Of a stretch of 59,968 bases of DNA, positions 1-59,968 are shown piece by piece. This stretch comes from Thermoprotei archaeon. Its GTDB lineage: Archaea > Thermoproteota > Thermoprotei > Thermoproteales > B15-G16. Both the position numbers and the translations under genes were made by a program. The stretch is taken from positions 1 through 59,968 of the forward strand of contig QMRC01000011.1 of NCBI GenBank assembly GCA_003649205.1, written 5' to 3'. The number at the start of each line of letters is the position of its first letter. Position 1 is the stretch's first letter. Below the pieces are notes generated by a model, which had not been told where the DNA came from, made no database searches, and saw only the letters and a list, made by a program, of their open reading frames with translations.

Positions 1-101
1 GGTGAGAGTATGGACTGTGGTTCTCTTCAGCTTCTTGGAGTGCAAGGAAGCTACTACGTGAAGTATGTTGAGCAACCATGCCATACACAACCATCCCGTA
101 G

Positions 102-395
102 GTGGTAGTTATGTCAATTCTACGAGATATCTACACTATTCTGCTTACATTGCTGAAGAGTGAACGAGGAAACTGCATTTCAATTACTTCAAAGAAAGTC
201 TCCCTATATGCTTGTAAGCTCCGTCTAAACACTTCGAGAAGTGTATGGATACACACTAGGATTCTTCTAGAGGATGCTGCAAAGCTCTATGGCATTAATG
301 TTAGGATAGAACGTCGTAGATACTGCATAATCTTCTACATTGAGAAGGGGGAGCTAAGAAAGCTCCTAAATAAGCTTGAGGAGGTGTTGGGATGA
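102..395 (+). CDS. small hypothetical protein (mobile-element-like)
   Basis: 97 aa ORF overlapping the next gene (ATGA-type coupling); no recognisable motif. Confidence 0.55.
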   Translation: MVVMSILRDIYTILLTLLKSERGNCISITSKKVSLYACKLRLNTSRSVWIHTRILLEDAAKLYGINVRIERRRYCIIFYIEKGELRKLLNKLEEVLG

Positions 396-1495
396 AGAAG
401 TGGTATGATGATTTAATTGCAAGTAGGAACCACACGGTAATATTTGGTACTACTGGATCTGGTAAGAGTACTACCCTACAGTTCTTGATTAATGTACTTG
501 AAGAGCACTATGCTAGGTATGGGCTAAAGCCTATTGTTCTTGATTGGTGTGGAGAACACTACAGTAAGTACGGTATTAAGTATCCTGTAATTAGTTACGC
601 TGCTGTGAGGGAGTACTTACCAAGTGTTCTTGCAGCATCGGTTATTGGTTCAAGTGGTATTGCTACTGCTGCAGCTGTTAGAGATCTAATTTACGAAGTA
701 GATACTTTCAGCAGGTTAATTGAGTGCTTGCAGTTACATGCTAGTAGAGATATTGGTGCTAAGGCTGCTATTGATAGGCTTAAAGCGCTTATGTATGCTG
801 ATGTGTTAACGGATGTGGAGTTAGAGCCGGAGTACTACATTGGTGTTATCGATCTTAGTGTGATAAAGGATGTTGAAGCTCGTAGACTTACGATGGCATT
901 ACTACTTGCGGTAATCTACAACTTCATTATTGATAAGAAGCTAAGTAATGTTGCGGTGTTCATTGATGAGGCATTTACCCTATACAGGTACAATCTACAG
1001 ATTGTTATTGAAGCACTTCAAGCAGTGAGGAAATATAATGTGAAGTTGTTCCTAGTTTTTCAGAATATACCAGTGGATTACGCTGATGAGTTACTATCAC
1101 ATAACGTAATTCTTCATAGAATTCCAGAGCCAGCATATGTTGAGCTTCGGTACAGACGAGCGTTACCAGGTAATGCCCCTAAGTTGAAACCTGGTGAAGC
1201 TTATGTCTACATAGATGAGAGAGCAAAGTGGGTACACGTGAAGATACCTCCTACTGAGTTAAGGAAGGGTTCTGTAGACATTAAATCTACTGTACCTACC
1301 ATTAGGGTTAAAGCTGTTCCTAGCATAGTACCAGTACCTCAACAAGCTGCTACACAGTCAACTCCTCAGCAACCTTCTGTTAAGTTCATGACTGCAGATG
1401 AGGTGTTGAAGATGTTGAGGAAGCAAATTAAGAGAGGTGAGGAAGAGCTTGAGCAACCTATTCCAGGTGAGGATATTGAAGTTGAGGTTGAGTAG
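392..1495 (+). CDS. HerA/FtsK/VirB4-superfamily P-loop ATPase
   Basis: Walker A GTTGSGKS, 'VLDWCGEH', Walker B VFIDEA, 'VRKYNV...FQN'; low-complexity P/Q C-terminal tail. Confidence 0.8.
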   Translation: MKKWYDDLIASRNHTVIFGTTGSGKSTTLQFLINVLEEHYARYGLKPIVLDWCGEHYSKYGIKYPVISYAAVREYLPSVLAASVIGSSGIATAAAVRDLIYEVDTFSRLIECLQLHASRDIGAKAAIDRLKALMYADVLTDVELEPEYYIGVIDLSVIKDVEARRLTMALLLAVIYNFIIDKKLSNVAVFIDEAFTLYRYNLQIVIEALQAVRKYNVKLFLVFQNIPVDYADELLSHNVILHRIPEPAYVELRYRRALPGNAPKLKPGEAYVYIDERAKWVHVKIPPTELRKGSVDIKSTVPTIRVKAVPSIVPVPQQAATQSTPQQPSVKFMTADEVLKMLRKQIKRGEEELEQPIPGEDIEVEVE

Positions 1496-2871
1496 TGGTG
1501 TCGCTGGAGTTATTTCCATATCCTTCCCCGAGACAGGGACAGATAGAGATCTACGATGCTGTTACCAATCTCATATCTACTAACTACTCAACCTCTCTAG
1601 AGGATAGAACGATAATTATCGAAGCAGCGACAGGTATTGGAAAGACCAGTGCAATTATCTCAGCTTTACTTAGGGCGAAAGAACAGAGATTAATTGGAAG
1701 AGTTTGGTGGTTTGTATGGAGTCATGAGCACTACAGTGTTATTCAGCGTGAGATCGGCAGGATAAATGTAAGGTATGGGAGGAATTTCAAGGTCTTACAC
1801 ATCAAGGGAATGAAGCACTTATGCCCTGTGTACAATCAGATTAATGCACCAGAACCACTACGATATCAGTGGTGTAGGTACCTCTGTAACCTACCTAATT
1901 GCCAGTACAAGCTACAGTTCAAGCTAATTGACTTTGCTGATGTTATTGTGTTGCCACAGAGTTACTTGATAACGGACCTCACTAACTACATTGATGAGAG
2001 AGATGTTGTTGTCGTAGATGAGTGCCATAAACTACTTGAGACGTTCATACATGTACCGAGAAAAGAGATTGAAGCAGAGCTCAATGACTTACCAGAGCAT
2101 ATACTACTACGCAAGGGGTATAGCTATACGCTGTACTTGAGGGATCTACTACCTCTACTAGATGGGAGATACTGCATATCTACGGAGGATGAGTACATCT
2201 ACCTAATACACTTCAGGAGAATTCTTGAGAGAATTCCCTGTAAGATAGTCTTAGTCACAGCAACCTTGCCGAGAGTAATGAGGAACATAGGTTACGTATG
2301 TGAAATCGATGACTATCCCGATGAATTGCATAAAGACATTGTGATACTGAGTTGCTGGAAGTTACCGTATAGAGTACGTCTTAGAGAAATTAGTGCTATT
2401 GCTAATTTCTTGAAGCAATTAGTTACTACCGTGAGAAGCTACGGTAAGGAAATTGTCGTATTTACACCAAGTACAGAGTACGCTACTAACTTAGCTAAAG
2501 AAGTTAGTACAACAATCATTAGTGAGTTCACTAGGTACAGTCATGCAATTGATATTGATGCAGATGTAATTTGCGTAGTATCGCTAGGATTTTCACCACC
2601 TTTCGAACCAGAGGTCAAGCTATTTGTTCGTGCGTATGGTCGTAGAACGTACTTTGAAGTTGCATTCCATAGAACGGTACAGGTTATAGGACGAATGAGG
2701 AAGAGAGGTCTTGTAATCCTAGTTGATAAGCGATATACTGAGAGACAGTACATCTACTGTCCACGATGGTTTCGTGAAGTCTATAGGAATGCTTACGTAA
2801 CTTCAAAACCTGAGAAAGTTCTCGACATTGTTAGAGAGAAGCTAGGTAATGAAGTTCTCATTGAGATATAA
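1495..2871 (+). CDS. XPD/DinG-like SF2 helicase (compact, mobile-element type)
   Basis: Q motif PRQGQ, Walker A AATGIGKT, four Cys (LCP..WCRYLCNLPNC) for Fe-S, DECH, 'VTATLP', motif VI QVIGRMR, 'LVDKRY'. Confidence 0.85.
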   Translation: MVSLELFPYPSPRQGQIEIYDAVTNLISTNYSTSLEDRTIIIEAATGIGKTSAIISALLRAKEQRLIGRVWWFVWSHEHYSVIQREIGRINVRYGRNFKVLHIKGMKHLCPVYNQINAPEPLRYQWCRYLCNLPNCQYKLQFKLIDFADVIVLPQSYLITDLTNYIDERDVVVVDECHKLLETFIHVPRKEIEAELNDLPEHILLRKGYSYTLYLRDLLPLLDGRYCISTEDEYIYLIHFRRILERIPCKIVLVTATLPRVMRNIGYVCEIDDYPDELHKDIVILSCWKLPYRVRLREISAIANFLKQLVTTVRSYGKEIVVFTPSTEYATNLAKEVSTTIISEFTRYSHAIDIDADVICVVSLGFSPPFEPEVKLFVRAYGRRTYFEVAFHRTVQVIGRMRKRGLVILVDKRYTERQYIYCPRWFREVYRNAYVTSKPEKVLDIVREKLGNEVLIEI

Positions 2872-3074
2872 ATCCAGCATCCTTGAAACAATACTCCACC
2901 ACGCTCACCCCCAACCCCTCCCCCTCTACTTCCTCCTCCTTCCCATCTGTTAACTATTGAGGTAGGTTCATGCTTTCACTGCTTGAGAAGCATCCTGTGT
3001 TCCAGCTACCACTCCTAGATCTTTGAGAACCTTACTTAGGTCTTCTCCATAGTATTTGTGTTTCTGGTAATTGA

Positions 3075-3128
3075 GGTGTACTGTGTGGTGTACCAATTGG
3101 TGTACTATATGGTGTGTCATGTGGTGTA
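3075..3128. repeat. five GGTGT(A/G) motifs at an exact 12-bp period
   Basis: motif starts at 3075, 3087, 3099, 3111, 3123. Confidence 0.7.
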
Positions 3129-3304
3129 GAATTTCCTTCTTCACTTGTTTTGCTTTCTGCACTGTACTCTACACCATATTCTTTACAAATATAAAGAATT
3201 CATTTGCTATATATCCATAATTCATGTGAATAGCATTACTGAAGGTGTTTACTTGTGGAAAATCTTTTATATTCCTGTTGCTAATGTGTTGTTGGGGTTT
3301 GTGT

Positions 3305-3646
3305 ATGAGGGTTGTTCTCGATAGGAGGGATGTTTTGTATGCAATCTTTGTGCTTGCTAGAGAGACGAGAGGACGTGAAGTTACATTAACGACAAAGAGG
3401 GTACGTTCTGTACTCTCTAGATTCTACCCCCACATCATGAGGTATATCTCTTCTCAACAGATTGGATTTATCTTGTCTTACTTGGCTCATTTCGGTGTCT
3501 TGAGGATCATTAGGTGGAGGAATAATAAGCCAATATACGAGGTCAATCCTAAGATCATTGCTATTGCTAGGGCAAGTTCTACCTTTGAGGAGTTTCTTGA
3601 TGCTATCAATGACTTTATTGCGAGGAGGTGTATTGCTAATGAGTAG
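3305..3646 (+). CDS. winged-helix-like small DNA-binding protein
   Basis: helix-turn-helix then beta-wing pattern (SSQQIGFILSYLAHFGVLRIIRWRNNKPIYEV); ATG at 3305 chosen as start. Confidence 0.6.
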   Translation: MRVVLDRRDVLYAIFVLARETRGREVTLTTKRVRSVLSRFYPHIMRYISSQQIGFILSYLAHFGVLRIIRWRNNKPIYEVNPKIIAIARASSTFEEFLDAINDFIARRCIANE

Positions 3647-3776
3647 ATTTGAGTGTATTTTGCTGTATCTTGATCACAATGGTGAGTACAAGGTGCTCCA
3701 CTATAGCTACATTGAGCATACTCGTAGAGCCATCTTGAAGATTGTTGATTTATGTTTGTGAGCTTAGGTAAGTATT

Positions 3777-4001
3777 GTGGTTAATTGGTGTACATGTGAT
3801 GTTAAGGTTATGGTGAGGGATGGAGTAACAGGTTATCTAGTCATAGCTGAGGATGATGGTTGTCTCAATTTACTTCTCGATGAATTGAGTAGAGTACTGA
3901 CAAACTCACTAATTGTTAACATAGCTAAGCTAGAGACTACCTATAAATTGAGTAAGGACCTACAACTACTAACTAAATCAAGCACCACAACAATCCCCTA
4001 A
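3777..4001 (+). CDS. small hypothetical protein
   Basis: 74 aa ORF in the element gene string. Confidence 0.4.
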   Translation: MVNWCTCDVKVMVRDGVTGYLVIAEDDGCLNLLLDELSRVLTNSLIVNIAKLETTYKLSKDLQLLTKSSTTTIP

Positions 4002-4258
4002 ACCCCTATCCTCACTTCTTTTGAAATCGATAGGGAAGTGAATCAACTAGGTACCTAAAGTTGGTACCACACAAGCAACCACTAGATACCTAACCTAGGT
4101 ACCTTACTTCTTCGTGAAGTAGCTCATTCTAGTACCTCACACCCAACATGAGATATCTCAATAAAATACATCAAGATGCGTTATGTTATTTGTTGAAATA
4201 TTATCAATCAAGAGAACATGATACTTTTTGAATTAGTTGCTGAGATAGGTCAAGTGAG

Positions 4259-4459
4259 TTGATTAGGATGTTTCAGGAGAGTTATGTTGCGAGAGTACTT
4301 CACAATAGCTATCTGTGGGATTTAGTTATTGAGGAGATGGTCGTAGCTAGTAGGGAGGGTAGGTTGGAGGAATTTATTGAGCAGAGGTTAAGGGACTCGA
4401 AGTTATTACTCAAGGTGTTTGACTACGCTAAGAGGAGAGCTACCTTCTTGAGGAGGTAA
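4259..4459 (+). CDS. small hypothetical protein
   Basis: 66 aa ORF with natural amphipathic composition. Confidence 0.45.
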   Translation: MIRMFQESYVARVLHNSYLWDLVIEEMVVASREGRLEEFIEQRLRDSKLLLKVFDYAKRRATFLRR

Positions 4460-4460
4460 T

Positions 4461-5594
4461 CTACTTTAGCTTTCTTCCACATCTCCTACACCTCTTCTCC
4501 TGAGGTAGATTGAGGGCACCACATCTACTACACTTAACAGCTCCAAGAGCTAGTGCCTTCTCCTCTAGTCTCCTGAGTTCTCTAGTCATGCTACTTATCT
4601 CCCTGCTGTAGTACTCAACTAGCTTGCTGTACATTTCATGACTTAGCTCGCCTCCCATGTACTTCTCACGAGCTTTCTTGAGGTAGCTCTCGTACTCACG
4701 TACCTTGTTCTCAAGATTTGCAATTTCCTGAATGAGATTGCTCAGTTCACCTAGTTGTCCTAGCGGCACGGGTTTTGCTGTAGGTACTACGATCCCTGTT
4801 GGAGGTGAGGTCACAGCCTTTACCCTTTTACGTGTTTTACTCCTCACTGCTAGAGCTAGTGCTACTGTAGCGCCCGTAAGCACAACAATCAGCATTGCTA
4901 TGGTTAGAGGTAAGGGAAGTATTGTAAACTTCTTGATTCCTGGTGGTAGAACTGGTTTCTGCTCTACAGTCTCAAGTTCTCTAGGTACTATCTCCCGTAG
5001 ACTTACAGGTGGTGTACCTATTTCCTTCCTTAGTATCAGTGGGAAGAAACGGTCTCCCCGCTCACTTGGTGTAATATCTTCAGGATCTATATTCCTGACC
5101 GGTAACTCTATAGTCCATATGAAGTTGACTCTATTTCCTCTCGTACTTAGAGCACAGGTACCTGCTTCGTAAGGTTGTCTATCCAGTCTGATTACGCTTT
5201 TCTCAATGTAACAGTCGTAGAGGAATACCCTCACCTTAACCCCTTGAGCTTCTCTTCTAAGGGCGACGAATTTCAGTATCTTAACATCATCTCCACTATC
5301 TGGCATTCTATCCCGATTACTGTCGAATATCACAATTATGTTAACTTCGTCAACTCCCTTAGGTAACTCTACGTATCCTCTAATGATGAATTTCTTGAGG
5401 TACACCTTATTCCTCATTGCGAAGTAGGAATGGAACTCAATTCTGTAGCCAGGACCTGAGAGAATAGCTTGCTTGTACGGTACTACGGAGTAACATGATT
5501 CAGCTACTAGTATTGTAATTAAGATAAAAGCGAGCAGTACTGTGTAGATAACTGACTTCTCGACCCTAAGAGTCACAGTATGAACCTCAATCAC
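4461..5594 (-). CDS. membrane protein with extracellular domain, coiled coil and C-terminal zinc ribbon
   Basis: N-terminal hydrophobic segment, second TM (LPLTIAMLIVVLTGATVALALAV), coiled coil, CxxC-x10-CxxC. Confidence 0.75.
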   Translation of the reverse strand: MIEVHTVTLRVEKSVIYTVLLAFILITILVAESCYSVVPYKQAILSGPGYRIEFHSYFAMRNKVYLKKFIIRGYVELPKGVDEVNIIVIFDSNRDRMPDSGDDVKILKFVALRREAQGVKVRVFLYDCYIEKSVIRLDRQPYEAGTCALSTRGNRVNFIWTIELPVRNIDPEDITPSERGDRFFPLILRKEIGTPPVSLREIVPRELETVEQKPVLPPGIKKFTILPLPLTIAMLIVVLTGATVALALAVRSKTRKRVKAVTSPPTGIVVPTAKPVPLGQLGELSNLIQEIANLENKVREYESYLKKAREKYMGGELSHEMYSKLVEYYSREISSMTRELRRLEEKALALGAVKCSRCGALNLPQEKRCRRCGRKLK

Positions 5595-5615
5595 GAGTTC
5601 TACAACACAAGGTCT

Positions 5616-6386
5616 TTATCGGTTAGTACATTTAGATCTCACCCTAGGGCTAATGTACATGACCTCTACCCTCTCTAATGGGCTCACTATTACAGTAGCA
5701 ATCGTCCTAGCTTTCAATGACTTCAGTGTCTTCGTAGTCTCTGTACTTACTTGCTTCAGGTAGGTCGAGAGAGAGGTAAGCACTAACCTCCTTGCTACTC
5801 TCAAGGCCTCAAGTACGAACTTAATGTACATACTTCCCGAGTAGAGATCACCATGTCTTAGTTTCCTCGATATTGGTAGGTATGGTGGGTTCATGACAAC
5901 TACATCAATGGACTTCGCTCTCAGTACTGATGCCACATCGCATAGAACTACATCACCAAGTACACTGTACCTATGTAAATTCCTCTTAGCTACTCTACAG
6001 GCTACCCTACTGATGTCGGTAGCTACCACGTACTGACAGTACCTACTCAGTACTAGAGCTAGAGCACCAGTACCGGTACCTACATCGAGACCTAGCTTAA
6101 CTCCCTTGACTCTACCAAGTACGTACTCAATTACCTTAGCGAGAAGTGAAGTACTTACAGTACCTACAGGTGAGAACACCCCATACTCTATTTCGAGTAT
6201 GTAATCTCTCCACTTAATACTCCTCCGTACTTTCCAGAGTACTCTATGGTAAATCTCGAGTAGTACATAAGTGAGGAGACTTAGAACCTTAATTAGTGAG
6301 CTACTCATCGTTAGATGTCCTTGTCGGCAGCCCTCATCACTTTTCAGTACCCGATTTCTAAGTACTCTCATGAGATACGAGATCAC
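5616..6386 (-). CDS. HemK/PrmC-like SAM-dependent methyltransferase
   Basis: LDVGTGTG motif I, ATDIS, NPPY motif IV; true start probably near 6308. Confidence 0.8.
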   Translation of the reverse strand: MISYLMRVLRNRVLKSDEGCRQGHLTMSSSLIKVLSLLTYVLLEIYHRVLWKVRRSIKWRDYILEIEYGVFSPVGTVSTSLLAKVIEYVLGRVKGVKLGLDVGTGTGALALVLSRYCQYVVATDISRVACRVAKRNLHRYSVLGDVVLCDVASVLRAKSIDVVVMNPPYLPISRKLRHGDLYSGSMYIKFVLEALRVARRLVLTSLSTYLKQVSTETTKTLKSLKARTIATVIVSPLERVEVMYISPRVRSKCTNR

Positions 6387-6446
6387 TAACCTACTTCCTC
6401 AGCTATTATCTAGCGTGCTTTCAGTAAAAAGTATTCTCAGGGTAAG

Positions 6447-7364
6447 CTACTTTGGTAAGGTCTTCACACTCAGATCCTCCAATACCTTCCTTATTTTCTC
6501 CTCGACTTCAGGTGGTTCTGGTGTTAGTGGTGGTCTCACGTATGGTTTTACTGGTGTACCGAGTACCTTGAGTGCTGTCTTCACTGCTGTTGGGTATGTC
6601 GATGCTATGTCGTAGATCTGCACCAGCTTGAGGAGTTTTACAAACATCGTATAAGCTCTCTCCAAATTACCTTCAGCCCAAGCTCTATAGAGTGCTACAT
6701 GAATCTGTGGTACTACATTAGCTAAAGCTACTATACCTCCATCACCTCCCATCATTAACGTGTAAAGCAGATGATCGTCGAGACCTGTGAGTACCGAGAA
6801 GTCCTTCCTAACTGACTTGGCTTCCTGTATGAGCTTCCTCATGTAAGTCACACTATCGTACGTTACCTTAGCACCAACAACGTTACTGTACTCCTTCGCT
6901 AACTCAACGTAGAGGCTAATCGGTACGTTAATACCTGTTGTAGCTGGTATGTTGTAGATCATGAGTGGTAGATCGACCTTCTCAGCAATCTTACTGAAGT
7001 GTAGCCTCAACTTCTCGTAACTTACCTTAAAGAAGTACGGTGGTGTAGCTATAACACCATCAACACCTAGGTCCCTCATTTTCCTACCAAGTTCAATACA
7101 GTGATCAGTACAGTTAGCACTGATACCTGGTATTACCTTAACCTTACCTCTAACCTCCTCCAAAACAACTTTCACTAGCTCAATACATTCCTCAGGCTTC
7201 AGGTGTACGAACTCACCAGTTGTAGAACATGGGAATACACCGTGAACACCGTGCTCAGCTAAGTACCTAACGAGCCACCTAACCGCATCGAAGTCTATGC
7301 TTAAATCCTCATTAAATGGAGTTATCAACGGTACTATCACACCGTAGAACATAGGTTTAGACAT
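6447..7364 (-). CDS. dihydrodipicolinate synthase / KDG-aldolase family protein
   Basis: ITPF, STTGE, PPYFF, IYNIP, Schiff-base Lys in VVGAKVT, DGGI. Confidence 0.9.
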   Translation of the reverse strand: MSKPMFYGVIVPLITPFNEDLSIDFDAVRWLVRYLAEHGVHGVFPCSTTGEFVHLKPEECIELVKVVLEEVRGKVKVIPGISANCTDHCIELGRKMRDLGVDGVIATPPYFFKVSYEKLRLHFSKIAEKVDLPLMIYNIPATTGINVPISLYVELAKEYSNVVGAKVTYDSVTYMRKLIQEAKSVRKDFSVLTGLDDHLLYTLMMGGDGGIVALANVVPQIHVALYRAWAEGNLERAYTMFVKLLKLVQIYDIASTYPTAVKTALKVLGTPVKPYVRPPLTPEPPEVEEKIRKVLEDLSVKTLPK

Positions 7365-7405
7365 CCGCCATCCCTCAATCCATGGGGTAGAGAATGTCGA
7401 ATTTG

Positions 7406-8998
7406 TTAATTTAGGTGCCCTCGCTTAACCTCAATACCCTTAACCTCTCGTTCATACACAATCTCACCACCAGTAATAGTCATCAATACCTCAGTACTCT
7501 TCAACTCACGAAGATCACTCAACCTAGATACGTCACGACTTAGAACAATCATGTCAGCGAAGTACCCTACATCAATATTCCCTACAGGTACCCTGTAGAC
7601 AGATTCGCCACTAATCGTGTAGAGCTTCAGTGCAGTAACTACGTCAAGAACCTCATCACTTGAAACCTCAAACAACCTCAAACCTTCATACCTTCCACGA
7701 GAAACAGCAGCGTAGATACCTAGTAGTGGGTTCTGCAACTCTACAGGGGCATCAGATGAAGCAACTAGAGGTGCACCTGTACTGAGTAAACTCCGTAGCG
7801 CATACACCCAACGAGATCTAGCAGTACCTAACCTATCAACTATCCAGAAGTCACTCAATATGAACTGTGGCTGAACACAGAGCACCGGTCTAAGTTCAGC
7901 AATTGCATTGAGTAAGTCAGGTGGGGTAAGAGAAACATGCTCAATTCTGTGCCTAAGCTCAGTTCTAGAGGCTACGACACCTACCCTACGATAGGTATCG
8001 ATGACACACCCAATAGCCTTATCACCAATAGCGTGAGTAGCTATCTGCCAACCACAGGAACTAAACCTCTTAACCAACTCCTCAAACTCGCTCAAGTCCA
8101 TGTACATCGTACCGTAGTCACTAGGTGAGTCACTGTACGGCTCTCTCAAGAGAGCTGTCCTAGCACCAAATGAACCATCTAGAAGAAACTTAACACCGTA
8201 AACCCTAACTCGATCAGTACCCCAGAGAGGAGGTAATTCAAGTTCAGTGAGCTTAGCAGCGGCATCAGGTTCTAAGTACACGAACACCCTAGTCGGCAAC
8301 TTACTCACCACATCACTTAGGAATAGAGCAGAGAGCGTAGGTAAGTCAACAGACATGTAGGCACACGCAGTAACACCGTACCTCAGGAACTCACGTACAG
8401 CAGAGCTAAGTTCCTCAGCAATCTGATCCACACCTAGCTGCGAAGCTATGAACTTACGTACATAGTCAACAGCACATTCACGAACAGTGCCAGTACCCAC
8501 ATCAACGTAGCTAGGAAACTTCTCGTGAACTCTAGTAAGCTCAAGACCTCTCCTATTCAAAACAGCAACATGACCACAGACCCTAATCAAACAAACAGGG
8601 ACATCAGGAAACACCTCATCAAGAACATCCCTAGTAATGAACTCACCAAGAACCTCCTGATCCCATCCAAAACCGACAACCCAACCACCATACCTACCAC
8701 ACCTAGACAACCTAGACAAAACCTCAGAAACAGACCTACAACCCCTAAGACAACACCACCTACCAACCCTAGCAACCTCAGCTAAGTGACAATGAGAATC
8801 AACAAAACCAGGAACAATGAGGTACCTATCATCAACACGAACAACAACAGTACCACTACCAATTAAATCACGAAAATCGCTAGGTGAAGGAGATAGAACT
8901 ACGATTTTACCAAATTTACAACCAATACAACCCTCCTCAACAACAACCTCACCACCAACAAACCTAAGAAACCTACCAACAACAACAAGATCCAACAT
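7406..8998 (-). CDS. amidohydrolase-3 (YtcJ-like) metal-dependent hydrolase
   Basis: PGFVDSHCH, KFLLDGSFGARTA, HAIGD, RIEH, SSDAP, ADMIVL. Confidence 0.9.
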   Translation of the reverse strand: MLDLVVVGRFLRFVGGEVVVEEGCIGCKFGKIVVLSPSPSDFRDLIGSGTVVVRVDDRYLIVPGFVDSHCHLAEVARVGRWCCLRGCRSVSEVLSRLSRCGRYGGWVVGFGWDQEVLGEFITRDVLDEVFPDVPVCLIRVCGHVAVLNRRGLELTRVHEKFPSYVDVGTGTVRECAVDYVRKFIASQLGVDQIAEELSSAVREFLRYGVTACAYMSVDLPTLSALFLSDVVSKLPTRVFVYLEPDAAAKLTELELPPLWGTDRVRVYGVKFLLDGSFGARTALLREPYSDSPSDYGTMYMDLSEFEELVKRFSSCGWQIATHAIGDKAIGCVIDTYRRVGVVASRTELRHRIEHVSLTPPDLLNAIAELRPVLCVQPQFILSDFWIVDRLGTARSRWVYALRSLLSTGAPLVASSDAPVELQNPLLGIYAAVSRGRYEGLRLFEVSSDEVLDVVTALKLYTISGESVYRVPVGNIDVGYFADMIVLSRDVSRLSDLRELKSTEVLMTITGGEIVYEREVKGIEVKRGHLN

Positions 8999-9365
8999 CA
9001 CAAAAATTAAAGCAAAACACCATAATATCAATCAACACAAAGAAACCTCATCGAAAAGCAAGGAAGCAAATGCTAAACAAAGAACCTCATTAACAAACAC
9101 TCAGAAACTACATGAAAAACACATCACTTAGACGCGATGTTGAACTATAGCTAGCATTAGCTTACAACCCTAAACCATCACATTTGGTAAATATCTTTAA
9201 ATATTTTACAAACAGTAAGCAGTATATTTATAGACAGCACATTCTACCACACGAGGTAATTAATGATGCAGTAGGCAAAATGTAACAAATCAAGTAAAGT
9301 ATAAAACAGAGAACATGATAGTTATAAGCACGACAATAGCGAAATACGTGTTAGGTGGATACTTT

Positions 9366-10814
9366 ATGGTATCCAAAGTAGTAGCTTATATAGCTATAGC
9401 CGTAATAATAACAGCAATTGTCGTGGGTGTTGCCGTCTACTACCTAGTACCGAGACCAGCCCCACCAGCAGCACCGCCACCAGCTAAACCACCAGCAAAG
9501 CCAGCTCCACCAGCTAAGGAGTTAATAATCTACCACTGGTGGACAGCTGGTGGTGAGAGAGAGGCTATAGATGCAGTGTTCAAGATATTCAAGGAGAAGA
9601 TACCTGGTGTTAAGATTAGTGAGAACCCAATTGCTGGTGGTGCTGGTGCAGTAATGAAGCCAGTGATCTGGCAGTTGTTAGCAGCTGGTACACCACCAGA
9701 TACATTCCAGGTACACGCTGGTGGTGAGCTGAAAGAGTACGTTGATGCTGGTTATCTAGAACCTGTTGATGACGTATGGTCTGAGCTAGGTCTAGAGAAG
9801 GTAATACCAGGTACATTGCAGGCAATGTGCAAGTTCGGTGGACACTACTATGCAGTACCAATTAACGTACACAGAAGCAATGTACTATGGTATAACCCGA
9901 CAGTATTCAAGAAGCTAGGTATTATAGAGAAGTTCGGTGATCCAAGGACATGGGATCTCGAAACGCTACTAAAGGTTTGCAAGTACATTAAGGAGAATGC
10001 ACCGAAGGTACTAGGTAAGACAGTTTACCCAATTGCAGTAGCAACAAGACATAAGTGGCCACTAACACACCTCTTCGAGGTACTACTAGCACTTCACGGT
10101 GGTCCTGAAATCTACGTAAAGTTCTGGACAGGTAAGTTCAAGTACAAGGATCCAAAGGATCCAGTATGGAAAGCTGTTAGAGATGTACTGAGAGCAATCG
10201 GTATCATGGCTAAGGAAGGTTACTTCAACCCAGATCACCCAGAGCTAACGTGGGATCAGGCAGCAGCTAAGGTAATGAAGGGAGAGTGTGCAATGTACAT
10301 ACACGGTGACTGGGTTGCTGGTTACTACATGGCTGTAAAGGCTAAGTACGGTGAAGAGTGGAGTGCTGCACCATTCCCCAAGAAGATATTCGTCTGTCTA
10401 TCAGACTGCTTCAACCTACCAAAGAAGGCACCACACAGAGATATAGCTATTGAGTGGTTGCGAGTTGTCGGCTCTAAGGAAGCTCAGGAGAAGTTCAACG
10501 TTATCAAGGGTTCAATACCTGCTAGAGTTGATGTAAAGCCAAAGTACCCAGATCCATATAGACCAGAGACAGCTGAGGACTGGGTTAAGTCAACACTAGT
10601 ACCAAGTGCTGTACACGGTGGTCTATCAAAGGAAGCATTTGTAACTGCAATGCATGACATACTCACATACATGATATCATCGATCGAGATGGGTACTGAC
10701 GTAGATAAAGCTGTTGACTATGCAGTAACGCAGATTGCTGTAGCAATTGAGAGGACAGGTCTCGTTGACTTCTGGAAGGGATATACAATTGATTACTTCA
10801 TAACGAAGAGATAA
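9366..10814 (+). CDS. carbohydrate (glucose-type) ABC transporter substrate-binding protein
   Basis: N-terminal TM anchor, Pro-rich linker, IYHWWTAGGE, PPDTFQVHAG, NVHRSN, HGDW, KGSIPAR. Confidence 0.9.
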   Translation: MVSKVVAYIAIAVIITAIVVGVAVYYLVPRPAPPAAPPPAKPPAKPAPPAKELIIYHWWTAGGEREAIDAVFKIFKEKIPGVKISENPIAGGAGAVMKPVIWQLLAAGTPPDTFQVHAGGELKEYVDAGYLEPVDDVWSELGLEKVIPGTLQAMCKFGGHYYAVPINVHRSNVLWYNPTVFKKLGIIEKFGDPRTWDLETLLKVCKYIKENAPKVLGKTVYPIAVATRHKWPLTHLFEVLLALHGGPEIYVKFWTGKFKYKDPKDPVWKAVRDVLRAIGIMAKEGYFNPDHPELTWDQAAAKVMKGECAMYIHGDWVAGYYMAVKAKYGEEWSAAPFPKKIFVCLSDCFNLPKKAPHRDIAIEWLRVVGSKEAQEKFNVIKGSIPARVDVKPKYPDPYRPETAEDWVKSTLVPSAVHGGLSKEAFVTAMHDILTYMISSIEMGTDVDKAVDYAVTQIAVAIERTGLVDFWKGYTIDYFITKR

Positions 10815-10842
10815 AATAGAGTCAGAATAGCAAGAATGTGGT

Positions 10843-11718
10843 GTGAGTAGTATGAAGCTTTCGAAAATCAGGTATTTTTTGATATTCATGGGACCTATCC
10901 TCACAATTACCATCATATTTTACTTCATGATTGGTTGGTGTATCTACATATCGATGACTGATTGGAGAAGTGCTCGTGTATCTATGAAATTTGTTGGTCT
11001 AAGGAATTATTTTGATGTGGTTCAGTCAAGAGAGTTCTACGTATCGCTTATAAACAACATTCAATGGATCGCTCTCTTCATGTTACCCACAACCTTTCTA
11101 GGTCTCGTAATTGCCTACCTCATCATACTCACAGGTAAGGAAACCATATTTAGGACGATATTCCTGCTACCTACAGCTATTTCAATGGTGGTTGCTGGTA
11201 CTCTATGGGTTTGGATGTACGCTACAAACGGTGGTATAAATACTCTACTGAGGATGATAGGTCTGGGTTCACTAGCTAGACCATGGCTCTCTGATCCCAG
11301 GACTGCACTCTACGCACTTATCTTCGTAACCGTTTGGCAGTACCTTGGTTTCTCCATAATTGTGTTTGAGGCAGCTATCAAGGGTATTGATAGAACGCTC
11401 ATTGAAGCGGCGGTTGTTGATGGCGCATCAGGTTTTCAGGTATTTAGGTACGTGATACTACCACAGGTTAGACATGGTTTCCTCATAGCTGTACCACTAC
11501 TAGGTCTCTCAGCACTGAAGGTATTTGATGTTGTGTTCGTAGCTACTAGAGGTGGTCCCGGTATCTCAACTTACGTCCTAGCTTACTACATGTGGGTTAA
11601 GGCCTTCTGGTGGAGATTCATGGCTGATGGTGCGGCCATTGCCGTTATTCTACTTCTGCTCTCACTAGTACTCGTGATACCGTATGCAACCTACGCGCTT
11701 AGGAGGTGGTTTGGATGA
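10843..11718 (+). CDS. carbohydrate ABC transporter permease
   Basis: six TM helices, FVGLRNY, EAA loop EAAVVDGA. Confidence 0.9.
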   Translation: MSSMKLSKIRYFLIFMGPILTITIIFYFMIGWCIYISMTDWRSARVSMKFVGLRNYFDVVQSREFYVSLINNIQWIALFMLPTTFLGLVIAYLIILTGKETIFRTIFLLPTAISMVVAGTLWVWMYATNGGINTLLRMIGLGSLARPWLSDPRTALYALIFVTVWQYLGFSIIVFEAAIKGIDRTLIEAAVVDGASGFQVFRYVILPQVRHGFLIAVPLLGLSALKVFDVVFVATRGGPGISTYVLAYYMWVKAFWWRFMADGAAIAVILLLLSLVLVIPYATYALRRWFG

Positions 11719-12545
11719 GGCTTAGTATTAAGATGGCGATCGCGTACTTAGTACTGGTACTCATGAGTATCTTTTGGCTACTACCATTCTACATAGCGCT
11801 AGTGACATCACTCAAGACGCATAGAGAAACCTACGTGACGAACGTCCTTCAACCACCATCGCACATATACTTAGGTGCTTGGATAGAGGCTTGGAATAGG
11901 GTGTCAAGAGCCTTCTTTAACAGCATAGTAGTGTCGATATCGTCTACACTGCTATGTGTCCTAATTGGCTCACTCGGCGGTTACTACCTAGCTAGGTTCA
12001 GGTTTAGAGGAGCTAATGCACTCTTCTTCATGATTGCCGTTGGTGCGTTCATACCGTACTACGTACTCCTAATACCAATGACCAGGTTACTAGCTTCAAT
12101 AGGTCTCTTCGGAACGCTACCTGGATTAATCATAGCATACGTAATTCTCTTCAGTCCCTGGGCAGCGTTGATATCTTCAGCCTTCTTCCTAGCAATACCA
12201 AGGGACTTCGAGGAAGCCGCCTACGTAGATGGTGCATCACCACTTCAAGCGTTCTTCAGGGTTGTCCTACCTATAGCTCTACCTGGTATAGTGTCGACGA
12301 CGATAATCGTATTCATGAATATTTGGAATGAGTTTCTCTTTGCTGTATCACTGATAACAGATCCAACATATAGAACTATTCAACCAGAGATAGCTAATTT
12401 AAGAGGAACAACAACAGTTGCGTGGAATACCCTCATGGCGGGTTCACTGATTGGAGTACTACCACCAACGATAATCTGTCTCTTCCTCGGTAGGTACTTC
12501 ATAAGAGGGCTTCTAGCGGGTACACTAAGAGGAGCAGCTAGGTAG
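11715..12545 (+). CDS. carbohydrate ABC transporter permease
   Basis: EEAAYVDGA, WNEFLFA. Confidence 0.9.
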   Translation: MRLSIKMAIAYLVLVLMSIFWLLPFYIALVTSLKTHRETYVTNVLQPPSHIYLGAWIEAWNRVSRAFFNSIVVSISSTLLCVLIGSLGGYYLARFRFRGANALFFMIAVGAFIPYYVLLIPMTRLLASIGLFGTLPGLIIAYVILFSPWAALISSAFFLAIPRDFEEAAYVDGASPLQAFFRVVLPIALPGIVSTTIIVFMNIWNEFLFAVSLITDPTYRTIQPEIANLRGTTTVAWNTLMAGSLIGVLPPTIICLFLGRYFIRGLLAGTLRGAAR

Positions 12546-12706
12546 GTGTTCCGCGGCGTCTCGTGAACCACCCTCATCCACTCCATGAGGGAGCGTTGGG
12601 TGGCTCCACTAGTGGGCTCACCCCTAAAACATTTAATCTTAGCTTCGTTTTCCTGACGTTGCTTCCTGGATCGTTGTTTATATACCAGTTCGTTAATTCA
12701 TAAGTT

Positions 12707-12759
12707 GGTTGATGAATCCTTTAAGTCCTGAGTGATGATGATTCACCCCTTGCTGATTC
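12707..12759 (+). ncRNA. C/D-box sRNA, probable double guide for 16S rRNA
   Basis: C TTGATGA 12709, D' CTGA 12728, C' GTGATGA 12732, D CTGA 12753; guides TCCTTTAAGT and TTCACCCCTTG complement conserved 16S ACTTAAAGGA and CAAGGGGTGAA; TTTATATA box about 25 bp upstream. Confidence 0.85.
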
Positions 12760-12777
12760 CCTAATTCATAGAGGGGT

Positions 12778-12832
12778 ACTCAGTGGTGTAGCGTACATCA
12801 CCTATCAGACCGGTCCACCTACTATCATCGTA
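12778..12832 (-). ncRNA. probable C/D-box sRNA (possible tRNA guide)
   Basis: minus strand CGATGA..CTGA..GTGATGT..ACGCTACACCA-CTGA; TTTTTAA box about 30 bp upstream. Confidence 0.55.
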
Positions 12833-12877
12833 CCCTACGAGGTGATTCAGGTTGGGGATTAAAAAGTGCTCACGTAT

Positions 12878-13162
12878 TTACTGCTTCTTGTACACTATGT
12901 ATCTCCTAACCCTTTGACGGATCTCGACCTCAAATCCAGCAATTTCACCGGATTTAGCTAGGTCTCTAAGTACTTCAGGTAGGATATCCGATACCAGCTG
13001 TGATGTTACTTTAGTAGCTTTGAGGGATTTACGTAGTCTCTTAACTAATTTGTTGCAGGATAGGTACAGTACTTTACCACGACTAGTTCTCAACTCCTTA
13101 AGTACTGTAGCTAATACAGCTCTGTATATACCGCATTCAGAGCCGGTATCTACATTCTTCAT
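12878..13162 (-). CDS. small basic winged-helix-like protein
   Basis: 94 aa, helical with C-terminal beta hairpin (FEVEIRQRVRRYIVY). Confidence 0.55.
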   Translation of the reverse strand: MKNVDTGSECGIYRAVLATVLKELRTSRGKVLYLSCNKLVKRLRKSLKATKVTSQLVSDILPEVLRDLAKSGEIAGFEVEIRQRVRRYIVYKKQ

Positions 13163-13376
13163 GTTGTCACCAACTAGGTTACTAAGCGATGATCTTCAAA
13201 TATGTTTTGATAAATGTAAATGATATACTTTCTATTGATCTTGGTTAACAGTGTGTGTACGTCATGTATTCTTTACATAGTTGAGTAGTTGCTAGGTCTT
13301 GGTAGGTATGTACGTTACGTATATGTGATTACTTATTTCACCGTGTTTACTATGTTTAATCCCTAGGTGGTTTACT

Positions 13377-13718
13377 GTGGGTGGGAGAGGTGGTTTTATC
13401 AGGGTTGATGCCAGAACGTATGAGCTGTTAAAGAGGTTAGCTGCTGAGGAGGGTAAATTTATGTGTGAAATCGTGAGGGATGCACTTGATCTCTACATTG
13501 AGCGTAGGAAGTTGATTAGTGAGCTCTTATGTGTTTTAGCTGAGGTTAAGAGTACTCTAGGTCATTTAGTTGAGAGAGTTGATGAGTTATCTAGGGACGT
13601 TGATGATGTGCGTGCTGTACTTAGAGACCTTGTTACGGTCTTGTGTGAACGTGATGAGAATAAGTGCATCAGGTACTTACCGCAGTTATCACCTAATGTA
13701 GAACGTAAGGTAGATTAA
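13377..13718 (+). CDS. ribbon-helix-helix (CopG-like) protein with coiled coil
   Basis: FIRVDARTYELLKRLAAEEGKFMCEIVRDALDLY RHH pattern. Confidence 0.75.
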   Translation: MGGRGGFIRVDARTYELLKRLAAEEGKFMCEIVRDALDLYIERRKLISELLCVLAEVKSTLGHLVERVDELSRDVDDVRAVLRDLVTVLCERDENKCIRYLPQLSPNVERKVD

Positions 13719-13742
13719 TTGGTTTTGCTTTGGGGAACTTAG

Positions 13743-14897
13743 GTGTTTGATGTGAGGACTCAGTACTATGCCCTTACCATTATTGCTCTCGTAATTTCTA
13801 TAATTGTGTTGATTTTCTCTATCGCTATGTGGATTCACATTGGTTATCTCTATAGGGCTCTCGGTACTGAGGTTATTGAGTTGAAGAGCAGAGTTTCTGA
13901 TTTTGAACGTGCTTTACGTGAAGTGAGGAGTGAGGTTCTGGACTTGAGGAGTAATGTTACTGCGGTAAGTCATAGGCTCTCTGTACTTAGGAATGATCTA
14001 GAGTTTCTTGCTAGTAACGTATCTTCTCTAAGTACTTCAATCTCTAATGTAGAAGCTAAGTTGCTGAACGTTTCTGTAGTTGTCTCGAGAGTTAGTCGAG
14101 CAGTGAAATTGGTTGAGAAAATTGGTGAGGATATTGACAATCTACTTAGGTTACTAGATAACATAAATGATACCCTGAGTAAGATTTCTGAGACTTTGTA
14201 TGGTAGGGCATATGGTGAGTACACTATCTTTAAGTATGAACCTAGTGAAGTGGTTAAGGAGTTTGTCAGCAAGGTCGTTGAGGGTCGTGATATCGAGCTT
14301 GATCTACAGATGCTCTGTACCAAGATTAGTGAGGAGATTAGCTATAGGAGAGATCCCTCAGTTAGTGGGTATATTAAGCCAAGTACCTACGTAGTAATTA
14401 ATGGTCTTCGCTTCTACTTCTGGAAGTTCATTGAGAACGGTAGGGAGACATTTAGAACACCAACTGAGACCTTGAAGCTCGGTTACGGAGATTGCGACGA
14501 TCACGCAAACCTCTATCTAATATGTGTTGATTATTACCTAACTAAGCGTGGTGTTGATCATAGATTTGCTAGTGTTGGATTGAAGATCATAGATACGAGG
14601 GGGAGAGTTCTCGGTCACATGATTTGTGTTGGTTGGTGTAAGTTAGGTAACGTAACTAAGTGGTTCATAGTTGATCCCACGATAGGTGTGTTCATGTCCA
14701 GTACAGACTATTGGTCTTTAGTCAATAAATTTAAGGAATTCGTCAAGAAGGAGTTAAGAGTCGATTCAGTGCCTATATTTGATCTGTACCCAGTGTACGT
14801 ACTCACTACGTGTAGTAGTAAGTACATTAAGTCACAGTACGATGATGCGTGGAGGGAACTCGAGAGATTACTTACATGGGGAACTCCTCCTCCCTAG
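13743..14897 (+). CDS. membrane-anchored coiled-coil protein with transglutaminase-like domain
   Basis: N-terminal TM, heptad repeats, TPTETLKLGYGDCDDHA (Cys), GHM (His), IVDPT (Asp). Confidence 0.8.
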   Translation: MFDVRTQYYALTIIALVISIIVLIFSIAMWIHIGYLYRALGTEVIELKSRVSDFERALREVRSEVLDLRSNVTAVSHRLSVLRNDLEFLASNVSSLSTSISNVEAKLLNVSVVVSRVSRAVKLVEKIGEDIDNLLRLLDNINDTLSKISETLYGRAYGEYTIFKYEPSEVVKEFVSKVVEGRDIELDLQMLCTKISEEISYRRDPSVSGYIKPSTYVVINGLRFYFWKFIENGRETFRTPTETLKLGYGDCDDHANLYLICVDYYLTKRGVDHRFASVGLKIIDTRGRVLGHMICVGWCKLGNVTKWFIVDPTIGVFMSSTDYWSLVNKFKEFVKKELRVDSVPIFDLYPVYVLTTCSSKYIKSQYDDAWRELERLLTWGTPPP

Positions 14898-14978
14898 AGC
14901 TAGGATGATCCAGTACCTCCACGTACATCACTATGACTTAGTCAAAAATCAAATAAGGTACCTACCACGATTACAGGT

Positions 14979-15992
14979 ATGGGTGATGGTGTGAAGACTC
15001 TTCTCTTAACAGCGAGAGAGGTAAGGGAGTTAATATCCATGGAGGATGTCATTAAGGTTGTTGAGGAGGCATTTAGAGAGAAGGGATTGAAGAGGGTACA
15101 GATGCCACCTAAGGTGTACCTATTCTTTAGGAAGTACGGTGGTGACTTAAGAGCTATGCCAGCTTACCTAGAGACTATGGACGCAGCTGGTGTCAAGGTA
15201 GTTAATGTACATCCCAACAATCCAGATAAGTATGGCCTACCGACAGTCATGGCTACGATAGTGCTTATTGATCCGAGAACCGGGTTTCCACTAGCTATAA
15301 TGGATGGGACCTACATAACTAATCTGAGGACCGGTGCTGCAGGTGCCATAGCTAGTAAGTACCTAGCTAGAGGAGACTCGAAGGTATTGGGTATAATTGG
15401 TGCTGGTAGGCAAGGTAGAGCACTTCTCAAGGCACACTTAGTCGCTATGAAGAATTTGGAGAGAGTTCTCGTGTATGACATTAAGAGGGAAGCTATTGAG
15501 AGGTTTGTTAAGGAGTTTAGGAGTGAGTTAGGTAGTGTAGAGATTGTGGTCTGTAACTCGGCAAGGGAAGTAGTTGAGAACTCAGATATCGTATGTACTG
15601 CTACACCCTCTACAAAGCCGATAGTCATGAGGGAGTGGGTACGGAGAGGTACTCACTTCAACTGTATTGGCGCTGATGCACCTGGTAAGCAGGAGCTTGA
15701 TCCTGAGATACTGAAGATGGCTAAGGTGGTTGTCGATGATATTGAGCAAGCGCTTCACAGTGGTGAACTAAATGTGCCCTATAGGCTAGGTATTGTTGGG
15801 AGAGAGGTAGTGTACGCGGAGTTGGGTGAGGTAGTTGCTGGTTTGAAACCCGGTCGAGTATCGAGATATGAAGTTACTGTATTCACGTCAACTGGCTTAG
15901 CTATTCAAGACGTTGCTGTAGCTAAGTTAGTGTATGAGAGAGCACGTGAGAGAGGACTAGGTACGGAAGTAAGCTTGGTACTTCATGACTAG
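14979..15992 (+). CDS. ala: alanine dehydrogenase (ornithine cyclodeaminase/mu-crystallin family)
   Basis: MPPKVYL, RAMPAY, GVKVVNVHPNN, LRTGAAG, GIIGAGRQG, GADAPGKQE, STGLAIQD. Confidence 0.9.
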   Translation: MGDGVKTLLLTAREVRELISMEDVIKVVEEAFREKGLKRVQMPPKVYLFFRKYGGDLRAMPAYLETMDAAGVKVVNVHPNNPDKYGLPTVMATIVLIDPRTGFPLAIMDGTYITNLRTGAAGAIASKYLARGDSKVLGIIGAGRQGRALLKAHLVAMKNLERVLVYDIKREAIERFVKEFRSELGSVEIVVCNSAREVVENSDIVCTATPSTKPIVMREWVRRGTHFNCIGADAPGKQELDPEILKMAKVVVDDIEQALHSGELNVPYRLGIVGREVVYAELGEVVAGLKPGRVSRYEVTVFTSTGLAIQDVAVAKLVYERARERGLGTEVSLVLHD

Positions 15993-16687
15993 GGGGAGAT
16001 ACCTAGAGAGAGGATCTTAGGTATCAGCAGCACAATAGTAGATGTTATAGGTATAAGCATGTTATCATCAATTGGACCAAGTTCAAATCTCTCAGCAAGA
16101 GTCGCTACTACAGCAGCTAAAACCCCTACTGAACCAGCGTAGAGAAAACCAAGGGGAATCGATACTGTAGCCATAGCAATGTTACCAATCCAATGCTTAG
16201 TCCTTCTCCTAAATACTGCGTTCCTAACAATACCTGTAACTGCATCACCAAAGGATATGAAAAGTAGAGGTAGAATTGCTGGGTAGGGGGAACCTAGTAC
16301 ATACCAGAGAATGAAGAGAAATAGACCCCAAGCAATGCAGAAGTTTACTTCATACATGTTGTCAGGTACTTGAAACCAGTACATTAACTTACCTGTTCTG
16401 TGCGGTATGTAGTTCAGGATAGCAAGTACGAGAGCAGAGACTAGCGGTATTAGAGGGGATGAGAAGAGGTGAGGTACGAGAATAGCAACTACACCACCTG
16501 CACACATGTGAATTACCTTCCTACAGTAGTACACAGCAACGTTATGCGGTGTTGATCTTCTCCTCATACGATCATAGAGGAGCCTAGTACCGTACACTAC
16601 AGCAATTACGTAGATAAATAGTATACAACCCGTAATGACTTCATTTATGGGATCTCTAGGAAGAAGAGTATGAGTGAGAGAGAACAT
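15989..16687 (-). CDS. dolichol/phytol kinase-like membrane protein
   Basis: RKVIHM, SFGDAVTGIV, TKHWIG, IDDN; multi-TM. Confidence 0.8.
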   Translation of the reverse strand: MFSLTHTLLPRDPINEVITGCILFIYVIAVVYGTRLLYDRMRRRSTPHNVAVYYCRKVIHMCAGGVVAILVPHLFSSPLIPLVSALVLAILNYIPHRTGKLMYWFQVPDNMYEVNFCIAWGLFLFILWYVLGSPYPAILPLLFISFGDAVTGIVRNAVFRRRTKHWIGNIAMATVSIPLGFLYAGSVGVLAAVVATLAERFELGPIDDNMLIPITSTIVLLIPKILSLGISP

Positions 16688-16820
16688 AGCGGAAGAACCC
16701 TCAACCTTTACAATACATTTGCGGAATATATAAGTTCAACATGAGTACGGTACATGCTCGTCAATAGACGGTGCGTAATGGAGTAAGGTAAGTGAACCCC
16801 CTCAGCAGTAACTACCTCTG

Positions 16821-16873
16821 AAGTGATGAGATTGGCCGCTGCAGAGAAGTGAAGAGAACCTCGTCTCCTGACA
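16821..16873 (+). ncRNA. C/D-box sRNA
   Basis: C GTGATGA 16823, 12-nt guide, D' CAGA, C' GTGAAGA, 12-nt guide, D CTGA 16868; canonical spacing. Confidence 0.75.
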
Positions 16874-17842
16874 TCACTCAAGTACTAGAACTCTAGCACC
16901 TCTAGAAGGTCTTGTAACTACGTACTCAGCCTCAACACCAACCTCTCTAAATCCCTCACACATAGCTTCCCCAACTACCTCTGGATTAACTTTATTCAGG
17001 TTAACTACAGCAAGCATTGTTGGTCCAGCACCACTAATAGCTACACCAGATGCACCTGCTTCAAGTGCTCGCTTCCTAACATTGTGGTAACCTGGAATCA
17101 ACTTAGCTCTAGCTGGCTCAACTACAGCATCGTCCATACCCCTACCTATGAGATCTACGTTCTTGAGAGCAAAGCCAAGTGCTACGTACACTGCATGACC
17201 TACGTTATGCACTAGCTTACTTAGCTCGATGGACTTAGGTAGTACTTCCCTAGCGAACTTAGTCTTCTCCTTAGGTACAGGTATCTTCGGTATAGCGAGG
17301 ACAATACCTAGGTTCGATGGTGGTTCAAGAGATATCACATCTAGAGGTCTATAACTTCGAATAACTGTGAAGCCACCGAGTATTGAGGGAGCAACGTTAT
17401 CAGCATGTGGATGACCAGCAGCCACAGCCTCACCTCTAGCAGCGTACTCTACAAGCTTTACTGGAGGTAGATCTAGCTGTAGAAGTTTTGCTACTGCGAC
17501 GACAGCAGCTGCAGCACTTGAACCACTACTACCCAAACCACATCTCGGTCTAACACCCTTCCATAACTTAAGCCTTAGACCAACGTCTATACCCAATTCC
17601 CGTAGTACCTCACTAACAGCGACCGCTGCAGTATTCCTACTAGCATCTGCAGGAACCTCCGATGCGTAAGGTCCATCGACTTGAACCTCAATTACACCAC
17701 CTGAATCAGAAATTACCTCGAGCTCTACTCTGTCATATGCTACATCCAGCGCCAAACCAAAGACATCAAATCCAGGACCTAGATTAGCTGTTGTTGCTGG
17801 AGCTTCAACCACACATCTCCTAAACCTAGCTCGCGCACACAT
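16874..17842 (-). CDS. thrB: homoserine kinase
   Basis: PATTANLGPGFD, GHMP motif PRCGLGSSGSS, HADNVAP, ISGAGPT. Confidence 0.95.
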   Translation of the reverse strand: MCARARFRRCVVEAPATTANLGPGFDVFGLALDVAYDRVELEVISDSGGVIEVQVDGPYASEVPADASRNTAAVAVSEVLRELGIDVGLRLKLWKGVRPRCGLGSSGSSAAAAVVAVAKLLQLDLPPVKLVEYAARGEAVAAGHPHADNVAPSILGGFTVIRSYRPLDVISLEPPSNLGIVLAIPKIPVPKEKTKFAREVLPKSIELSKLVHNVGHAVYVALGFALKNVDLIGRGMDDAVVEPARAKLIPGYHNVRKRALEAGASGVAISGAGPTMLAVVNLNKVNPEVVGEAMCEGFREVGVEAEYVVTRPSRGARVLVLE

Positions 17843-17846
17843 AAAA

Positions 17847-18506
17847 TCACTCCTCAACAATAGCGAAAGCCCTAACTGGAGACGCAGTACCACCAACGAT
17901 TTTTAGAGGTACACCAAAGAACTTACACCTCCTACCACAGAGAACCTCGAGATTCACCAAATTCTCGTACACAACAACTCCATTACTCAGCAGTATCTTA
18001 TGCACTGGAAACTCTATAGATTCTGGATGATCTATACTAGGTGCATCAATACCAACAGCCTTAACACCGAGCTCAACTAAGTATTTAGCGCAATCAGCAT
18101 CAGGAGCAGGATGTGAAGTCAAGTACTCTGGAGACCCAACTCTCCTAGACCAACCAGTACAGAAGAGAACAATCCAGTCTCTAAGTGATGTAATACCGTA
18201 CCTCTTCAATAGCTCTTCAACATCTCTCTTAGTGATGTACTCCTTAACACCCTTATACCTCACATCGAGTACAATACAGTCACCGAAGAACTTACCCAGA
18301 TCAAGCTTCTCAATTGTTGCTCCACCATGTATGAAGTGTGCTGGTGCATCAACGTGAGTACCCGTATGCTCAACCATTAGGAGTAAGTTCGATGAGAAGC
18401 CATGTAATTCCAATCTCGTCCATGAGCGAATAGTCGGTGGTACGTAGAGTGGGAAGACTTGCATCCCATCACGAATCTCGAGCGTTAAATCAACTACCTT
18501 AACCAT
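17847..18506 (-). CDS. cyclase family / kynurenine formamidase-like metal hydrolase
   Basis: HTGTHVDAPAH, GIDAPSID, H..L, ENL, ASPVRA. Confidence 0.9.
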   Translation of the reverse strand: MVKVVDLTLEIRDGMQVFPLYVPPTIRSWTRLELHGFSSNLLLMVEHTGTHVDAPAHFIHGGATIEKLDLGKFFGDCIVLDVRYKGVKEYITKRDVEELLKRYGITSLRDWIVLFCTGWSRRVGSPEYLTSHPAPDADCAKYLVELGVKAVGIDAPSIDHPESIEFPVHKILLSNGVVVYENLVNLEVLCGRRCKFFGVPLKIVGGTASPVRAFAIVEE

Positions 18507-18727
18507 GAATACACCCCCTAGCTAGCTATGACCAACGATAACAATTATTAAAACTCTCTCTCAATAGAGCGATTACTATCAGTAATCAGACACGTAGACC
18601 AGGGGTAGTGACTTCATGGGGTAGCTCACAGCAATAGCATGAGTACACTAACTGTTTACTGTAGTCAATAGAAAGTGTACTCAAAACTAAATCAATTAAA
18701 TACTTCATTAAGCTTCATTCCAGTGAG

Positions 18728-19621
18728 GTGTTGAAATTGCGTGCCCGAGATAGGTTACTTCTAATGCTCTCTACCATACTATCGACATTGCTAGTCATCT
18801 CATGTGTTGTAGCATACGTACTGGGTGTAGAGGTTAGCTACTGGAGGATTGTAACTATTCTAGGTGATGAGGTATTTTACGTAGGTGTTCTACCACTGAT
18901 CTACCACGGTATCGACAGGGTGTTAGGTATTGAGCTCATGGTACTCATATCGACAACTGTGTGGTTGGGGGGTACATTGAAGAATGTACTAAAGTTACCG
19001 AGACCACCAAGAGCACAGTGGTTAGTCGAAGCATCTGGATATGCCTTTCCTAGTGGTCATGCCTTAGGGTCAACTACGTTCTGGGGTTACGTAGCTTTGA
19101 GATGTAGGTCACTAGTACCTCTAGCTATAGTGCTCATATCTCTCATCTCCTACTCCAGAATCGTACTGAGAGTACACTATCTGAGAGATGTAGTTGGTGG
19201 TGTAGCTATTGGAGCTACAGTACTAATCCTCGCAACGGTACTGAAGAAGTTCATTGAGAGACAGGTAGAGATTAGGAAGCTAGTGATCACACTACTCTCA
19301 GCATTGATACTCCTAACAATATCATACATCTTGGGTACGCTAGACAACATAGCATACACAGCCACTGGTGTACTAATTGGCGGAGCTACAGGACACATAC
19401 TACTCCAGAAAACAGTTAACACACGTAAACTCAGTAACGTAGAGAGAATCACTGGTTCAGTACTAGGTCTCCTAGTTGGATACATAGGTTACAAACTCTC
19501 CAACTACCTACCAGAGAACTACCTACTACTACCACACTACACAGCAGTAACCTTCACAATGATCTACGGAGTAGGGTACGTAGCCAGTAAATTGACGAAG
19601 TATCTGGAGATCAGCCGATAG
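18728..19621 (+). CDS. PAP2-family membrane phosphatase
   Basis: K..LPRP, FPSGHA, SRIVLRVHYLRDV. Confidence 0.9.
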   Translation: MLKLRARDRLLLMLSTILSTLLVISCVVAYVLGVEVSYWRIVTILGDEVFYVGVLPLIYHGIDRVLGIELMVLISTTVWLGGTLKNVLKLPRPPRAQWLVEASGYAFPSGHALGSTTFWGYVALRCRSLVPLAIVLISLISYSRIVLRVHYLRDVVGGVAIGATVLILATVLKKFIERQVEIRKLVITLLSALILLTISYILGTLDNIAYTATGVLIGGATGHILLQKTVNTRKLSNVERITGSVLGLLVGYIGYKLSNYLPENYLLLPHYTAVTFTMIYGVGYVASKLTKYLEISR

Positions 19622-19858
19622 ACGTATCCTCATACATCGGGAAACCCCAGGATTCATCACCAAGAGAGAGAATAACAAGGTCACTTTACAACCTTAGCTG
19701 AAGAAGTCACCCAAAGAAGGGAAAAACCTAGTAGAGACTATGTAGAGAGTAGCAACAATCAATGTCTTGAGGTAATTGATGAGGTATGTAGGTAAAGGAA
19801 TATTCCGCCACAACACCAACCTCACCTAGCTAGGTACAAATTCGAGTCATTCACTTCC

Positions 19859-21044
19859 ATGTCCTGGAGAGAGACACTACACCTCAAGTCTTCAGAACGA
19901 AATTGGTGGATCCTGGTAGTGAGTACTTCTGTTGCTGCTTATCCCGGTGCCTTACTCACCTTAGCCTACACATTCTACTTCGTTGAAGAGAGTCCGAGTT
20001 ACTTAGTTCTCTCACTTGGTCTAGTTCTACCTACAGCCTTCAGTGCTCTCTCAAAGTTTTGGGGGGTTCCTAGCTGATTACTACAGCATTAGAAAGAAGT
20101 TCATTCTGGTTGGTTGGTTCTCCTCAACCCTAGTACTCCTCGTACCCATACTCCACCTCGAGATCAGTACCATGCTACTAGCTACCATACTCGGCACTGC
20201 ACTGTGGAGCATTGGTGCACCTGCACTAGTAGCTGAGGTCATGAGACGTAGATCACCTGGTTTCAGATTTGGTATCTGGTGGAGCTTAGCTGATGTGATG
20301 TACCTACTAGGCTCACTATCTGCTGGATTTCTCTACAAAGTGCTTGGACTAAGGATAGTCTTGCTACTGTGTCTCCTGTGGTACCTAGTCAATGGTTTCG
20401 TGATTGCAGTATCTTACAGGACTGAGGTAGAGGTTCCCAGATCTAGACCTAGCTCACTGATTACAGAACTACTTGAGGACATGAGGACCAGCTTTCTCAG
20501 GAAGGAATGTGCTTTACTCAATACCTGTACGTTAATTGCTTGGTTCTCAATATGGTCTATCGAGGGTCTAGCTAGAGCTAAGGTACTGGATGTAGTTGGA
20601 AGTGAGGTATTTTACAGCTACCTAACTGCTCTCGCTGTACTAACCGAGCTAGTGCTCGCACCTGTAATTGAGAGAATGATCGATAGGTACAGTCCATGGG
20701 TGGGGGTCACACTTGGTATCTTACTTCACATAGTTAGTGGAGTACTCATAGCACTCTCAAGAAATATCTACGTAATAGCTGTAGCTTGGGTCATACCCTT
20801 TGGTTACATACTCTCCTGCTCTCTATACGTAATGTACAGTAAGTTCATGAAGTACCTAGCAGATGCTGTAGGGACATGCAAGACATTCATGTACGTAGTA
20901 GCTGTACCAGCAACATTTGCAGCATCAATAGCAGACTACATCGGGAGAGACTACGCAGTACTTTCACTAACGTTAGTAGCAGCTCTATCCTGTGTACCTC
21001 TGTACCTCCTCAAGAGAATTGGAGAGACAAGAGAAATCACGTAA
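19859..21044 (+). pseudogene. MFS transporter split by a +1 frameshift in a G6 run
   Basis: ORFs 19859-20077 and 20043-21044 join as ...SKFWGFLADYYSIRK (MFS motif A) if G6 at 20061-20066 is read as G5. Confidence 0.75.
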
Positions 21045-21054
21045 TTACTTCAAG

Positions 21055-21315
21055 CTAAGACTTGCACACTTCCACCGAGTACACAATTTCCTTCACCCTA
21101 CCATTCTCAACCACGAACCTAATCCTACCACACCTCTCAAGAACACTAATCAACTCCCTACACAACTCAACCAATCTAACACAATCCTCAACACTCCTCC
21201 TAGAACCACAACCAAACCTACTAACTTCACCCCTACTCGACAGCACTCTAGACAGGACACAAGCCAGTTCACGAATAGCTCTATCCCTCAACTCACAGTA
21301 CGTAAGCTCAACCAT
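21055..21315 (-). CDS. small hypothetical protein coupled to the nucleotidyltransferase
   Basis: 86 aa, overlaps the stop of the upstream NTase gene. Confidence 0.5.
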   Translation of the reverse strand: MVELTYCELRDRAIRELACVLSRVLSSRGEVSRFGCGSRRSVEDCVRLVELCRELISVLERCGRIRFVVENGRVKEIVYSVEVCKS

Positions 21316-21946
21316 ACCCTAAAACCCTCAAAGCCTCAAACAACTTATCCTCAACACCCTCAACCCTACACCTCTCGACGAGGTACTCCCTATCAATTCT
21401 ATCCCAGTAAACACCAAGCAAAATCAATACCTTATCCCTATCCCCAAGAGACCTCCAGTACTTCCAAGCACATAGGTAAGTCACAATAAGTTCTTCAGGG
21501 GGCTCAATGTAGACACGATAATCATCAACACGCAGAGCAATGGGATCTCTAGGCTTTCGATAGCTAGAACCAACCACATCAATACCCTTCCGAGCCAATG
21601 CACTTAGACGAAGAACAAACACCCTACCAGATCTCGCATGTGAAAGCAACTCCAGGAACCTCTTAACTACATCGATACCAGGACCCTCAACCACGATATC
21701 GACATCAAGAGTCCTATAGGTAGACTGAGTAAGAACCTCAACAGCAAAACCACCAACAATAACGATCCTACCCAACCCCCTACCCTCTAACTCACTTGAA
21801 AGCCAAGCAATGAAGTAGAGAAAGCGATCAGTATCACTAGGAATACGCTCAAGAACAGGAACCACTTCAGACGAGAACTTAGAGACCAAGCACCTAGCTA
21901 GCTCCACCTCACCCACAGACACAACACCAGAGAGCAAGAACCACAC
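21308..21946 (-). CDS. DNA pol-beta superfamily nucleotidyltransferase (DUF6036/AbiEii-like)
   Basis: IVGGFAV, RTLDVDIVV, PEELIV. Confidence 0.75.
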   Translation of the reverse strand: MWFLLSGVVSVGEVELARCLVSKFSSEVVPVLERIPSDTDRFLYFIAWLSSELEGRGLGRIVIVGGFAVEVLTQSTYRTLDVDIVVEGPGIDVVKRFLELLSHARSGRVFVLRLSALARKGIDVVGSSYRKPRDPIALRVDDYRVYIEPPEELIVTYLCAWKYWRSLGDRDKVLILLGVYWDRIDREYLVERCRVEGVEDKLFEALRVLGYG

Positions 21947-21980
21947 TCAAGTACATATACCTTGAGGTACCTACAAAAAA

Positions 21981-22706
21981 CTACCTCTTCCAGCAGTGAA
22001 ACACCCTAACAGGAGCATCAGGAAAAGACACAGTCTCCACCTCAAGACCAAGCTCCCTCAACGTCTTATAAACCCTATCAACAACACGAGGACTCCTACC
22101 ACCAAACACAGACATCGTACCACCCCTCCTCAAGAGAGAAACCAACTTCTCAAGAAAATCAGGAGTGTAGAGATACCACGACTTCTCAGGATTAACACCA
22201 CCATCATGAATAATGTGATCAAACCTAAAACCAGCCCTCAAGAGTACAGGAACAACATCTCTAGCATCACCTAGAACAACCTTAACCACAGGACTCCAGA
22301 GAGCACACTGAAAGTAGGGAATAGGATTATCGTAGAGAGCAATGGCAAGCACCTCAGCACACACATCAACAGTAACGTAGAGAGAAACCTCACGACAAGA
22401 CAAAACACAGTAACAAGTCCTACCAACACCAGTACCAACCTCGAAAACCCTACCAAACCTCCTCACAACCTCAGGCCAAGCAACAACACAACCACAGACA
22501 ACAATCCTACCAAAATCCCAATCAAGGCCACGATCCCTATCACCAACACCACCAGTAACCTCCTCAACAAACCTCAACCTCTCAAACCAACCCCACCTAG
22601 AAACAACACCACAGTAAACCTCCCAACAATACCCCCTAACCAAACGATCAACATCATCAACCAAACCACGCAACAACAACGACCTAATTCTATCCCATAA
22701 ATGCAC
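21981..22706 (-). CDS. class I SAM-dependent methyltransferase
   Basis: VFEVGTGVG, TVDV, VLGDA, FDHIIHD, LRRGG. Confidence 0.8.
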   Translation of the reverse strand: MHLWDRIRSLLLRGLVDDVDRLVRGYCWEVYCGVVSRWGWFERLRFVEEVTGGVGDRDRGLDWDFGRIVVCGCVVAWPEVVRRFGRVFEVGTGVGRTCYCVLSCREVSLYVTVDVCAEVLAIALYDNPIPYFQCALWSPVVKVVLGDARDVVPVLLRAGFRFDHIIHDGGVNPEKSWYLYTPDFLEKLVSLLRRGGTMSVFGGRSPRVVDRVYKTLRELGLEVETVSFPDAPVRVFHCWKR

Positions 22707-22761
22707 AAGAGACCCCCAGAAAAAGACAAGTGAGAAAAAGAGGTATGTACGTAACGCCACA

Positions 22762-23480
22762 TCAGAGACCAAGTACAAACAGAGCAATTAAACCCTGAAC
22801 AAGACCAATAACACCACCAAGCAAGAGACCGGAAAACTCAATAAACCTAAGCTCCTTACCAGCAACCCTTCACATCAAAGCCTCTACATCCCTAGACGAC
22901 AAACACTCAACCTTCTCACGAACGAGAGAATCCAAGTCAATAGAGGAAGCAACACACCTAGCAACCTCACGAAAGTCAATACACCTCACAACCTCATCAA
23001 CGACATCATCCAAAACCCTAGATAGAGCACCACGAATAGCATCAACAATAGAATCCTCAAGAGACTTAGCAAAAGCCCTAATAGGAGTATCTAGAGCAGG
23101 AAACAACGAAGCTACAGACGAAGTAAGGACATCACGAGTAGACGAGTAGATACTGTGAGCAAGAGAACCACGAAACCTCCTCTCAACAGCATCGAGAACA
23201 GCACGCTTAAGATACTCCCTACCAACACCACGAGAGAGAACACCAGCAAAAGCCTCCCTAAGCAACCTCTCAACATCCTCAACAGAAACGTAATCCCTAA
23301 CAGCACCCAAAACCCTCTCAGCAACCTCCCTCCTACGAGCAGGAATAAGACCCTGAAACCTAAACCAACCAAAACCAATAGGCCTCTCAGGATAAAACAA
23401 CAACTTAACAGCAACAACATTAGTAACATAACCAATAACAGCACCAACCAAAGCATAGACCAACACAAGAAACCAACCAC
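22762..23480 (-). pseudogene. DUF445-family membrane protein with in-frame TGA
   Basis: N-terminal GAVIGYVTNVVAVKLLFYP...QGLIP; after TGA at 22870-22872 the frame continues RVAGKELRFIEFSGLLLGGVIGLVQ (family C-terminal motif) to a stop at 22762; start approximate. Confidence 0.75.
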
Positions 23481-23652
23481 CCAACACCACAGAAAACACC
23501 CCACAAACAAGAAACAAAATCAATAATAAGAAACACGATAGAGAACACAGGTGAGCACGTGAATAGAGCAATACGGCGAAACAGAAAACTGAGAGTAATC
23601 ATCAAGGAAGTACCGAGAGTATTAAGGTGGAGAAGAATGAGGTTGAAAATAC

Positions 23653-24012
23653 ATGGGACTTAGAGTACCAGTAACCATAAGGTACAGGGAAAAGAGCGTA
23701 CAAACACAAGCACTACTCAATACAGGATTCGAAACAGACGAACCAGTAATAGTCATACCACTCACAGTAGCAATAGAGCTAGGACTGAAACCAAGAGAGA
23801 AGAGAATGTACTACGGACCAGGAGCACTAATAGGAGAAGCATACCTCTCAAACAAAGTCACAATAGAAGTAGCTAGAGAAAACGAAGTAAGAACAGTACA
23901 GGCATATGCACTAATAGACCCACACGAAGTAGAGGTAGTACTATCCGACAAAACCATAGCAGAACTAGGCATAGTAATCGACCTAAGAAGAAACACATGG
24001 TGGTTCACATAG
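23653..24012 (+). CDS. retropepsin-like (clan AA) protein, Asn in place of catalytic Asp
   Basis: ALLNTGF, IPLTVAIELG, EVVLSDKTIAELGIVID. Confidence 0.7.
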   Translation: MGLRVPVTIRYREKSVQTQALLNTGFETDEPVIVIPLTVAIELGLKPREKRMYYGPGALIGEAYLSNKVTIEVARENEVRTVQAYALIDPHEVEVVLSDKTIAELGIVIDLRRNTWWFT

Positions 24013-24094
24013 AACACAAGTACACACAACAGAAAACAAACCATACACAACCCATTTAACCAACAACCAAACCAAGAAAGAACAGGGAGAACCA

Positions 24095-24523
24095 GTGAGT
24101 GAAGGAATAGGGTGGAAACTAATTGAAGAACTACAACGAGACCCCAAACTAAGGAAAGCATTAGCAGAAACCCTCACATACGAAATACCTGAGATCCTAC
24201 TCAAAGACAAAAGAGTTAGACTAACCATCGTGAGATCACTAATACGAGAAGTAGCAACCAAAGAAGACATAGAGAAGACTAGAGAACACGTTGAAAGAGT
24301 TAGACAAGAACTAAGACAAGAAATAGCAAGAGTAAGGCAAGAACTAGCACAGAAAATAGAAGCATTAGAAAAAGAATTCAGAAGTAAATTCGAAGACCTA
24401 AGCAATAGAGTAGCTAGACTAGAGGGACAAGTAGCACTCCTCATCAAGGTATTCATTGCATTCAACGTACCAATACTAATTGGAATCATCGGGATACTAC
24501 TTAAGATGATACTAGCACCCTAA
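24095..24523 (+). CDS. coiled-coil protein with C-terminal TM (paralog family, copy 1)
   Basis: VATKEDIE motif, heptad repeats, hydrophobic C-terminus. Confidence 0.75.
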   Translation: MSEGIGWKLIEELQRDPKLRKALAETLTYEIPEILLKDKRVRLTIVRSLIREVATKEDIEKTREHVERVRQELRQEIARVRQELAQKIEALEKEFRSKFEDLSNRVARLEGQVALLIKVFIAFNVPILIGIIGILLKMILAP

Positions 24524-24546
24524 GAAGTAGACACCACACCCACTAC

Positions 24547-24963
24547 TCACTCCATCCAGTACATAGGCTCAACACTCAACCTCTGCTTCTCCTCATCAAC
24601 AAACTTCCAAACCCCCTGTCTCGGCTTGACAATCTGTATATTGAGAGCTTCAATTAGCGAATCACTAAGCAAAACCTCATACTCACCCGGCACCATAACC
24701 GCCCTCGCCCTAACCCAATCCGTCACCCTATCCCCAGCCTCCACACGAACCTGAACATAACCCAGTACGTACGTAGTGACCTCCGTACCGACCACACTAT
24801 AGCGTTCACTCCTAAGACCCTCAAGCGAAAAACCCAACCTCCTAGCTAGAGCTAATGGTATGTGAATCTCAGGCTCTGAAGTCTCATAACCACTATTAAG
24901 CAACGCCGCGGTCACCACATACCTATCTCTGTACTTAATACCTACCCTCACACGAACCCCCAT
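24547..24963 (-). CDS. retropepsin-like (clan AA) protein, Asn variant
   Basis: ALLNSGY, IPLALARRLG, EVLLSDSLIEALNIQIV. Confidence 0.7.
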   Translation of the reverse strand: MGVRVRVGIKYRDRYVVTAALLNSGYETSEPEIHIPLALARRLGFSLEGLRSERYSVVGTEVTTYVLGYVQVRVEAGDRVTDWVRARAVMVPGEYEVLLSDSLIEALNIQIVKPRQGVWKFVDEEKQRLSVEPMYWME

Positions 24964-24976
24964 GAACAACCCTCCT

Positions 24977-25046
24977 AAACTTCCCAAATCTCTTACCAAG
25001 CCTCAATCTAACTAGGTACATAGGTACAAACTTCCCAAATCTCTTA
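24977..25046. repeat. 19-bp direct repeat AAACTTCCCAAATCTCTTA
   Basis: copies at 24977-24995 and 25028-25046, with tandem TAGGTACA between. Confidence 0.75.
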
Positions 25047-25189
25047 GTAGCACTCACCACCACCCACCACACCTAGTTACGCCACAACCATGAATATACC
25101 TTACGCCAACACATAAACACTCAAGAAAAACAGAGAACATACACAACCCATTTTAATCAACACACAGCACAGACAACCAGGGAACAACA

Positions 25190-25672
25190 GTGAACGAAGA
25201 AATCGGATGGAAACTACTCAAAGAACTACAACAAAACCCAAAACTAAGAAGAGAATTCGCAGAAATATTCACACACGAAATACCAGCAATACTACTCCAA
25301 GACAAGAGAGTAAGAGTAGCAATACTAAGAGCAATAGTGAGAGAAGCAGCAACCAAAGAAGACATAGAAAAAGTTGGAGAAACCATAGAGAAAACTAGGG
25401 AACACGTTGAAAAAGTTAGACAAGAACTAAAACAAGAAATATTGAGAGTTAGACAAGAGCTAAGTCAAGAAATATCGAAAATCAGACAAGAACTAGTAAA
25501 AGAGATAAAAGCACTAGACGAAAAATACACACATAGAATCGAGGAGCTAAATCAAAGAGTAGCCAAATTAGAAGGACAATTCAGCCTCTTCGTAAAGCTC
25601 TTCATAGCATTCAACGTACCACTACTCACAGCAGTCATAGGAATCCTACTCAAAATGATATTCATGCCTTAG
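25190..25672 (+). CDS. coiled-coil protein with C-terminal TM (paralog family, copy 2)
   Basis: clearly paralogous to 24095-24523 (IGWKL..ELQ..PKLR, ATKEDIE, FIAFNVP); upstream CATACACAACCCATTT also duplicated. Confidence 0.8.
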   Translation: MNEEIGWKLLKELQQNPKLRREFAEIFTHEIPAILLQDKRVRVAILRAIVREAATKEDIEKVGETIEKTREHVEKVRQELKQEILRVRQELSQEISKIRQELVKEIKALDEKYTHRIEELNQRVAKLEGQFSLFVKLFIAFNVPLLTAVIGILLKMIFMP

Positions 25673-25738
25673 CAATCAGCAAAGGAAAACGAAAATTTAT
25701 AGCTTAAATGCAAGAATTGGAAGATAGGTAGATCCACT

Positions 25739-25939
25739 ATGAGTGAAGAGATACTGAAGATAAAGGGATGTCTAGTAAATAAAGAGAAATTTGTAGTAAT
25801 CGAAGTTAATTCAGAAAATGACCTCATAAAGCTAGCAAAGAAACTAAATGTACCAATCATAGAATGCGACAAAGAAAACTACACAGCAGTAGTAGATACG
25901 AGAGGAATAATCTATATACACAAGAAAGGCAGCAAGTAG
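25739..25939 (+). CDS. small hypothetical protein
   Basis: 66 aa, natural composition. Confidence 0.5.
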   Translation: MSEEILKIKGCLVNKEKFVVIEVNSENDLIKLAKKLNVPIIECDKENYTAVVDTRGIIYIHKKGSK

Positions 25940-25955
25940 CCTAAGTTCTAAAGAA

Positions 25956-26255
25956 ATGCCATGCAGAAGAAATAGAATTCACGAAAAAGTAATAAGGGTA
26001 ACCTATGCAGAAAGAAATGTCAATGCCTATGCACTAGTGATAGTACGTTATAAACGCAAATTCCTCAGAGAGGAAGTACTGAGTATAGACATACACTACC
26101 ACCTCGAAGAGTGCCCTCCCGAAATAAGAAATCAAGTATTTACCTACCTATCCACAGAAGTCAATAAGCAACTCAACAGAATGTACGGTAAACGAAAGAT
26201 CAAGATAGAACCACACATCCACATACACATTCCCACAACACCCACATTAACCTAA
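25956..26255 (+). CDS. small hypothetical protein
   Basis: 99 aa. Confidence 0.5.
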   Translation: MPCRRNRIHEKVIRVTYAERNVNAYALVIVRYKRKFLREEVLSIDIHYHLEECPPEIRNQVFTYLSTEVNKQLNRMYGKRKIKIEPHIHIHIPTTPTLT

Positions 26256-26282
26256 TTCCCTACACAAACAGCATCAGCAACA

Positions 26283-26606
26283 TCACCTACCCAACACCTC
26301 ATCAACCCACTCAAGGTACCTACCGAAACCAGCAACAACAGGAACAGCAATAACCTCAGGAACCTCATAACCATGAACACTCCTAATAGCTTCAATCAAC
26401 TCACGAACCCTATCCAACCTAGTCTTAATAACGAGAAGAACCTCACTAGCCACCTCAACCCCACCACCCCACCAAAACAACGAACGAACACCAGAAACAA
26501 CAGAGACACAAGCAGCCAGCTTACGTTCAAGGACATACCTAGCAACTCTCTCACCCTCCTCAACAGAACCACAAGTCACAAAAACAACAACCCAAACACC
26601 ACGCAC
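26283..26606 (-). CDS. cutA: divalent-cation tolerance protein CutA
   Basis: VFVTCGS, KLAACVS, SLFWW, EVLLVIKT, HGYEVPEVI, YLEW. Confidence 0.9.
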   Translation of the reverse strand: MRGVWVVVFVTCGSVEEGERVARYVLERKLAACVSVVSGVRSLFWWGGGVEVASEVLLVIKTRLDRVRELIEAIRSVHGYEVPEVIAVPVVAGFGRYLEWVDEVLGR

Positions 26607-27034
26607 ACAAACCACCGAAAGAAAACAAGACACAAAGCACAAAAACATAACCCACAAATAGAGAACGACCAATGATGAAGCGGTGGGCTTACGAGACCAC
26701 AAGATGACAAACACTGGGAGGACTGAGGGAGCCACCACAACGCAAGACACAAGAGACTCAGTAAGTTCATACCCAGGTACCTAGTTAGGTCGAGACTAGG
26801 CAAGAGATCCGGGGAAGATCGGGAGGGTAACCCATAGGAGTACGCATAAAGACGAGTATCAAGTACAGGGATAAGTACATAACAACAGCACTCCTCAACA
26901 GCAACTGCGAAACACCTGAATCCAAAACACATACACTCGCTAGCCACCAGGCCTACCACTCGAAGAAGAACCCAAGAGCGAACGATACAGCGTCGTCAGA
27001 ACAGAAATCACCACACATACCAAAGTCGAAGTCC

Positions 27035-27166
27035 GAAGTACTACTCAGCGAATCCCTAATCGAAGCACTTAACATACAGATCATCAGACCAAAACAAGGA
27101 ATGAGTATGGAAATTCACAAACAAAGGAAAAGCACAGAACAAGCAAAAACCCAACGTACTGGTAGA
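27035..27166 (+). pseudogene. remnant third copy of the retropepsin-like gene
   Basis: EVLLSESLIEALNIQIIRPKQG then frameshifted VWKF; near-identical to the C-terminus of 24547-24963. Confidence 0.7.
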
Positions 27167-27330
27167 TAGGCGTCACTAGGCACTCTACGCACTTAGTAAT
27201 GCACCTGGCTTAACAAGTACGTTAGCCATAGGGTTAGGATGCCTGATAAGTTAGTTTATGGTACCGATATCCCTCATACTATCTAGTGAAAAGAGCAATA
27301 ACCATAGTAAGTTTCGGAATACTACGTACG

Positions 27331-28482
27331 TTAGTGTCGCGCTACTGCAAATGCTGTACCAAAACCTATCTCCTTACCTCTCTCACCCAAATTTACTAGA
27401 CTTTCTACCTCAATTTCCTTACTAGACTCTGCATACACCACTGATCCAGGACACAATAGTGCATAGACAGGTTTCCTCACGTTTCTAGATAATGAGTACC
27501 CAATAGTTTGCACAGCTATCCTACCAATAACTGTTATCCTCCTTAAATCAGCACCTATCAATTTACTCAGCTCCTTTCTGATAATAGCAATTATGTTGAA
27601 GTTTGGCCTTGCACTGTACAACGCCGGTGAGAGTACATAGATAGCTACCTTCTTTCCACGAATTCTGTCACCACAAAGCTCTCTTACCCTAGCTCTAAGC
27701 TTAGTAGCAGCATCTCCCTCATAAACGTTCATTAATGTGATACGTCTATCTCCACCAAGTCCGACAGCTACACCATTACCAGTGAGCTTTCTTAACACTT
27801 CAACGAATTTACCAGTCAAATCCTCTACATCTATGCAGAATGCAAGTTCCTCAACATGAACAGGAGTTATCTCCTCACCATGTACCTTAAGCAGTGCTGC
27901 ATGTTCAACATACTCGGCGGTATAAATCATGCCATATTCAACCCTTCTCTCAATGTCTACTAGTTTGATGCCCGTCATAGGGTATTTCTTAGCAATGTAC
28001 AGTGTAATTTCTTTGCTCAACTCACGTAACCTTTTAACTACTGCAAAGATTGTTTCCTCAGCAAGTGCTTGCCTAAGAGCACTAATTACTTCATCAATGT
28101 ATGCTAAGGAGTCATTCAGGTCACTTACCGAGTAGGGTATCAATACTGATTCTCCAACAGCCCCTTCAGCCTCTCCTCTGCTAATCTTAGCAAGCACATA
28201 TGGTCCATAGAACCTCACTTTCTCCTTCTCGACACCTTCAGCAACTTTACTAATGCAATCAAAGTATTCATCGACCCAGTTGACCGTAATTGGCTTATAA
28301 CTTAGTGACTTACTTTCAAGGAATGTTGTAACGATAGCCCCAATAATGGTTGTTGGAAGTGGTATAAGCATTGATTTTGCTCTAACCTGAGGACCAGTAG
28401 CCGCTGGCGAAAATGGCTGTGGACCTCTGAAGAGTAGTGGTTCAACGTAGCTAAACCCTACTCGAGCATACACAGCTGTCAT
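27331..28482 (-). CDS. cmr3: type III-B Cmr3 (Cas5 group)
   Basis: EPLLFRGP..F, PLPTTIIGA, GPY, TGIKL, LGGDRR, PGSV, GFG. Confidence 0.9.
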   Translation of the reverse strand: MTAVYARVGFSYVEPLLFRGPQPFSPAATGPQVRAKSMLIPLPTTIIGAIVTTFLESKSLSYKPITVNWVDEYFDCISKVAEGVEKEKVRFYGPYVLAKISRGEAEGAVGESVLIPYSVSDLNDSLAYIDEVISALRQALAEETIFAVVKRLRELSKEITLYIAKKYPMTGIKLVDIERRVEYGMIYTAEYVEHAALLKVHGEEITPVHVEELAFCIDVEDLTGKFVEVLRKLTGNGVAVGLGGDRRITLMNVYEGDAATKLRARVRELCGDRIRGKKVAIYVLSPALYSARPNFNIIAIIRKELSKLIGADLRRITVIGRIAVQTIGYSLSRNVRKPVYALLCPGSVVYAESSKEIEVESLVNLGERGKEIGFGTAFAVARH

Positions 28483-28486
28483 ATAG

Positions 28487-31400
28487 CTAGCTCACCTCAG
28501 CACTCATGGTAGATGTAACAGCAAGACATAGGTTAAATAAACCATCGGTCAAGCACTTTGCAGTACCAAGTACTTGTTGTGCTCTAGCACTTAACTCAAC
28601 AATCACTTTTGCAGCATATGCTAACTTATTGGTTACAAGATCCCTAAATGCTTCAGGTCCTCTTACTTCGATAAGATTGCTTAGGAACTTAATTGCTAAG
28701 TCTCTATCCTGAATCATGATCTCCATAATCGGTGTAGCAGTAGTTCTCTCTACGAACCTCTCTAAGCTTTCGTACTTCTCCAATATCCTGTAGAACGTTC
28801 TTCGTGACAATGTTTGCTCAAGAAGCGTGAACTTAACCAACTCATTAGCGTACCTAGTGAGTGCTGTTATATGCTCCAACGAAGGTTCCTTCTCCGGGTT
28901 ATTGGGTAGTATAGCTACTCTCAATCTACCCCTAGAGCTATAAGCTACAATCGTTACATCCTTCTCGTACATTGCTCTTGCCTCTCCTATCATGGTAGTA
29001 GCCTTTATACCATCCTTAGTTTCAAGCAGTGTTACAACATCCTCTATGGCAGCATATAATGGGTACATATAATGCGTATAGTACGCACAATAGCTTCTAC
29101 CAGCCAGCCCAAGAGCTGGAGCAATCGGCACATATGGTCTTTCGCCAACAACTATACAGTGGAAGAATGGTACCTTGTCTCTCTTCTCAATGCCGACATT
29201 GAACCCATCTTCAGGTACTTCCAGCATATAGCCTCGAATTGTGAATTTTACTGAAGCACCGATGCTATAAGCAGCTCTCGTCTCGTAAATCATATCTAGC
29301 ACATAATCTATCGGTATAGCAGCAAAATAATCATCACCGCCAGCATACACCACAAATCCTCTAAATGGTATACTTACTTCAACACTCCTGTACTTGACAC
29401 GAGTTCCCCGATACGTTGCTATTATATCTACTAGAGATTGCACCATTAATGCCCTACTTACCGACGTATGCCATGCAGGAGCTGTGGGTATTAATCCTTC
29501 TTTAGCTAGCTTGTCAAGGTACTCCTTTACACATCTAACATGTTCTAATAGATCTTCATGTCTTGCAGGTACCTTTACGTCCTCGATCCTTTCCTTCACT
29601 TTTCCTAGCTCTTCAAGTAAAACATTTACCGCATTCTCTAAATCACCCTGTGCCAAGTAATTAACTACTTCGGCCGCTCTACCTTCACATAGAGCTGCTA
29701 AGTACCTTATTAACCATTCACACTTTAATTTCGGATGTAAAGCCTTAGATATATTGCCCTGCAATAGCTTACCCATATAATCCCCATCTGCCTTGACGAG
29801 AGCTAAGTACCTTGTTGGGAATTTCAACCTGTCAATCTTAGTAACATCAACGTAGAAATTGCGTAAGTCACGCAGATGTGGAGTCTTTGGTTCAATGAAG
29901 TCATCATTTATGCTTGAAGCTTTCCACATCCACACTAATGGCAAAGCTAATCTTTTGTCCGCTTTAACTATTTCATCAACATAATACCTTAGCCAAGTAC
30001 CCCTCAATTTACCAACCCACTCATCAAGTCCTTCCACCAGCTTTGGATATCCTACACAGCTTTCGAGCCTACTTACAAGATCCTTAAGCCTCTCCCTACT
30101 CTTCATAGCTTCCCTCACCATCTTAATGTATATGGCTAGGAATTTCAGATTAGCAATGTCAGAAATCGATGGAACTTCAAAGAACTGTTCTCCAACCTCC
30201 CTACCTAGTAAGCGTCCAACTACGTGCTTTGTACCCTCACGTGTCGATAGCAATCTCTTAATTAGACAATATCCACAAAGCCTCTCACCATCGCTAAAAT
30301 ATGGCTCAAGATCAGTTCCTCTGATAGTAACTATTGGTGGCAACTTACCGCACACACTACAGCTCTCACGTAGCAATTCACCAACCGTACTAGCTGATGT
30401 TCCTATTGAAGTGTAAACCTTCTCATACCTATCTGTTAAGTTCGTTCCAGCTGCTGCATCAAGCTTAGTAGACCAATACATCTCCTGCAGCTTGAATATG
30501 AGTGAAAGCAGTAGATGGTATAGCTCAAAGTCTAGTAATACTAGCTCCCTGCCCCTTATGTCCAACTCCTTAAACCAAGGCAGCAGTTCCCTTAGCACCT
30601 TACTTAAGGCTTCAGGCTTTATCTCCTCCTCACCCGCATCAGGTATAATAGATCTAAATTGCCTAACAATCCAACACCTTGTGTACACAGTAAAGCCACG
30701 TTCTCTAAGTGCCTTAAGTGGGCATAACTCTCGCCTTGGACACCTTATGCATGAATCTTCGAATCTTTCAAGCTCAAAATACAGCACAGTTAACCTTAGG
30801 GGTAACGGTGGAGCTATAGTATAGCCGAGTTCATGTACCGTAGTTGTGAACATGTCTTTTAACGAACCTTCAGAGGTCTTCCCCAAAGTCTTCAACAGCG
30901 ATCGCAAGCTACTTTCGAGTCCCTTCAATGCCTCTACACGTGACCTACTTAACTCGTCTAGTGCATTTGCAGCACAATCACATAGAGCACTCCATATCTT
31001 GCTATACATGCTCGGAATCATGAGTAGGTTATGTAATGCATTTTGCTCACTAGGTAGTACAAGAGTAATTGTTGTTGGTACAACAGCATACATCGGGTAG
31101 TTAGCTACTTTGAATTTTCCTGTTAGGTCAGAGTATATGTACCCATACCAAATAGCTAACTCTGGAAGCCAGGATTTGAATCCAGGTAGTTTGCTCAAGA
31201 ACTCGTACACAGTTTCTCCATCTATGTTAGCTGTTAAGAATGTATGTAAGTAGAATGGATTATTTCTCGGACTAGGCATCAGCAGTACATCTGGTCCGTA
31301 CAATAGTACGAAATCCTCAACTAGCTTCCATGAAAGTACCGATGATAGCCAACTCGCAATGTAGAAGTCGCGTAGCTTACGAGAAGCCTGTATGAATTTT

Positions 31401-32053
31401 TGAACACCAGCTAGATCTAGGAGCCCGAGGTATCCAGCTATTTTGTCCTCTTCTTTAACTAAGTTTATCATCGTAGACGTAGCATATACGTGATCAAATA
31501 CAGAGTGTGTAGGTACCCTAGTATCTGCAGGACCTATTGGTAGACTGGCTCTCCACCAAGCAAACTCGTACAGTGTGTACAGCATGTAGTAGCGAGCCTT
31601 AGGATCGCCTAGTGACTTGAGTATATCGCTTAGGAACCTAACAAAGCTGTCCTTTATGACTCTTGGCTCGGGCTCGAGGGGAGGTATATACCTACCAACA
31701 ACGTCCACCGAAGTCTCGCACACACGTACTGCAAAGGGATTTTTCAATTCAACTCCCTTAAATTCAAATATTCCTGGAACTACACCAAGAATGTCTAGAA
31801 GCCATCTATCAAATGAAGCTGCTAAGCCATCAGCTAATCTAACTGCCCAGCCATATGTGAAATCTTGCTCTAGACCTAAATCCTTAGCTAGTTCGTAGGC
31901 TTCTTCTTCATGTCTCTTCTTGCCATACACACTGAATCCCTTAGCTATTACCCAAGGCTTCCATGGGGGATCATGCAATATAGCAGTGATCTTTCTACGC
32001 CAGAATGTACCATCTACCTCAGGCTTCTTTAACATTACTTCACCATCAATCAC
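28487..32053 (-). CDS. cas10: type III-B Cas10/Cmr2 with HD and Palm domains
   Basis: LHDPPWK (HD), PADTRVP, GVQKFIQASRKLRD, CSVCG..LCGYC, KADGDYMG, YAGGDD. Confidence 0.95.
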   Translation of the reverse strand: MIDGEVMLKKPEVDGTFWRRKITAILHDPPWKPWVIAKGFSVYGKKRHEEEAYELAKDLGLEQDFTYGWAVRLADGLAASFDRWLLDILGVVPGIFEFKGVELKNPFAVRVCETSVDVVGRYIPPLEPEPRVIKDSFVRFLSDILKSLGDPKARYYMLYTLYEFAWWRASLPIGPADTRVPTHSVFDHVYATSTMINLVKEEDKIAGYLGLLDLAGVQKFIQASRKLRDFYIASWLSSVLSWKLVEDFVLLYGPDVLLMPSPRNNPFYLHTFLTANIDGETVYEFLSKLPGFKSWLPELAIWYGYIYSDLTGKFKVANYPMYAVVPTTITLVLPSEQNALHNLLMIPSMYSKIWSALCDCAANALDELSRSRVEALKGLESSLRSLLKTLGKTSEGSLKDMFTTTVHELGYTIAPPLPLRLTVLYFELERFEDSCIRCPRRELCPLKALRERGFTVYTRCWIVRQFRSIIPDAGEEEIKPEALSKVLRELLPWFKELDIRGRELVLLDFELYHLLLSLIFKLQEMYWSTKLDAAAGTNLTDRYEKVYTSIGTSASTVGELLRESCSVCGKLPPIVTIRGTDLEPYFSDGERLCGYCLIKRLLSTREGTKHVVGRLLGREVGEQFFEVPSISDIANLKFLAIYIKMVREAMKSRERLKDLVSRLESCVGYPKLVEGLDEWVGKLRGTWLRYYVDEIVKADKRLALPLVWMWKASSINDDFIEPKTPHLRDLRNFYVDVTKIDRLKFPTRYLALVKADGDYMGKLLQGNISKALHPKLKCEWLIRYLAALCEGRAAEVVNYLAQGDLENAVNVLLEELGKVKERIEDVKVPARHEDLLEHVRCVKEYLDKLAKEGLIPTAPAWHTSVSRALMVQSLVDIIATYRGTRVKYRSVEVSIPFRGFVVYAGGDDYFAAIPIDYVLDMIYETRAAYSIGASVKFTIRGYMLEVPEDGFNVGIEKRDKVPFFHCIVVGERPYVPIAPALGLAGRSYCAYYTHYMYPLYAAIEDVVTLLETKDGIKATTMIGEARAMYEKDVTIVAYSSRGRLRVAILPNNPEKEPSLEHITALTRYANELVKFTLLEQTLSRRTFYRILEKYESLERFVERTTATPIMEIMIQDRDLAIKFLSNLIEVRGPEAFRDLVTNKLAYAAKVIVELSARAQQVLGTAKCLTDGLFNLCLAVTSTMSAEVS

Positions 32054-32937
32054 GCCATATCACCTACCAATAGCTTTACCTCACTAACTTCAAATTTCCC
32101 GTAACCAACTGATGTACGTGCACCTAAACCCAACTTACCAACCAACATAAGTGCTTTAATAATCTCCTTAGCAATGTCTTGAATCGAATAATCCTTCCCT
32201 GTCACTCTCTTCACCTCTAGTTTGAGGAATGGCGTAAGCGCTATGAATCCTCTGAAAACTATACCATCGGCAAGTGATACGTATACAACAGGATTAGGCC
32301 TCACCTTGCTCTCATCCAATTCGTCCTCTGTGTAATGTGGCGTAACTACATCTGGTAGCAGCACTCTGCCATACTCATTCTTAGTATTCACGAGATAGAA
32401 ATCCAGAAACAATACTGAAGTAGCTACAGATCTCTCATGACCCGGCTCTGGGCCAAATACTACCTCCTCTAATCGCTTTAGATCATCTGCAGCAATAACC
32501 CTCCAGCCATGTCTAATAGCTCCCTTAATGCTTGAACCAGGTATGTAGGGTACATTAAGTAATGGATCAAATGCAAGACCTATTTCGAATGCTGATCTGG
32601 CAAATGTAGCTCCAACACCGACTATTGCTCTACTTTTGAATTCCAATTTAACGTCAATCACGGTACAATCAAGTACCTTTAAAGCTTGAAGCACCTTGTC
32701 TAGGTAATTATTGACTATCTTGAATAGCTGCATACTGGAGTATGCTTTTAATAGTTTCTCAGCAAGTCTACGTTTTAGCACATTGTACTTCTCTTCGGCA
32801 CCCTGTACCTTAAGCTTCCATAGCTCACTACTCCAATGTGCTATCCATGTCCATAGATTGTGTTCAGTGCATGTAATGCGCTCTCGCTCAATAATCCTTC
32901 CTCCACCTAATCTCCCTCCAATCCTTTCATCCTTCAT
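32050..32937 (-). CDS. cmr6: type III-B Cmr6
   Basis: PYIPGSSIKGA, DVVTPHY, PNPV, GLGARTSVGYG. Confidence 0.9.
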   Translation of the reverse strand: MKDERIGGRLGGGRIIERERITCTEHNLWTWIAHWSSELWKLKVQGAEEKYNVLKRRLAEKLLKAYSSMQLFKIVNNYLDKVLQALKVLDCTVIDVKLEFKSRAIVGVGATFARSAFEIGLAFDPLLNVPYIPGSSIKGAIRHGWRVIAADDLKRLEEVVFGPEPGHERSVATSVLFLDFYLVNTKNEYGRVLLPDVVTPHYTEDELDESKVRPNPVVYVSLADGIVFRGFIALTPFLKLEVKRVTGKDYSIQDIAKEIIKALMLVGKLGLGARTSVGYGKFEVSEVKLLVGDMA

Positions 32938-32941
32938 ATCA

Positions 32942-34687
32942 TCACCTTAGTGCCTCTAATACAAACTCAAATGCTACCTCAAAGCACGTACGAATGAGGT
33001 CTAGTACATTAGCTGGAGGTTTCAATTCTTCGCATTTTCCTCGTCTAATCAGTCGTATAATTGATAACTCCCTCACAGGCGATAAACCACGTGTATCGCT
33101 AACCCAGACAAGCTCGCTTACTGGCCAATCCATAGAGATGGATCCCCATACAAGTACGAGTGCTCTATTAGTACGTGAATCATAGTTTAGTACACGCATG
33201 AATAGTGGACTAGGTCTACGTAAATTCATTCCAGGACTGTAGCCTGTGCCTCTTTGCTCTCTTGGTAAACCTAGAATCCAAGTATGCCATTTGCCATCTG
33301 CTACCTTAGGTGATCGACCACACAACTTCTTCCATGTAACCTTCATTGTTGCTTCGCCTATCTTCCTAAGTAAATGTGATAGCCCTGTTGTCTCCACTGA
33401 AATAACACGAATTCTCGTTATTTCTCTATCAAGTGTCAATGCGAAGTACCTAGGACATTTAGTGTAAAGTTCTCTTTTGAGCTTATCAAAGTCAATGCCT
33501 CTGCTTTTGCCAAACCGTTTAAGTGCGTTCTCTGCCTCCACTATAGCCGTCTCTATTAGCTTCCAGAGCTTATTTTCGGCTATCTCATGGTTCATCTTAT
33601 CAATTGGCTCGATGACCTCTTTCACTACTTTACGAATTTCATCGTATGGTATATAGCTTCTGTCTAAAAGTAATTTTAATGAACAGAAACCTCTTCGTGT
33701 ACATTGCCCATATCCGTATAGCAGTGCACTAAGTATTGCGGAGTATACCATTAGATAATCGAAGGACTTAATTGCGTCTAGTAGCACTCCAATTGATGGT
33801 AGACTTATACCCGCCTCCTTTAATGCCTCATAGTATCTTCTAGCATATTCTTCAAGAACCTCGTAGTTTAACCTTGTGATCTTTAGGTGGAGTTTACCCT
33901 GCTCTATTGACGATATCTTTTCATACATTATTTTGCGTATAGTCTCGGTAATGTTTTCGTACTTGATTTTCTCACATAGCGATGCAAGTACTAATACTAA
34001 CCTTTGTACTTCCTGTACCGATATCCGTCTTATTCTTTCCAATTGCTCCTTTATCTGCTTAAGCTCACTATGGATTTCGTATGTTAGCCCAAATTCGTAC
34101 CAGTAGTCAAGTAGCATGTCGACTATTCGTCGAATTCTCTGAATTGCCTGACGAAGCTTTTGTGTGTTTATACCTCCCCCAGACTTTAGCCACTCTATGT
34201 CCTTCAGGGTGCTTCTTTCACGTGTTATTAGCAAAGCTAAACGAGGTATTTCCTTAAAGCTTTCGATCTCATCCTCTTCAATGTATTTTTCCGGTATTAC
34301 CCTTGCATCGATGCTATATACTGAGCTTACTAGCTTTCCAGTTACTGGTACTTTGCCTCCCAGACATAGAACAAGTAGCTCCTTTACTAGCTTCTGGACC
34401 TTTTCATTACTAATGTCAACTCCGGCATGAATGGTTGCACCTAAGAGGAGGTGCTTCAGTGTATATCTTAGGACCCCTTTCACGCTTTTGCTCACGTACT
34501 GTTCAGACCAGGGATGCTCGGGACTGCCAATCACGTGTACTTCAAGAGGAGTTGCCTTATAGCTACCGATCCTCAGGGGCGTGATTATCTCAAATGTTAA
34601 CTCGCATACAGTCTTCAGACTTGTCTCCGCTAATTTACCTACCTCAGCTCTTATTGAGTCTATGTTAAGAGATACTTCCTGAACCAT
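32942..34687 (-). CDS. cmr1: type III-B Cmr1 (long form)
   Basis: ITPLRIGSY, KSVKGVLRY, GYGQCTRRGFCS, LGLPR, RRPSPL. Confidence 0.85.
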   Translation of the reverse strand: MVQEVSLNIDSIRAEVGKLAETSLKTVCELTFEIITPLRIGSYKATPLEVHVIGSPEHPWSEQYVSKSVKGVLRYTLKHLLLGATIHAGVDISNEKVQKLVKELLVLCLGGKVPVTGKLVSSVYSIDARVIPEKYIEEDEIESFKEIPRLALLITRERSTLKDIEWLKSGGGINTQKLRQAIQRIRRIVDMLLDYWYEFGLTYEIHSELKQIKEQLERIRRISVQEVQRLVLVLASLCEKIKYENITETIRKIMYEKISSIEQGKLHLKITRLNYEVLEEYARRYYEALKEAGISLPSIGVLLDAIKSFDYLMVYSAILSALLYGYGQCTRRGFCSLKLLLDRSYIPYDEIRKVVKEVIEPIDKMNHEIAENKLWKLIETAIVEAENALKRFGKSRGIDFDKLKRELYTKCPRYFALTLDREITRIRVISVETTGLSHLLRKIGEATMKVTWKKLCGRSPKVADGKWHTWILGLPREQRGTGYSPGMNLRRPSPLFMRVLNYDSRTNRALVLVWGSISMDWPVSELVWVSDTRGLSPVRELSIIRLIRRGKCEELKPPANVLDLIRTCFEVAFEFVLEALR

Positions 34688-34690
34688 GGT

Positions 34691-35254
34691 CTACCCACCG
34701 TACTTGGCATCTGTTAGTTCTTTGAGCACATTGTACATAGGTCTAAGGAAGTACATTACCAGAGCTAGCTCTGTTGTCGATAGCTCGGATATCTTCTCGA
34801 GTAGGTTCTCAACAGTTAAAGTACCCATACGTGGTACAGGACAATGTTGTGCTAGCCATTGCACAGTTGCGTAGAGAAATGCAGCATATCCAACGGCTTC
34901 ATCAAACTTTCCCTGTAACACACTTTTGACTTCTTCTATAGTTATCTTTCCATCCAGATACCCTGCTATAATGTCACATATACTGCATTCTACGCATCCT
35001 TGTCTATATTCTCTAACTTCTTTACCTAGCTTTTTGGCTATTTCTACTGGTACTCTAACTTTATCAGAGGCCTTGGCATATGCAAATGCTAAGGTAGCTA
35101 CAATACCTACATCCTCCATTAATTGTGGCAGCGTTCTGCATCGCGTACGGAATTTTTCACCATAATCCCGCTTATACTTGGCTAATTCATCAAATCGGCT
35201 TATTATTTCAAGGCAATGCTTTAAAGCGTCCTGCGATAACCTACGTATGGGCAT
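34691..35254 (-). CDS. cmr5: type III-B small subunit Cmr5
   Basis: FRTRCRTLPQLMEDVGIVATLAFAYAK, helical; position in the cmr operon. Confidence 0.85.
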   Translation of the reverse strand: MPIRRLSQDALKHCLEIISRFDELAKYKRDYGEKFRTRCRTLPQLMEDVGIVATLAFAYAKASDKVRVPVEIAKKLGKEVREYRQGCVECSICDIIAGYLDGKITIEEVKSVLQGKFDEAVGYAAFLYATVQWLAQHCPVPRMGTLTVENLLEKISELSTTELALVMYFLRPMYNVLKELTDAKYGG

Positions 35255-35260
35255 GCCTTG

Positions 35261-36286
35261 CTACACCCCAAGGAGCTTCACTATGCCACGACCTATCGTC
35301 TCATGACCTCCTAGGATTAGGTAGCCGCCTTCCTTCAGCTTTAGTTTCTCTGTAATGTACTCTTTGATCTCCTTCTCTCCTGGTTCTTTACCGGTTAGCT
35401 TCCTAAACTCTTCTGCCACATCTGCCTTTCTCACCATTGAGTATAGGAAAACTGTTACAAATATCGTATACTCTGGAACATTTTCCTCAAGCCAAGGACC
35501 TTCGTCAACTACCTTAATAGCCGGCTTGAGACGGACACGTGCTTGACGGATAATACTTCGCTCAATAATTTCACGACCAATTGTATCGGGAACTACTGCA
35601 AGACCAACTTCTGTCAATGTGCATTGCTTTGGTAGGTTATTTAGAAATGTATCCACTTCCTTTAGAGACCTTACCTTGAGCTTGAATTCTTCATTTAACA
35701 CAATTTCATTACCTATAGCTGTCTTTTGAAGGGCATTCGAGGTAACTATTGCAGTGTCTTCACTTAACTCTTGAGTAGTCTTTTCCAGCAATGCTTTAGC
35801 TATGTCGTAGTATCTCTTTGCGTCCTCACTACCATAGATGTCAAAATATAGCTTTGTATATGTTTTGAAATATCTTAGTAGTTGTGGTGTTGTAATATAT
35901 ATCCACACACCTCGCAGAGACCTAGCTGGAATTGCTAGCAACTTTCCCTCAAGTATGGCGATTGCACCTGTGAACATTTCTGTAACTCCACGTACTTCAG
36001 GAGGCGGACCAAAGAGAGCTTTAATTATAGGATTTCTGTTTGCTTCATTAATTGCCTCGTCTAACTTCTTACCATCTTTAATCAGCTTAGGTACTAATTC
36101 TGACACAAACCTTGCTCTCAATGGCCCCTTTAGACTCGATGGTGGTATCACTGGGTATCCAAACGCATCCCTCTGTATGGGTAGGTCAACTACACCTATT
36201 GCCCTTCCTGTACCCACGTGCACCGGTGTAATTGCCTCTATAAATACAAGAGAGGCTTCACGATACGTACCAGCGACCAAGCTCAA
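35261..36286 (-). CDS. cmr4: type III-B Cmr4 backbone RNase
   Basis: TPVHVGTG..VVDLPIQRD (catalytic Asp), PSSLKG, LGGHETIGRG. Confidence 0.95.
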   Translation of the reverse strand: MSLVAGTYREASLVFIEAITPVHVGTGRAIGVVDLPIQRDAFGYPVIPPSSLKGPLRARFVSELVPKLIKDGKKLDEAINEANRNPIIKALFGPPPEVRGVTEMFTGAIAILEGKLLAIPARSLRGVWIYITTPQLLRYFKTYTKLYFDIYGSEDAKRYYDIAKALLEKTTQELSEDTAIVTSNALQKTAIGNEIVLNEEFKLKVRSLKEVDTFLNNLPKQCTLTEVGLAVVPDTIGREIIERSIIRQARVRLKPAIKVVDEGPWLEENVPEYTIFVTVFLYSMVRKADVAEEFRKLTGKEPGEKEIKEYITEKLKLKEGGYLILGGHETIGRGIVKLLGV

Positions 36287-36423
36287 GCAAAATCCCTCTC
36301 TGCCCTCAATGAGTATTGCTATTTAAGGTATTTTAGAAAAACTGTCTGGAAATGCTTGAGGAACGACGATATTGGCCTCTTGGTATCTCTGAAACGGTAT
36401 GACCATTAACTGGAACACGGCTA

Positions 36424-37095
36424 CTAGAGCCATATTAGTTGCATATCCTCCTCTCTCAGATATATCACAGGCGAGTAATATACGTACCGAAGCGTGCTAT
36501 AGAGTGCTATTCCTGCCGGTCTTGGGCCAGAAGTACAGTCACCAATTACAATGTACTCGTTCGAGTACTTCTCCACAAGGTTTGAAACGAGCTTAGCTAC
36601 GTGCTCAGTATCGTAGAGTGATTGTGCATCAAGTAAGAAAAGTTCAAAATTTGAAAGCTCTGTGGAGTTCCAGCTCTCGGTAGCTTCCTTACTTGTTAAG
36701 ATAATTGCCTTAGCGACGTATATATCACTCTCCTTGAGCCTCCTTATTGCAACTTTAGGTTCAGGTTCACTATGCCATAGCTTCCTACCTAGCAACCCTA
36801 TGTATAGGTATGGCTCCCTCAACTTAGCCATGTAGCCAAATGGTGTTAGGTACCTCAATCTGTACACGCCTTGACCAAGATACTCGATTAGCTCTAGGTC
36901 CTGAAGCTCTCGAAGATATCTCCATAAGCTGGTTCTCGGCACCTTAGCTACAGTAGAGAGTTTCGAAAATGAGGCCACTCTACCTAACCTAGCTAACGTC
37001 ACCAGCACGTGAAGCAACTTCCTCCTCTTTCTCTCCTGTACTTGAGTAAAGAGGTATTGTAAAATATCTCGTAGTTTCGACATAGTTAGCAACAC
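36424..37095 (-). CDS. HTH + CARF-like protein (putative cOA-responsive regulator)
   Basis: N-terminal wHTH (VPRTSLWRYLRELQDLELIE), C-terminal Rossmann with YIGLLG and GDCTSGPRP. Confidence 0.7.
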   Translation of the reverse strand: MLLTMSKLRDILQYLFTQVQERKRRKLLHVLVTLARLGRVASFSKLSTVAKVPRTSLWRYLRELQDLELIEYLGQGVYRLRYLTPFGYMAKLREPYLYIGLLGRKLWHSEPEPKVAIRRLKESDIYVAKAIILTSKEATESWNSTELSNFELFLLDAQSLYDTEHVAKLVSNLVEKYSNEYIVIGDCTSGPRPAGIALYSTLRYVYYSPVIYLREEDMQLIWL

Positions 37096-37468
37096 TATTC
37101 TCGATAATCACTGAGCTATTCTTCACAGTAACTGCTTAGTAGATATGTAGTTGCATTTTTGTTGGGTTTCTTTCTGTGATGGTCAGTGCAGTTGTGATTA
37201 TCAAGTGATAGAGGTTACCTCTCAATACTGAGTGCTTTAGCATTAGTGTGTTCTCATTCAAATCCGTGAAGGATTTTGGTATATTGGTTATGTACGTAAC
37301 TTAGGTACGTACCAGTGTTTAGTTTTCTCCATTAATCTAAGGTTTAAATTTATGTTAGTTTTGTATTAGCTATTGTTATCATGAAACTATTCTTAAGTAT
37401 GTGCTAGCTACTATGATCTTAGTAAGACTATTACATGTTTTCTAGGGTAATTTAGTTATGGTGTTGGT

Positions 37469-38197
37469 ATGCCTTTGAGGGTGCTGATTACTCCTTTGGG
37501 TCTTGCTCCTGGCGCTGTAACTACAGTTCTAGATGGTTTAAGGGATAAGCTTAAGATCAAGGTTGATGGGGTGTACATCGTTACTACTAGCTATGGTGAT
37601 ATCGTAAGTAAGGTAGTACCGTTTCTAAAGGAGGAACTATATCGATGCTATGGTATTACCGATATCATCGACAAGTACATTAGCGGTACAGACATAAGGT
37701 CTCTAAATGACTTCATTGAGTACATGAGGATTTGTGCAGGTATACTGAAGGAGCAGAGAGCAGCTGGCAATGAGGTTTATATTTCAACTGCGGGCGGTAG
37801 AGGACCTATGGGTGCTGCACTTACTGTACTTGGCTATATCTTCAGTGATATCGTGAAGTTAATAGTTCATGCGGTAGTCCCTGAAGAAATTGAGAAACAA
37901 GGCTCAATCAAAGTACTTGAGACGCTATCTGAGGAAAAGCGTAGAGAAATTCTTCACCCTAGCAACTACGAGTTAGTTACCCTACCTGTATTACCACTTA
38001 AGTGGACTCTAGACGATATCCTCACCACGCTTGAGATTAAGTCAACAACAAATATTGAGGATATTAAGCGTAGGCTACCCCATATATCCAATGTCGTCGA
38101 AGATTGCATTAGACATGGATTATTGAAGAAGCTTGATGATAGGTATGAGAGAACTACCGTAGGTGAAGCACTGTATAGAGCACTTAAAGCTCCTTAA
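37469..38197 (+). CDS. CARF protein (Csx14/NE0113 ring-nuclease-like) with C-terminal wHTH
   Basis: ITPLGLAPGAVT, DIRS, ISTAGGRGPM, LVTLP. Confidence 0.75.
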   Translation: MPLRVLITPLGLAPGAVTTVLDGLRDKLKIKVDGVYIVTTSYGDIVSKVVPFLKEELYRCYGITDIIDKYISGTDIRSLNDFIEYMRICAGILKEQRAAGNEVYISTAGGRGPMGAALTVLGYIFSDIVKLIVHAVVPEEIEKQGSIKVLETLSEEKRREILHPSNYELVTLPVLPLKWTLDDILTTLEIKSTTNIEDIKRRLPHISNVVEDCIRHGLLKKLDDRYERTTVGEALYRALKAP

Positions 38198-38214
38198 AAC
38201 TACTCTGACTAACC

Positions 38215-38418
38215 TTAGGTCAACACCTTAATCGCAATCTTACCATCTGACGATACATGAACTATGTACACGCGCTCTTCAGGTATTACTAAGTACTTCC
38301 TTCTCCTAATTCTCACTTCCTTTGCTTCACATGGTTTCCAGGTATCAGTTCTCACCTCTACTACCCTGTGAATAGTTACTCTACGGTAGGAAACCTCAAT
38401 ATCCGGACTCACGTTCAT
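38215..38418 (-). CDS. small hypothetical protein coupled to the CARF gene
   Basis: 67 aa; starts immediately after the stop of 38419-39387. Confidence 0.5.
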   Translation of the reverse strand: MNVSPDIEVSYRRVTIHRVVEVRTDTWKPCEAKEVRIRRRKYLVIPEERVYIVHVSSDGKIAIKVLT

Positions 38419-39387
38419 TCACTCAACCTCATAGATGTCAACAGTTTTCTCATCTCTCTTCACAATCATGAGTTGACGACCCTTAACCTCTACCTCATAC
38501 ACGTAACCTGTGATTAAGTTCCTAGGATCTATCTGCACAGTATCGTCCACAACCTTAATACCTTCCACGAACTTCTTCTTCAGTAAGTACTTAATCCAAG
38601 GTCTAATCGTGTAGCTCTCAGATTCACCTCTCTCACGAACAATACCTCTCGCCTTAAGTTCTTTAGGTAGCTCACTTGCTGGTACTACATCTCTAGTACC
38701 GAAGATACACAGTATCTTCTTTGCCAGCTCTGGATCTAGACAGAGCTTCAGTACAGGTAGTGTCACGACCTTTCTGAAGGTTTCATGTATGTAGTACACG
38801 AGATCAACGTCGTAGAGTGTAGCTAGTACGTAGAGAAATGATGATTCAGGCTTAAAACCACCTGTTAGGTTTAGAGCTACATTAAACCCCTCTTCCTTAG
38901 CCCTCGTAATCAACCTACTCGCTGTATCCATCAATTGCGCCAACGCTTCATCAAAGTACTCAGGACCCCAACCCCAACGACCAATCACATGCACCTCACA
39001 CGGAGTACCCAACTGCTCCCTAATCACCTTACGCAAGATCTCTCCAGAAAACCTACCCAAACCCGTGGCTGTAACCAGTAGGTGAATCCTACTAGCTCTC
39101 AACGTAGGATCCTCCTCAATGAGACCAACGTAGGCATTAAGCTCAGCAGAAATCCTCAAATTACTCCTCAACCTCTCAAGCACAACATCCTGAAGCTTCC
39201 TAAGACGAGCCTCAACAAGCCTCTCCTCCTCAGACCCAGGCACAACCTTAAGCGCACTATCAACAACCTCAATAAACTCCCTCTCAACATCACTCAACAC
39301 AGCACCACTAACTCTCCTCTCCTTAAGCTCCCTACAAACATTCAACACATGAGCAACACCAACAGTAAAGACATGAACCCAAGACAT
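38419..39387 (-). CDS. APE2256/SSO1393-family CARF protein (Crn1-type ring-nuclease-like)
   Basis: FTVG, SAELNA, LNLTGGFKPE, YYIHETF..VVTLP; start at ATG 39387. Confidence 0.85.
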   Translation of the reverse strand: MSWVHVFTVGVAHVLNVCRELKERRVSGAVLSDVEREFIEVVDSALKVVPGSEEERLVEARLRKLQDVVLERLRSNLRISAELNAYVGLIEEDPTLRASRIHLLVTATGLGRFSGEILRKVIREQLGTPCEVHVIGRWGWGPEYFDEALAQLMDTASRLITRAKEEGFNVALNLTGGFKPESSFLYVLATLYDVDLVYYIHETFRKVVTLPVLKLCLDPELAKKILCIFGTRDVVPASELPKELKARGIVRERGESESYTIRPWIKYLLKKKFVEGIKVVDDTVQIDPRNLITGYVYEVEVKGRQLMIVKRDEKTVDIYEVE

Positions 39388-39600
39388 CGAAACCCCCAAA
39401 GTACACCACACACCCCACATACATAGATTACTCAGAAAACAACCACCATACAGACACAACACCTCACCAAAACCAACAGAACAACTTCAAGACACAGAAA
39501 CCAGAGACCACAACTAAAAGAGAACCAAACTCAAAGCACAAGTAAACCAAACTCACCAAAACCCACCCCTAATACAACCACCAAGTTCAAACCAACAACC

Positions 39601-42600
39601 CCTCTAATACTTGTTTCAAGTGATCACATAGTTGATAAGGTTAAGAGAGGTGATAAGGTCTTTCAATGTTTGTTTCTGCTCCCTGGGCGTACATTGAGTA
39701 CTTCGGCTTCGGTTACCACACTTTCAATGTTTGTTTCACCGAGCTGATGTGTCAGTGGATTAAGGAAAATCTGTGAGATTTTTCTCTTTCAATGTTTGTT
39801 TCGATGCTGCAGCTGTTCGTGGAGACGGAGATGTTCGGTACAGTGGCTTTCAATGTTTGTTTCGCACGTGTACTTCCACATCACTCAGGAGTACATACTC
39901 GACCCACACAGTCTTTCAATGTTTGTTTCTCTACGTGAACCCACCTTAATCTTCTCCTTTTTCTCACTCATTCGGGGCTTTCAATGTTTGTTTCTGTAAA
40001 GGACCTAATACACACTTTCAGCCAACACAGCAGGAGGCTTTCAATGTTTGTTTCGATAGTAGCAATGCTGAGAGAAGGCTACAGTCCAAGCACAATCTTT
40101 CAATGTTTGTTTCGGCTCGTACTAGAGTACCTCATGTATGAGGGAACAGGAACAACACTCTTTCAATGTTTGTTTCTAGGCCACCCATTTGATGACCTAG
40201 AGAAGCTAGTTAGAGAATTCCTGCTTTCAATGTTTGTTTCGGAACAAACAAAGTTCTATGATGGAATTTCCGAGGAAATCAAGCTTTCAATGTTTGTTTC
40301 GGTAGAAGGTGATGGCTTTGTCAATACGTGAATCTAAAGTCACTTTCAATGTTTGTTTCTACGTATGCCCACGTTGTTTAGCAGAGCTCCAGTACGCAGG
40401 TCTTTCAATGTTTGTTTCACTAGGAGAATTAGGTACTGGGTCTTCAGGGCCATTGGCTGGATACCTTTCAATGTTTGTTTCTTTGCTTTACGGAAAAGTA
40501 TACACTGCAATAAAAGGACATATGATAATCTTTCCAGCTTTCAATGTTTGTTTCCCTGTTACAAAGACACTCAGAGAACATTTGAAGTTACCTCTTTCAA
40601 TGTTTGTTTCACTACAATGGCTGTGAGCCGCAGAGGACGTACATTGAACTTTCAATGTTTGCTTTCAATGTTTGTTTCGTTGCACGCGTTAATAAACAAG
40701 TGCCTTCTTGAGTTGTGCTTTCAATGTTTGTTTCGAGAGGTCTCTCAATACTTGTTGGTCTTCACAGGGATTATCGCTTTCAATGTTTGTTTCGGATTCT
40801 AGGATTAGGTTATATAACATGGACTGTGTTATCTTTCAATGTTTGTTTCAAGCAAATCAATGAGTTGCTGAGTGAGCTTAGGGAGCTCTTTCAATGTTTG
40901 TTTCCAGAGGAGAAAAAAGAGAAGAAAAAGAAAGTAATTGACCTTCACTTTCAATGTTTGTTTCAGCTCATAAAGTTCTTGTGTGGTTGCTAACTAAGGT
41001 AACTCCCTTTCAATGTTTGTTTCACTTCATTGCCCTAGTGAGGTTGTTCATGGAATTGCAATGGCTCTTTCAATGTTTGTTTCAACATGAAGTTGCGATT
41101 TTGAGAGATGGAAAGGTTATAGATCCTTTCAATGTTTGTTTCCAAGCTAAAGAATTAGTCAAAGAAAAAGAGCTAACAGTGATCTTCACTTTCAATGTTT
41201 GTTTCATTTGGGCGACCAACTGATTTACATTGTTCCTGAGAGACCCTTTCAATGTTTGTTTCGAGAAACTCAGACTTAGTAGGCTCGTAGTGGCTCACAC
41301 TTTCACCCTTTCAATGTTTGTTTCAAAAGAAAGGGATGCAAATAATAATTCACACCGAAATTGATTGCGGCTTTCAATGTTTGTTTCACAGGAAGTTATA
41401 CATTGCCGAAAGAGGGCATATGTTGATTCTTTCAATGTTTGTTTCAGGAACTGGGTGCTATTCGAGTGATGTCTGCTAGGCTCAAACTACCTGTTCTTTC
41501 AATGTTTGTTTCTCAGTAAGTACGGTAGAGGTGTACAGTGTACACCATTAATCATCTTTCAATGTTTGTTTCACGCAGTTCTGAGGCTACTGAGAGACCT
41601 AATGAAGTACGTCTTTCAATGTTTGTTTCACTAGCGTTTTTAACTGACAAGATAGTAAAGCTAGAAGACAAAGTCTTTCAATGTTTGTTTCTAAACTACC
41701 TACGAAAACTTTTCTCGTGAAGAAAATAGCTTTCAATGTTTGTTTCCAGTAGTTGATAAGTTGCGTAGAGTAACAACAGAATTACTAACTTTCAATGTTT
41801 GTTTCACAGGCTTGTTGAGGAATATAGAGGTGAGGTGTACGAGTTCTTTCAATGTTTGTTTCGACTTATCTCTAACCTGTCTATCTCTGTGTCTGTTAGT
41901 CCTCTTTCCTTCTTTCAATGTTTGTTTCGGTGCTTTCATTGCTGGTGTGGGTAGGGAGTACCTATTCCTCTTTCAATGTTTGTTTCACCCAAGTGAGTTT
42001 ACTGATGCAGTGAGGAAGCTAGCTGTGGTCTTTCAATGTTTGTTTCGTACAGGATCCTAAAGCGTTACGAAAGTGACCAGGAGTTTACTTTCAATGTTTG
42101 TTTCTAGGGACTTGATAGCGATTACGACACTTGCGCTACTGTTAATCCTTTCAATGTTTGTTTCGATATACTGTTAGCGACACGATGTTTGCTATGTTCC
42201 TCAAAATGTGCTTTCAATGTTTGTTTCAAGGAAGCTACGCTACAAGGCATTAAGTCACAGGTAGATACTTTCAATGTTTGTTTCGAACAGCAGGTTAAGC
42301 TACTCGAAGAACTCAGGAGAAGAGACTTTCAATGTTTGTTTCAGAAGTACCCAGAGAGAGAGGAGGAAGAAAAAGAGTCCTCATGGTACTTTCAATGTTT
42401 GTTTCAAATATCCAACAACAAGAGACGAGGAAGAACAGGAAGGGCTCTTTCAATGTTTGTTTCAACCAATGAGGGTTACAGTGGTTTACGAGTACGGGTG
42501 CAGTAACCTTTCAATGTTTGTTTCCAGAAGTACCGAGCAGACATCATAGTACCTGTACTACCACTATCAACTTTCAATGTTTGTTTCAAGTCTCATAAGA

Positions 42601-43540
42601 GTACGAAACGAATTGTCCTCAAAATTCGTCTTTCAATGTTTGTTTCGAGAAAATTGTAGTTCTGCTCACTTCACTACTTCTTACCTTAACTTTCAATGTT
42701 TGTTTCACGGAAGCTCTAGCTGATGTCCCTGTTGCAGTGTATCAAGACGGTACTTTCAATGTTTGTTTCTTTGCTTTACGAGAGGTGAGTAGACGTGAGG
42801 TACAGGGAATTACTTTCTTCACTCATGCTTTCAATGTTTGTTTCAAGAGATAGAGAGGGAACTAAAGAACATCGAAGACATGACCTTACCAAGCTTTCAA
42901 TGTTTGTTTCAATTCATCATAGGTGTCGAAATCTACAAACGTAACTTGTACTTTCAATGTTTGTTTCCATGAGTTGCTTCACCTAGTGTTTGCAGAGAAA
43001 CAGAAACGTCTTTCAATGTTTGTTTCGCGTGAACTCCTAGCTAAGTGTCTAGAAGAATTGAAAGCTAACTTTCAATGTTTGTTTCACGAGCTTTTTTCAT
43101 ACATCTCTAACCTCATTTCCAAGTCTCGTTCTCCTTTCAATGTTTGTTTCTTGAACCAGCCAAGGAATTTCGAATAATAGAATATACGAATTTGGTACCT
43201 TTCAATGTTTGTTTCATTCAGTTCTACGTACTCAGCACAGAGCAAGTAATCAGAATCTTTCAATGTTTGTTTCGGGTAGACAGTAATGGTGGAACAGACA
43301 TTGATTACGCTATTAGGGTCTTTCAATGTTTGTTTCGTCGGTACGGTTCCTGTCGTGATTACTCACGTATATGTCCTCGATGTGGTTCTTTCAATGTTTG
43401 TTTCACTCGACAACGGTACGGAAATCAAAGAGCTGAACTATGAGGTAAAGGGTAACTTTCAATGTTTGTTTCTTTGCTTTAAGCAATACAAATAGCAACA
43501 ACATACAGAGACACTTAAATACACTTTCAATGTTTGTTTC
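39601..43540 (-). CRISPR. CRISPR array, 17-bp repeat CTTTCAATGTTTGTTTC (crRNA sense GAAACAAACATTGAAAG), about 64 exact repeats
   Basis: exact repeats counted by eye from 39660 to 43524-43540; unique spacers mostly 38-51 nt; degenerate terminal repeat CCTCTAATACTTGTTTC at 39601; ATTGAAAG 3' end on the minus strand. Confidence 0.95.
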
Positions 43541-43760
43541 TTTGCTTTTGTTCATGACTGGTTCCTGTGTCTATGTTGTTTAACTGGTTAATTTTTGTTG
43601 CTTTTTGTTGTTTTGCTGATGTTATTCATTTGCTCTTTATCAAATGTGCTTCTGCCCAGTATGTCCTATATTTAAACCTTACCTATTGTCCCTGTGATGG
43701 TTCGGGTATATAAGGTTAACTCTATTTTGTGTGTTGCTTTCTGTGTCTTGGGTAAGTTTC
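43541..43760 (-). promoter_or_regulatory. CRISPR leader
   Basis: non-coding AT-rich stretch next to the intact end of the array, opposite the degenerate repeat; minus-strand TTTAAATA (about 43670) and TTATATA (about 43708) boxes. Confidence 0.7.
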
Positions 43761-43773
43761 TTTACTGTGTTGT

Positions 43774-44265
43774 GTGTTGTTTTCTTTGGTGTTTTGTGTG
43801 GTTGAGTTGTCTGCTGATTTCATTGTTGGGTTGTTTGAGAGGGATGTTAGGGCTCGTCGTAGGTTGGTTGAGCTTCTTGTTTCTGAACCTGAGATTAGGT
43901 TAGCTATTGTTAATGCTGTTCTTAGGGAGGTTGCTCTGAAGTCTGATATTGAGGGTTTGGGAGGGGAACTTCGTGAGGAGTTGGAGAAATTGAGGAGAGA
44001 GTTTAGGGAGGAGTTTAAGGGGGTTAGGAGGGAATTTCGTGAGGGGCTTGAGAAGGTGAGGCTTGAGCTTAGGGATTACGTTAATTTGAGGATTGGTGAG
44101 GTTGGGGATTACTTGGTTAAGTACATTGATGGTAGGGTTGCTGATCTTCATAGGAGAATTGATGATCTTGGTAGGTGGTTGAGGGCTACGTTAGTTGCTG
44201 TATTGCTAACCCTTATCTCTACAGTGCTCTCACCACTTGTGCTGAAGATCCTCGGTATTCTATGA
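43774..44265 (+). CDS. coiled-coil protein with C-terminal TM (paralog family, distant copy 3)
   Basis: IRLAIVNAVLREVALKSDIE matches VRVAILRAIVREAATKEDIE of 25190-25672; true start probably near 43798. Confidence 0.7.
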   Translation: MLFSLVFCVVELSADFIVGLFERDVRARRRLVELLVSEPEIRLAIVNAVLREVALKSDIEGLGGELREELEKLRREFREEFKGVRREFREGLEKVRLELRDYVNLRIGEVGDYLVKYIDGRVADLHRRIDDLGRWLRATLVAVLLTLISTVLSPLVLKILGIL

Positions 44266-44281
44266 GCTCTAGCACATTTCT

Positions 44282-45064
44282 TCACTGAAGTAATTGCTTG
44301 AGAGGTTTCTCAAGTTCACTAGCTATGTACTTCCTATACCTATGGATTAGTTTAAAGAGTCTTACAGGTCCTTGCTCAGCTGCTACCTTTAGTAGAGATC
44401 TCTTTGCTTCTTTCCTTAGGTGTTTTAGGGGTACTTGCTGACCTGCTATGGCTCTCTCTATTGCTTTACTAGCTTCCTCTGTTAGCTTCTCAATGTATTT
44501 TCTCAAGTCGCTCTTTACTACTTGTGCCTTTTTCAGTGCTTCCAATATCCTGTACTCTATTGTGTGTGGTATTGTGTGGAGTATTAGCTGTATCTTGGTT
44601 CTCTTACTTTCTCCTTGTCTTTCACGTGGGTTGTACCTAATACCTAGCTCATTTAGTAGTTTCTCGAGACCTAGCTCTCTATCAAGTACGTCCATTTCAT
44701 CGATTAGGAGGTGTAGTTTTGTAGGTTTCAAATTGTGTGGTAGTTCCTTAATCATGCTGGTGTGACACCAGGTGTAGGGTCTTCCCACGTACATGCCTCT
44801 CTCTATAGCTATTACGTAGTCCTTCGCGATGGTGAGTACTCTAGTTGCTCCACCGTAAGCCTCCATGTAGATTGGATCTCTGTCTCTAGCCTCTACGAGC
44901 ACTCCGTGACATAGAATTCCGTGTCGGAGCTTACCCTCACTTATGTAAGCTATTCTCACGGTGTTTTATTTGCTGTGTTTCGGATCTACTATGCTTTCTT
45001 CTAGTGTGTAGAGTGTTAGTAGGTCTTCTACTAGGACTATCTTCGTTATTTCTCCTATCCTCAT
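44282..45064 (-). pseudogene. ATPase-partner protein (possible TOPRIM-like) with in-frame TAA
   Basis: RBS GGTGAG + ATG 45064 gives MRIGEITKIVLVED...KHSK*NTVRIAY, in frame with ORF 44282-44959; stop at 44966-44968. Confidence 0.6.
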
Positions 45065-45090
45065 GTACTCTCACCTTGTCTCATCCTTGA

Positions 45091-46111
45091 CTAGGCAAAT
45101 TGTCTTAGATCGGCTTGTACTGTGTATACTAGCTCTGTAGCTTCGTGTATAGGTACGGTATCTACAATTACCTCGCTGTTTCTTCTACATACCCTATGTA
45201 CTGCACCTGGTAGGTTCTCTTGCTCAGTCACCCCCAGTAGCTTATTCAGTAGCTCTATGCTATGTGTTGTGATGATTAGCTGTCTACTTCCTCCCTTTAA
45301 CCAATTTGTTAGTCTGCTCAGTATCTTGTCTTGTAGTGCTGGGTGGGTGTGGTTTTCTGGTTCTTCGAGTATTACTATGTCTTGTGCTGATGCTACTGCT
45401 ATCTCCACTCCTACTAGTACCTTGTATCCATCACCGAGGAGTGAGATTGGTACGGGTTTCCTCGCCCCTCTTCTGTATGCCATTAATTTTGGTTCTCCCT
45501 TCCTCACCTCAAGCTCTATTCTCTCAATGTACTTACCTGTATCTTCCTCTAGGTACTCATTGATTATCTTCGACGTTCCCAAGCTAATACTTCTATTGTA
45601 TAGTTGCTCCAATCTACTTCCTAGTGCTACGGTCTCCCAGCTTGAAATCATTAGGCTTGATGTAGCTACTTCACCTCGTGACCTAGTCAACTTCTTTATT
45701 CTAAAGCTTATTTCTTCTCCATGTTCTCTTCTCACTACTTCGTACTCACAGGTATTGGAATTGAGTTTTGTTCTTACCTTCACCTTACCTTCTTCTCTGC
45801 GTAACCTGACTTCGGTGATCTTACCTTCGCTTAGCTTCGCTACTAATCTACATGTCTGTGCTCCTACATGTATTAGGTACTCGTGTGCATCGTAGTATAG
45901 TGGTCTTCTCCTGTGTATTAGGTAGTGGAGGACGTTATCGCCTAGTGCTGATTTTAGGCTATTTGCTGTTGCTGCTAGGTATAGTGCTTCCGCTATGGAT
46001 GATTTTTCCTGTACTGTTTGGTCCTACTATGATGTTTATTCCTGGTTCGAGTTTTAGTGCTAGGTCTCTTATCCCTCTGAAGTTCTCAATACTGAGTTCC
46101 TTAACGTACAT
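45091..46111 (-). pseudogene. ABC/AAA (AAA_15/AAA_21-type) ATPase frameshifted in Walker A
   Basis: MYVKELSIENFRGIR...VGPNSTGK; removing one base from T5 at 46003-46007 restores GKSSIAEAL; downstream LGDG, ILEEPENHTHP, IITTHS. Confidence 0.85.
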
Positions 46112-46158
46112 TTGCTTTCACCTATGTCTCTGCTCATTACTATCCTCTGCTTTCTCCT

Positions 46159-47214
46159 CTATTTTGCCTTTGCTGTTTCCTCCTGTAGTCTCTTGATTAG
46201 TACGTAGAGGTTGTGTAGTGTTAGGTCTCTTGTGTTTTGTCTTAGTGTTTCTGGTGTGTGTCTTCTACATATTGGGCATTTGCAGGGTAGTTTCTCTAGT
46301 TGTGTTAGCTTGACTCTTCGGTAGGTTTGTGGTGTGTAGTATAGTCTCTTTGCTGCGCATATTATGAATGTCTTTGCGTCCATAGTATTTACTCCTGCTC
46401 TGAGTAGTACTGGTATTGTTGTTGGTCCTGTTGTTCCTAGGACGTGTATGAGCTTGTCTTCACCGTAGTTTGACCTCAGTGTTTTTGTTATTGTTGTGAG
46501 TAGTTTTCTTAGTCGTTCTCTACTATGGACTATTGGTACTAGTGATCCTATGGTGTATCCAGGTACGTCACCTACATCCATACCTGCTACCTGTCTCAGC
46601 TCTTGTCTTAGGTACTTTAGGTAGAGTTCCAGTGTTTCTCTATTGACTGCGTGTACTGGTGCTAGGATCACCATGTACTTGTCTCTCTTCCTGTGGTAGG
46701 CTTGTGCTGTGTTCCTTGCTGTTGCTCTCAATCTCTTCTCTATCTCAGCTAGGTGTGTTATTGGGTTGTCGTGTAGTTCTCTTGAGAGGGGGTAGTCTAG
46801 TGGTATTGCTAGGTCTGCTCTAATTGCTTCCTGCGTTCTCAGGATTAGTTCCTGTGGTGTCTCATCTTCTAGCTTGAGGTCTATTGGTGGGTCTGGTACT
46901 TGTCTTCTCTTTGATGCTAGTTTCCTATGGGTGTCCTGTATGAGTAAGTATCCTCCTGAATCTGCTAGTACTATGAGCTTCTCGTATCTCCAGTACCTGT
47001 GTAGTCCCCCTACTCTAGCTATTTCCTGAAGTAGGTTTGGTCTCTTGAGTATGAAGTACGTATTCACCATTACTGTCTCGATTCTTGGGTAGTCTGGGTA
47101 CTTGAGGTGTATTTCCCAGTATGGTGGTGTGTTTCCTCCTGCTCCTATGTTGTGTACTGGGAAGATTGCTGGTGTCTCTAGTACTGAGTACCTCGTCCTC
47201 AATCTCAATCTCAT
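46159..47214 (-). CDS. tRNA-guanine transglycosylase (TGT/DpdA) family protein
   Basis: PAIFPV, MVNTY, ADSGGY, LDYP, IGSLVP, IHVLG, TMDA, CKCPIC..HN zinc site; no PUA domain. Confidence 0.85.
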   Translation of the reverse strand: MRLRLRTRYSVLETPAIFPVHNIGAGGNTPPYWEIHLKYPDYPRIETVMVNTYFILKRPNLLQEIARVGGLHRYWRYEKLIVLADSGGYLLIQDTHRKLASKRRQVPDPPIDLKLEDETPQELILRTQEAIRADLAIPLDYPLSRELHDNPITHLAEIEKRLRATARNTAQAYHRKRDKYMVILAPVHAVNRETLELYLKYLRQELRQVAGMDVGDVPGYTIGSLVPIVHSRERLRKLLTTITKTLRSNYGEDKLIHVLGTTGPTTIPVLLRAGVNTMDAKTFIICAAKRLYYTPQTYRRVKLTQLEKLPCKCPICRRHTPETLRQNTRDLTLHNLYVLIKRLQEETAKAK

Positions 47215-47285
47215 TCACTAGTATTGTGCTCTACGTGGGATAAAACAGTCAGCTATGGTTGAGTACGTTTATAGGTTGAGATCTC

Positions 47286-47636
47286 ATGTCTATACTTGGT
47301 GGATTTATCTTGAGTGAGGAACGTAAGAGTTGGAGGAATAGGTACGTTAGGTTTTTGGGTAAGGAGTGGAGATTACCCATACTCATAGAATTCCTCATTG
47401 GTATCTTCCTGTTCATACTTGGTATCATGATCTTCCTTCTGTTTAGTCCTGAAGTACTTGATATCGTTGGTATGCTCATATCTATGGTTGGTATTCTAAT
47501 TTCCCTAAATAGTGCTACCAGAGGTGATGTTGATGAGGTACATAGGACTTTACTCAGAGTTGAGGAGAGATTGAGAGCTATTGAGGATTTATTGAAGGAG
47601 TTAATTGAGGAGGTTCATAGGTTGAGGAGATCTTAG
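47286..47636 (+). CDS. small two-TM membrane protein with coiled-coil tail
   Basis: two hydrophobic helices then heptad repeats. Confidence 0.6.
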   Translation: MSILGGFILSEERKSWRNRYVRFLGKEWRLPILIEFLIGIFLFILGIMIFLLFSPEVLDIVGMLISMVGILISLNSATRGDVDEVHRTLLRVEERLRAIEDLLKELIEEVHRLRRS

Positions 47637-47694
47637 GTACTTCACCTTGTTTTGTGGGTAAAGTAAATTACTTGGTCTTTGATACTTTGTTTGA

Positions 47695-48045
47695 ATGGTG
47701 ATTACTGTGAGTAGGTACCTCGAAGTTCTCAAGAAGGTTGCTGAGCTGTATAGGGGTGGTAAGTTCGATGTTGTTGCTGCTTATGCTGGTAGGTGGGCTA
47801 TTGAGGAGCTTCTCAATGACTTTAGGACTTATCTCGAGGGTCATGCACTGAGTTCTAGTACTGTTAGGTCTTATGTCTGTCTTCTCCGTACATACCTCAT
47901 TGGTAGGGATGTAGGTGCTGGTAGTGAGTCTAAGCTTCGTACTGCTCTAGCTACACTCAATGAGTTTCTCCGTAGTAAGGGTATTGAGAATCCTAGTGAT
48001 TTAGTGGAGACTGTTGCTGATGCTCTAGCAGATTACTTTGCGTAG
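47695..48045 (+). CDS. protein resembling a tyrosine-integrase N-terminal SAM-like domain
   Basis: FRTYLEGHALSSSTVRSYVCLLRTYL...ALATLNEFL; no catalytic domain. Confidence 0.55.
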   Translation: MVITVSRYLEVLKKVAELYRGGKFDVVAAYAGRWAIEELLNDFRTYLEGHALSSSTVRSYVCLLRTYLIGRDVGAGSESKLRTALATLNEFLRSKGIENPSDLVETVADALADYFA

Positions 48046-48816
48046 CTAGGTTACGAGTCTCTTAATCCACTTCCTCAATGTTAATTCACCTGTTTTTGTA
48101 TCTCTTACCAGTACTCCTCTCTGCTCCAGCATCTCTATGTACTTATCACTTAGTTGTTCCCACTTACCTAGTTCTGGTACTAACTGTATTGGTACTGTAG
48201 GTAGCTCGATTACCTCCTTCATGAGTTCGTGTATGTAGTAGACCTTGTCTATTCCTGCTAGACAGGCATAGAGGTAGAGCACTGCTGTTTCTGGTTTGAA
48301 TCCACCTGTTGCATTGAGTAGTACTCTGTAGCCTGCTCTCCTCAGTTGAGGGATGGCTGTGGTTAGTATGTCTAGTAGGTTGTGAATACCCTCCTCGAAG
48401 TCTATACCTAGTTTCTGAACTCTAGTAGCTTCGACATACGGTATGTTCCTTATCTGTCTTAGGTAGTGCTCCAGTATCTTTGCACAGAAGTAGCATGTTC
48501 CGCTATCTGTTGTGATTAGGAGTACGTACTCTACCCTACCTTTTGCTAGGTAGTTCCACATTGCATTTAGCTCTGCGCTGTACTTTCTGGGGTTTTGTGT
48601 GAGTACTTCATATGCTCTCTTGAATTCTGTTGTTCCTGGTGATGCCTTGTTACCTGCTTCTACGTCATCTGGTGAGTTGGGTAGTGATCGTGACCATCGT
48701 ACATATGGTTCACCTAGTTCCTGAGCTATGTTCCTTACAATGCTCGTACCTACTGTAACTACGTGTGCTTCAGCACCTACTCTACTAGCTCTAGGAGGTA
48801 TGTGGGGATATGCCAA
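48046..48816 (-). CDS. APE2256/SSO1393-family CARF protein (ring-nuclease-like), second copy
   Basis: VTVGTSI, SAELNA, TTDS, LNATGGFKPE, YYIHE..VIELP. Confidence 0.85.
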   Translation of the reverse strand: MAYPHIPPRASRVGAEAHVVTVGTSIVRNIAQELGEPYVRWSRSLPNSPDDVEAGNKASPGTTEFKRAYEVLTQNPRKYSAELNAMWNYLAKGRVEYVLLITTDSGTCYFCAKILEHYLRQIRNIPYVEATRVQKLGIDFEEGIHNLLDILTTAIPQLRRAGYRVLLNATGGFKPETAVLYLYACLAGIDKVYYIHELMKEVIELPTVPIQLVPELGKWEQLSDKYIEMLEQRGVLVRDTKTGELTLRKWIKRLVT

Positions 48817-48878
48817 GGTTCTTCACCCACTACTTAAGTTACTGTGTGTTTCTTGTCAGTGAACCCAATGCTGGTGCT

Positions 48879-49946
48879 TCATTGTCGCTTAGTTTCCTGA
48901 GATGTGAATTCTCTTCGAATGGTCTTGGATAACTTTATCCAGTTCAGGAGTTTGGTGTCTGGTGTAAGCAGTAGCATGGATGGTTCTTCATATGTTTCCT
49001 TTGGTTGAGGTAGTACGTACGTTGTTAGGTCTTTCCTCACTACTTCACCTACTTTGATCTTCGTGATTAGGTAGGTGTAGGTTAGTGCTGTTAGTAACCA
49101 CGATAATGCTCTGTATGTCGTAGTGTGTGTCTTACCCAGTACTTGATCTGGTTTGGGGTACCTTATGAGTGCTACGTGTATGCCGTACGTACTTGCTACC
49201 TGTGCTAGCTTGGTATCTGCCGTTATGAGGTATGGTTCAAGTACTAGTGCATTCTTCCTAATGTACTCTCCACAGCTCCGTACTATAACTACATCGCTAC
49301 TACACTCCTTATCCTCAATTGAAGGGATCTCTATGTGTGGTGTACAGCTTCTCTGTAATTGAATTTCGTAGAGTGCAAGCTGTGCTCTTCTACCTTCCAG
49401 TCCTGGTACTCCCTGAAGTATTGTCATTACCTTGGTAGGTAATCCAGATATTGTCTGTTGTATAGTGCTTAATTCCCTACCTACTCTAGATCTCGTGACT
49501 GCGTTTGCTATCTCTTCAAGTGCTTTACTGCAGATTCCTGTTAGTGTGTATCTCCAGGTATCTGTAGGTAGTTCCTGAAGGAGCTTGTGTACAGTACCTG
49601 TGTAGTACGCTGATGTATCGAAGTAGAGAATGGGTTTTCTGATGCTTTTTCCACTGTACTTCAGTACTTCATCTCTCAACGATTGTACTGCTGTATCGCT
49701 CACTATACCTGAGTACAGTAGACAGCACCTAGCTACATCTCTACTACGTTGACTTAACCAAGTTGGTTCTCCACGTAGATTCTCAATGTAGATCCTTGGA
49801 ACGTCAGTACTTAGGTCAATTGTCGCTAGGTCTATCCAGTAACCTCTATCTGGTATGGAGAGTATGAGTTCGCTACAATTCCTACGTGTGTAGTATGTTA
49901 GTACTGCTACTAGGTCACTAGTCGTTACGGTTGTTTCATTGAACAT
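48879..49946 (-). CDS. PIN-domain-like protein
   Basis: LYFDTSAY, ALEEI, SSDVVIV, LITADTKLAQVA. Confidence 0.7.
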   Translation of the reverse strand: MFNETTVTTSDLVAVLTYYTRRNCSELILSIPDRGYWIDLATIDLSTDVPRIYIENLRGEPTWLSQRSRDVARCCLLYSGIVSDTAVQSLRDEVLKYSGKSIRKPILYFDTSAYYTGTVHKLLQELPTDTWRYTLTGICSKALEEIANAVTRSRVGRELSTIQQTISGLPTKVMTILQGVPGLEGRRAQLALYEIQLQRSCTPHIEIPSIEDKECSSDVVIVRSCGEYIRKNALVLEPYLITADTKLAQVASTYGIHVALIRYPKPDQVLGKTHTTTYRALSWLLTALTYTYLITKIKVGEVVRKDLTTYVLPQPKETYEEPSMLLLTPDTKLLNWIKLSKTIRREFTSQETKRQ

Positions 49947-49948
49947 GG

Positions 49949-51805
49949 TTAGGATAGTAGCTCAATCTTCACTCTAAGTGGTATCTTTCTGTTTGGTGCT
50001 GCTAGTCCTGATATCAGTGCTTCACCAATGTCTAGGTCAGGTAGCATCTCTACGTCTTGCCTAATGACAGACTCACAGCTTCTCTGTATCTGTTCTTGAT
50101 CGTAGAAGTTCGTTACTCTGAGCGCTACTATTGTGCTGCATTGTGATAGTACAGTCATGTCTACTCTAGCTGGTCTCTGAGATATTATACAGAGTCCAAG
50201 TCCGTACTTCCTACCTTCAGTAGCTATCTTCCTCAAGATAGGTAGTGTCGTGCTCTCTCTAGCCTCTTCACCTGCTGGAGCATACCTATGAGCTTCCTCA
50301 ATGATGAGAAGCAGTAGGTCACCTTGTTCAGGTCTGTGTACCTCATCGAGATCTGGAAGTTCAGTACCTAAGCTCTTACTCAGCTCCTTGATGTAGTGTG
50401 TTGGCTTTGTTACACAGACTGTGAAGATCTTGTTTAGTAGGTGCGTGATAACTGGTTCAGGGTCTTGAAGTACTCTATGGAGGTCTATGCAGGTTACTGA
50501 TCTCGGCTCTAGTATCCTCAGTATGAGTGCTGTCTCTATGGTGTGTCGGTAGTAGGTTGATACGTAGGTGCTCTCTATGATTCTAAGGTCACGAGCAACA
50601 GAAGCTATTGACTGTGGGTGGTAACCTAGCTTCCTAAGTTCATTAAATACATCTCCCGACCCTAGTAGGAGCTGTGTTATCATCGATACATCATAGCAGT
50701 TCTCACCGAGGATCTGCTGCATACCAGACTCGAGATACTGCGTAGCTATGTCCTTAACTATGTCACTGAAGTAAGCTGATACACCCCTCCTAATAGCTAG
50801 TAATGTGCTAAGTGGTAGTAGTCTGGGTAGGTATAGGTTCATGAGGAGTACCCTACTACCTAGGATCTCCTTAACGAAATCTACCTCACTTGATAGTACA
50901 GCTGGGTTCTTAACATCAATCACCGCAATCTCTTCGAGAGGTACCTTAACTTGCTCGCTCAACTGCTCACTCAATGCCTTCAGCTCACTCTCTGAGGCAT
51001 ATGGTACTAGCACAGTTATCTTGAGATCACTACGACCTAGATCACTCCACAATTTAGATATTAGCGGTGTTGTACCACTCTCAACTAGTCCAAGACCTGT
51101 GTACTGACCCATGGGATCTAGTACCAGTACCTTACCCCTACTGTAGCTCTTGATGAAGCCATAGATCAGTCTCTTAGCTGTCTCCGTCTTACCAGCACCT
51201 GTCTGCGCTAGTATAGCTACGTGGTAGCACAATTTCTTAGGTACGAGGTAAACCTTGACATTTCTCTCATACGATAGGGTCCCCATGTAGATACCACACT
51301 TCATGTACTCATCTCCAAGTGACTCTGTGTGAATTACCTTCTCGAGAATCTCTGGACTCGGTCTAAGGACTAGAGATGTTGGTTGTGGTGGTATGTCTAC
51401 ACTGACTAGTTTCCACCTACAATCTTCTTCCTTCCTCAGTACACCTAGTAGCTGCAGCGTAGCTGTATAGGACTGTAGTTGCCTAGCTATCTGACTACCG
51501 GGTACCTGCTCAATTACCTTCCTAATTATCTCCGTTATGGCTTGAAGCTCTGTACGCTCCCTAGCTAACTGAACTAATTCAGATACTGAGGGTTGAACAG
51601 GAGATTGATATGGTCTTAAGTTAATTACCCTACAGAGGTAGTGCCTACTAACTGTCCTATCCTCAATGAAGAGGAGAGCACCTAGACCAACAACCTCACC
51701 AAACCCCATGTATAGCTGAGCGTAGACTGTTCTATGATCTCGTACTCTAGAGACAATACCGATACCAATACCTAACTCAGTACTCTGAGACATACCCAAA
51801 GACAT
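49949..51805 (-). CDS. herA: HerA-like ATPase/helicase
   Basis: N-terminal HAS-like barrel, HVAILAQTGAGKT, LDPMGQY, LIIEEAH, EGRKYG, SQRP. Confidence 0.9.
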   Translation of the reverse strand: MSLGMSQSTELGIGIGIVSRVRDHRTVYAQLYMGFGEVVGLGALLFIEDRTVSRHYLCRVINLRPYQSPVQPSVSELVQLARERTELQAITEIIRKVIEQVPGSQIARQLQSYTATLQLLGVLRKEEDCRWKLVSVDIPPQPTSLVLRPSPEILEKVIHTESLGDEYMKCGIYMGTLSYERNVKVYLVPKKLCYHVAILAQTGAGKTETAKRLIYGFIKSYSRGKVLVLDPMGQYTGLGLVESGTTPLISKLWSDLGRSDLKITVLVPYASESELKALSEQLSEQVKVPLEEIAVIDVKNPAVLSSEVDFVKEILGSRVLLMNLYLPRLLPLSTLLAIRRGVSAYFSDIVKDIATQYLESGMQQILGENCYDVSMITQLLLGSGDVFNELRKLGYHPQSIASVARDLRIIESTYVSTYYRHTIETALILRILEPRSVTCIDLHRVLQDPEPVITHLLNKIFTVCVTKPTHYIKELSKSLGTELPDLDEVHRPEQGDLLLLIIEEAHRYAPAGEEARESTTLPILRKIATEGRKYGLGLCIISQRPARVDMTVLSQCSTIVALRVTNFYDQEQIQRSCESVIRQDVEMLPDLDIGEALISGLAAPNRKIPLRVKIELLS

Positions 51806-53372
51806 ACCTCCTAGCTGTGAAATATCTGTGTACTAATGTAAGTGGTATTACCCTAAGTCTGAGGTACCTCTCGAGTACGTTAATGAACTCCCTCTCACTA
51901 GGTCTAATCCAGGAGTAGTAGTCAGCCATTAGTATGGGTGCAGGATACCCATGTACATTCACCTTGGATAGTGCAAGCACGTACCTAAGCGCTCTCTCTA
52001 GTTCGTCTTTCCTCAACTCTAGGTAGGCTGGGTACTCAACCCTTATGGGTGCTCTAATGGTTAGTAGTGACAGTGCTTTTCTAAGGGTACCTGGTTGGGC
52101 ATGTACTTCTCCTAGGATCTTGCTCTTGATGTAGTCTAGTGATTTAATCTCATCTAGGAATAGGTACGTGAACCTAATGTCGTATGGTCCTGCAAGTCCT
52201 CTATCCACGCTGTACACTATGTTACGTAGCTCTGTAGTGTAGTAACCGTAGTCTAGAGCTATCCTCGATAGTGAGTATGCTGTGTTTGGTAGCTTATCTA
52301 CATGAAACTCAACCAACTTACTACGCTTGAATCGAGGTGCTGATGACTCAGGTATTCCGTCTATGAGCAAGCCCTCCGTCGCCATCATGGTTAGTAGCTC
52401 CGCATCGGATATCCGTAGTTTAGTTCTGTGCTCTCTCACGTACTCCATAGCTACCCTAGTAGCGACGTAGTGCTCATCCACCGTAGCTCCTCGATAGGCC
52501 TCTATTAGCTGATTAAGCGTATCAAGCACGTAGACCGCGTGCTCAGTAATAGGTTCCTCATAGTACCTAACAACAGCATCCTCAAGCATGTTGCTAGCTC
52601 TCCTCACATCTCGTTGTAGCTCACGTACTAGTGACAGAACGGAGTACCTAATGAATAACCTACTCCTCCTAATATCTTCGAGAACCCCCATTGGGAATAC
52701 ACAGCTATCTCTACCTAATTCGAGGAGCTCATGTAGTATTGCTACGATTATCCTGGACGATACGTACCTTCTCCTACCTCCCTCCTCACTAGGCCTCACT
52801 GCACTGTAGTCATCCCTTACCTTTCTAAGGAACTCTACCACATCATCTTCATTCCAGCCAGCAACCATGAGTATCCTACGTAGAAGATCCTCAGGTATGT
52901 CGTAGGTACTCCTATCGTACTGAACTAACTGATGTACTAGTGGTCCATGTCTCAACACGAGAATCGGTCCAGTGAAGTATTTAGCAAGTCTCTCCTCTCT
53001 AGCTACCTTGAGCATTGTCGCTACTTCGAGTAAGTACCTGGCAGCTTCGTGAAATTCCTCCTGGGAGTAGAGTAGAATTGCTACAGGACCTATCCTGTCA
53101 CTCCATGGAATTCTGATCTCTTCACGAACTTCCCCACCAAGGACCTTCCTGCTGTAGATAGCTATCTTTGTTGCAGATACGTACTTCTCCTTTGAGAATA
53201 CGTACCCAGCATCAATAGCGTAGACGCCAGGAACCTCTTCACCGTGAAGCACCTTGAGTAAGGTATCTAGGTTAGTGAGGAGTTTGCTGAATCTCTCTAT
53301 AAGGTGTCGAGACCATGCTAGGACTGTGTACAGTACTGGGTCTAGTACTATGGGTTGTGGAAGAGAACTCAC
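51777..53372 (-). CDS. nurA: NurA-like nuclease (divergent)
   Basis: YAIDAG, LRHGPL, PIRVEYP, HGYPAPILMAD; overlaps the herA start. Confidence 0.75.
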   Translation of the reverse strand: MSSLPQPIVLDPVLYTVLAWSRHLIERFSKLLTNLDTLLKVLHGEEVPGVYAIDAGYVFSKEKYVSATKIAIYSRKVLGGEVREEIRIPWSDRIGPVAILLYSQEEFHEAARYLLEVATMLKVAREERLAKYFTGPILVLRHGPLVHQLVQYDRSTYDIPEDLLRRILMVAGWNEDDVVEFLRKVRDDYSAVRPSEEGGRRRYVSSRIIVAILHELLELGRDSCVFPMGVLEDIRRSRLFIRYSVLSLVRELQRDVRRASNMLEDAVVRYYEEPITEHAVYVLDTLNQLIEAYRGATVDEHYVATRVAMEYVREHRTKLRISDAELLTMMATEGLLIDGIPESSAPRFKRSKLVEFHVDKLPNTAYSLSRIALDYGYYTTELRNIVYSVDRGLAGPYDIRFTYLFLDEIKSLDYIKSKILGEVHAQPGTLRKALSLLTIRAPIRVEYPAYLELRKDELERALRYVLALSKVNVHGYPAPILMADYYSWIRPSEREFINVLERYLRLRVIPLTLVHRYFTARRYVFGYVSEY

Positions 53373-53460
53373 GTATGCAACCTCCAGCTCGATCTAGATA
53401 CCGAGGAACTACCTAATGTAATCTACTCCCTTCCCCAGACAATCTACCTGTGATATAGTT

Positions 53461-54519
53461 TTACTCACACCTAACTACGTAGGATATGTGTGGTTCACTA
53501 ACGGGTAGAGTGAGTACGTACTTACCGCATCCAGCAGCTGCTAACTGACCAACACCCATGTACTGACCAAGTATCAGTAACTGAAGAGCTAGCATACTAA
53601 TGCTTTTTCTCCAGAAGGATTGCTGCACCTCGTACACGAAGTAACCCCTAATGAATGTTCCGAGAACCCTCCTCTCATCACTAGCAATCATGTACTTACG
53701 TAGAACAACCTTACTCCTATGTGCGTATACCAACTTCGCATTAGCCCTAACAGCATCCCTAAGCTCTCTAGCTTCAAGCACTGAGAGTACTTGACCAACC
53801 CTGTGAAATGCAGCTAATTGACTATACCTCCTAGCTAAATTCATCACAATGGCGTGTAGTGGCGGCTCAGTTACTACCTGACGATTGTGCACTACCATGG
53901 TTGGTGTCGTGAAGTTCAGGACTATGTACCTAGGCCTTAACTCCCTAAGAGCAATTGCCTTCTTCTCAACTCTCCTCAGTAAATCATCACTTAGCACGGT
54001 AGTGGGTATTGGTTCCCTGATGATACCAGCATCGTCCCTATAGACTACCTGTACTGAACCCGTAAAGGGGTCAATTCTGAGAATTCTTGAGATAAAGAAC
54101 CTCCTCCTCTCACCATACCTAGCATCCATACCTAGACCCAACATACCACACTTCAGTAGTGATAGTATGATCACTGGCTCACATCTAAGCTCAATCAAGT
54201 ACCTAGGTGCTAGCAAGTAGAAGCCAAATACTATCTCACGACCACGGATGATAGCTGGTTCAACTGAGTAAGGTCTCGATACACCAGCTCTTGCACCTCT
54301 CTTAGCGAAATCAACATCATAGTCACAGCTCCTACTCTCGAAGAAGTGGTAGTAGATGCACCTCCCTCTCATGCAGCAACCACTGCAGTTTCGAGAACCA
54401 GTAACACAGCACACACTACGTAGAGCAGAACCAATCATCCCTCTAGTAGCAAATCCAGTGAATCCCCTCGGTCTAGTGTAGTCTCTAGCTAGAACACCAT
54501 GTACGAGGTACAGAAGCAT
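53461..54519 (-). CDS. cas6: Cas6 endoribonuclease (Cys-rich type)
   Basis: GFATRGMIG, CC..C..C...C.Y cluster, FTTPT, G-loop GVGQLAAAGCGKY. Confidence 0.85.
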   Translation of the reverse strand: MLLYLVHGVLARDYTRPRGFTGFATRGMIGSALRSVCCVTGSRNCSGCCMRGRCIYYHFFESRSCDYDVDFAKRGARAGVSRPYSVEPAIIRGREIVFGFYLLAPRYLIELRCEPVIILSLLKCGMLGLGMDARYGERRRFFISRILRIDPFTGSVQVVYRDDAGIIREPIPTTVLSDDLLRRVEKKAIALRELRPRYIVLNFTTPTMVVHNRQVVTEPPLHAIVMNLARRYSQLAAFHRVGQVLSVLEARELRDAVRANAKLVYAHRSKVVLRKYMIASDERRVLGTFIRGYFVYEVQQSFWRKSISMLALQLLILGQYMGVGQLAAAGCGKYVLTLPVSEPHISYVVRCE

Positions 54520-54563
54520 CTAACATAGTTCACGGTGAGAAAACCTATGTAAGTTAGTGCTAC

Positions 54564-55247
54564 GTGGAGTTCGGTGATGGTGATGGTGTGAGGCTTGGTT
54601 TACTCCCCGTTACAGTGTACGCTAGGGATCTCGTTGATTACCTCATATGCCCTCACCGCATATACTTAAGGAGGTACCTGTACCTACGTGGAGTAGTTAC
54701 GGAGTACATGAGTGTTGGTGGTGAGGTACATAAGCTCCTGTACATGTACCTTCAGGGACGTGACGTTGGGAGGGAGCTGGTTAGGTACGGGATTGATGTG
54801 GGTAAGTTACGTGAGGTCTATAGTGAGCTTAGGAAGTTAGGTGATGTGGAGTGTGAGGTCGAGGTAGGGTATGGGCCGCTTGCTGGTTCCATAGATTTGC
54901 TCGCTGGTGGGGTCCCTGTAGAGGTTAAGTACAGTACGAGACCTAGGTTCGGTGATGTGGTGCAGCTTGCATTCTACGTACTCTTACTGGAGCTCTCGAA
55001 GGGAAGGAACATATCTCGAGGTTACTTACTGTACCTCCCCTCCTGTAATCTCATTGAGATCAAGGTTGAGAGTTGGTTAAAGAGACTTGTTCTCGAGTTT
55101 TGTAAGGAGGTTCAACTCATTAAGTTAGGTCTCGTAGATTCTAGTCCTCGGTCGAGAAGAGCTTGCAAGGGGTGTGAGCTAGGTATGTACTGTAAATTCC
55201 GTGGTGAGGGGGGTGCCGAAGAGAGGTCTCTGGCTTCTCGTAGGTAG
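54564..55247 (+). CDS. cas4: Cas4 exonuclease
   Basis: YLICP, GGEVH, GSIDL, VEVK, QLAFY, CKGC.....C. Confidence 0.9.
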   Translation: MEFGDGDGVRLGLLPVTVYARDLVDYLICPHRIYLRRYLYLRGVVTEYMSVGGEVHKLLYMYLQGRDVGRELVRYGIDVGKLREVYSELRKLGDVECEVEVGYGPLAGSIDLLAGGVPVEVKYSTRPRFGDVVQLAFYVLLLELSKGRNISRGYLLYLPSCNLIEIKVESWLKRLVLEFCKEVQLIKLGLVDSSPRSRRACKGCELGMYCKFRGEGGAEERSLASRR

Positions 55248-56133
55248 GTACAGGGTAGGTGCTGAGAGTGAGCACCTCTACGTTCAGGAGCTTGATACCG
55301 GTAAGCTAGTGTATAGGAATGTTGCTCCTAGATTGTTGAGTAGTGTCTTGAGTACTGACCAAAGTCTCTTCACATCATCTGCTATCTGTCTACTAACGAG
55401 ATTTGAAGTACCATTGGTAGTTCTCTCTCGTGACCTTACTCAAGTTCTCTACTACGTTTACTGTGATGTATCTCCAGGGCTCTACAGCGAGATACTACTC
55501 AATCAGTACCAAGCTCAGGTAACCGACCTCATGCTTACGCTTCAGAAAAATCTACTAACTACAGCACTCAATTCCATAGCTAAAGCACTCGCCATCTACG
55601 GTACACGCCTAACTAGGCTTCTCCCAGTAATTCGAGCGTATAGAGCGCAGGTGGAGTGTAGTGAATTAAGTGAGGTACCTGAGCTAGATCAGGAATTCCT
55701 CAGTACCTTCCTTGAGTACGTGGCTAGAGAGCTAGATCTAGAACCTAACTACGTGAGTGATCTACATCAGAAACTACGTACCATTGCCTGTGGTGAAGTA
55801 CTTGCTGAAGTAGTTAAGGTAGGTCTTCAACCAGACATTGGATTAAGAACTGAACCGCTGGCCCTACTTGACGTACTTAAACCACTTACCTATATACCGA
55901 CACTTAAGACAGTACTTGATGTGTATGTAGTGAGTGGTGAGGTACCTAACCTACGTAATGTAGTCAAGAAGCTCTATGAAAACATATACTGTACACGTTA
56001 CAGGTGTAGTGATCAGGTAAGTAACTACGTGTGGTTCTTGAAGCAGTACCTAAGGAAATTACGTGAGTGGTTTAAAGAACTAACATCAGAGGTACCTACT
56101 CTAGAGCTGTATCCAGTGCTAGAGAAACCATAG
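55201..56133 (+). CDS. cas1: divergent Cas1 homolog, probably catalytically impaired
   Basis: N-terminal beta domain (FTSSAICLLTRFEVPLVV), NQY, GLQPDIGLRT matching GLDPxxGFLH without His, LALLDVLKP; follows cas4. Confidence 0.7.
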   Translation: MVRGVPKRGLWLLVGRYRVGAESEHLYVQELDTGKLVYRNVAPRLLSSVLSTDQSLFTSSAICLLTRFEVPLVVLSRDLTQVLYYVYCDVSPGLYSEILLNQYQAQVTDLMLTLQKNLLTTALNSIAKALAIYGTRLTRLLPVIRAYRAQVECSELSEVPELDQEFLSTFLEYVARELDLEPNYVSDLHQKLRTIACGEVLAEVVKVGLQPDIGLRTEPLALLDVLKPLTYIPTLKTVLDVYVVSGEVPNLRNVVKKLYENIYCTRYRCSDQVSNYVWFLKQYLRKLREWFKELTSEVPTLELYPVLEKP

Positions 56134-57297
56134 TTTCCTCGATTCAATAGCTACATCACCTAGACCTAACTTCGCAAATGTAGTTACCCTATGCGGGTAC
56201 AGGACAGTATTTGGTAGCTTAGTCCTGAGGATACAGGTACCCCAGTGAAGCTGAGCTAACCAATAGACATCTCTGGAGAGTGCTACAACATCAACATCCT
56301 CCCAAGACCAAGGCTCAACAACCTCCACAACAACAGGTCTCGGAGTAGCACCAAGGTGAGTAACCTCAGCATCGGGAATACCTAGAGTAGCAACAACAAC
56401 CCTACTACTACCCAGCCTAATCCAGGTACCTCTCCAAGGTTGCTGAGTTCTACCACCCATGAGGTTCAGCAACCTAATGGGTACAGACTTCATGACAGAA
56501 ACCATGACATACCTATCAATACCGAGATCACGAAGAACCTTCCTCAAACTATGAACCTCAGTAAAGTGGTATGGACCATCCCTATGAATGACAACTAAAC
56601 CACCACGGTACCTATCCTGGAGTACTTCAGCAACTAGATCGCCAACTTCAGGAGCAATCCTCTCAAGCGATGACCTCCTACAGAACCACTCAGTACAACC
56701 ACTAGACCTATCGTAGACGACAGTAGACACAACACCACCACCCACATCAAAACCGATGTAGAGATCACCGTAGAGACCACTGCGAACAGCCCAAGGAATA
56801 CCACCACACTTAGCAAAGACACCAACAGCAACATTAGCCAATACAACACCTCTAGACCTCAGGTACTTAACCGTGCTGTGAGTAACCATTTGACTGGGAA
56901 TACCATGACTAGCAATAACCTGCTTGAGGGGTATGTATGGATCGTCAGAGAACTGAACAGTGAATTCATCAGGGACGGTACACAGCACGAGATCAACATC
57001 GTGGATAGACCTAGCTAACTCAATAGCCTCACCATATGAGCTAAACTCAAGAACATCGAGAACTGTAACCTCACAACGAAACCACTTATCCAAACCACCG
57101 AAGACACCAACACCCTCAATTAAGTTCCTGAGAAACTCCCTAAACTCAGACCTCAAATCCCTATAAACCATACACAACATTGTTAAGCTAGGTAAGGACC
57201 TAAATGGACCATAACCAAGTTTGAATGCTTGCAGCGGATCTAGAGCGGTACCACTAGAGAACTCGAGTACAGGTCTAGAGAATATACCCCACCTCAT
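56119..57297 (-). CDS. ago: short prokaryotic Argonaute (MID + PIWI), about 392 aa
   Basis: MID PYIPLK..PSQMV..AKCGGIPW; PIWI YIGFDVG, IHRDG, K, P.RG, TPRP, LHW, KLPNTVLYPH; C-terminal LWFL; start at ATG 57297. Confidence 0.9.
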   Translation of the reverse strand: MRWGIFSRPVLEFSSGTALDPLQAFKLGYGPFRSLPSLTMLCMVYRDLRSEFREFLRNLIEGVGVFGGLDKWFRCEVTVLDVLEFSSYGEAIELARSIHDVDLVLCTVPDEFTVQFSDDPYIPLKQVIASHGIPSQMVTHSTVKYLRSRGVVLANVAVGVFAKCGGIPWAVRSGLYGDLYIGFDVGGGVVSTVVYDRSSGCTEWFCRRSSLERIAPEVGDLVAEVLQDRYRGGLVVIHRDGPYHFTEVHSLRKVLRDLGIDRYVMVSVMKSVPIRLLNLMGGRTQQPWRGTWIRLGSSRVVVATLGIPDAEVTHLGATPRPVVVEVVEPWSWEDVDVVALSRDVYWLAQLHWGTCILRTKLPNTVLYPHRVTTFAKLGLGDVAIESRKLWFL

Positions 57298-57352
57298 CAA
57301 GTAAGTAACTACGTGAGGTATCGATATCAGTAACCACACAGGTACACACTCT

Positions 57353-58009
57353 GTGAGTAGACTTAGATACGAAGTACTTAGGTACCTTCTGAGTAGGGAC
57401 AGAGCTACGTTAAGTGACCTACTCGGAGTATTTGGTCCACCGATAGTGGATGTTCTTGAGAAGCTGAAGAGGGAAGGGTACGTAGTAATTGAAGGTAATA
57501 CCGTTAAGTTGAGGGAATTAGCTAGGGAGGTTCTCACAGCACAGATACTTAAAGGACCAAAGCTAGTTCTCATTCCAAGAAACACCGAGAGCGCCACAGG
57601 AGGACCTACACTAGGTAGCTTCGCTGTGAAATTACCATCGAGAAACTACCGTGGAGTACCAAGGATGGAGATTACGGTACTACATCTAAGCTACGTAACT
57701 ACTGAGCAGTTGCTGGAGCTAGCTATCGACATCAGAAAGGTGTACAGTACCTTCCCGAACTGCGTGAGAGAACTTCAGCACCTAACTACACTCGTGAGGT
57801 ACGTGAAAGCACATAGAAATGAACTTATTAGGTCAATAGCACGTGAAATCGAGGCATTTATAGCATCAGTACGGTCATACCTCAGTAGGTGGAACTCACT
57901 AAAACCAGAGACCAGGGAGGAAGCTATCAAGTACGTGAGGAGCTACGGTGAGAAGCTGAGTAAGTTGATTACAGAGCTCTCGATAGTTGGTTCTAAGAGC
58001 GGTAATTAA
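57353..58009 (+). CDS. wHTH-containing protein divergent from ago
   Basis: ATLSDLL...VLEKLKREGYVVIEGNTVKL wHTH, then unknown helical domain. Confidence 0.65.
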   Translation: MSRLRYEVLRYLLSRDRATLSDLLGVFGPPIVDVLEKLKREGYVVIEGNTVKLRELAREVLTAQILKGPKLVLIPRNTESATGGPTLGSFAVKLPSRNYRGVPRMEITVLHLSYVTTEQLLELAIDIRKVYSTFPNCVRELQHLTTLVRYVKAHRNELIRSIAREIEAFIASVRSYLSRWNSLKPETREEAIKYVRSYGEKLSKLITELSIVGSKSGN

Positions 58010-59043
58010 CTAGAGGTTAACCAGTTCTTCAAGCTACGGCTCAACTTAATCCACCTACTCAAATAATCACTAGATCCAGTCTTCACAATGATACTCAATG
58101 GAGGGTCACTACAGCAATCTAAGCTCCTAGATATCGGTCCAGGAACCATCACAAACTCAAGATCTCTCGAACGAACCTTAATAGCTGATAAGAGGTACGT
58201 CAGTACAGTGAGTACAGTACCTACAGACTTGAAGCCTATATCGACCTCAGATGGTATCTGCTTTGGAGTAACGAGCTGAATAGGAAGACCGAGTAGATCA
58301 CTAGCAGAAGCAACGTCTTCCCTCGATGTTATTAGGATCGGTGTCACTCCTATACCGAACTGTGCTCTAATAGCTCTAGACAGTCTAAAGTAGAGACTAA
58401 ATACACCAATACCAACACCAATACCCAACGTGACCTCAGTAATGGGTAGTACCTTAGATGCATTGAGTAGATCGTGAAGTCCCAGAATAGTACGAGCTAA
58501 CTCGACATCTATTAAGTACTCACTAACCCTAAGACCAAGAGACTTAATGAAGTTCACCTGCAACTCATCAGGTAGAGGATTGTGTTCGTGAAGCAGCCTC
58601 ACTAGGTTCTCCTTAACATGATCAGGAATAGCAAAGTACGTAGTCTGTATCCTAGCTCTAAAGCTATGAGCTACAGAGAGCCAGTACCTAGCAAGAGAGT
58701 GACAGCAACCATACCACAGAGCTGTCTCATCAAACACTACAATAGGTAACCTCGAACCAGGTAGTGCGTATAGAGACTCGAGAAACTTAGCAAAGGAGTA
58801 CTTCAAGTCAGCAAAAGCAATATCCTCACCACTAAAGTGAAGACTCCACCACACAGCAACATCAAGTGGTAGTGAGCACCAAGACCAAGTACCTCCTCGA
58901 CTTCTCACTAACCTAAGTCTCTGTCCACTAAGTGAAATACGTAGTATAGACTCATCACCACATGAAATCTCAAACTCATCACTAACACTAAGCAAGTACG
59001 TAACTACAGGTAGTAAGTCACTAGACCTAATTCGTATTATCAT
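58006..59043 (-). CDS. degenerate PIN-like protein, paralog of 48879-49946
   Basis: VVFDETAL, ILITSREDVA; C-terminus LSRWIKLSRSLK vs LLNWIKLSKTIR. Confidence 0.6.
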   Translation of the reverse strand: MIIRIRSSDLLPVVTYLLSVSDEFEISCGDESILRISLSGQRLRLVRSRGGTWSWCSLPLDVAVWWSLHFSGEDIAFADLKYSFAKFLESLYALPGSRLPIVVFDETALWYGCCHSLARYWLSVAHSFRARIQTTYFAIPDHVKENLVRLLHEHNPLPDELQVNFIKSLGLRVSEYLIDVELARTILGLHDLLNASKVLPITEVTLGIGVGIGVFSLYFRLSRAIRAQFGIGVTPILITSREDVASASDLLGLPIQLVTPKQIPSEVDIGFKSVGTVLTVLTYLLSAIKVRSRDLEFVMVPGPISRSLDCCSDPPLSIIVKTGSSDYLSRWIKLSRSLKNWLTSS

Positions 59044-59531
59044 ACCTTCCTCTCGAGAATAACTATGTTTGAGTAGTACTTAGGAATATCAGTGAAAGGT
59101 AGGTTCTCAAACTCACGACTTCTAAGCGATAGATATGTCACGTACTTAGCATCGATATCGGTAGCTAACTTGTAGAGAGCTATGGACATGGGCTTAGTAC
59201 CAGCAGTAACATCAACAACACGAACTAGATCTCCATACCTCTCTACAACCCTCTTACGGAGCTTACTCCAGATATCGTAGATATCAAATGGATCGACCTC
59301 AACATAATCAACTTCAGGAACTTCCCTACCAAAGTACGTAGCAACCTCACGGAGACAACGCCCAATAGAGTCAATGAACCTAATAGTGTTGGAACTAGCT
59401 CCAAGCAAGACATACTTGATACGTAACCTACGTAACTCATCATGCATGAGGTAGTGAGCATACACATTAACAACAACAATAGGTGTAGCACCAACACAAG
59501 TAATTAACACAGCATTTGAATCCGAACTCAT
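59040..59531 (-). CDS. stand-alone CARF protein
   Basis: LITCVGATP, VDVTAGTKPMS, VTYL. Confidence 0.8.
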   Translation of the reverse strand: MSSDSNAVLITCVGATPIVVVNVYAHYLMHDELRRLRIKYVLLGASSNTIRFIDSIGRCLREVATYFGREVPEVDYVEVDPFDIYDIWSKLRKRVVERYGDLVRVVDVTAGTKPMSIALYKLATDIDAKYVTYLSLRSREFENLPFTDIPKYYSNIVILERKV

Positions 59532-59818
59532 AGGACGAACTCCCTCTCCAAAGACTCCCTTTCACCGTAATCCTCATGACAAATAACCATAGATCTACTA
59601 GAGCAAGAACTACACAGAGGGATAACCAGTACGTGAACCCTGTACATGCTAGACAAGACCTTCAACCTAAGTACTAATTCACTAAGTCTACCTGGAGGTA
59701 TATCAAGCTCAAAGACACTGTACTGAACCTCACAACCACCAAAATCACGAAGAAGTTCCCTCAACCTAACTCTACACTCCTCAGAATCCGTATCGTAGCA
59801 GACAATAACCCTAACCAT
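59528..59818 (-). CDS. cas2: Cas2
   Basis: VIVCYDT, LRDFG..VQYSVFE, IPLCSSC. Confidence 0.9.
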   Translation of the reverse strand: MVRVIVCYDTDSEECRVRLRELLRDFGGCEVQYSVFELDIPPGRLSELVLRLKVLSSMYRVHVLVIPLCSSCSSRSMVICHEDYGERESLEREFVL

Positions 59819-59968
59819 ACAGGAGATATCTAGAGACCGAACCTTGATATATCTTTAAGTAAATCTCAGTAGCGATGGTTAGGTACTACAGGATAAGGAA
59901 GGTAGGTAAAACACTAACTATCGAGGTAGACCTAGCTACATTGAGAAAGTACTTACCGAGAGAACGAA

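Follow-up and report, generated by a model that had tools for sequence, protein, structure and literature searches.

The genome of a Thermoprotei archaeon (GenBank assembly GCA_003649205.1, contig QMRC01000011.1) was found to encode, within a CRISPR-cas locus, the MID-PIWI part of an Argonaute whose N-L1-PAZ-L2 part appears to be specified by a separate gene, named AgoN. Judging from sequence alignments and structure models, the two proteins very probably constitute a split, catalytically competent, long-type Argonaute. The best overall explanation of the locus, which is favoured with somewhat better than even confidence, is that this split slicer accompanies archaeal CRISPR systems as a conserved accessory, likely on the adaptation side. 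The features of the window, which is the whole stretch of 59,968 nt that was analysed, are as follows.

28487..36286 (-), type III-B (Cmr) effector module including Cas10/Cmr2, RAMPs and Cmr5
39660..43540 (-), CRISPR array with 64 exact 17-nt repeats
49949..51805 (-), HerA-like ATPase, 618 aa
51777..53372 (-), NurA-like protein, 531 aa, upstream of HerA
53461..54519 (-), Cas6-like protein, 352 aa, with homologs adjoining the Piwi gene in loci L088, L091, L093 and L094
54564..55247 (+), Cas4
55201..56133 (+), divergent Cas1-like paralog, 310 aa, recognised by the profile of a Cas1-like family found alongside the Piwi gene in other loci
56119..57297 (-), MID-PIWI subunit of the putative split Argonaute, P0001, 392 aa (stop codon included in the coordinates)
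57353..58009 (+), HTH-like (winged-helix) protein, 218 aa, divergent from the Piwi gene
58006..59043 (-), 345-aa protein with no assigned family
59040..59531 (-), small CARF protein, 163 aa
59528..59818 (-), Cas2, divergent from the AgoN gene, an arrangement also seen in loci L007, L086, L088 and L101
59875..59968 (+), first 31 codons of the putative N-L1-PAZ-L2 subunit AgoN (P0153, 385 aa), the remainder being on the adjoining contig G000:C4

P0001 belongs to the Argonaute/PIWI superfamily and consists of a MID domain followed by a Piwi domain, the protein matching Pfam Piwi (PF02171) at E 2.2e-10 and 40.8 bits (cut-off 28.9). A longer frame of 492 aa reaching position 57597 was rejected as the gene model because its extra 100 aa overlap the winged-helix gene (57353..58009, +) and the homologs start downstream; these share the start MR(G/W)GxFxRPVL, which is the N-terminus of the 392-aa call. 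The 5'-phosphate pocket is present as Y121, K125, Q136 and K163, and the C-terminus is the conserved WFL. The best PDB sequence matches were the catalytic long pAgos CpAgo and CbAgo (E 1e-17), and alignment to these gave the tetrad D184-E212-D240-H369. In the HMMER alignment the counterparts of D184 and D240 are the Asp positions that read Ala in the deposited CpAgo and CbAgo mutant chains; E212 pairs with the E of ‘..qngEk..’ and H369 with the Asp at the fourth position. On this alignment P0001 looks able to cut.

The AlphaFold2 model of P0001 (pLDDT 95.6, pTM 0.93) superposed over its full length, 1-392, on CbAgo 339-748 with Z 38.0 and an rmsd of 2.5 for 369 aligned residues (VIA-align), and it also covered CpAgo 342-751 and TtAgo 311-685. 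As the protein begins at the equivalent of CbAgo 339, the N, L1, PAZ and L2 regions are not in the same polypeptide. The original prediction, made from the letters of the window, had described a protein of about 392 aa with no room for N and PAZ domains, a Y-K-Q-K pocket and an apparently intact DEDH tetrad, and had named structure prediction and alignment as the way to check it; all three features were recovered, the tetrad by sequence alignment to CpAgo and CbAgo. PADLOC model PDLC02436 (460 positions) matched P0001 at E 6.5e-51, and near relatives of the protein are therefore already present in pAgo catalogues.

The missing half was traced through a family of proteins of about 420 aa encoded near the Piwi gene in other loci, whose profile matched one gene of the same genome (E 8e-18), adjoining a canonical Cas1. 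This AgoN gene lies 2.6 kb from the MID-PIWI gene, beyond Cas2, and is cut by the end of the window. The last 123 bases of the window are identical to the reverse complement of the end of contig G000:C4, and the putative join of the two contigs (C11 and C4) is based on this overlap and on synteny. In sequencing run X1, possibly made from the source sample, a contig of 16,465 nt extends 3,238 nt past the window end. The adjoining contig carries a second array with the same repeat beside Cas1 and AgoN, its first repeat being at a distance of 3,224 nt.

The AgoN model (pLDDT 80.4) gave MpAgo as the best Foldseek match (E 3.6e-12), followed by KmAgo, CpAgo, CbAgo and TtAgo. Residues 100-385 covered KmAgo 1-304, CpAgo 8-342, CbAgo 2-338 and TtAgo 7-313 (VIA-align, Z 15.7 to 15.2), the TtAgo alignment spanning the PAZ domain; a weak profile match to the PAZ domain 3o3i (E 0.064) was also obtained. 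Positions 21-192 of 742 of the PADLOC long-pAgo models matched AgoN residues 103-269 (E 1.9e-7). Compared with CbAgo, CpAgo and TtAgo, AgoN has an extra N-terminal domain of about 100 aa, and in this organism its PAZ region falls short of that in other members of the family by about 30 residues. The predicted structures of P0001 and AgoN together tile full-length CbAgo, CpAgo, TtAgo and KmAgo, the point of division being in L2.

Prediction of the P0001-AgoN complex gave an ipSAE of 0.89, the best of three controls reaching 0.01, with a contact agreement between runs of at least 58% and a partner pLDDT of at least 82; 58 of 80 solved complexes and 2 of 110 mismatched pairs attain the mark used. 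The AgoN contact was placed on the conserved N-terminal strand of P0001, residues 1-29. As the model may be reproducing solved Argonautes and AfAgo/AfAgo-N (8ok9) from its training, the score is read as likeness to these rather than as binding. Two other window proteins were tried as the missing N-terminal half and rejected: against the AgoN profile, hhalign gave a probability of 0.4% for the 345-aa protein (58006-59043) and 0.1% for the 531-aa protein (51777-53372). The latter had no BLASTP match to the AgoN of locus L008, which is also of 531 aa.

The 3' ends of the Piwi gene and of the Cas1-like gene overlap by 15 nt; the original prediction had noted an overlap of the Argonaute gene with the cas1 3' end. 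Its placing of the Argonaute between cas4/cas1 and CARF/cas2 was right as to position, while the supposed cas1 (55201-56133) is a divergent Cas1-like paralog with no match in Pfam or NCBIfam. Comparison of this protein with the profile of the Cas1-like family by hhalign gave 95.6% (E 1.3e-8), and the family profile in turn matched Cas1 4n06 at E 6.8e-8. The catalytic His, in the GFLH motif of Cas1, has no His counterpart in the window protein, and the paralog is probably inactive. For the neighbouring 345-aa and 218-aa proteins, the remaining family loci contained no homologs and Pfam, NCBIfam and PADLOC gave no family. They were not treated as core components, and the 345-aa protein is probably not a core part of the system. 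In agreement with the original prediction, neither TIR, Sir2, APAZ or nuclease-APAZ proteins nor a membrane effector could be recognised among the neighbours with Pfam, NCBIfam and PADLOC.

A word-based search for homologs returned two proteins for P0001 and AgoN itself for AgoN. The family was assembled by an exhaustive HMMER search and locus scans, the locus search starting from an alignment of nine sequences, and gave 18 distinct loci (at most 90% identity) from Thermoproteota and Asgard archaea. The AgoN gene was present in 14 of these. It was not found in the other four within the sequence at hand, which for one of them (L005) included 10-kb flanks. A cas-type gene of any kind was present in 17 of the 18, so that the linkage to cas genes proposed at the outset is conserved in homologs; these 17 share at most 40% identity with the query and have the cas-type genes within a few kb. 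Neighbours were, by number of distinct loci, Cas2 (12), Cas1 (11), Cas1-like (10), Cas4 (7), CARF (7) and HerA (6). Gene order around the Piwi gene differs among loci. Cas1, Cas2 and Cas1-like genes lie between the two Argonaute halves in four distinct loci (L007, L086-88, L091 and L106) and also here, when the window is joined to contig C4, and in two Asgard loci (L008 and L096) the pair lies beside Cmr effector genes and not beside Cas1/Cas2.

Of 401 genomes surveyed in the phylum, six carry the Piwi family and six carry AgoN, with both present in five; the AgoN profile had no match in one Piwi-bearing genome (G373), and another genome (G367) encodes a fused relative of 749 aa that is not beside cas genes. 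The Cas1-like paralog was detected at E 1e-34 or lower in three of the 401 genomes, all of which carry the Piwi family. The Y-K-Q-K pocket is kept in all 16 full-length family sequences and D-D-(H/D) in 12 of them, the tetrad losses (P0006, P0009, P0010 and P0015) being correlated. In a midpoint-rooted FastTree phylogeny of 102 MID-PIWI sequences, built without named references, the family was monophyletic on a long branch of its own and stood beside, not inside, a large DED(D/H) clade.

Several described Argonautes share part of these properties. [quoted passage not shown] MpAgo is, however, bacterial, long-A and a single chain, with a MID-OH pocket for 5'-OH guides according to that source, whereas the Argonaute described here is archaeal, encoded by two genes, provided with Y-K-Q-K and accompanied by a Cas1-like paralog, Cas4 and HerA-NurA. 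AfAgo/AfAgo-N of Archaeoglobus fulgidus belongs to the split long-B Argonautes; a MID-PIWI protein and the product of a second gene, an N-terminal lobe, jointly resemble a long pAgo. According to PMC10954474, AfAgo is catalytically inactive, its partner is without PAZ and the operon contains effector genes, not cas genes. Both are two-gene Argonautes, the heterodimer being a prediction in the present case, and AfAgo chains match the P0001 model at Z 35.6 to 36.7, but here the tetrad is intact by alignment, the partner spans PAZ and cas genes frequently lie between the two halves.

The catalytic long-A proteins CbAgo, CpAgo and TtAgo, with the same MID pocket and a DEDX site, are the closest in both sequence and structure; each is a single chain, most of them stand-alone, and the fourth position is D, where the two-gene protein has H. 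Cyanobacterial long-A pAgos are active and co-encoded with the Cas4-family nuclease ACE1, as described in PMC12094033. Cas4 is near the Piwi gene in 7 of the 18 loci, but ACE1 is an Argonaute accessory outside CRISPR whereas this Cas4 comes with Cas1, Cas2 and arrays. Short pAgos (SPARTA, SPARSA, SPARDA and SiAgo) are likewise MID-PIWI-only and of like size and fold (Foldseek TM 0.75-0.80, query-normalised), although their sequence similarity to P0001 is weak (E 8e-4 to 0.055). They have an inactive PIWI domain and an APAZ-effector or Aga1/Aga2 partner, whereas P0001 has a tetrad that appears intact and no such partner was found among its neighbours.

Starting from the computed fold, motifs and partner of P0001, assembly of a heterodimer and cleavage can be inferred from the models. 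The MID-PIWI and AgoN subunits would assemble into a bilobed Argonaute, in which a guide with a 5'-phosphate would be anchored in the MID pocket, formed by Y-K-Q-K and the C-terminal carboxylate, and the RNase H-type site D184-E212-D240-H369 would cut the strand complementary to it. Invader DNA might be cut in both a guide-directed and a guide-independent manner, and this cutting, together with end processing by Cas4 and HerA-NurA, would yield short DNA serving as Argonaute guides as well as prespacers for Cas1-Cas2. The Cas1-like protein may be the link, as gene neighbourhood suggests. The same neighbourhood points to a tie of the split Argonaute to CRISPR adaptation or crRNA use, and a role on the adaptation side, at the DNA level and at or near spacer acquisition, has a little less than an even chance of being correct; the argument is one of guilt by association, and defence genes cluster for other reasons too. 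A more specific proposal, put forward tentatively and on balance doubtful, is that archaeal CRISPR adaptation has a dedicated front end made up of the split slicer, the inactivated Cas1-like protein, Cas4 and HerA-NurA, in which the Argonaute, directed by small DNAs or by immunity acquired earlier, would cut invader DNA and the resulting prespacers would be handed to Cas1-Cas2, the halves flanking the integrase genes because they assemble with their products. Type III loci would in that case gain guide-primed spacer acquisition.

It seems unlikely that the same split slicer is an autonomous DNA-guided innate defence sharing an island with CRISPR-Cas and mechanistically uncoupled from it. Long-A pAgos do function alone elsewhere (PMC12094033), and both the variable gene order around the Piwi gene and the fused relative of G367 away from cas genes are in keeping with such independence. 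Against this reading stand the retention of cas-type genes within a few kb across Thermoproteota and Asgard loci of at most 40% identity, the position of Cas1, Cas2 and the Cas1-like gene between the Argonaute halves in the four loci and in the window joined to contig C4, and the restriction of the strong-scoring Cas1-like paralog to carriers of the Piwi family. Loading of the split slicer with crRNA- or type III-derived small RNAs and cutting of complementary invader nucleic acid at the interference stage, as proposed for MpAgo, is judged decidedly unlikely. Cmr genes beside or near the pair in the window locus and in the two Asgard loci would fit this proposal, as would the first place of MpAgo in the AgoN structure search and the standing of MpAgo-like proteins as the sole pAgo group in CRISPR loci described in the consulted part of PMC6299218. 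The pocket is nevertheless of the canonical 5'-phosphate type in all 16 sequences and not of the 5'-OH type given for MpAgo in that source, MpAgo is absent from the 23 PDB sequence matches of P0001 and from its top Foldseek rows, and the neighbours met most often belong to adaptation and not to effector modules.

The original prediction had taken P0001 for a truncated but slicing-competent Argonaute. Competence is still suggested by the aligned tetrad, whereas self-sufficiency is not supported, because the AgoN gene encodes the missing N-L1-PAZ-L2 half. Slicing by the MID-PIWI protein alone, with neither N nor PAZ domains, is considered highly improbable, even though the 392-aa chain is confidently folded by AlphaFold2 on its own and AfAgo alone is reported to bind guide-target duplexes (PMC6299218 and PMC10954474): the cognate gene co-occurs in 14 of the 18 loci and in five of the six genomes, and the conserved strand at residues 1-29 is the predicted AgoN contact.

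A group of bacterial single-chain Argonautes in CRISPR loci and a number of inactive Argonautes split into two genes are already known separately. In the present family the two features are combined, with a tetrad that reads as intact, and the pair is embedded among archaeal CRISPR adaptation genes and has its own Cas1-like paralog. A pAgo that is split, bears the tetrad and belongs to a CRISPR adaptation module was not described in the literature searched, which included the available portions of PMC6299218, PMC11217426, PMC10954474, PMC13477220, PMC12094033, PMC9097488 and bioRxiv 10.1101/270033; the pAgo and operon lists of PMC6299218 and the Asgard Argonaute list of PMC11217426 may already hold members as ‘truncated long’ pAgos. 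Where an Argonaute is classed as ‘short’ or ‘truncated’ and yet keeps its active site, a detached N-PAZ gene is worth looking for, even several genes off or across a contig break. As a programmable nuclease, the family would have the merits of being thermophilic and made of two pieces by nature. A real coupling would directly connect, at the level of mechanism, the two immune systems of prokaryotes that are guided by nucleic acids; to our knowledge, a mechanistic link between Argonaute and CRISPR has been suspected since MpAgo and never shown.

For the HerA neighbours of about 350 aa, PDB profile searches returned nothing meaningful, and an Atlas search points to NurA, which is taken as a lead only.

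The gene for the MID-PIWI protein (P0001) was found at 56119-57297 on the minus strand and encodes 392 aa, its stop codon included in the span, in line with the original prediction. A longer frame reaching 57597 was rejected, its extra 100 residues being of low complexity and antisense to a helix-turn-helix gene (57353-58009, plus strand); as homologs from elsewhere also share the N-terminal start MR(G/W)GxFxRPVL, the start at 57297 was taken to be correct. P0001 matched the Pfam Piwi domain with 40.8 bits (E 2.2e-10, cut-off 28.9), and its top matches among solved structures in a sequence search were the catalytic long pAgos CpAgo (E 1.5e-17) and CbAgo (E 1.2e-16), whereas long-B and short pAgos matched far more weakly (RsAgo 1e-4, SPARSA Ago 8e-4, SPARTA Ago 0.01). 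In the alignments, D184 (IGFDV) and D240 (HRDG) correspond to the two Asp residues that are Ala in the deposited CbAgo/CpAgo mutant chains, E212 (SLER) to the Glu of 'qngEk' and H369 (LYPH) to the fourth-position Asp, so that the DEDH tetrad proposed earlier is intact as judged by alignment. Y121, K125, Q136 and K163 form the canonical 5'-phosphate pocket (Y-K-Q-K) already recognised in the protein.

Gene calls and family searches bore out the expected cas neighbours.

Genes around the Piwi gene in the window.
49949-51805, minus strand: HerA
51777-53372, minus strand: NurA-like protein, 531 aa
54564-55247, plus strand: Cas4
55201-56133, plus strand: Cas1-like protein, 310 aa, with a 15-nt overlap of its 3' end with that of the Piwi gene
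59040-59531, minus strand: small CARF protein
59528-59818, minus strand: Cas2

Further upstream are a CRISPR array, a type III-B Cmr module and genes for HerA, a Cas6-like protein and proteins of CARF and ring-nuclease type. Genome and metagenome collections gave 26 family loci plus L094, with 18 distinct members at 90% identity and hosts that carry the labels Thermoproteota or Thermoprotei, Jordarchaeales and Baldrarchaeum. Among the 18 distinct loci, with clusters named from their members' Pfam matches, Cas2 was present in 12, Cas1 in 11, a divergent Cas1-like protein in 10, Cas4 in 7, a CARF or ring-nuclease type in 7, HerA in 6, a Cas6-like protein in 5 (plus one by Pfam) and Cmr effector genes in 2. 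Linkage of the homologs to cas genes is thus conserved, a cas-type gene occurring in 17/18 loci; the sole locus without one is a 2.9-kb contig carrying just the two Ago genes. Pairs in which a ~350-aa protein follows a small CARF protein recur (window 58006-59531 and 48046-49946, both minus strand; L094 3468-4954; L106 2542-4087); one member has a weak PIN_4 match, and the 355-aa protein may have a far paralog in the 345-aa protein of the window.

Clustering of neighbouring ORFs disclosed an unannotated ~420-aa protein, here designated AgoN, near the Piwi gene in 14 of the 18 distinct loci. It is directly upstream in 9, with a gap or overlap of only a few bases in 7 of those (L092, L096, L097, L101, L103, L106, L008/L105); in L009/L100 it adjoins the Piwi gene with its ORF cut by the contig edge, and in L098, the twin of L097, it is split over two ORFs. 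The other AgoN-bearing loci have the order AgoN - Cas1 - Cas2 - Cas1-like - Piwi. The AgoN profile gave weak, collinear matches to TtAgo residues 84-179 and a PAZ domain (E 0.3 and 0.064), and PADLOC long-pAgo models match AgoN through N-terminal model positions 21-192 (of 742; E 1.9e-7). Among 401 genomes of the phylum, the Piwi family occurs in 6, AgoN (E <=1e-60) in 6 and both in 5, a co-occurrence that supports their pairing. In L006 (14791-16037, minus strand; G216:C1:556038-557281) AgoN is interrupted, with ORFs of 194 and 154 aa and one TAG inside the match; the near-identical metagenome copy L090 carries it whole (416 aa).

The genome that contains the window has one AgoN gene (profile search, E 8e-18), located at the very end of another contig, C4, where a second CRISPR array and a canonical Cas1 are its neighbours. 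Window positions 59846-59968, the final 123 bases, match the reverse-complemented end of C4 without a difference, and the joined order Cas2(-) AgoN(+) Cas1(+) is that of L007, L086, L088 and L101. A 16,465-nt contig of sequencing run X1, maybe the source sample and so not independent, covers window 57000-59968 and extends 3,238 nt further, consistent with the first CRISPR repeat on C4 lying 3,224 nt from the end of the window. On these three observations the two contigs were taken to adjoin, so that AgoN starts at 59875, 2.6 kb from the Piwi start and with its first 31 codons inside the window, and is followed on C4 by Cas1, a leader and the second array.

The MID-PIWI model was very confident (pLDDT 95.6, pTM 0.93) and that of AgoN (P0153) fair (pLDDT 80.4, pTM 0.66, 15-row alignment).

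Structural alignment of the two models to long pAgos.
CbAgo: AgoN 100-385 to 2-338 (Z 15.2, 274 aligned); MID-PIWI 1-392 to 339-748 (Z 38.0, rmsd 2.5, 369 aligned)
CpAgo: AgoN 100-385 to 8-342; MID-PIWI 1-392 to 342-751
TtAgo: AgoN 100-385 to 7-313; MID-PIWI 1-392 to 311-685
KmAgo: AgoN 100-385 to 1-304; MID-PIWI 1-392 to 307-737

Together the predicted structures tile whole long Argonautes, with the break in linker L2. Of the original prediction, the intact tetrad and the CRISPR linkage are retained, but the stand-alone short Argonaute gives way to one half of a split protein. Prediction of the AgoN-Piwi complex passed, with a score of 0.89 (best of 3 controls 0.01) at a mark reached by 58/80 solved complexes and 2/110 mismatched pairs, at least 58% of contacts in agreement among runs and partner pLDDT of at least 82; as solved Argonautes and AfAgo/AfAgo-N resemble the pair, this pass reflects likeness rather than binding. 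The predicted interface comprises Piwi 1-29 and 272-326 and AgoN 1-9, 76-106, 187-254 and 346-350. Residues 1-99 of P0153 (window 59875 onward and L167 16134-16430) make up an extra ~100-aa N-terminal domain that is outside every Argonaute alignment, is conserved in the AgoN family and is predicted to contact the Piwi N-terminal strand.

P0001 was searched exhaustively with HMMER against 1.84 billion representatives, which yielded 517 matches at E <=0.001. The 21 at E <=1e-30, the query's own cluster counted, are all of at most 415 aa, and those from E 5e-22 downward are mostly proteins of 545-903 aa. Y-K-Q-K is kept in 16/16 full-length family sequences and D-D-(H/D) in 12/16, while P0006, P0009, P0010 and P0015 have lost two or three active-site positions together, or the second Asp, as would be expected of an active site that is functional but occasionally abandoned. 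In a midpoint-rooted FastTree of 102 MID-PIWI sequences, built without named references and with one fragment, P0023, left out, the family forms a monophyletic group on a long branch of its own, apart from a large long-DED(D/H) clade and an inactive ~430-aa clade. The family is rare, being present in 2/61 genomes among relatives (the genome itself and a genus mate) and 6/401 of those sampled from the phylum (E <=1e-90). The nearest unsplit relative seen is a fused 749-aa single-chain long pAgo of genome G367 (L168 947-3193, minus strand; G367:C18), matched by both the AgoN (1.2e-17) and MID-PIWI (1.3e-32) profiles, whose surroundings hold housekeeping genes and a tyrosine integrase but no cas genes.

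The Cas1-like family (~270 aa; besides the window gene, L006 12729-13595, L007 4323-5162, L086 2726-3532 and others) usually lies beside canonical Cas1 and Cas2, matches Cas1 structures (E 6.8e-8) and has a gap at the His position of the Cas1 GFLH motif. The window's 310-aa protein matched the family profile by hhalign (95.6%, E 1.3e-8), has GLRT in place of GFLH and scored 2.6e-8 in HMMER, no better than ordinary Cas1 proteins; on these grounds it is called a divergent Cas1-like protein and is probably not an active integrase. Strong Cas1-like matches (E <=1e-34) were found in 3/401 genomes, 3/3 with the Piwi family. HerA with a NurA-like protein also stands beside the Piwi gene in L007 (6454-9071), L091, L102/L104 and L005. 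In ESM Atlas the window's 531-aa protein (0.91, 194 shared features) and a ~350-aa HerA-adjacent family of 4 other loci (0.95, 217 shared features) resemble NurA. These resemblances are no more than leads, and for the HerA-adjacent proteins neither Pfam nor a PDB profile search gave a match.

In the literature searched, the only pAgos described as CRISPR-associated are those of the bacterial MpAgo group, single-chain with a MID-OH pocket (PMC6299218), and where 'Argonaute family proteins' are named as CRISPR-linked, the reference is to MpAgo alone (bioRxiv 10.1101/270033); the split pAgos described are short pAgos and inactive long-B ones such as AfAgo, which has a PAZ-less partner (PMC10954474). 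Nothing in the literature searched describes an Argonaute that is split, bears the tetrad and lies within adaptation modules. As a PADLOC pAgo model already matches P0001 well, family members may sit unremarked in published lists as 'truncated long' pAgos.

Fold, motifs, a cognate N-PAZ partner and a conserved cas neighbourhood were shown computationally. By analogy with long pAgos, MID-PIWI and AgoN would together make up a bilobed Argonaute, in which a 5'-phosphorylated guide would be held by the MID pocket and by the carboxylate of the conserved C-terminal WFL, and the strand paired to it would be cut at the DEDH site. The constant companions of the Piwi gene are Cas1, Cas2, the Cas1-like protein, Cas4 and HerA-NurA, all DNA-end and integration enzymes. 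As the pocket is moreover of the 5'-phosphate type, action at the DNA level, at or next to spacer acquisition, is tentatively favoured from the neighbourhood, as a reading with somewhat less than an even chance. That the split Argonaute is merely co-located with CRISPR genes seems unlikely. An interference role like that of MpAgo appears less probable still.

The repeat shared by the two arrays of the locus, CTTTCAATGTTTGTTTC, measures just 17 nt; the 12 positions on each side carry no information, and the spacers span 38-58 nt. The array of the window (39660-43540) has 64 exact copies and that of C4 (L167 8613-13112) has 73. The reverse complement of the repeat ends in ATTGAAAG, the 8-nt crRNA handle usual in archaea; accordingly, the arrays are read from the minus strand. 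Repeats in the other family loci are of ordinary length, 30-37 nt, and begin CTTTCAAT, and the genome holds an additional array with a 25-nt repeat (L084). At 1188 aa, the Cas10/Cmr2 of the Cmr module (28487-32053, minus strand) is unusually long, and gaps separate its Pfam-matched parts.
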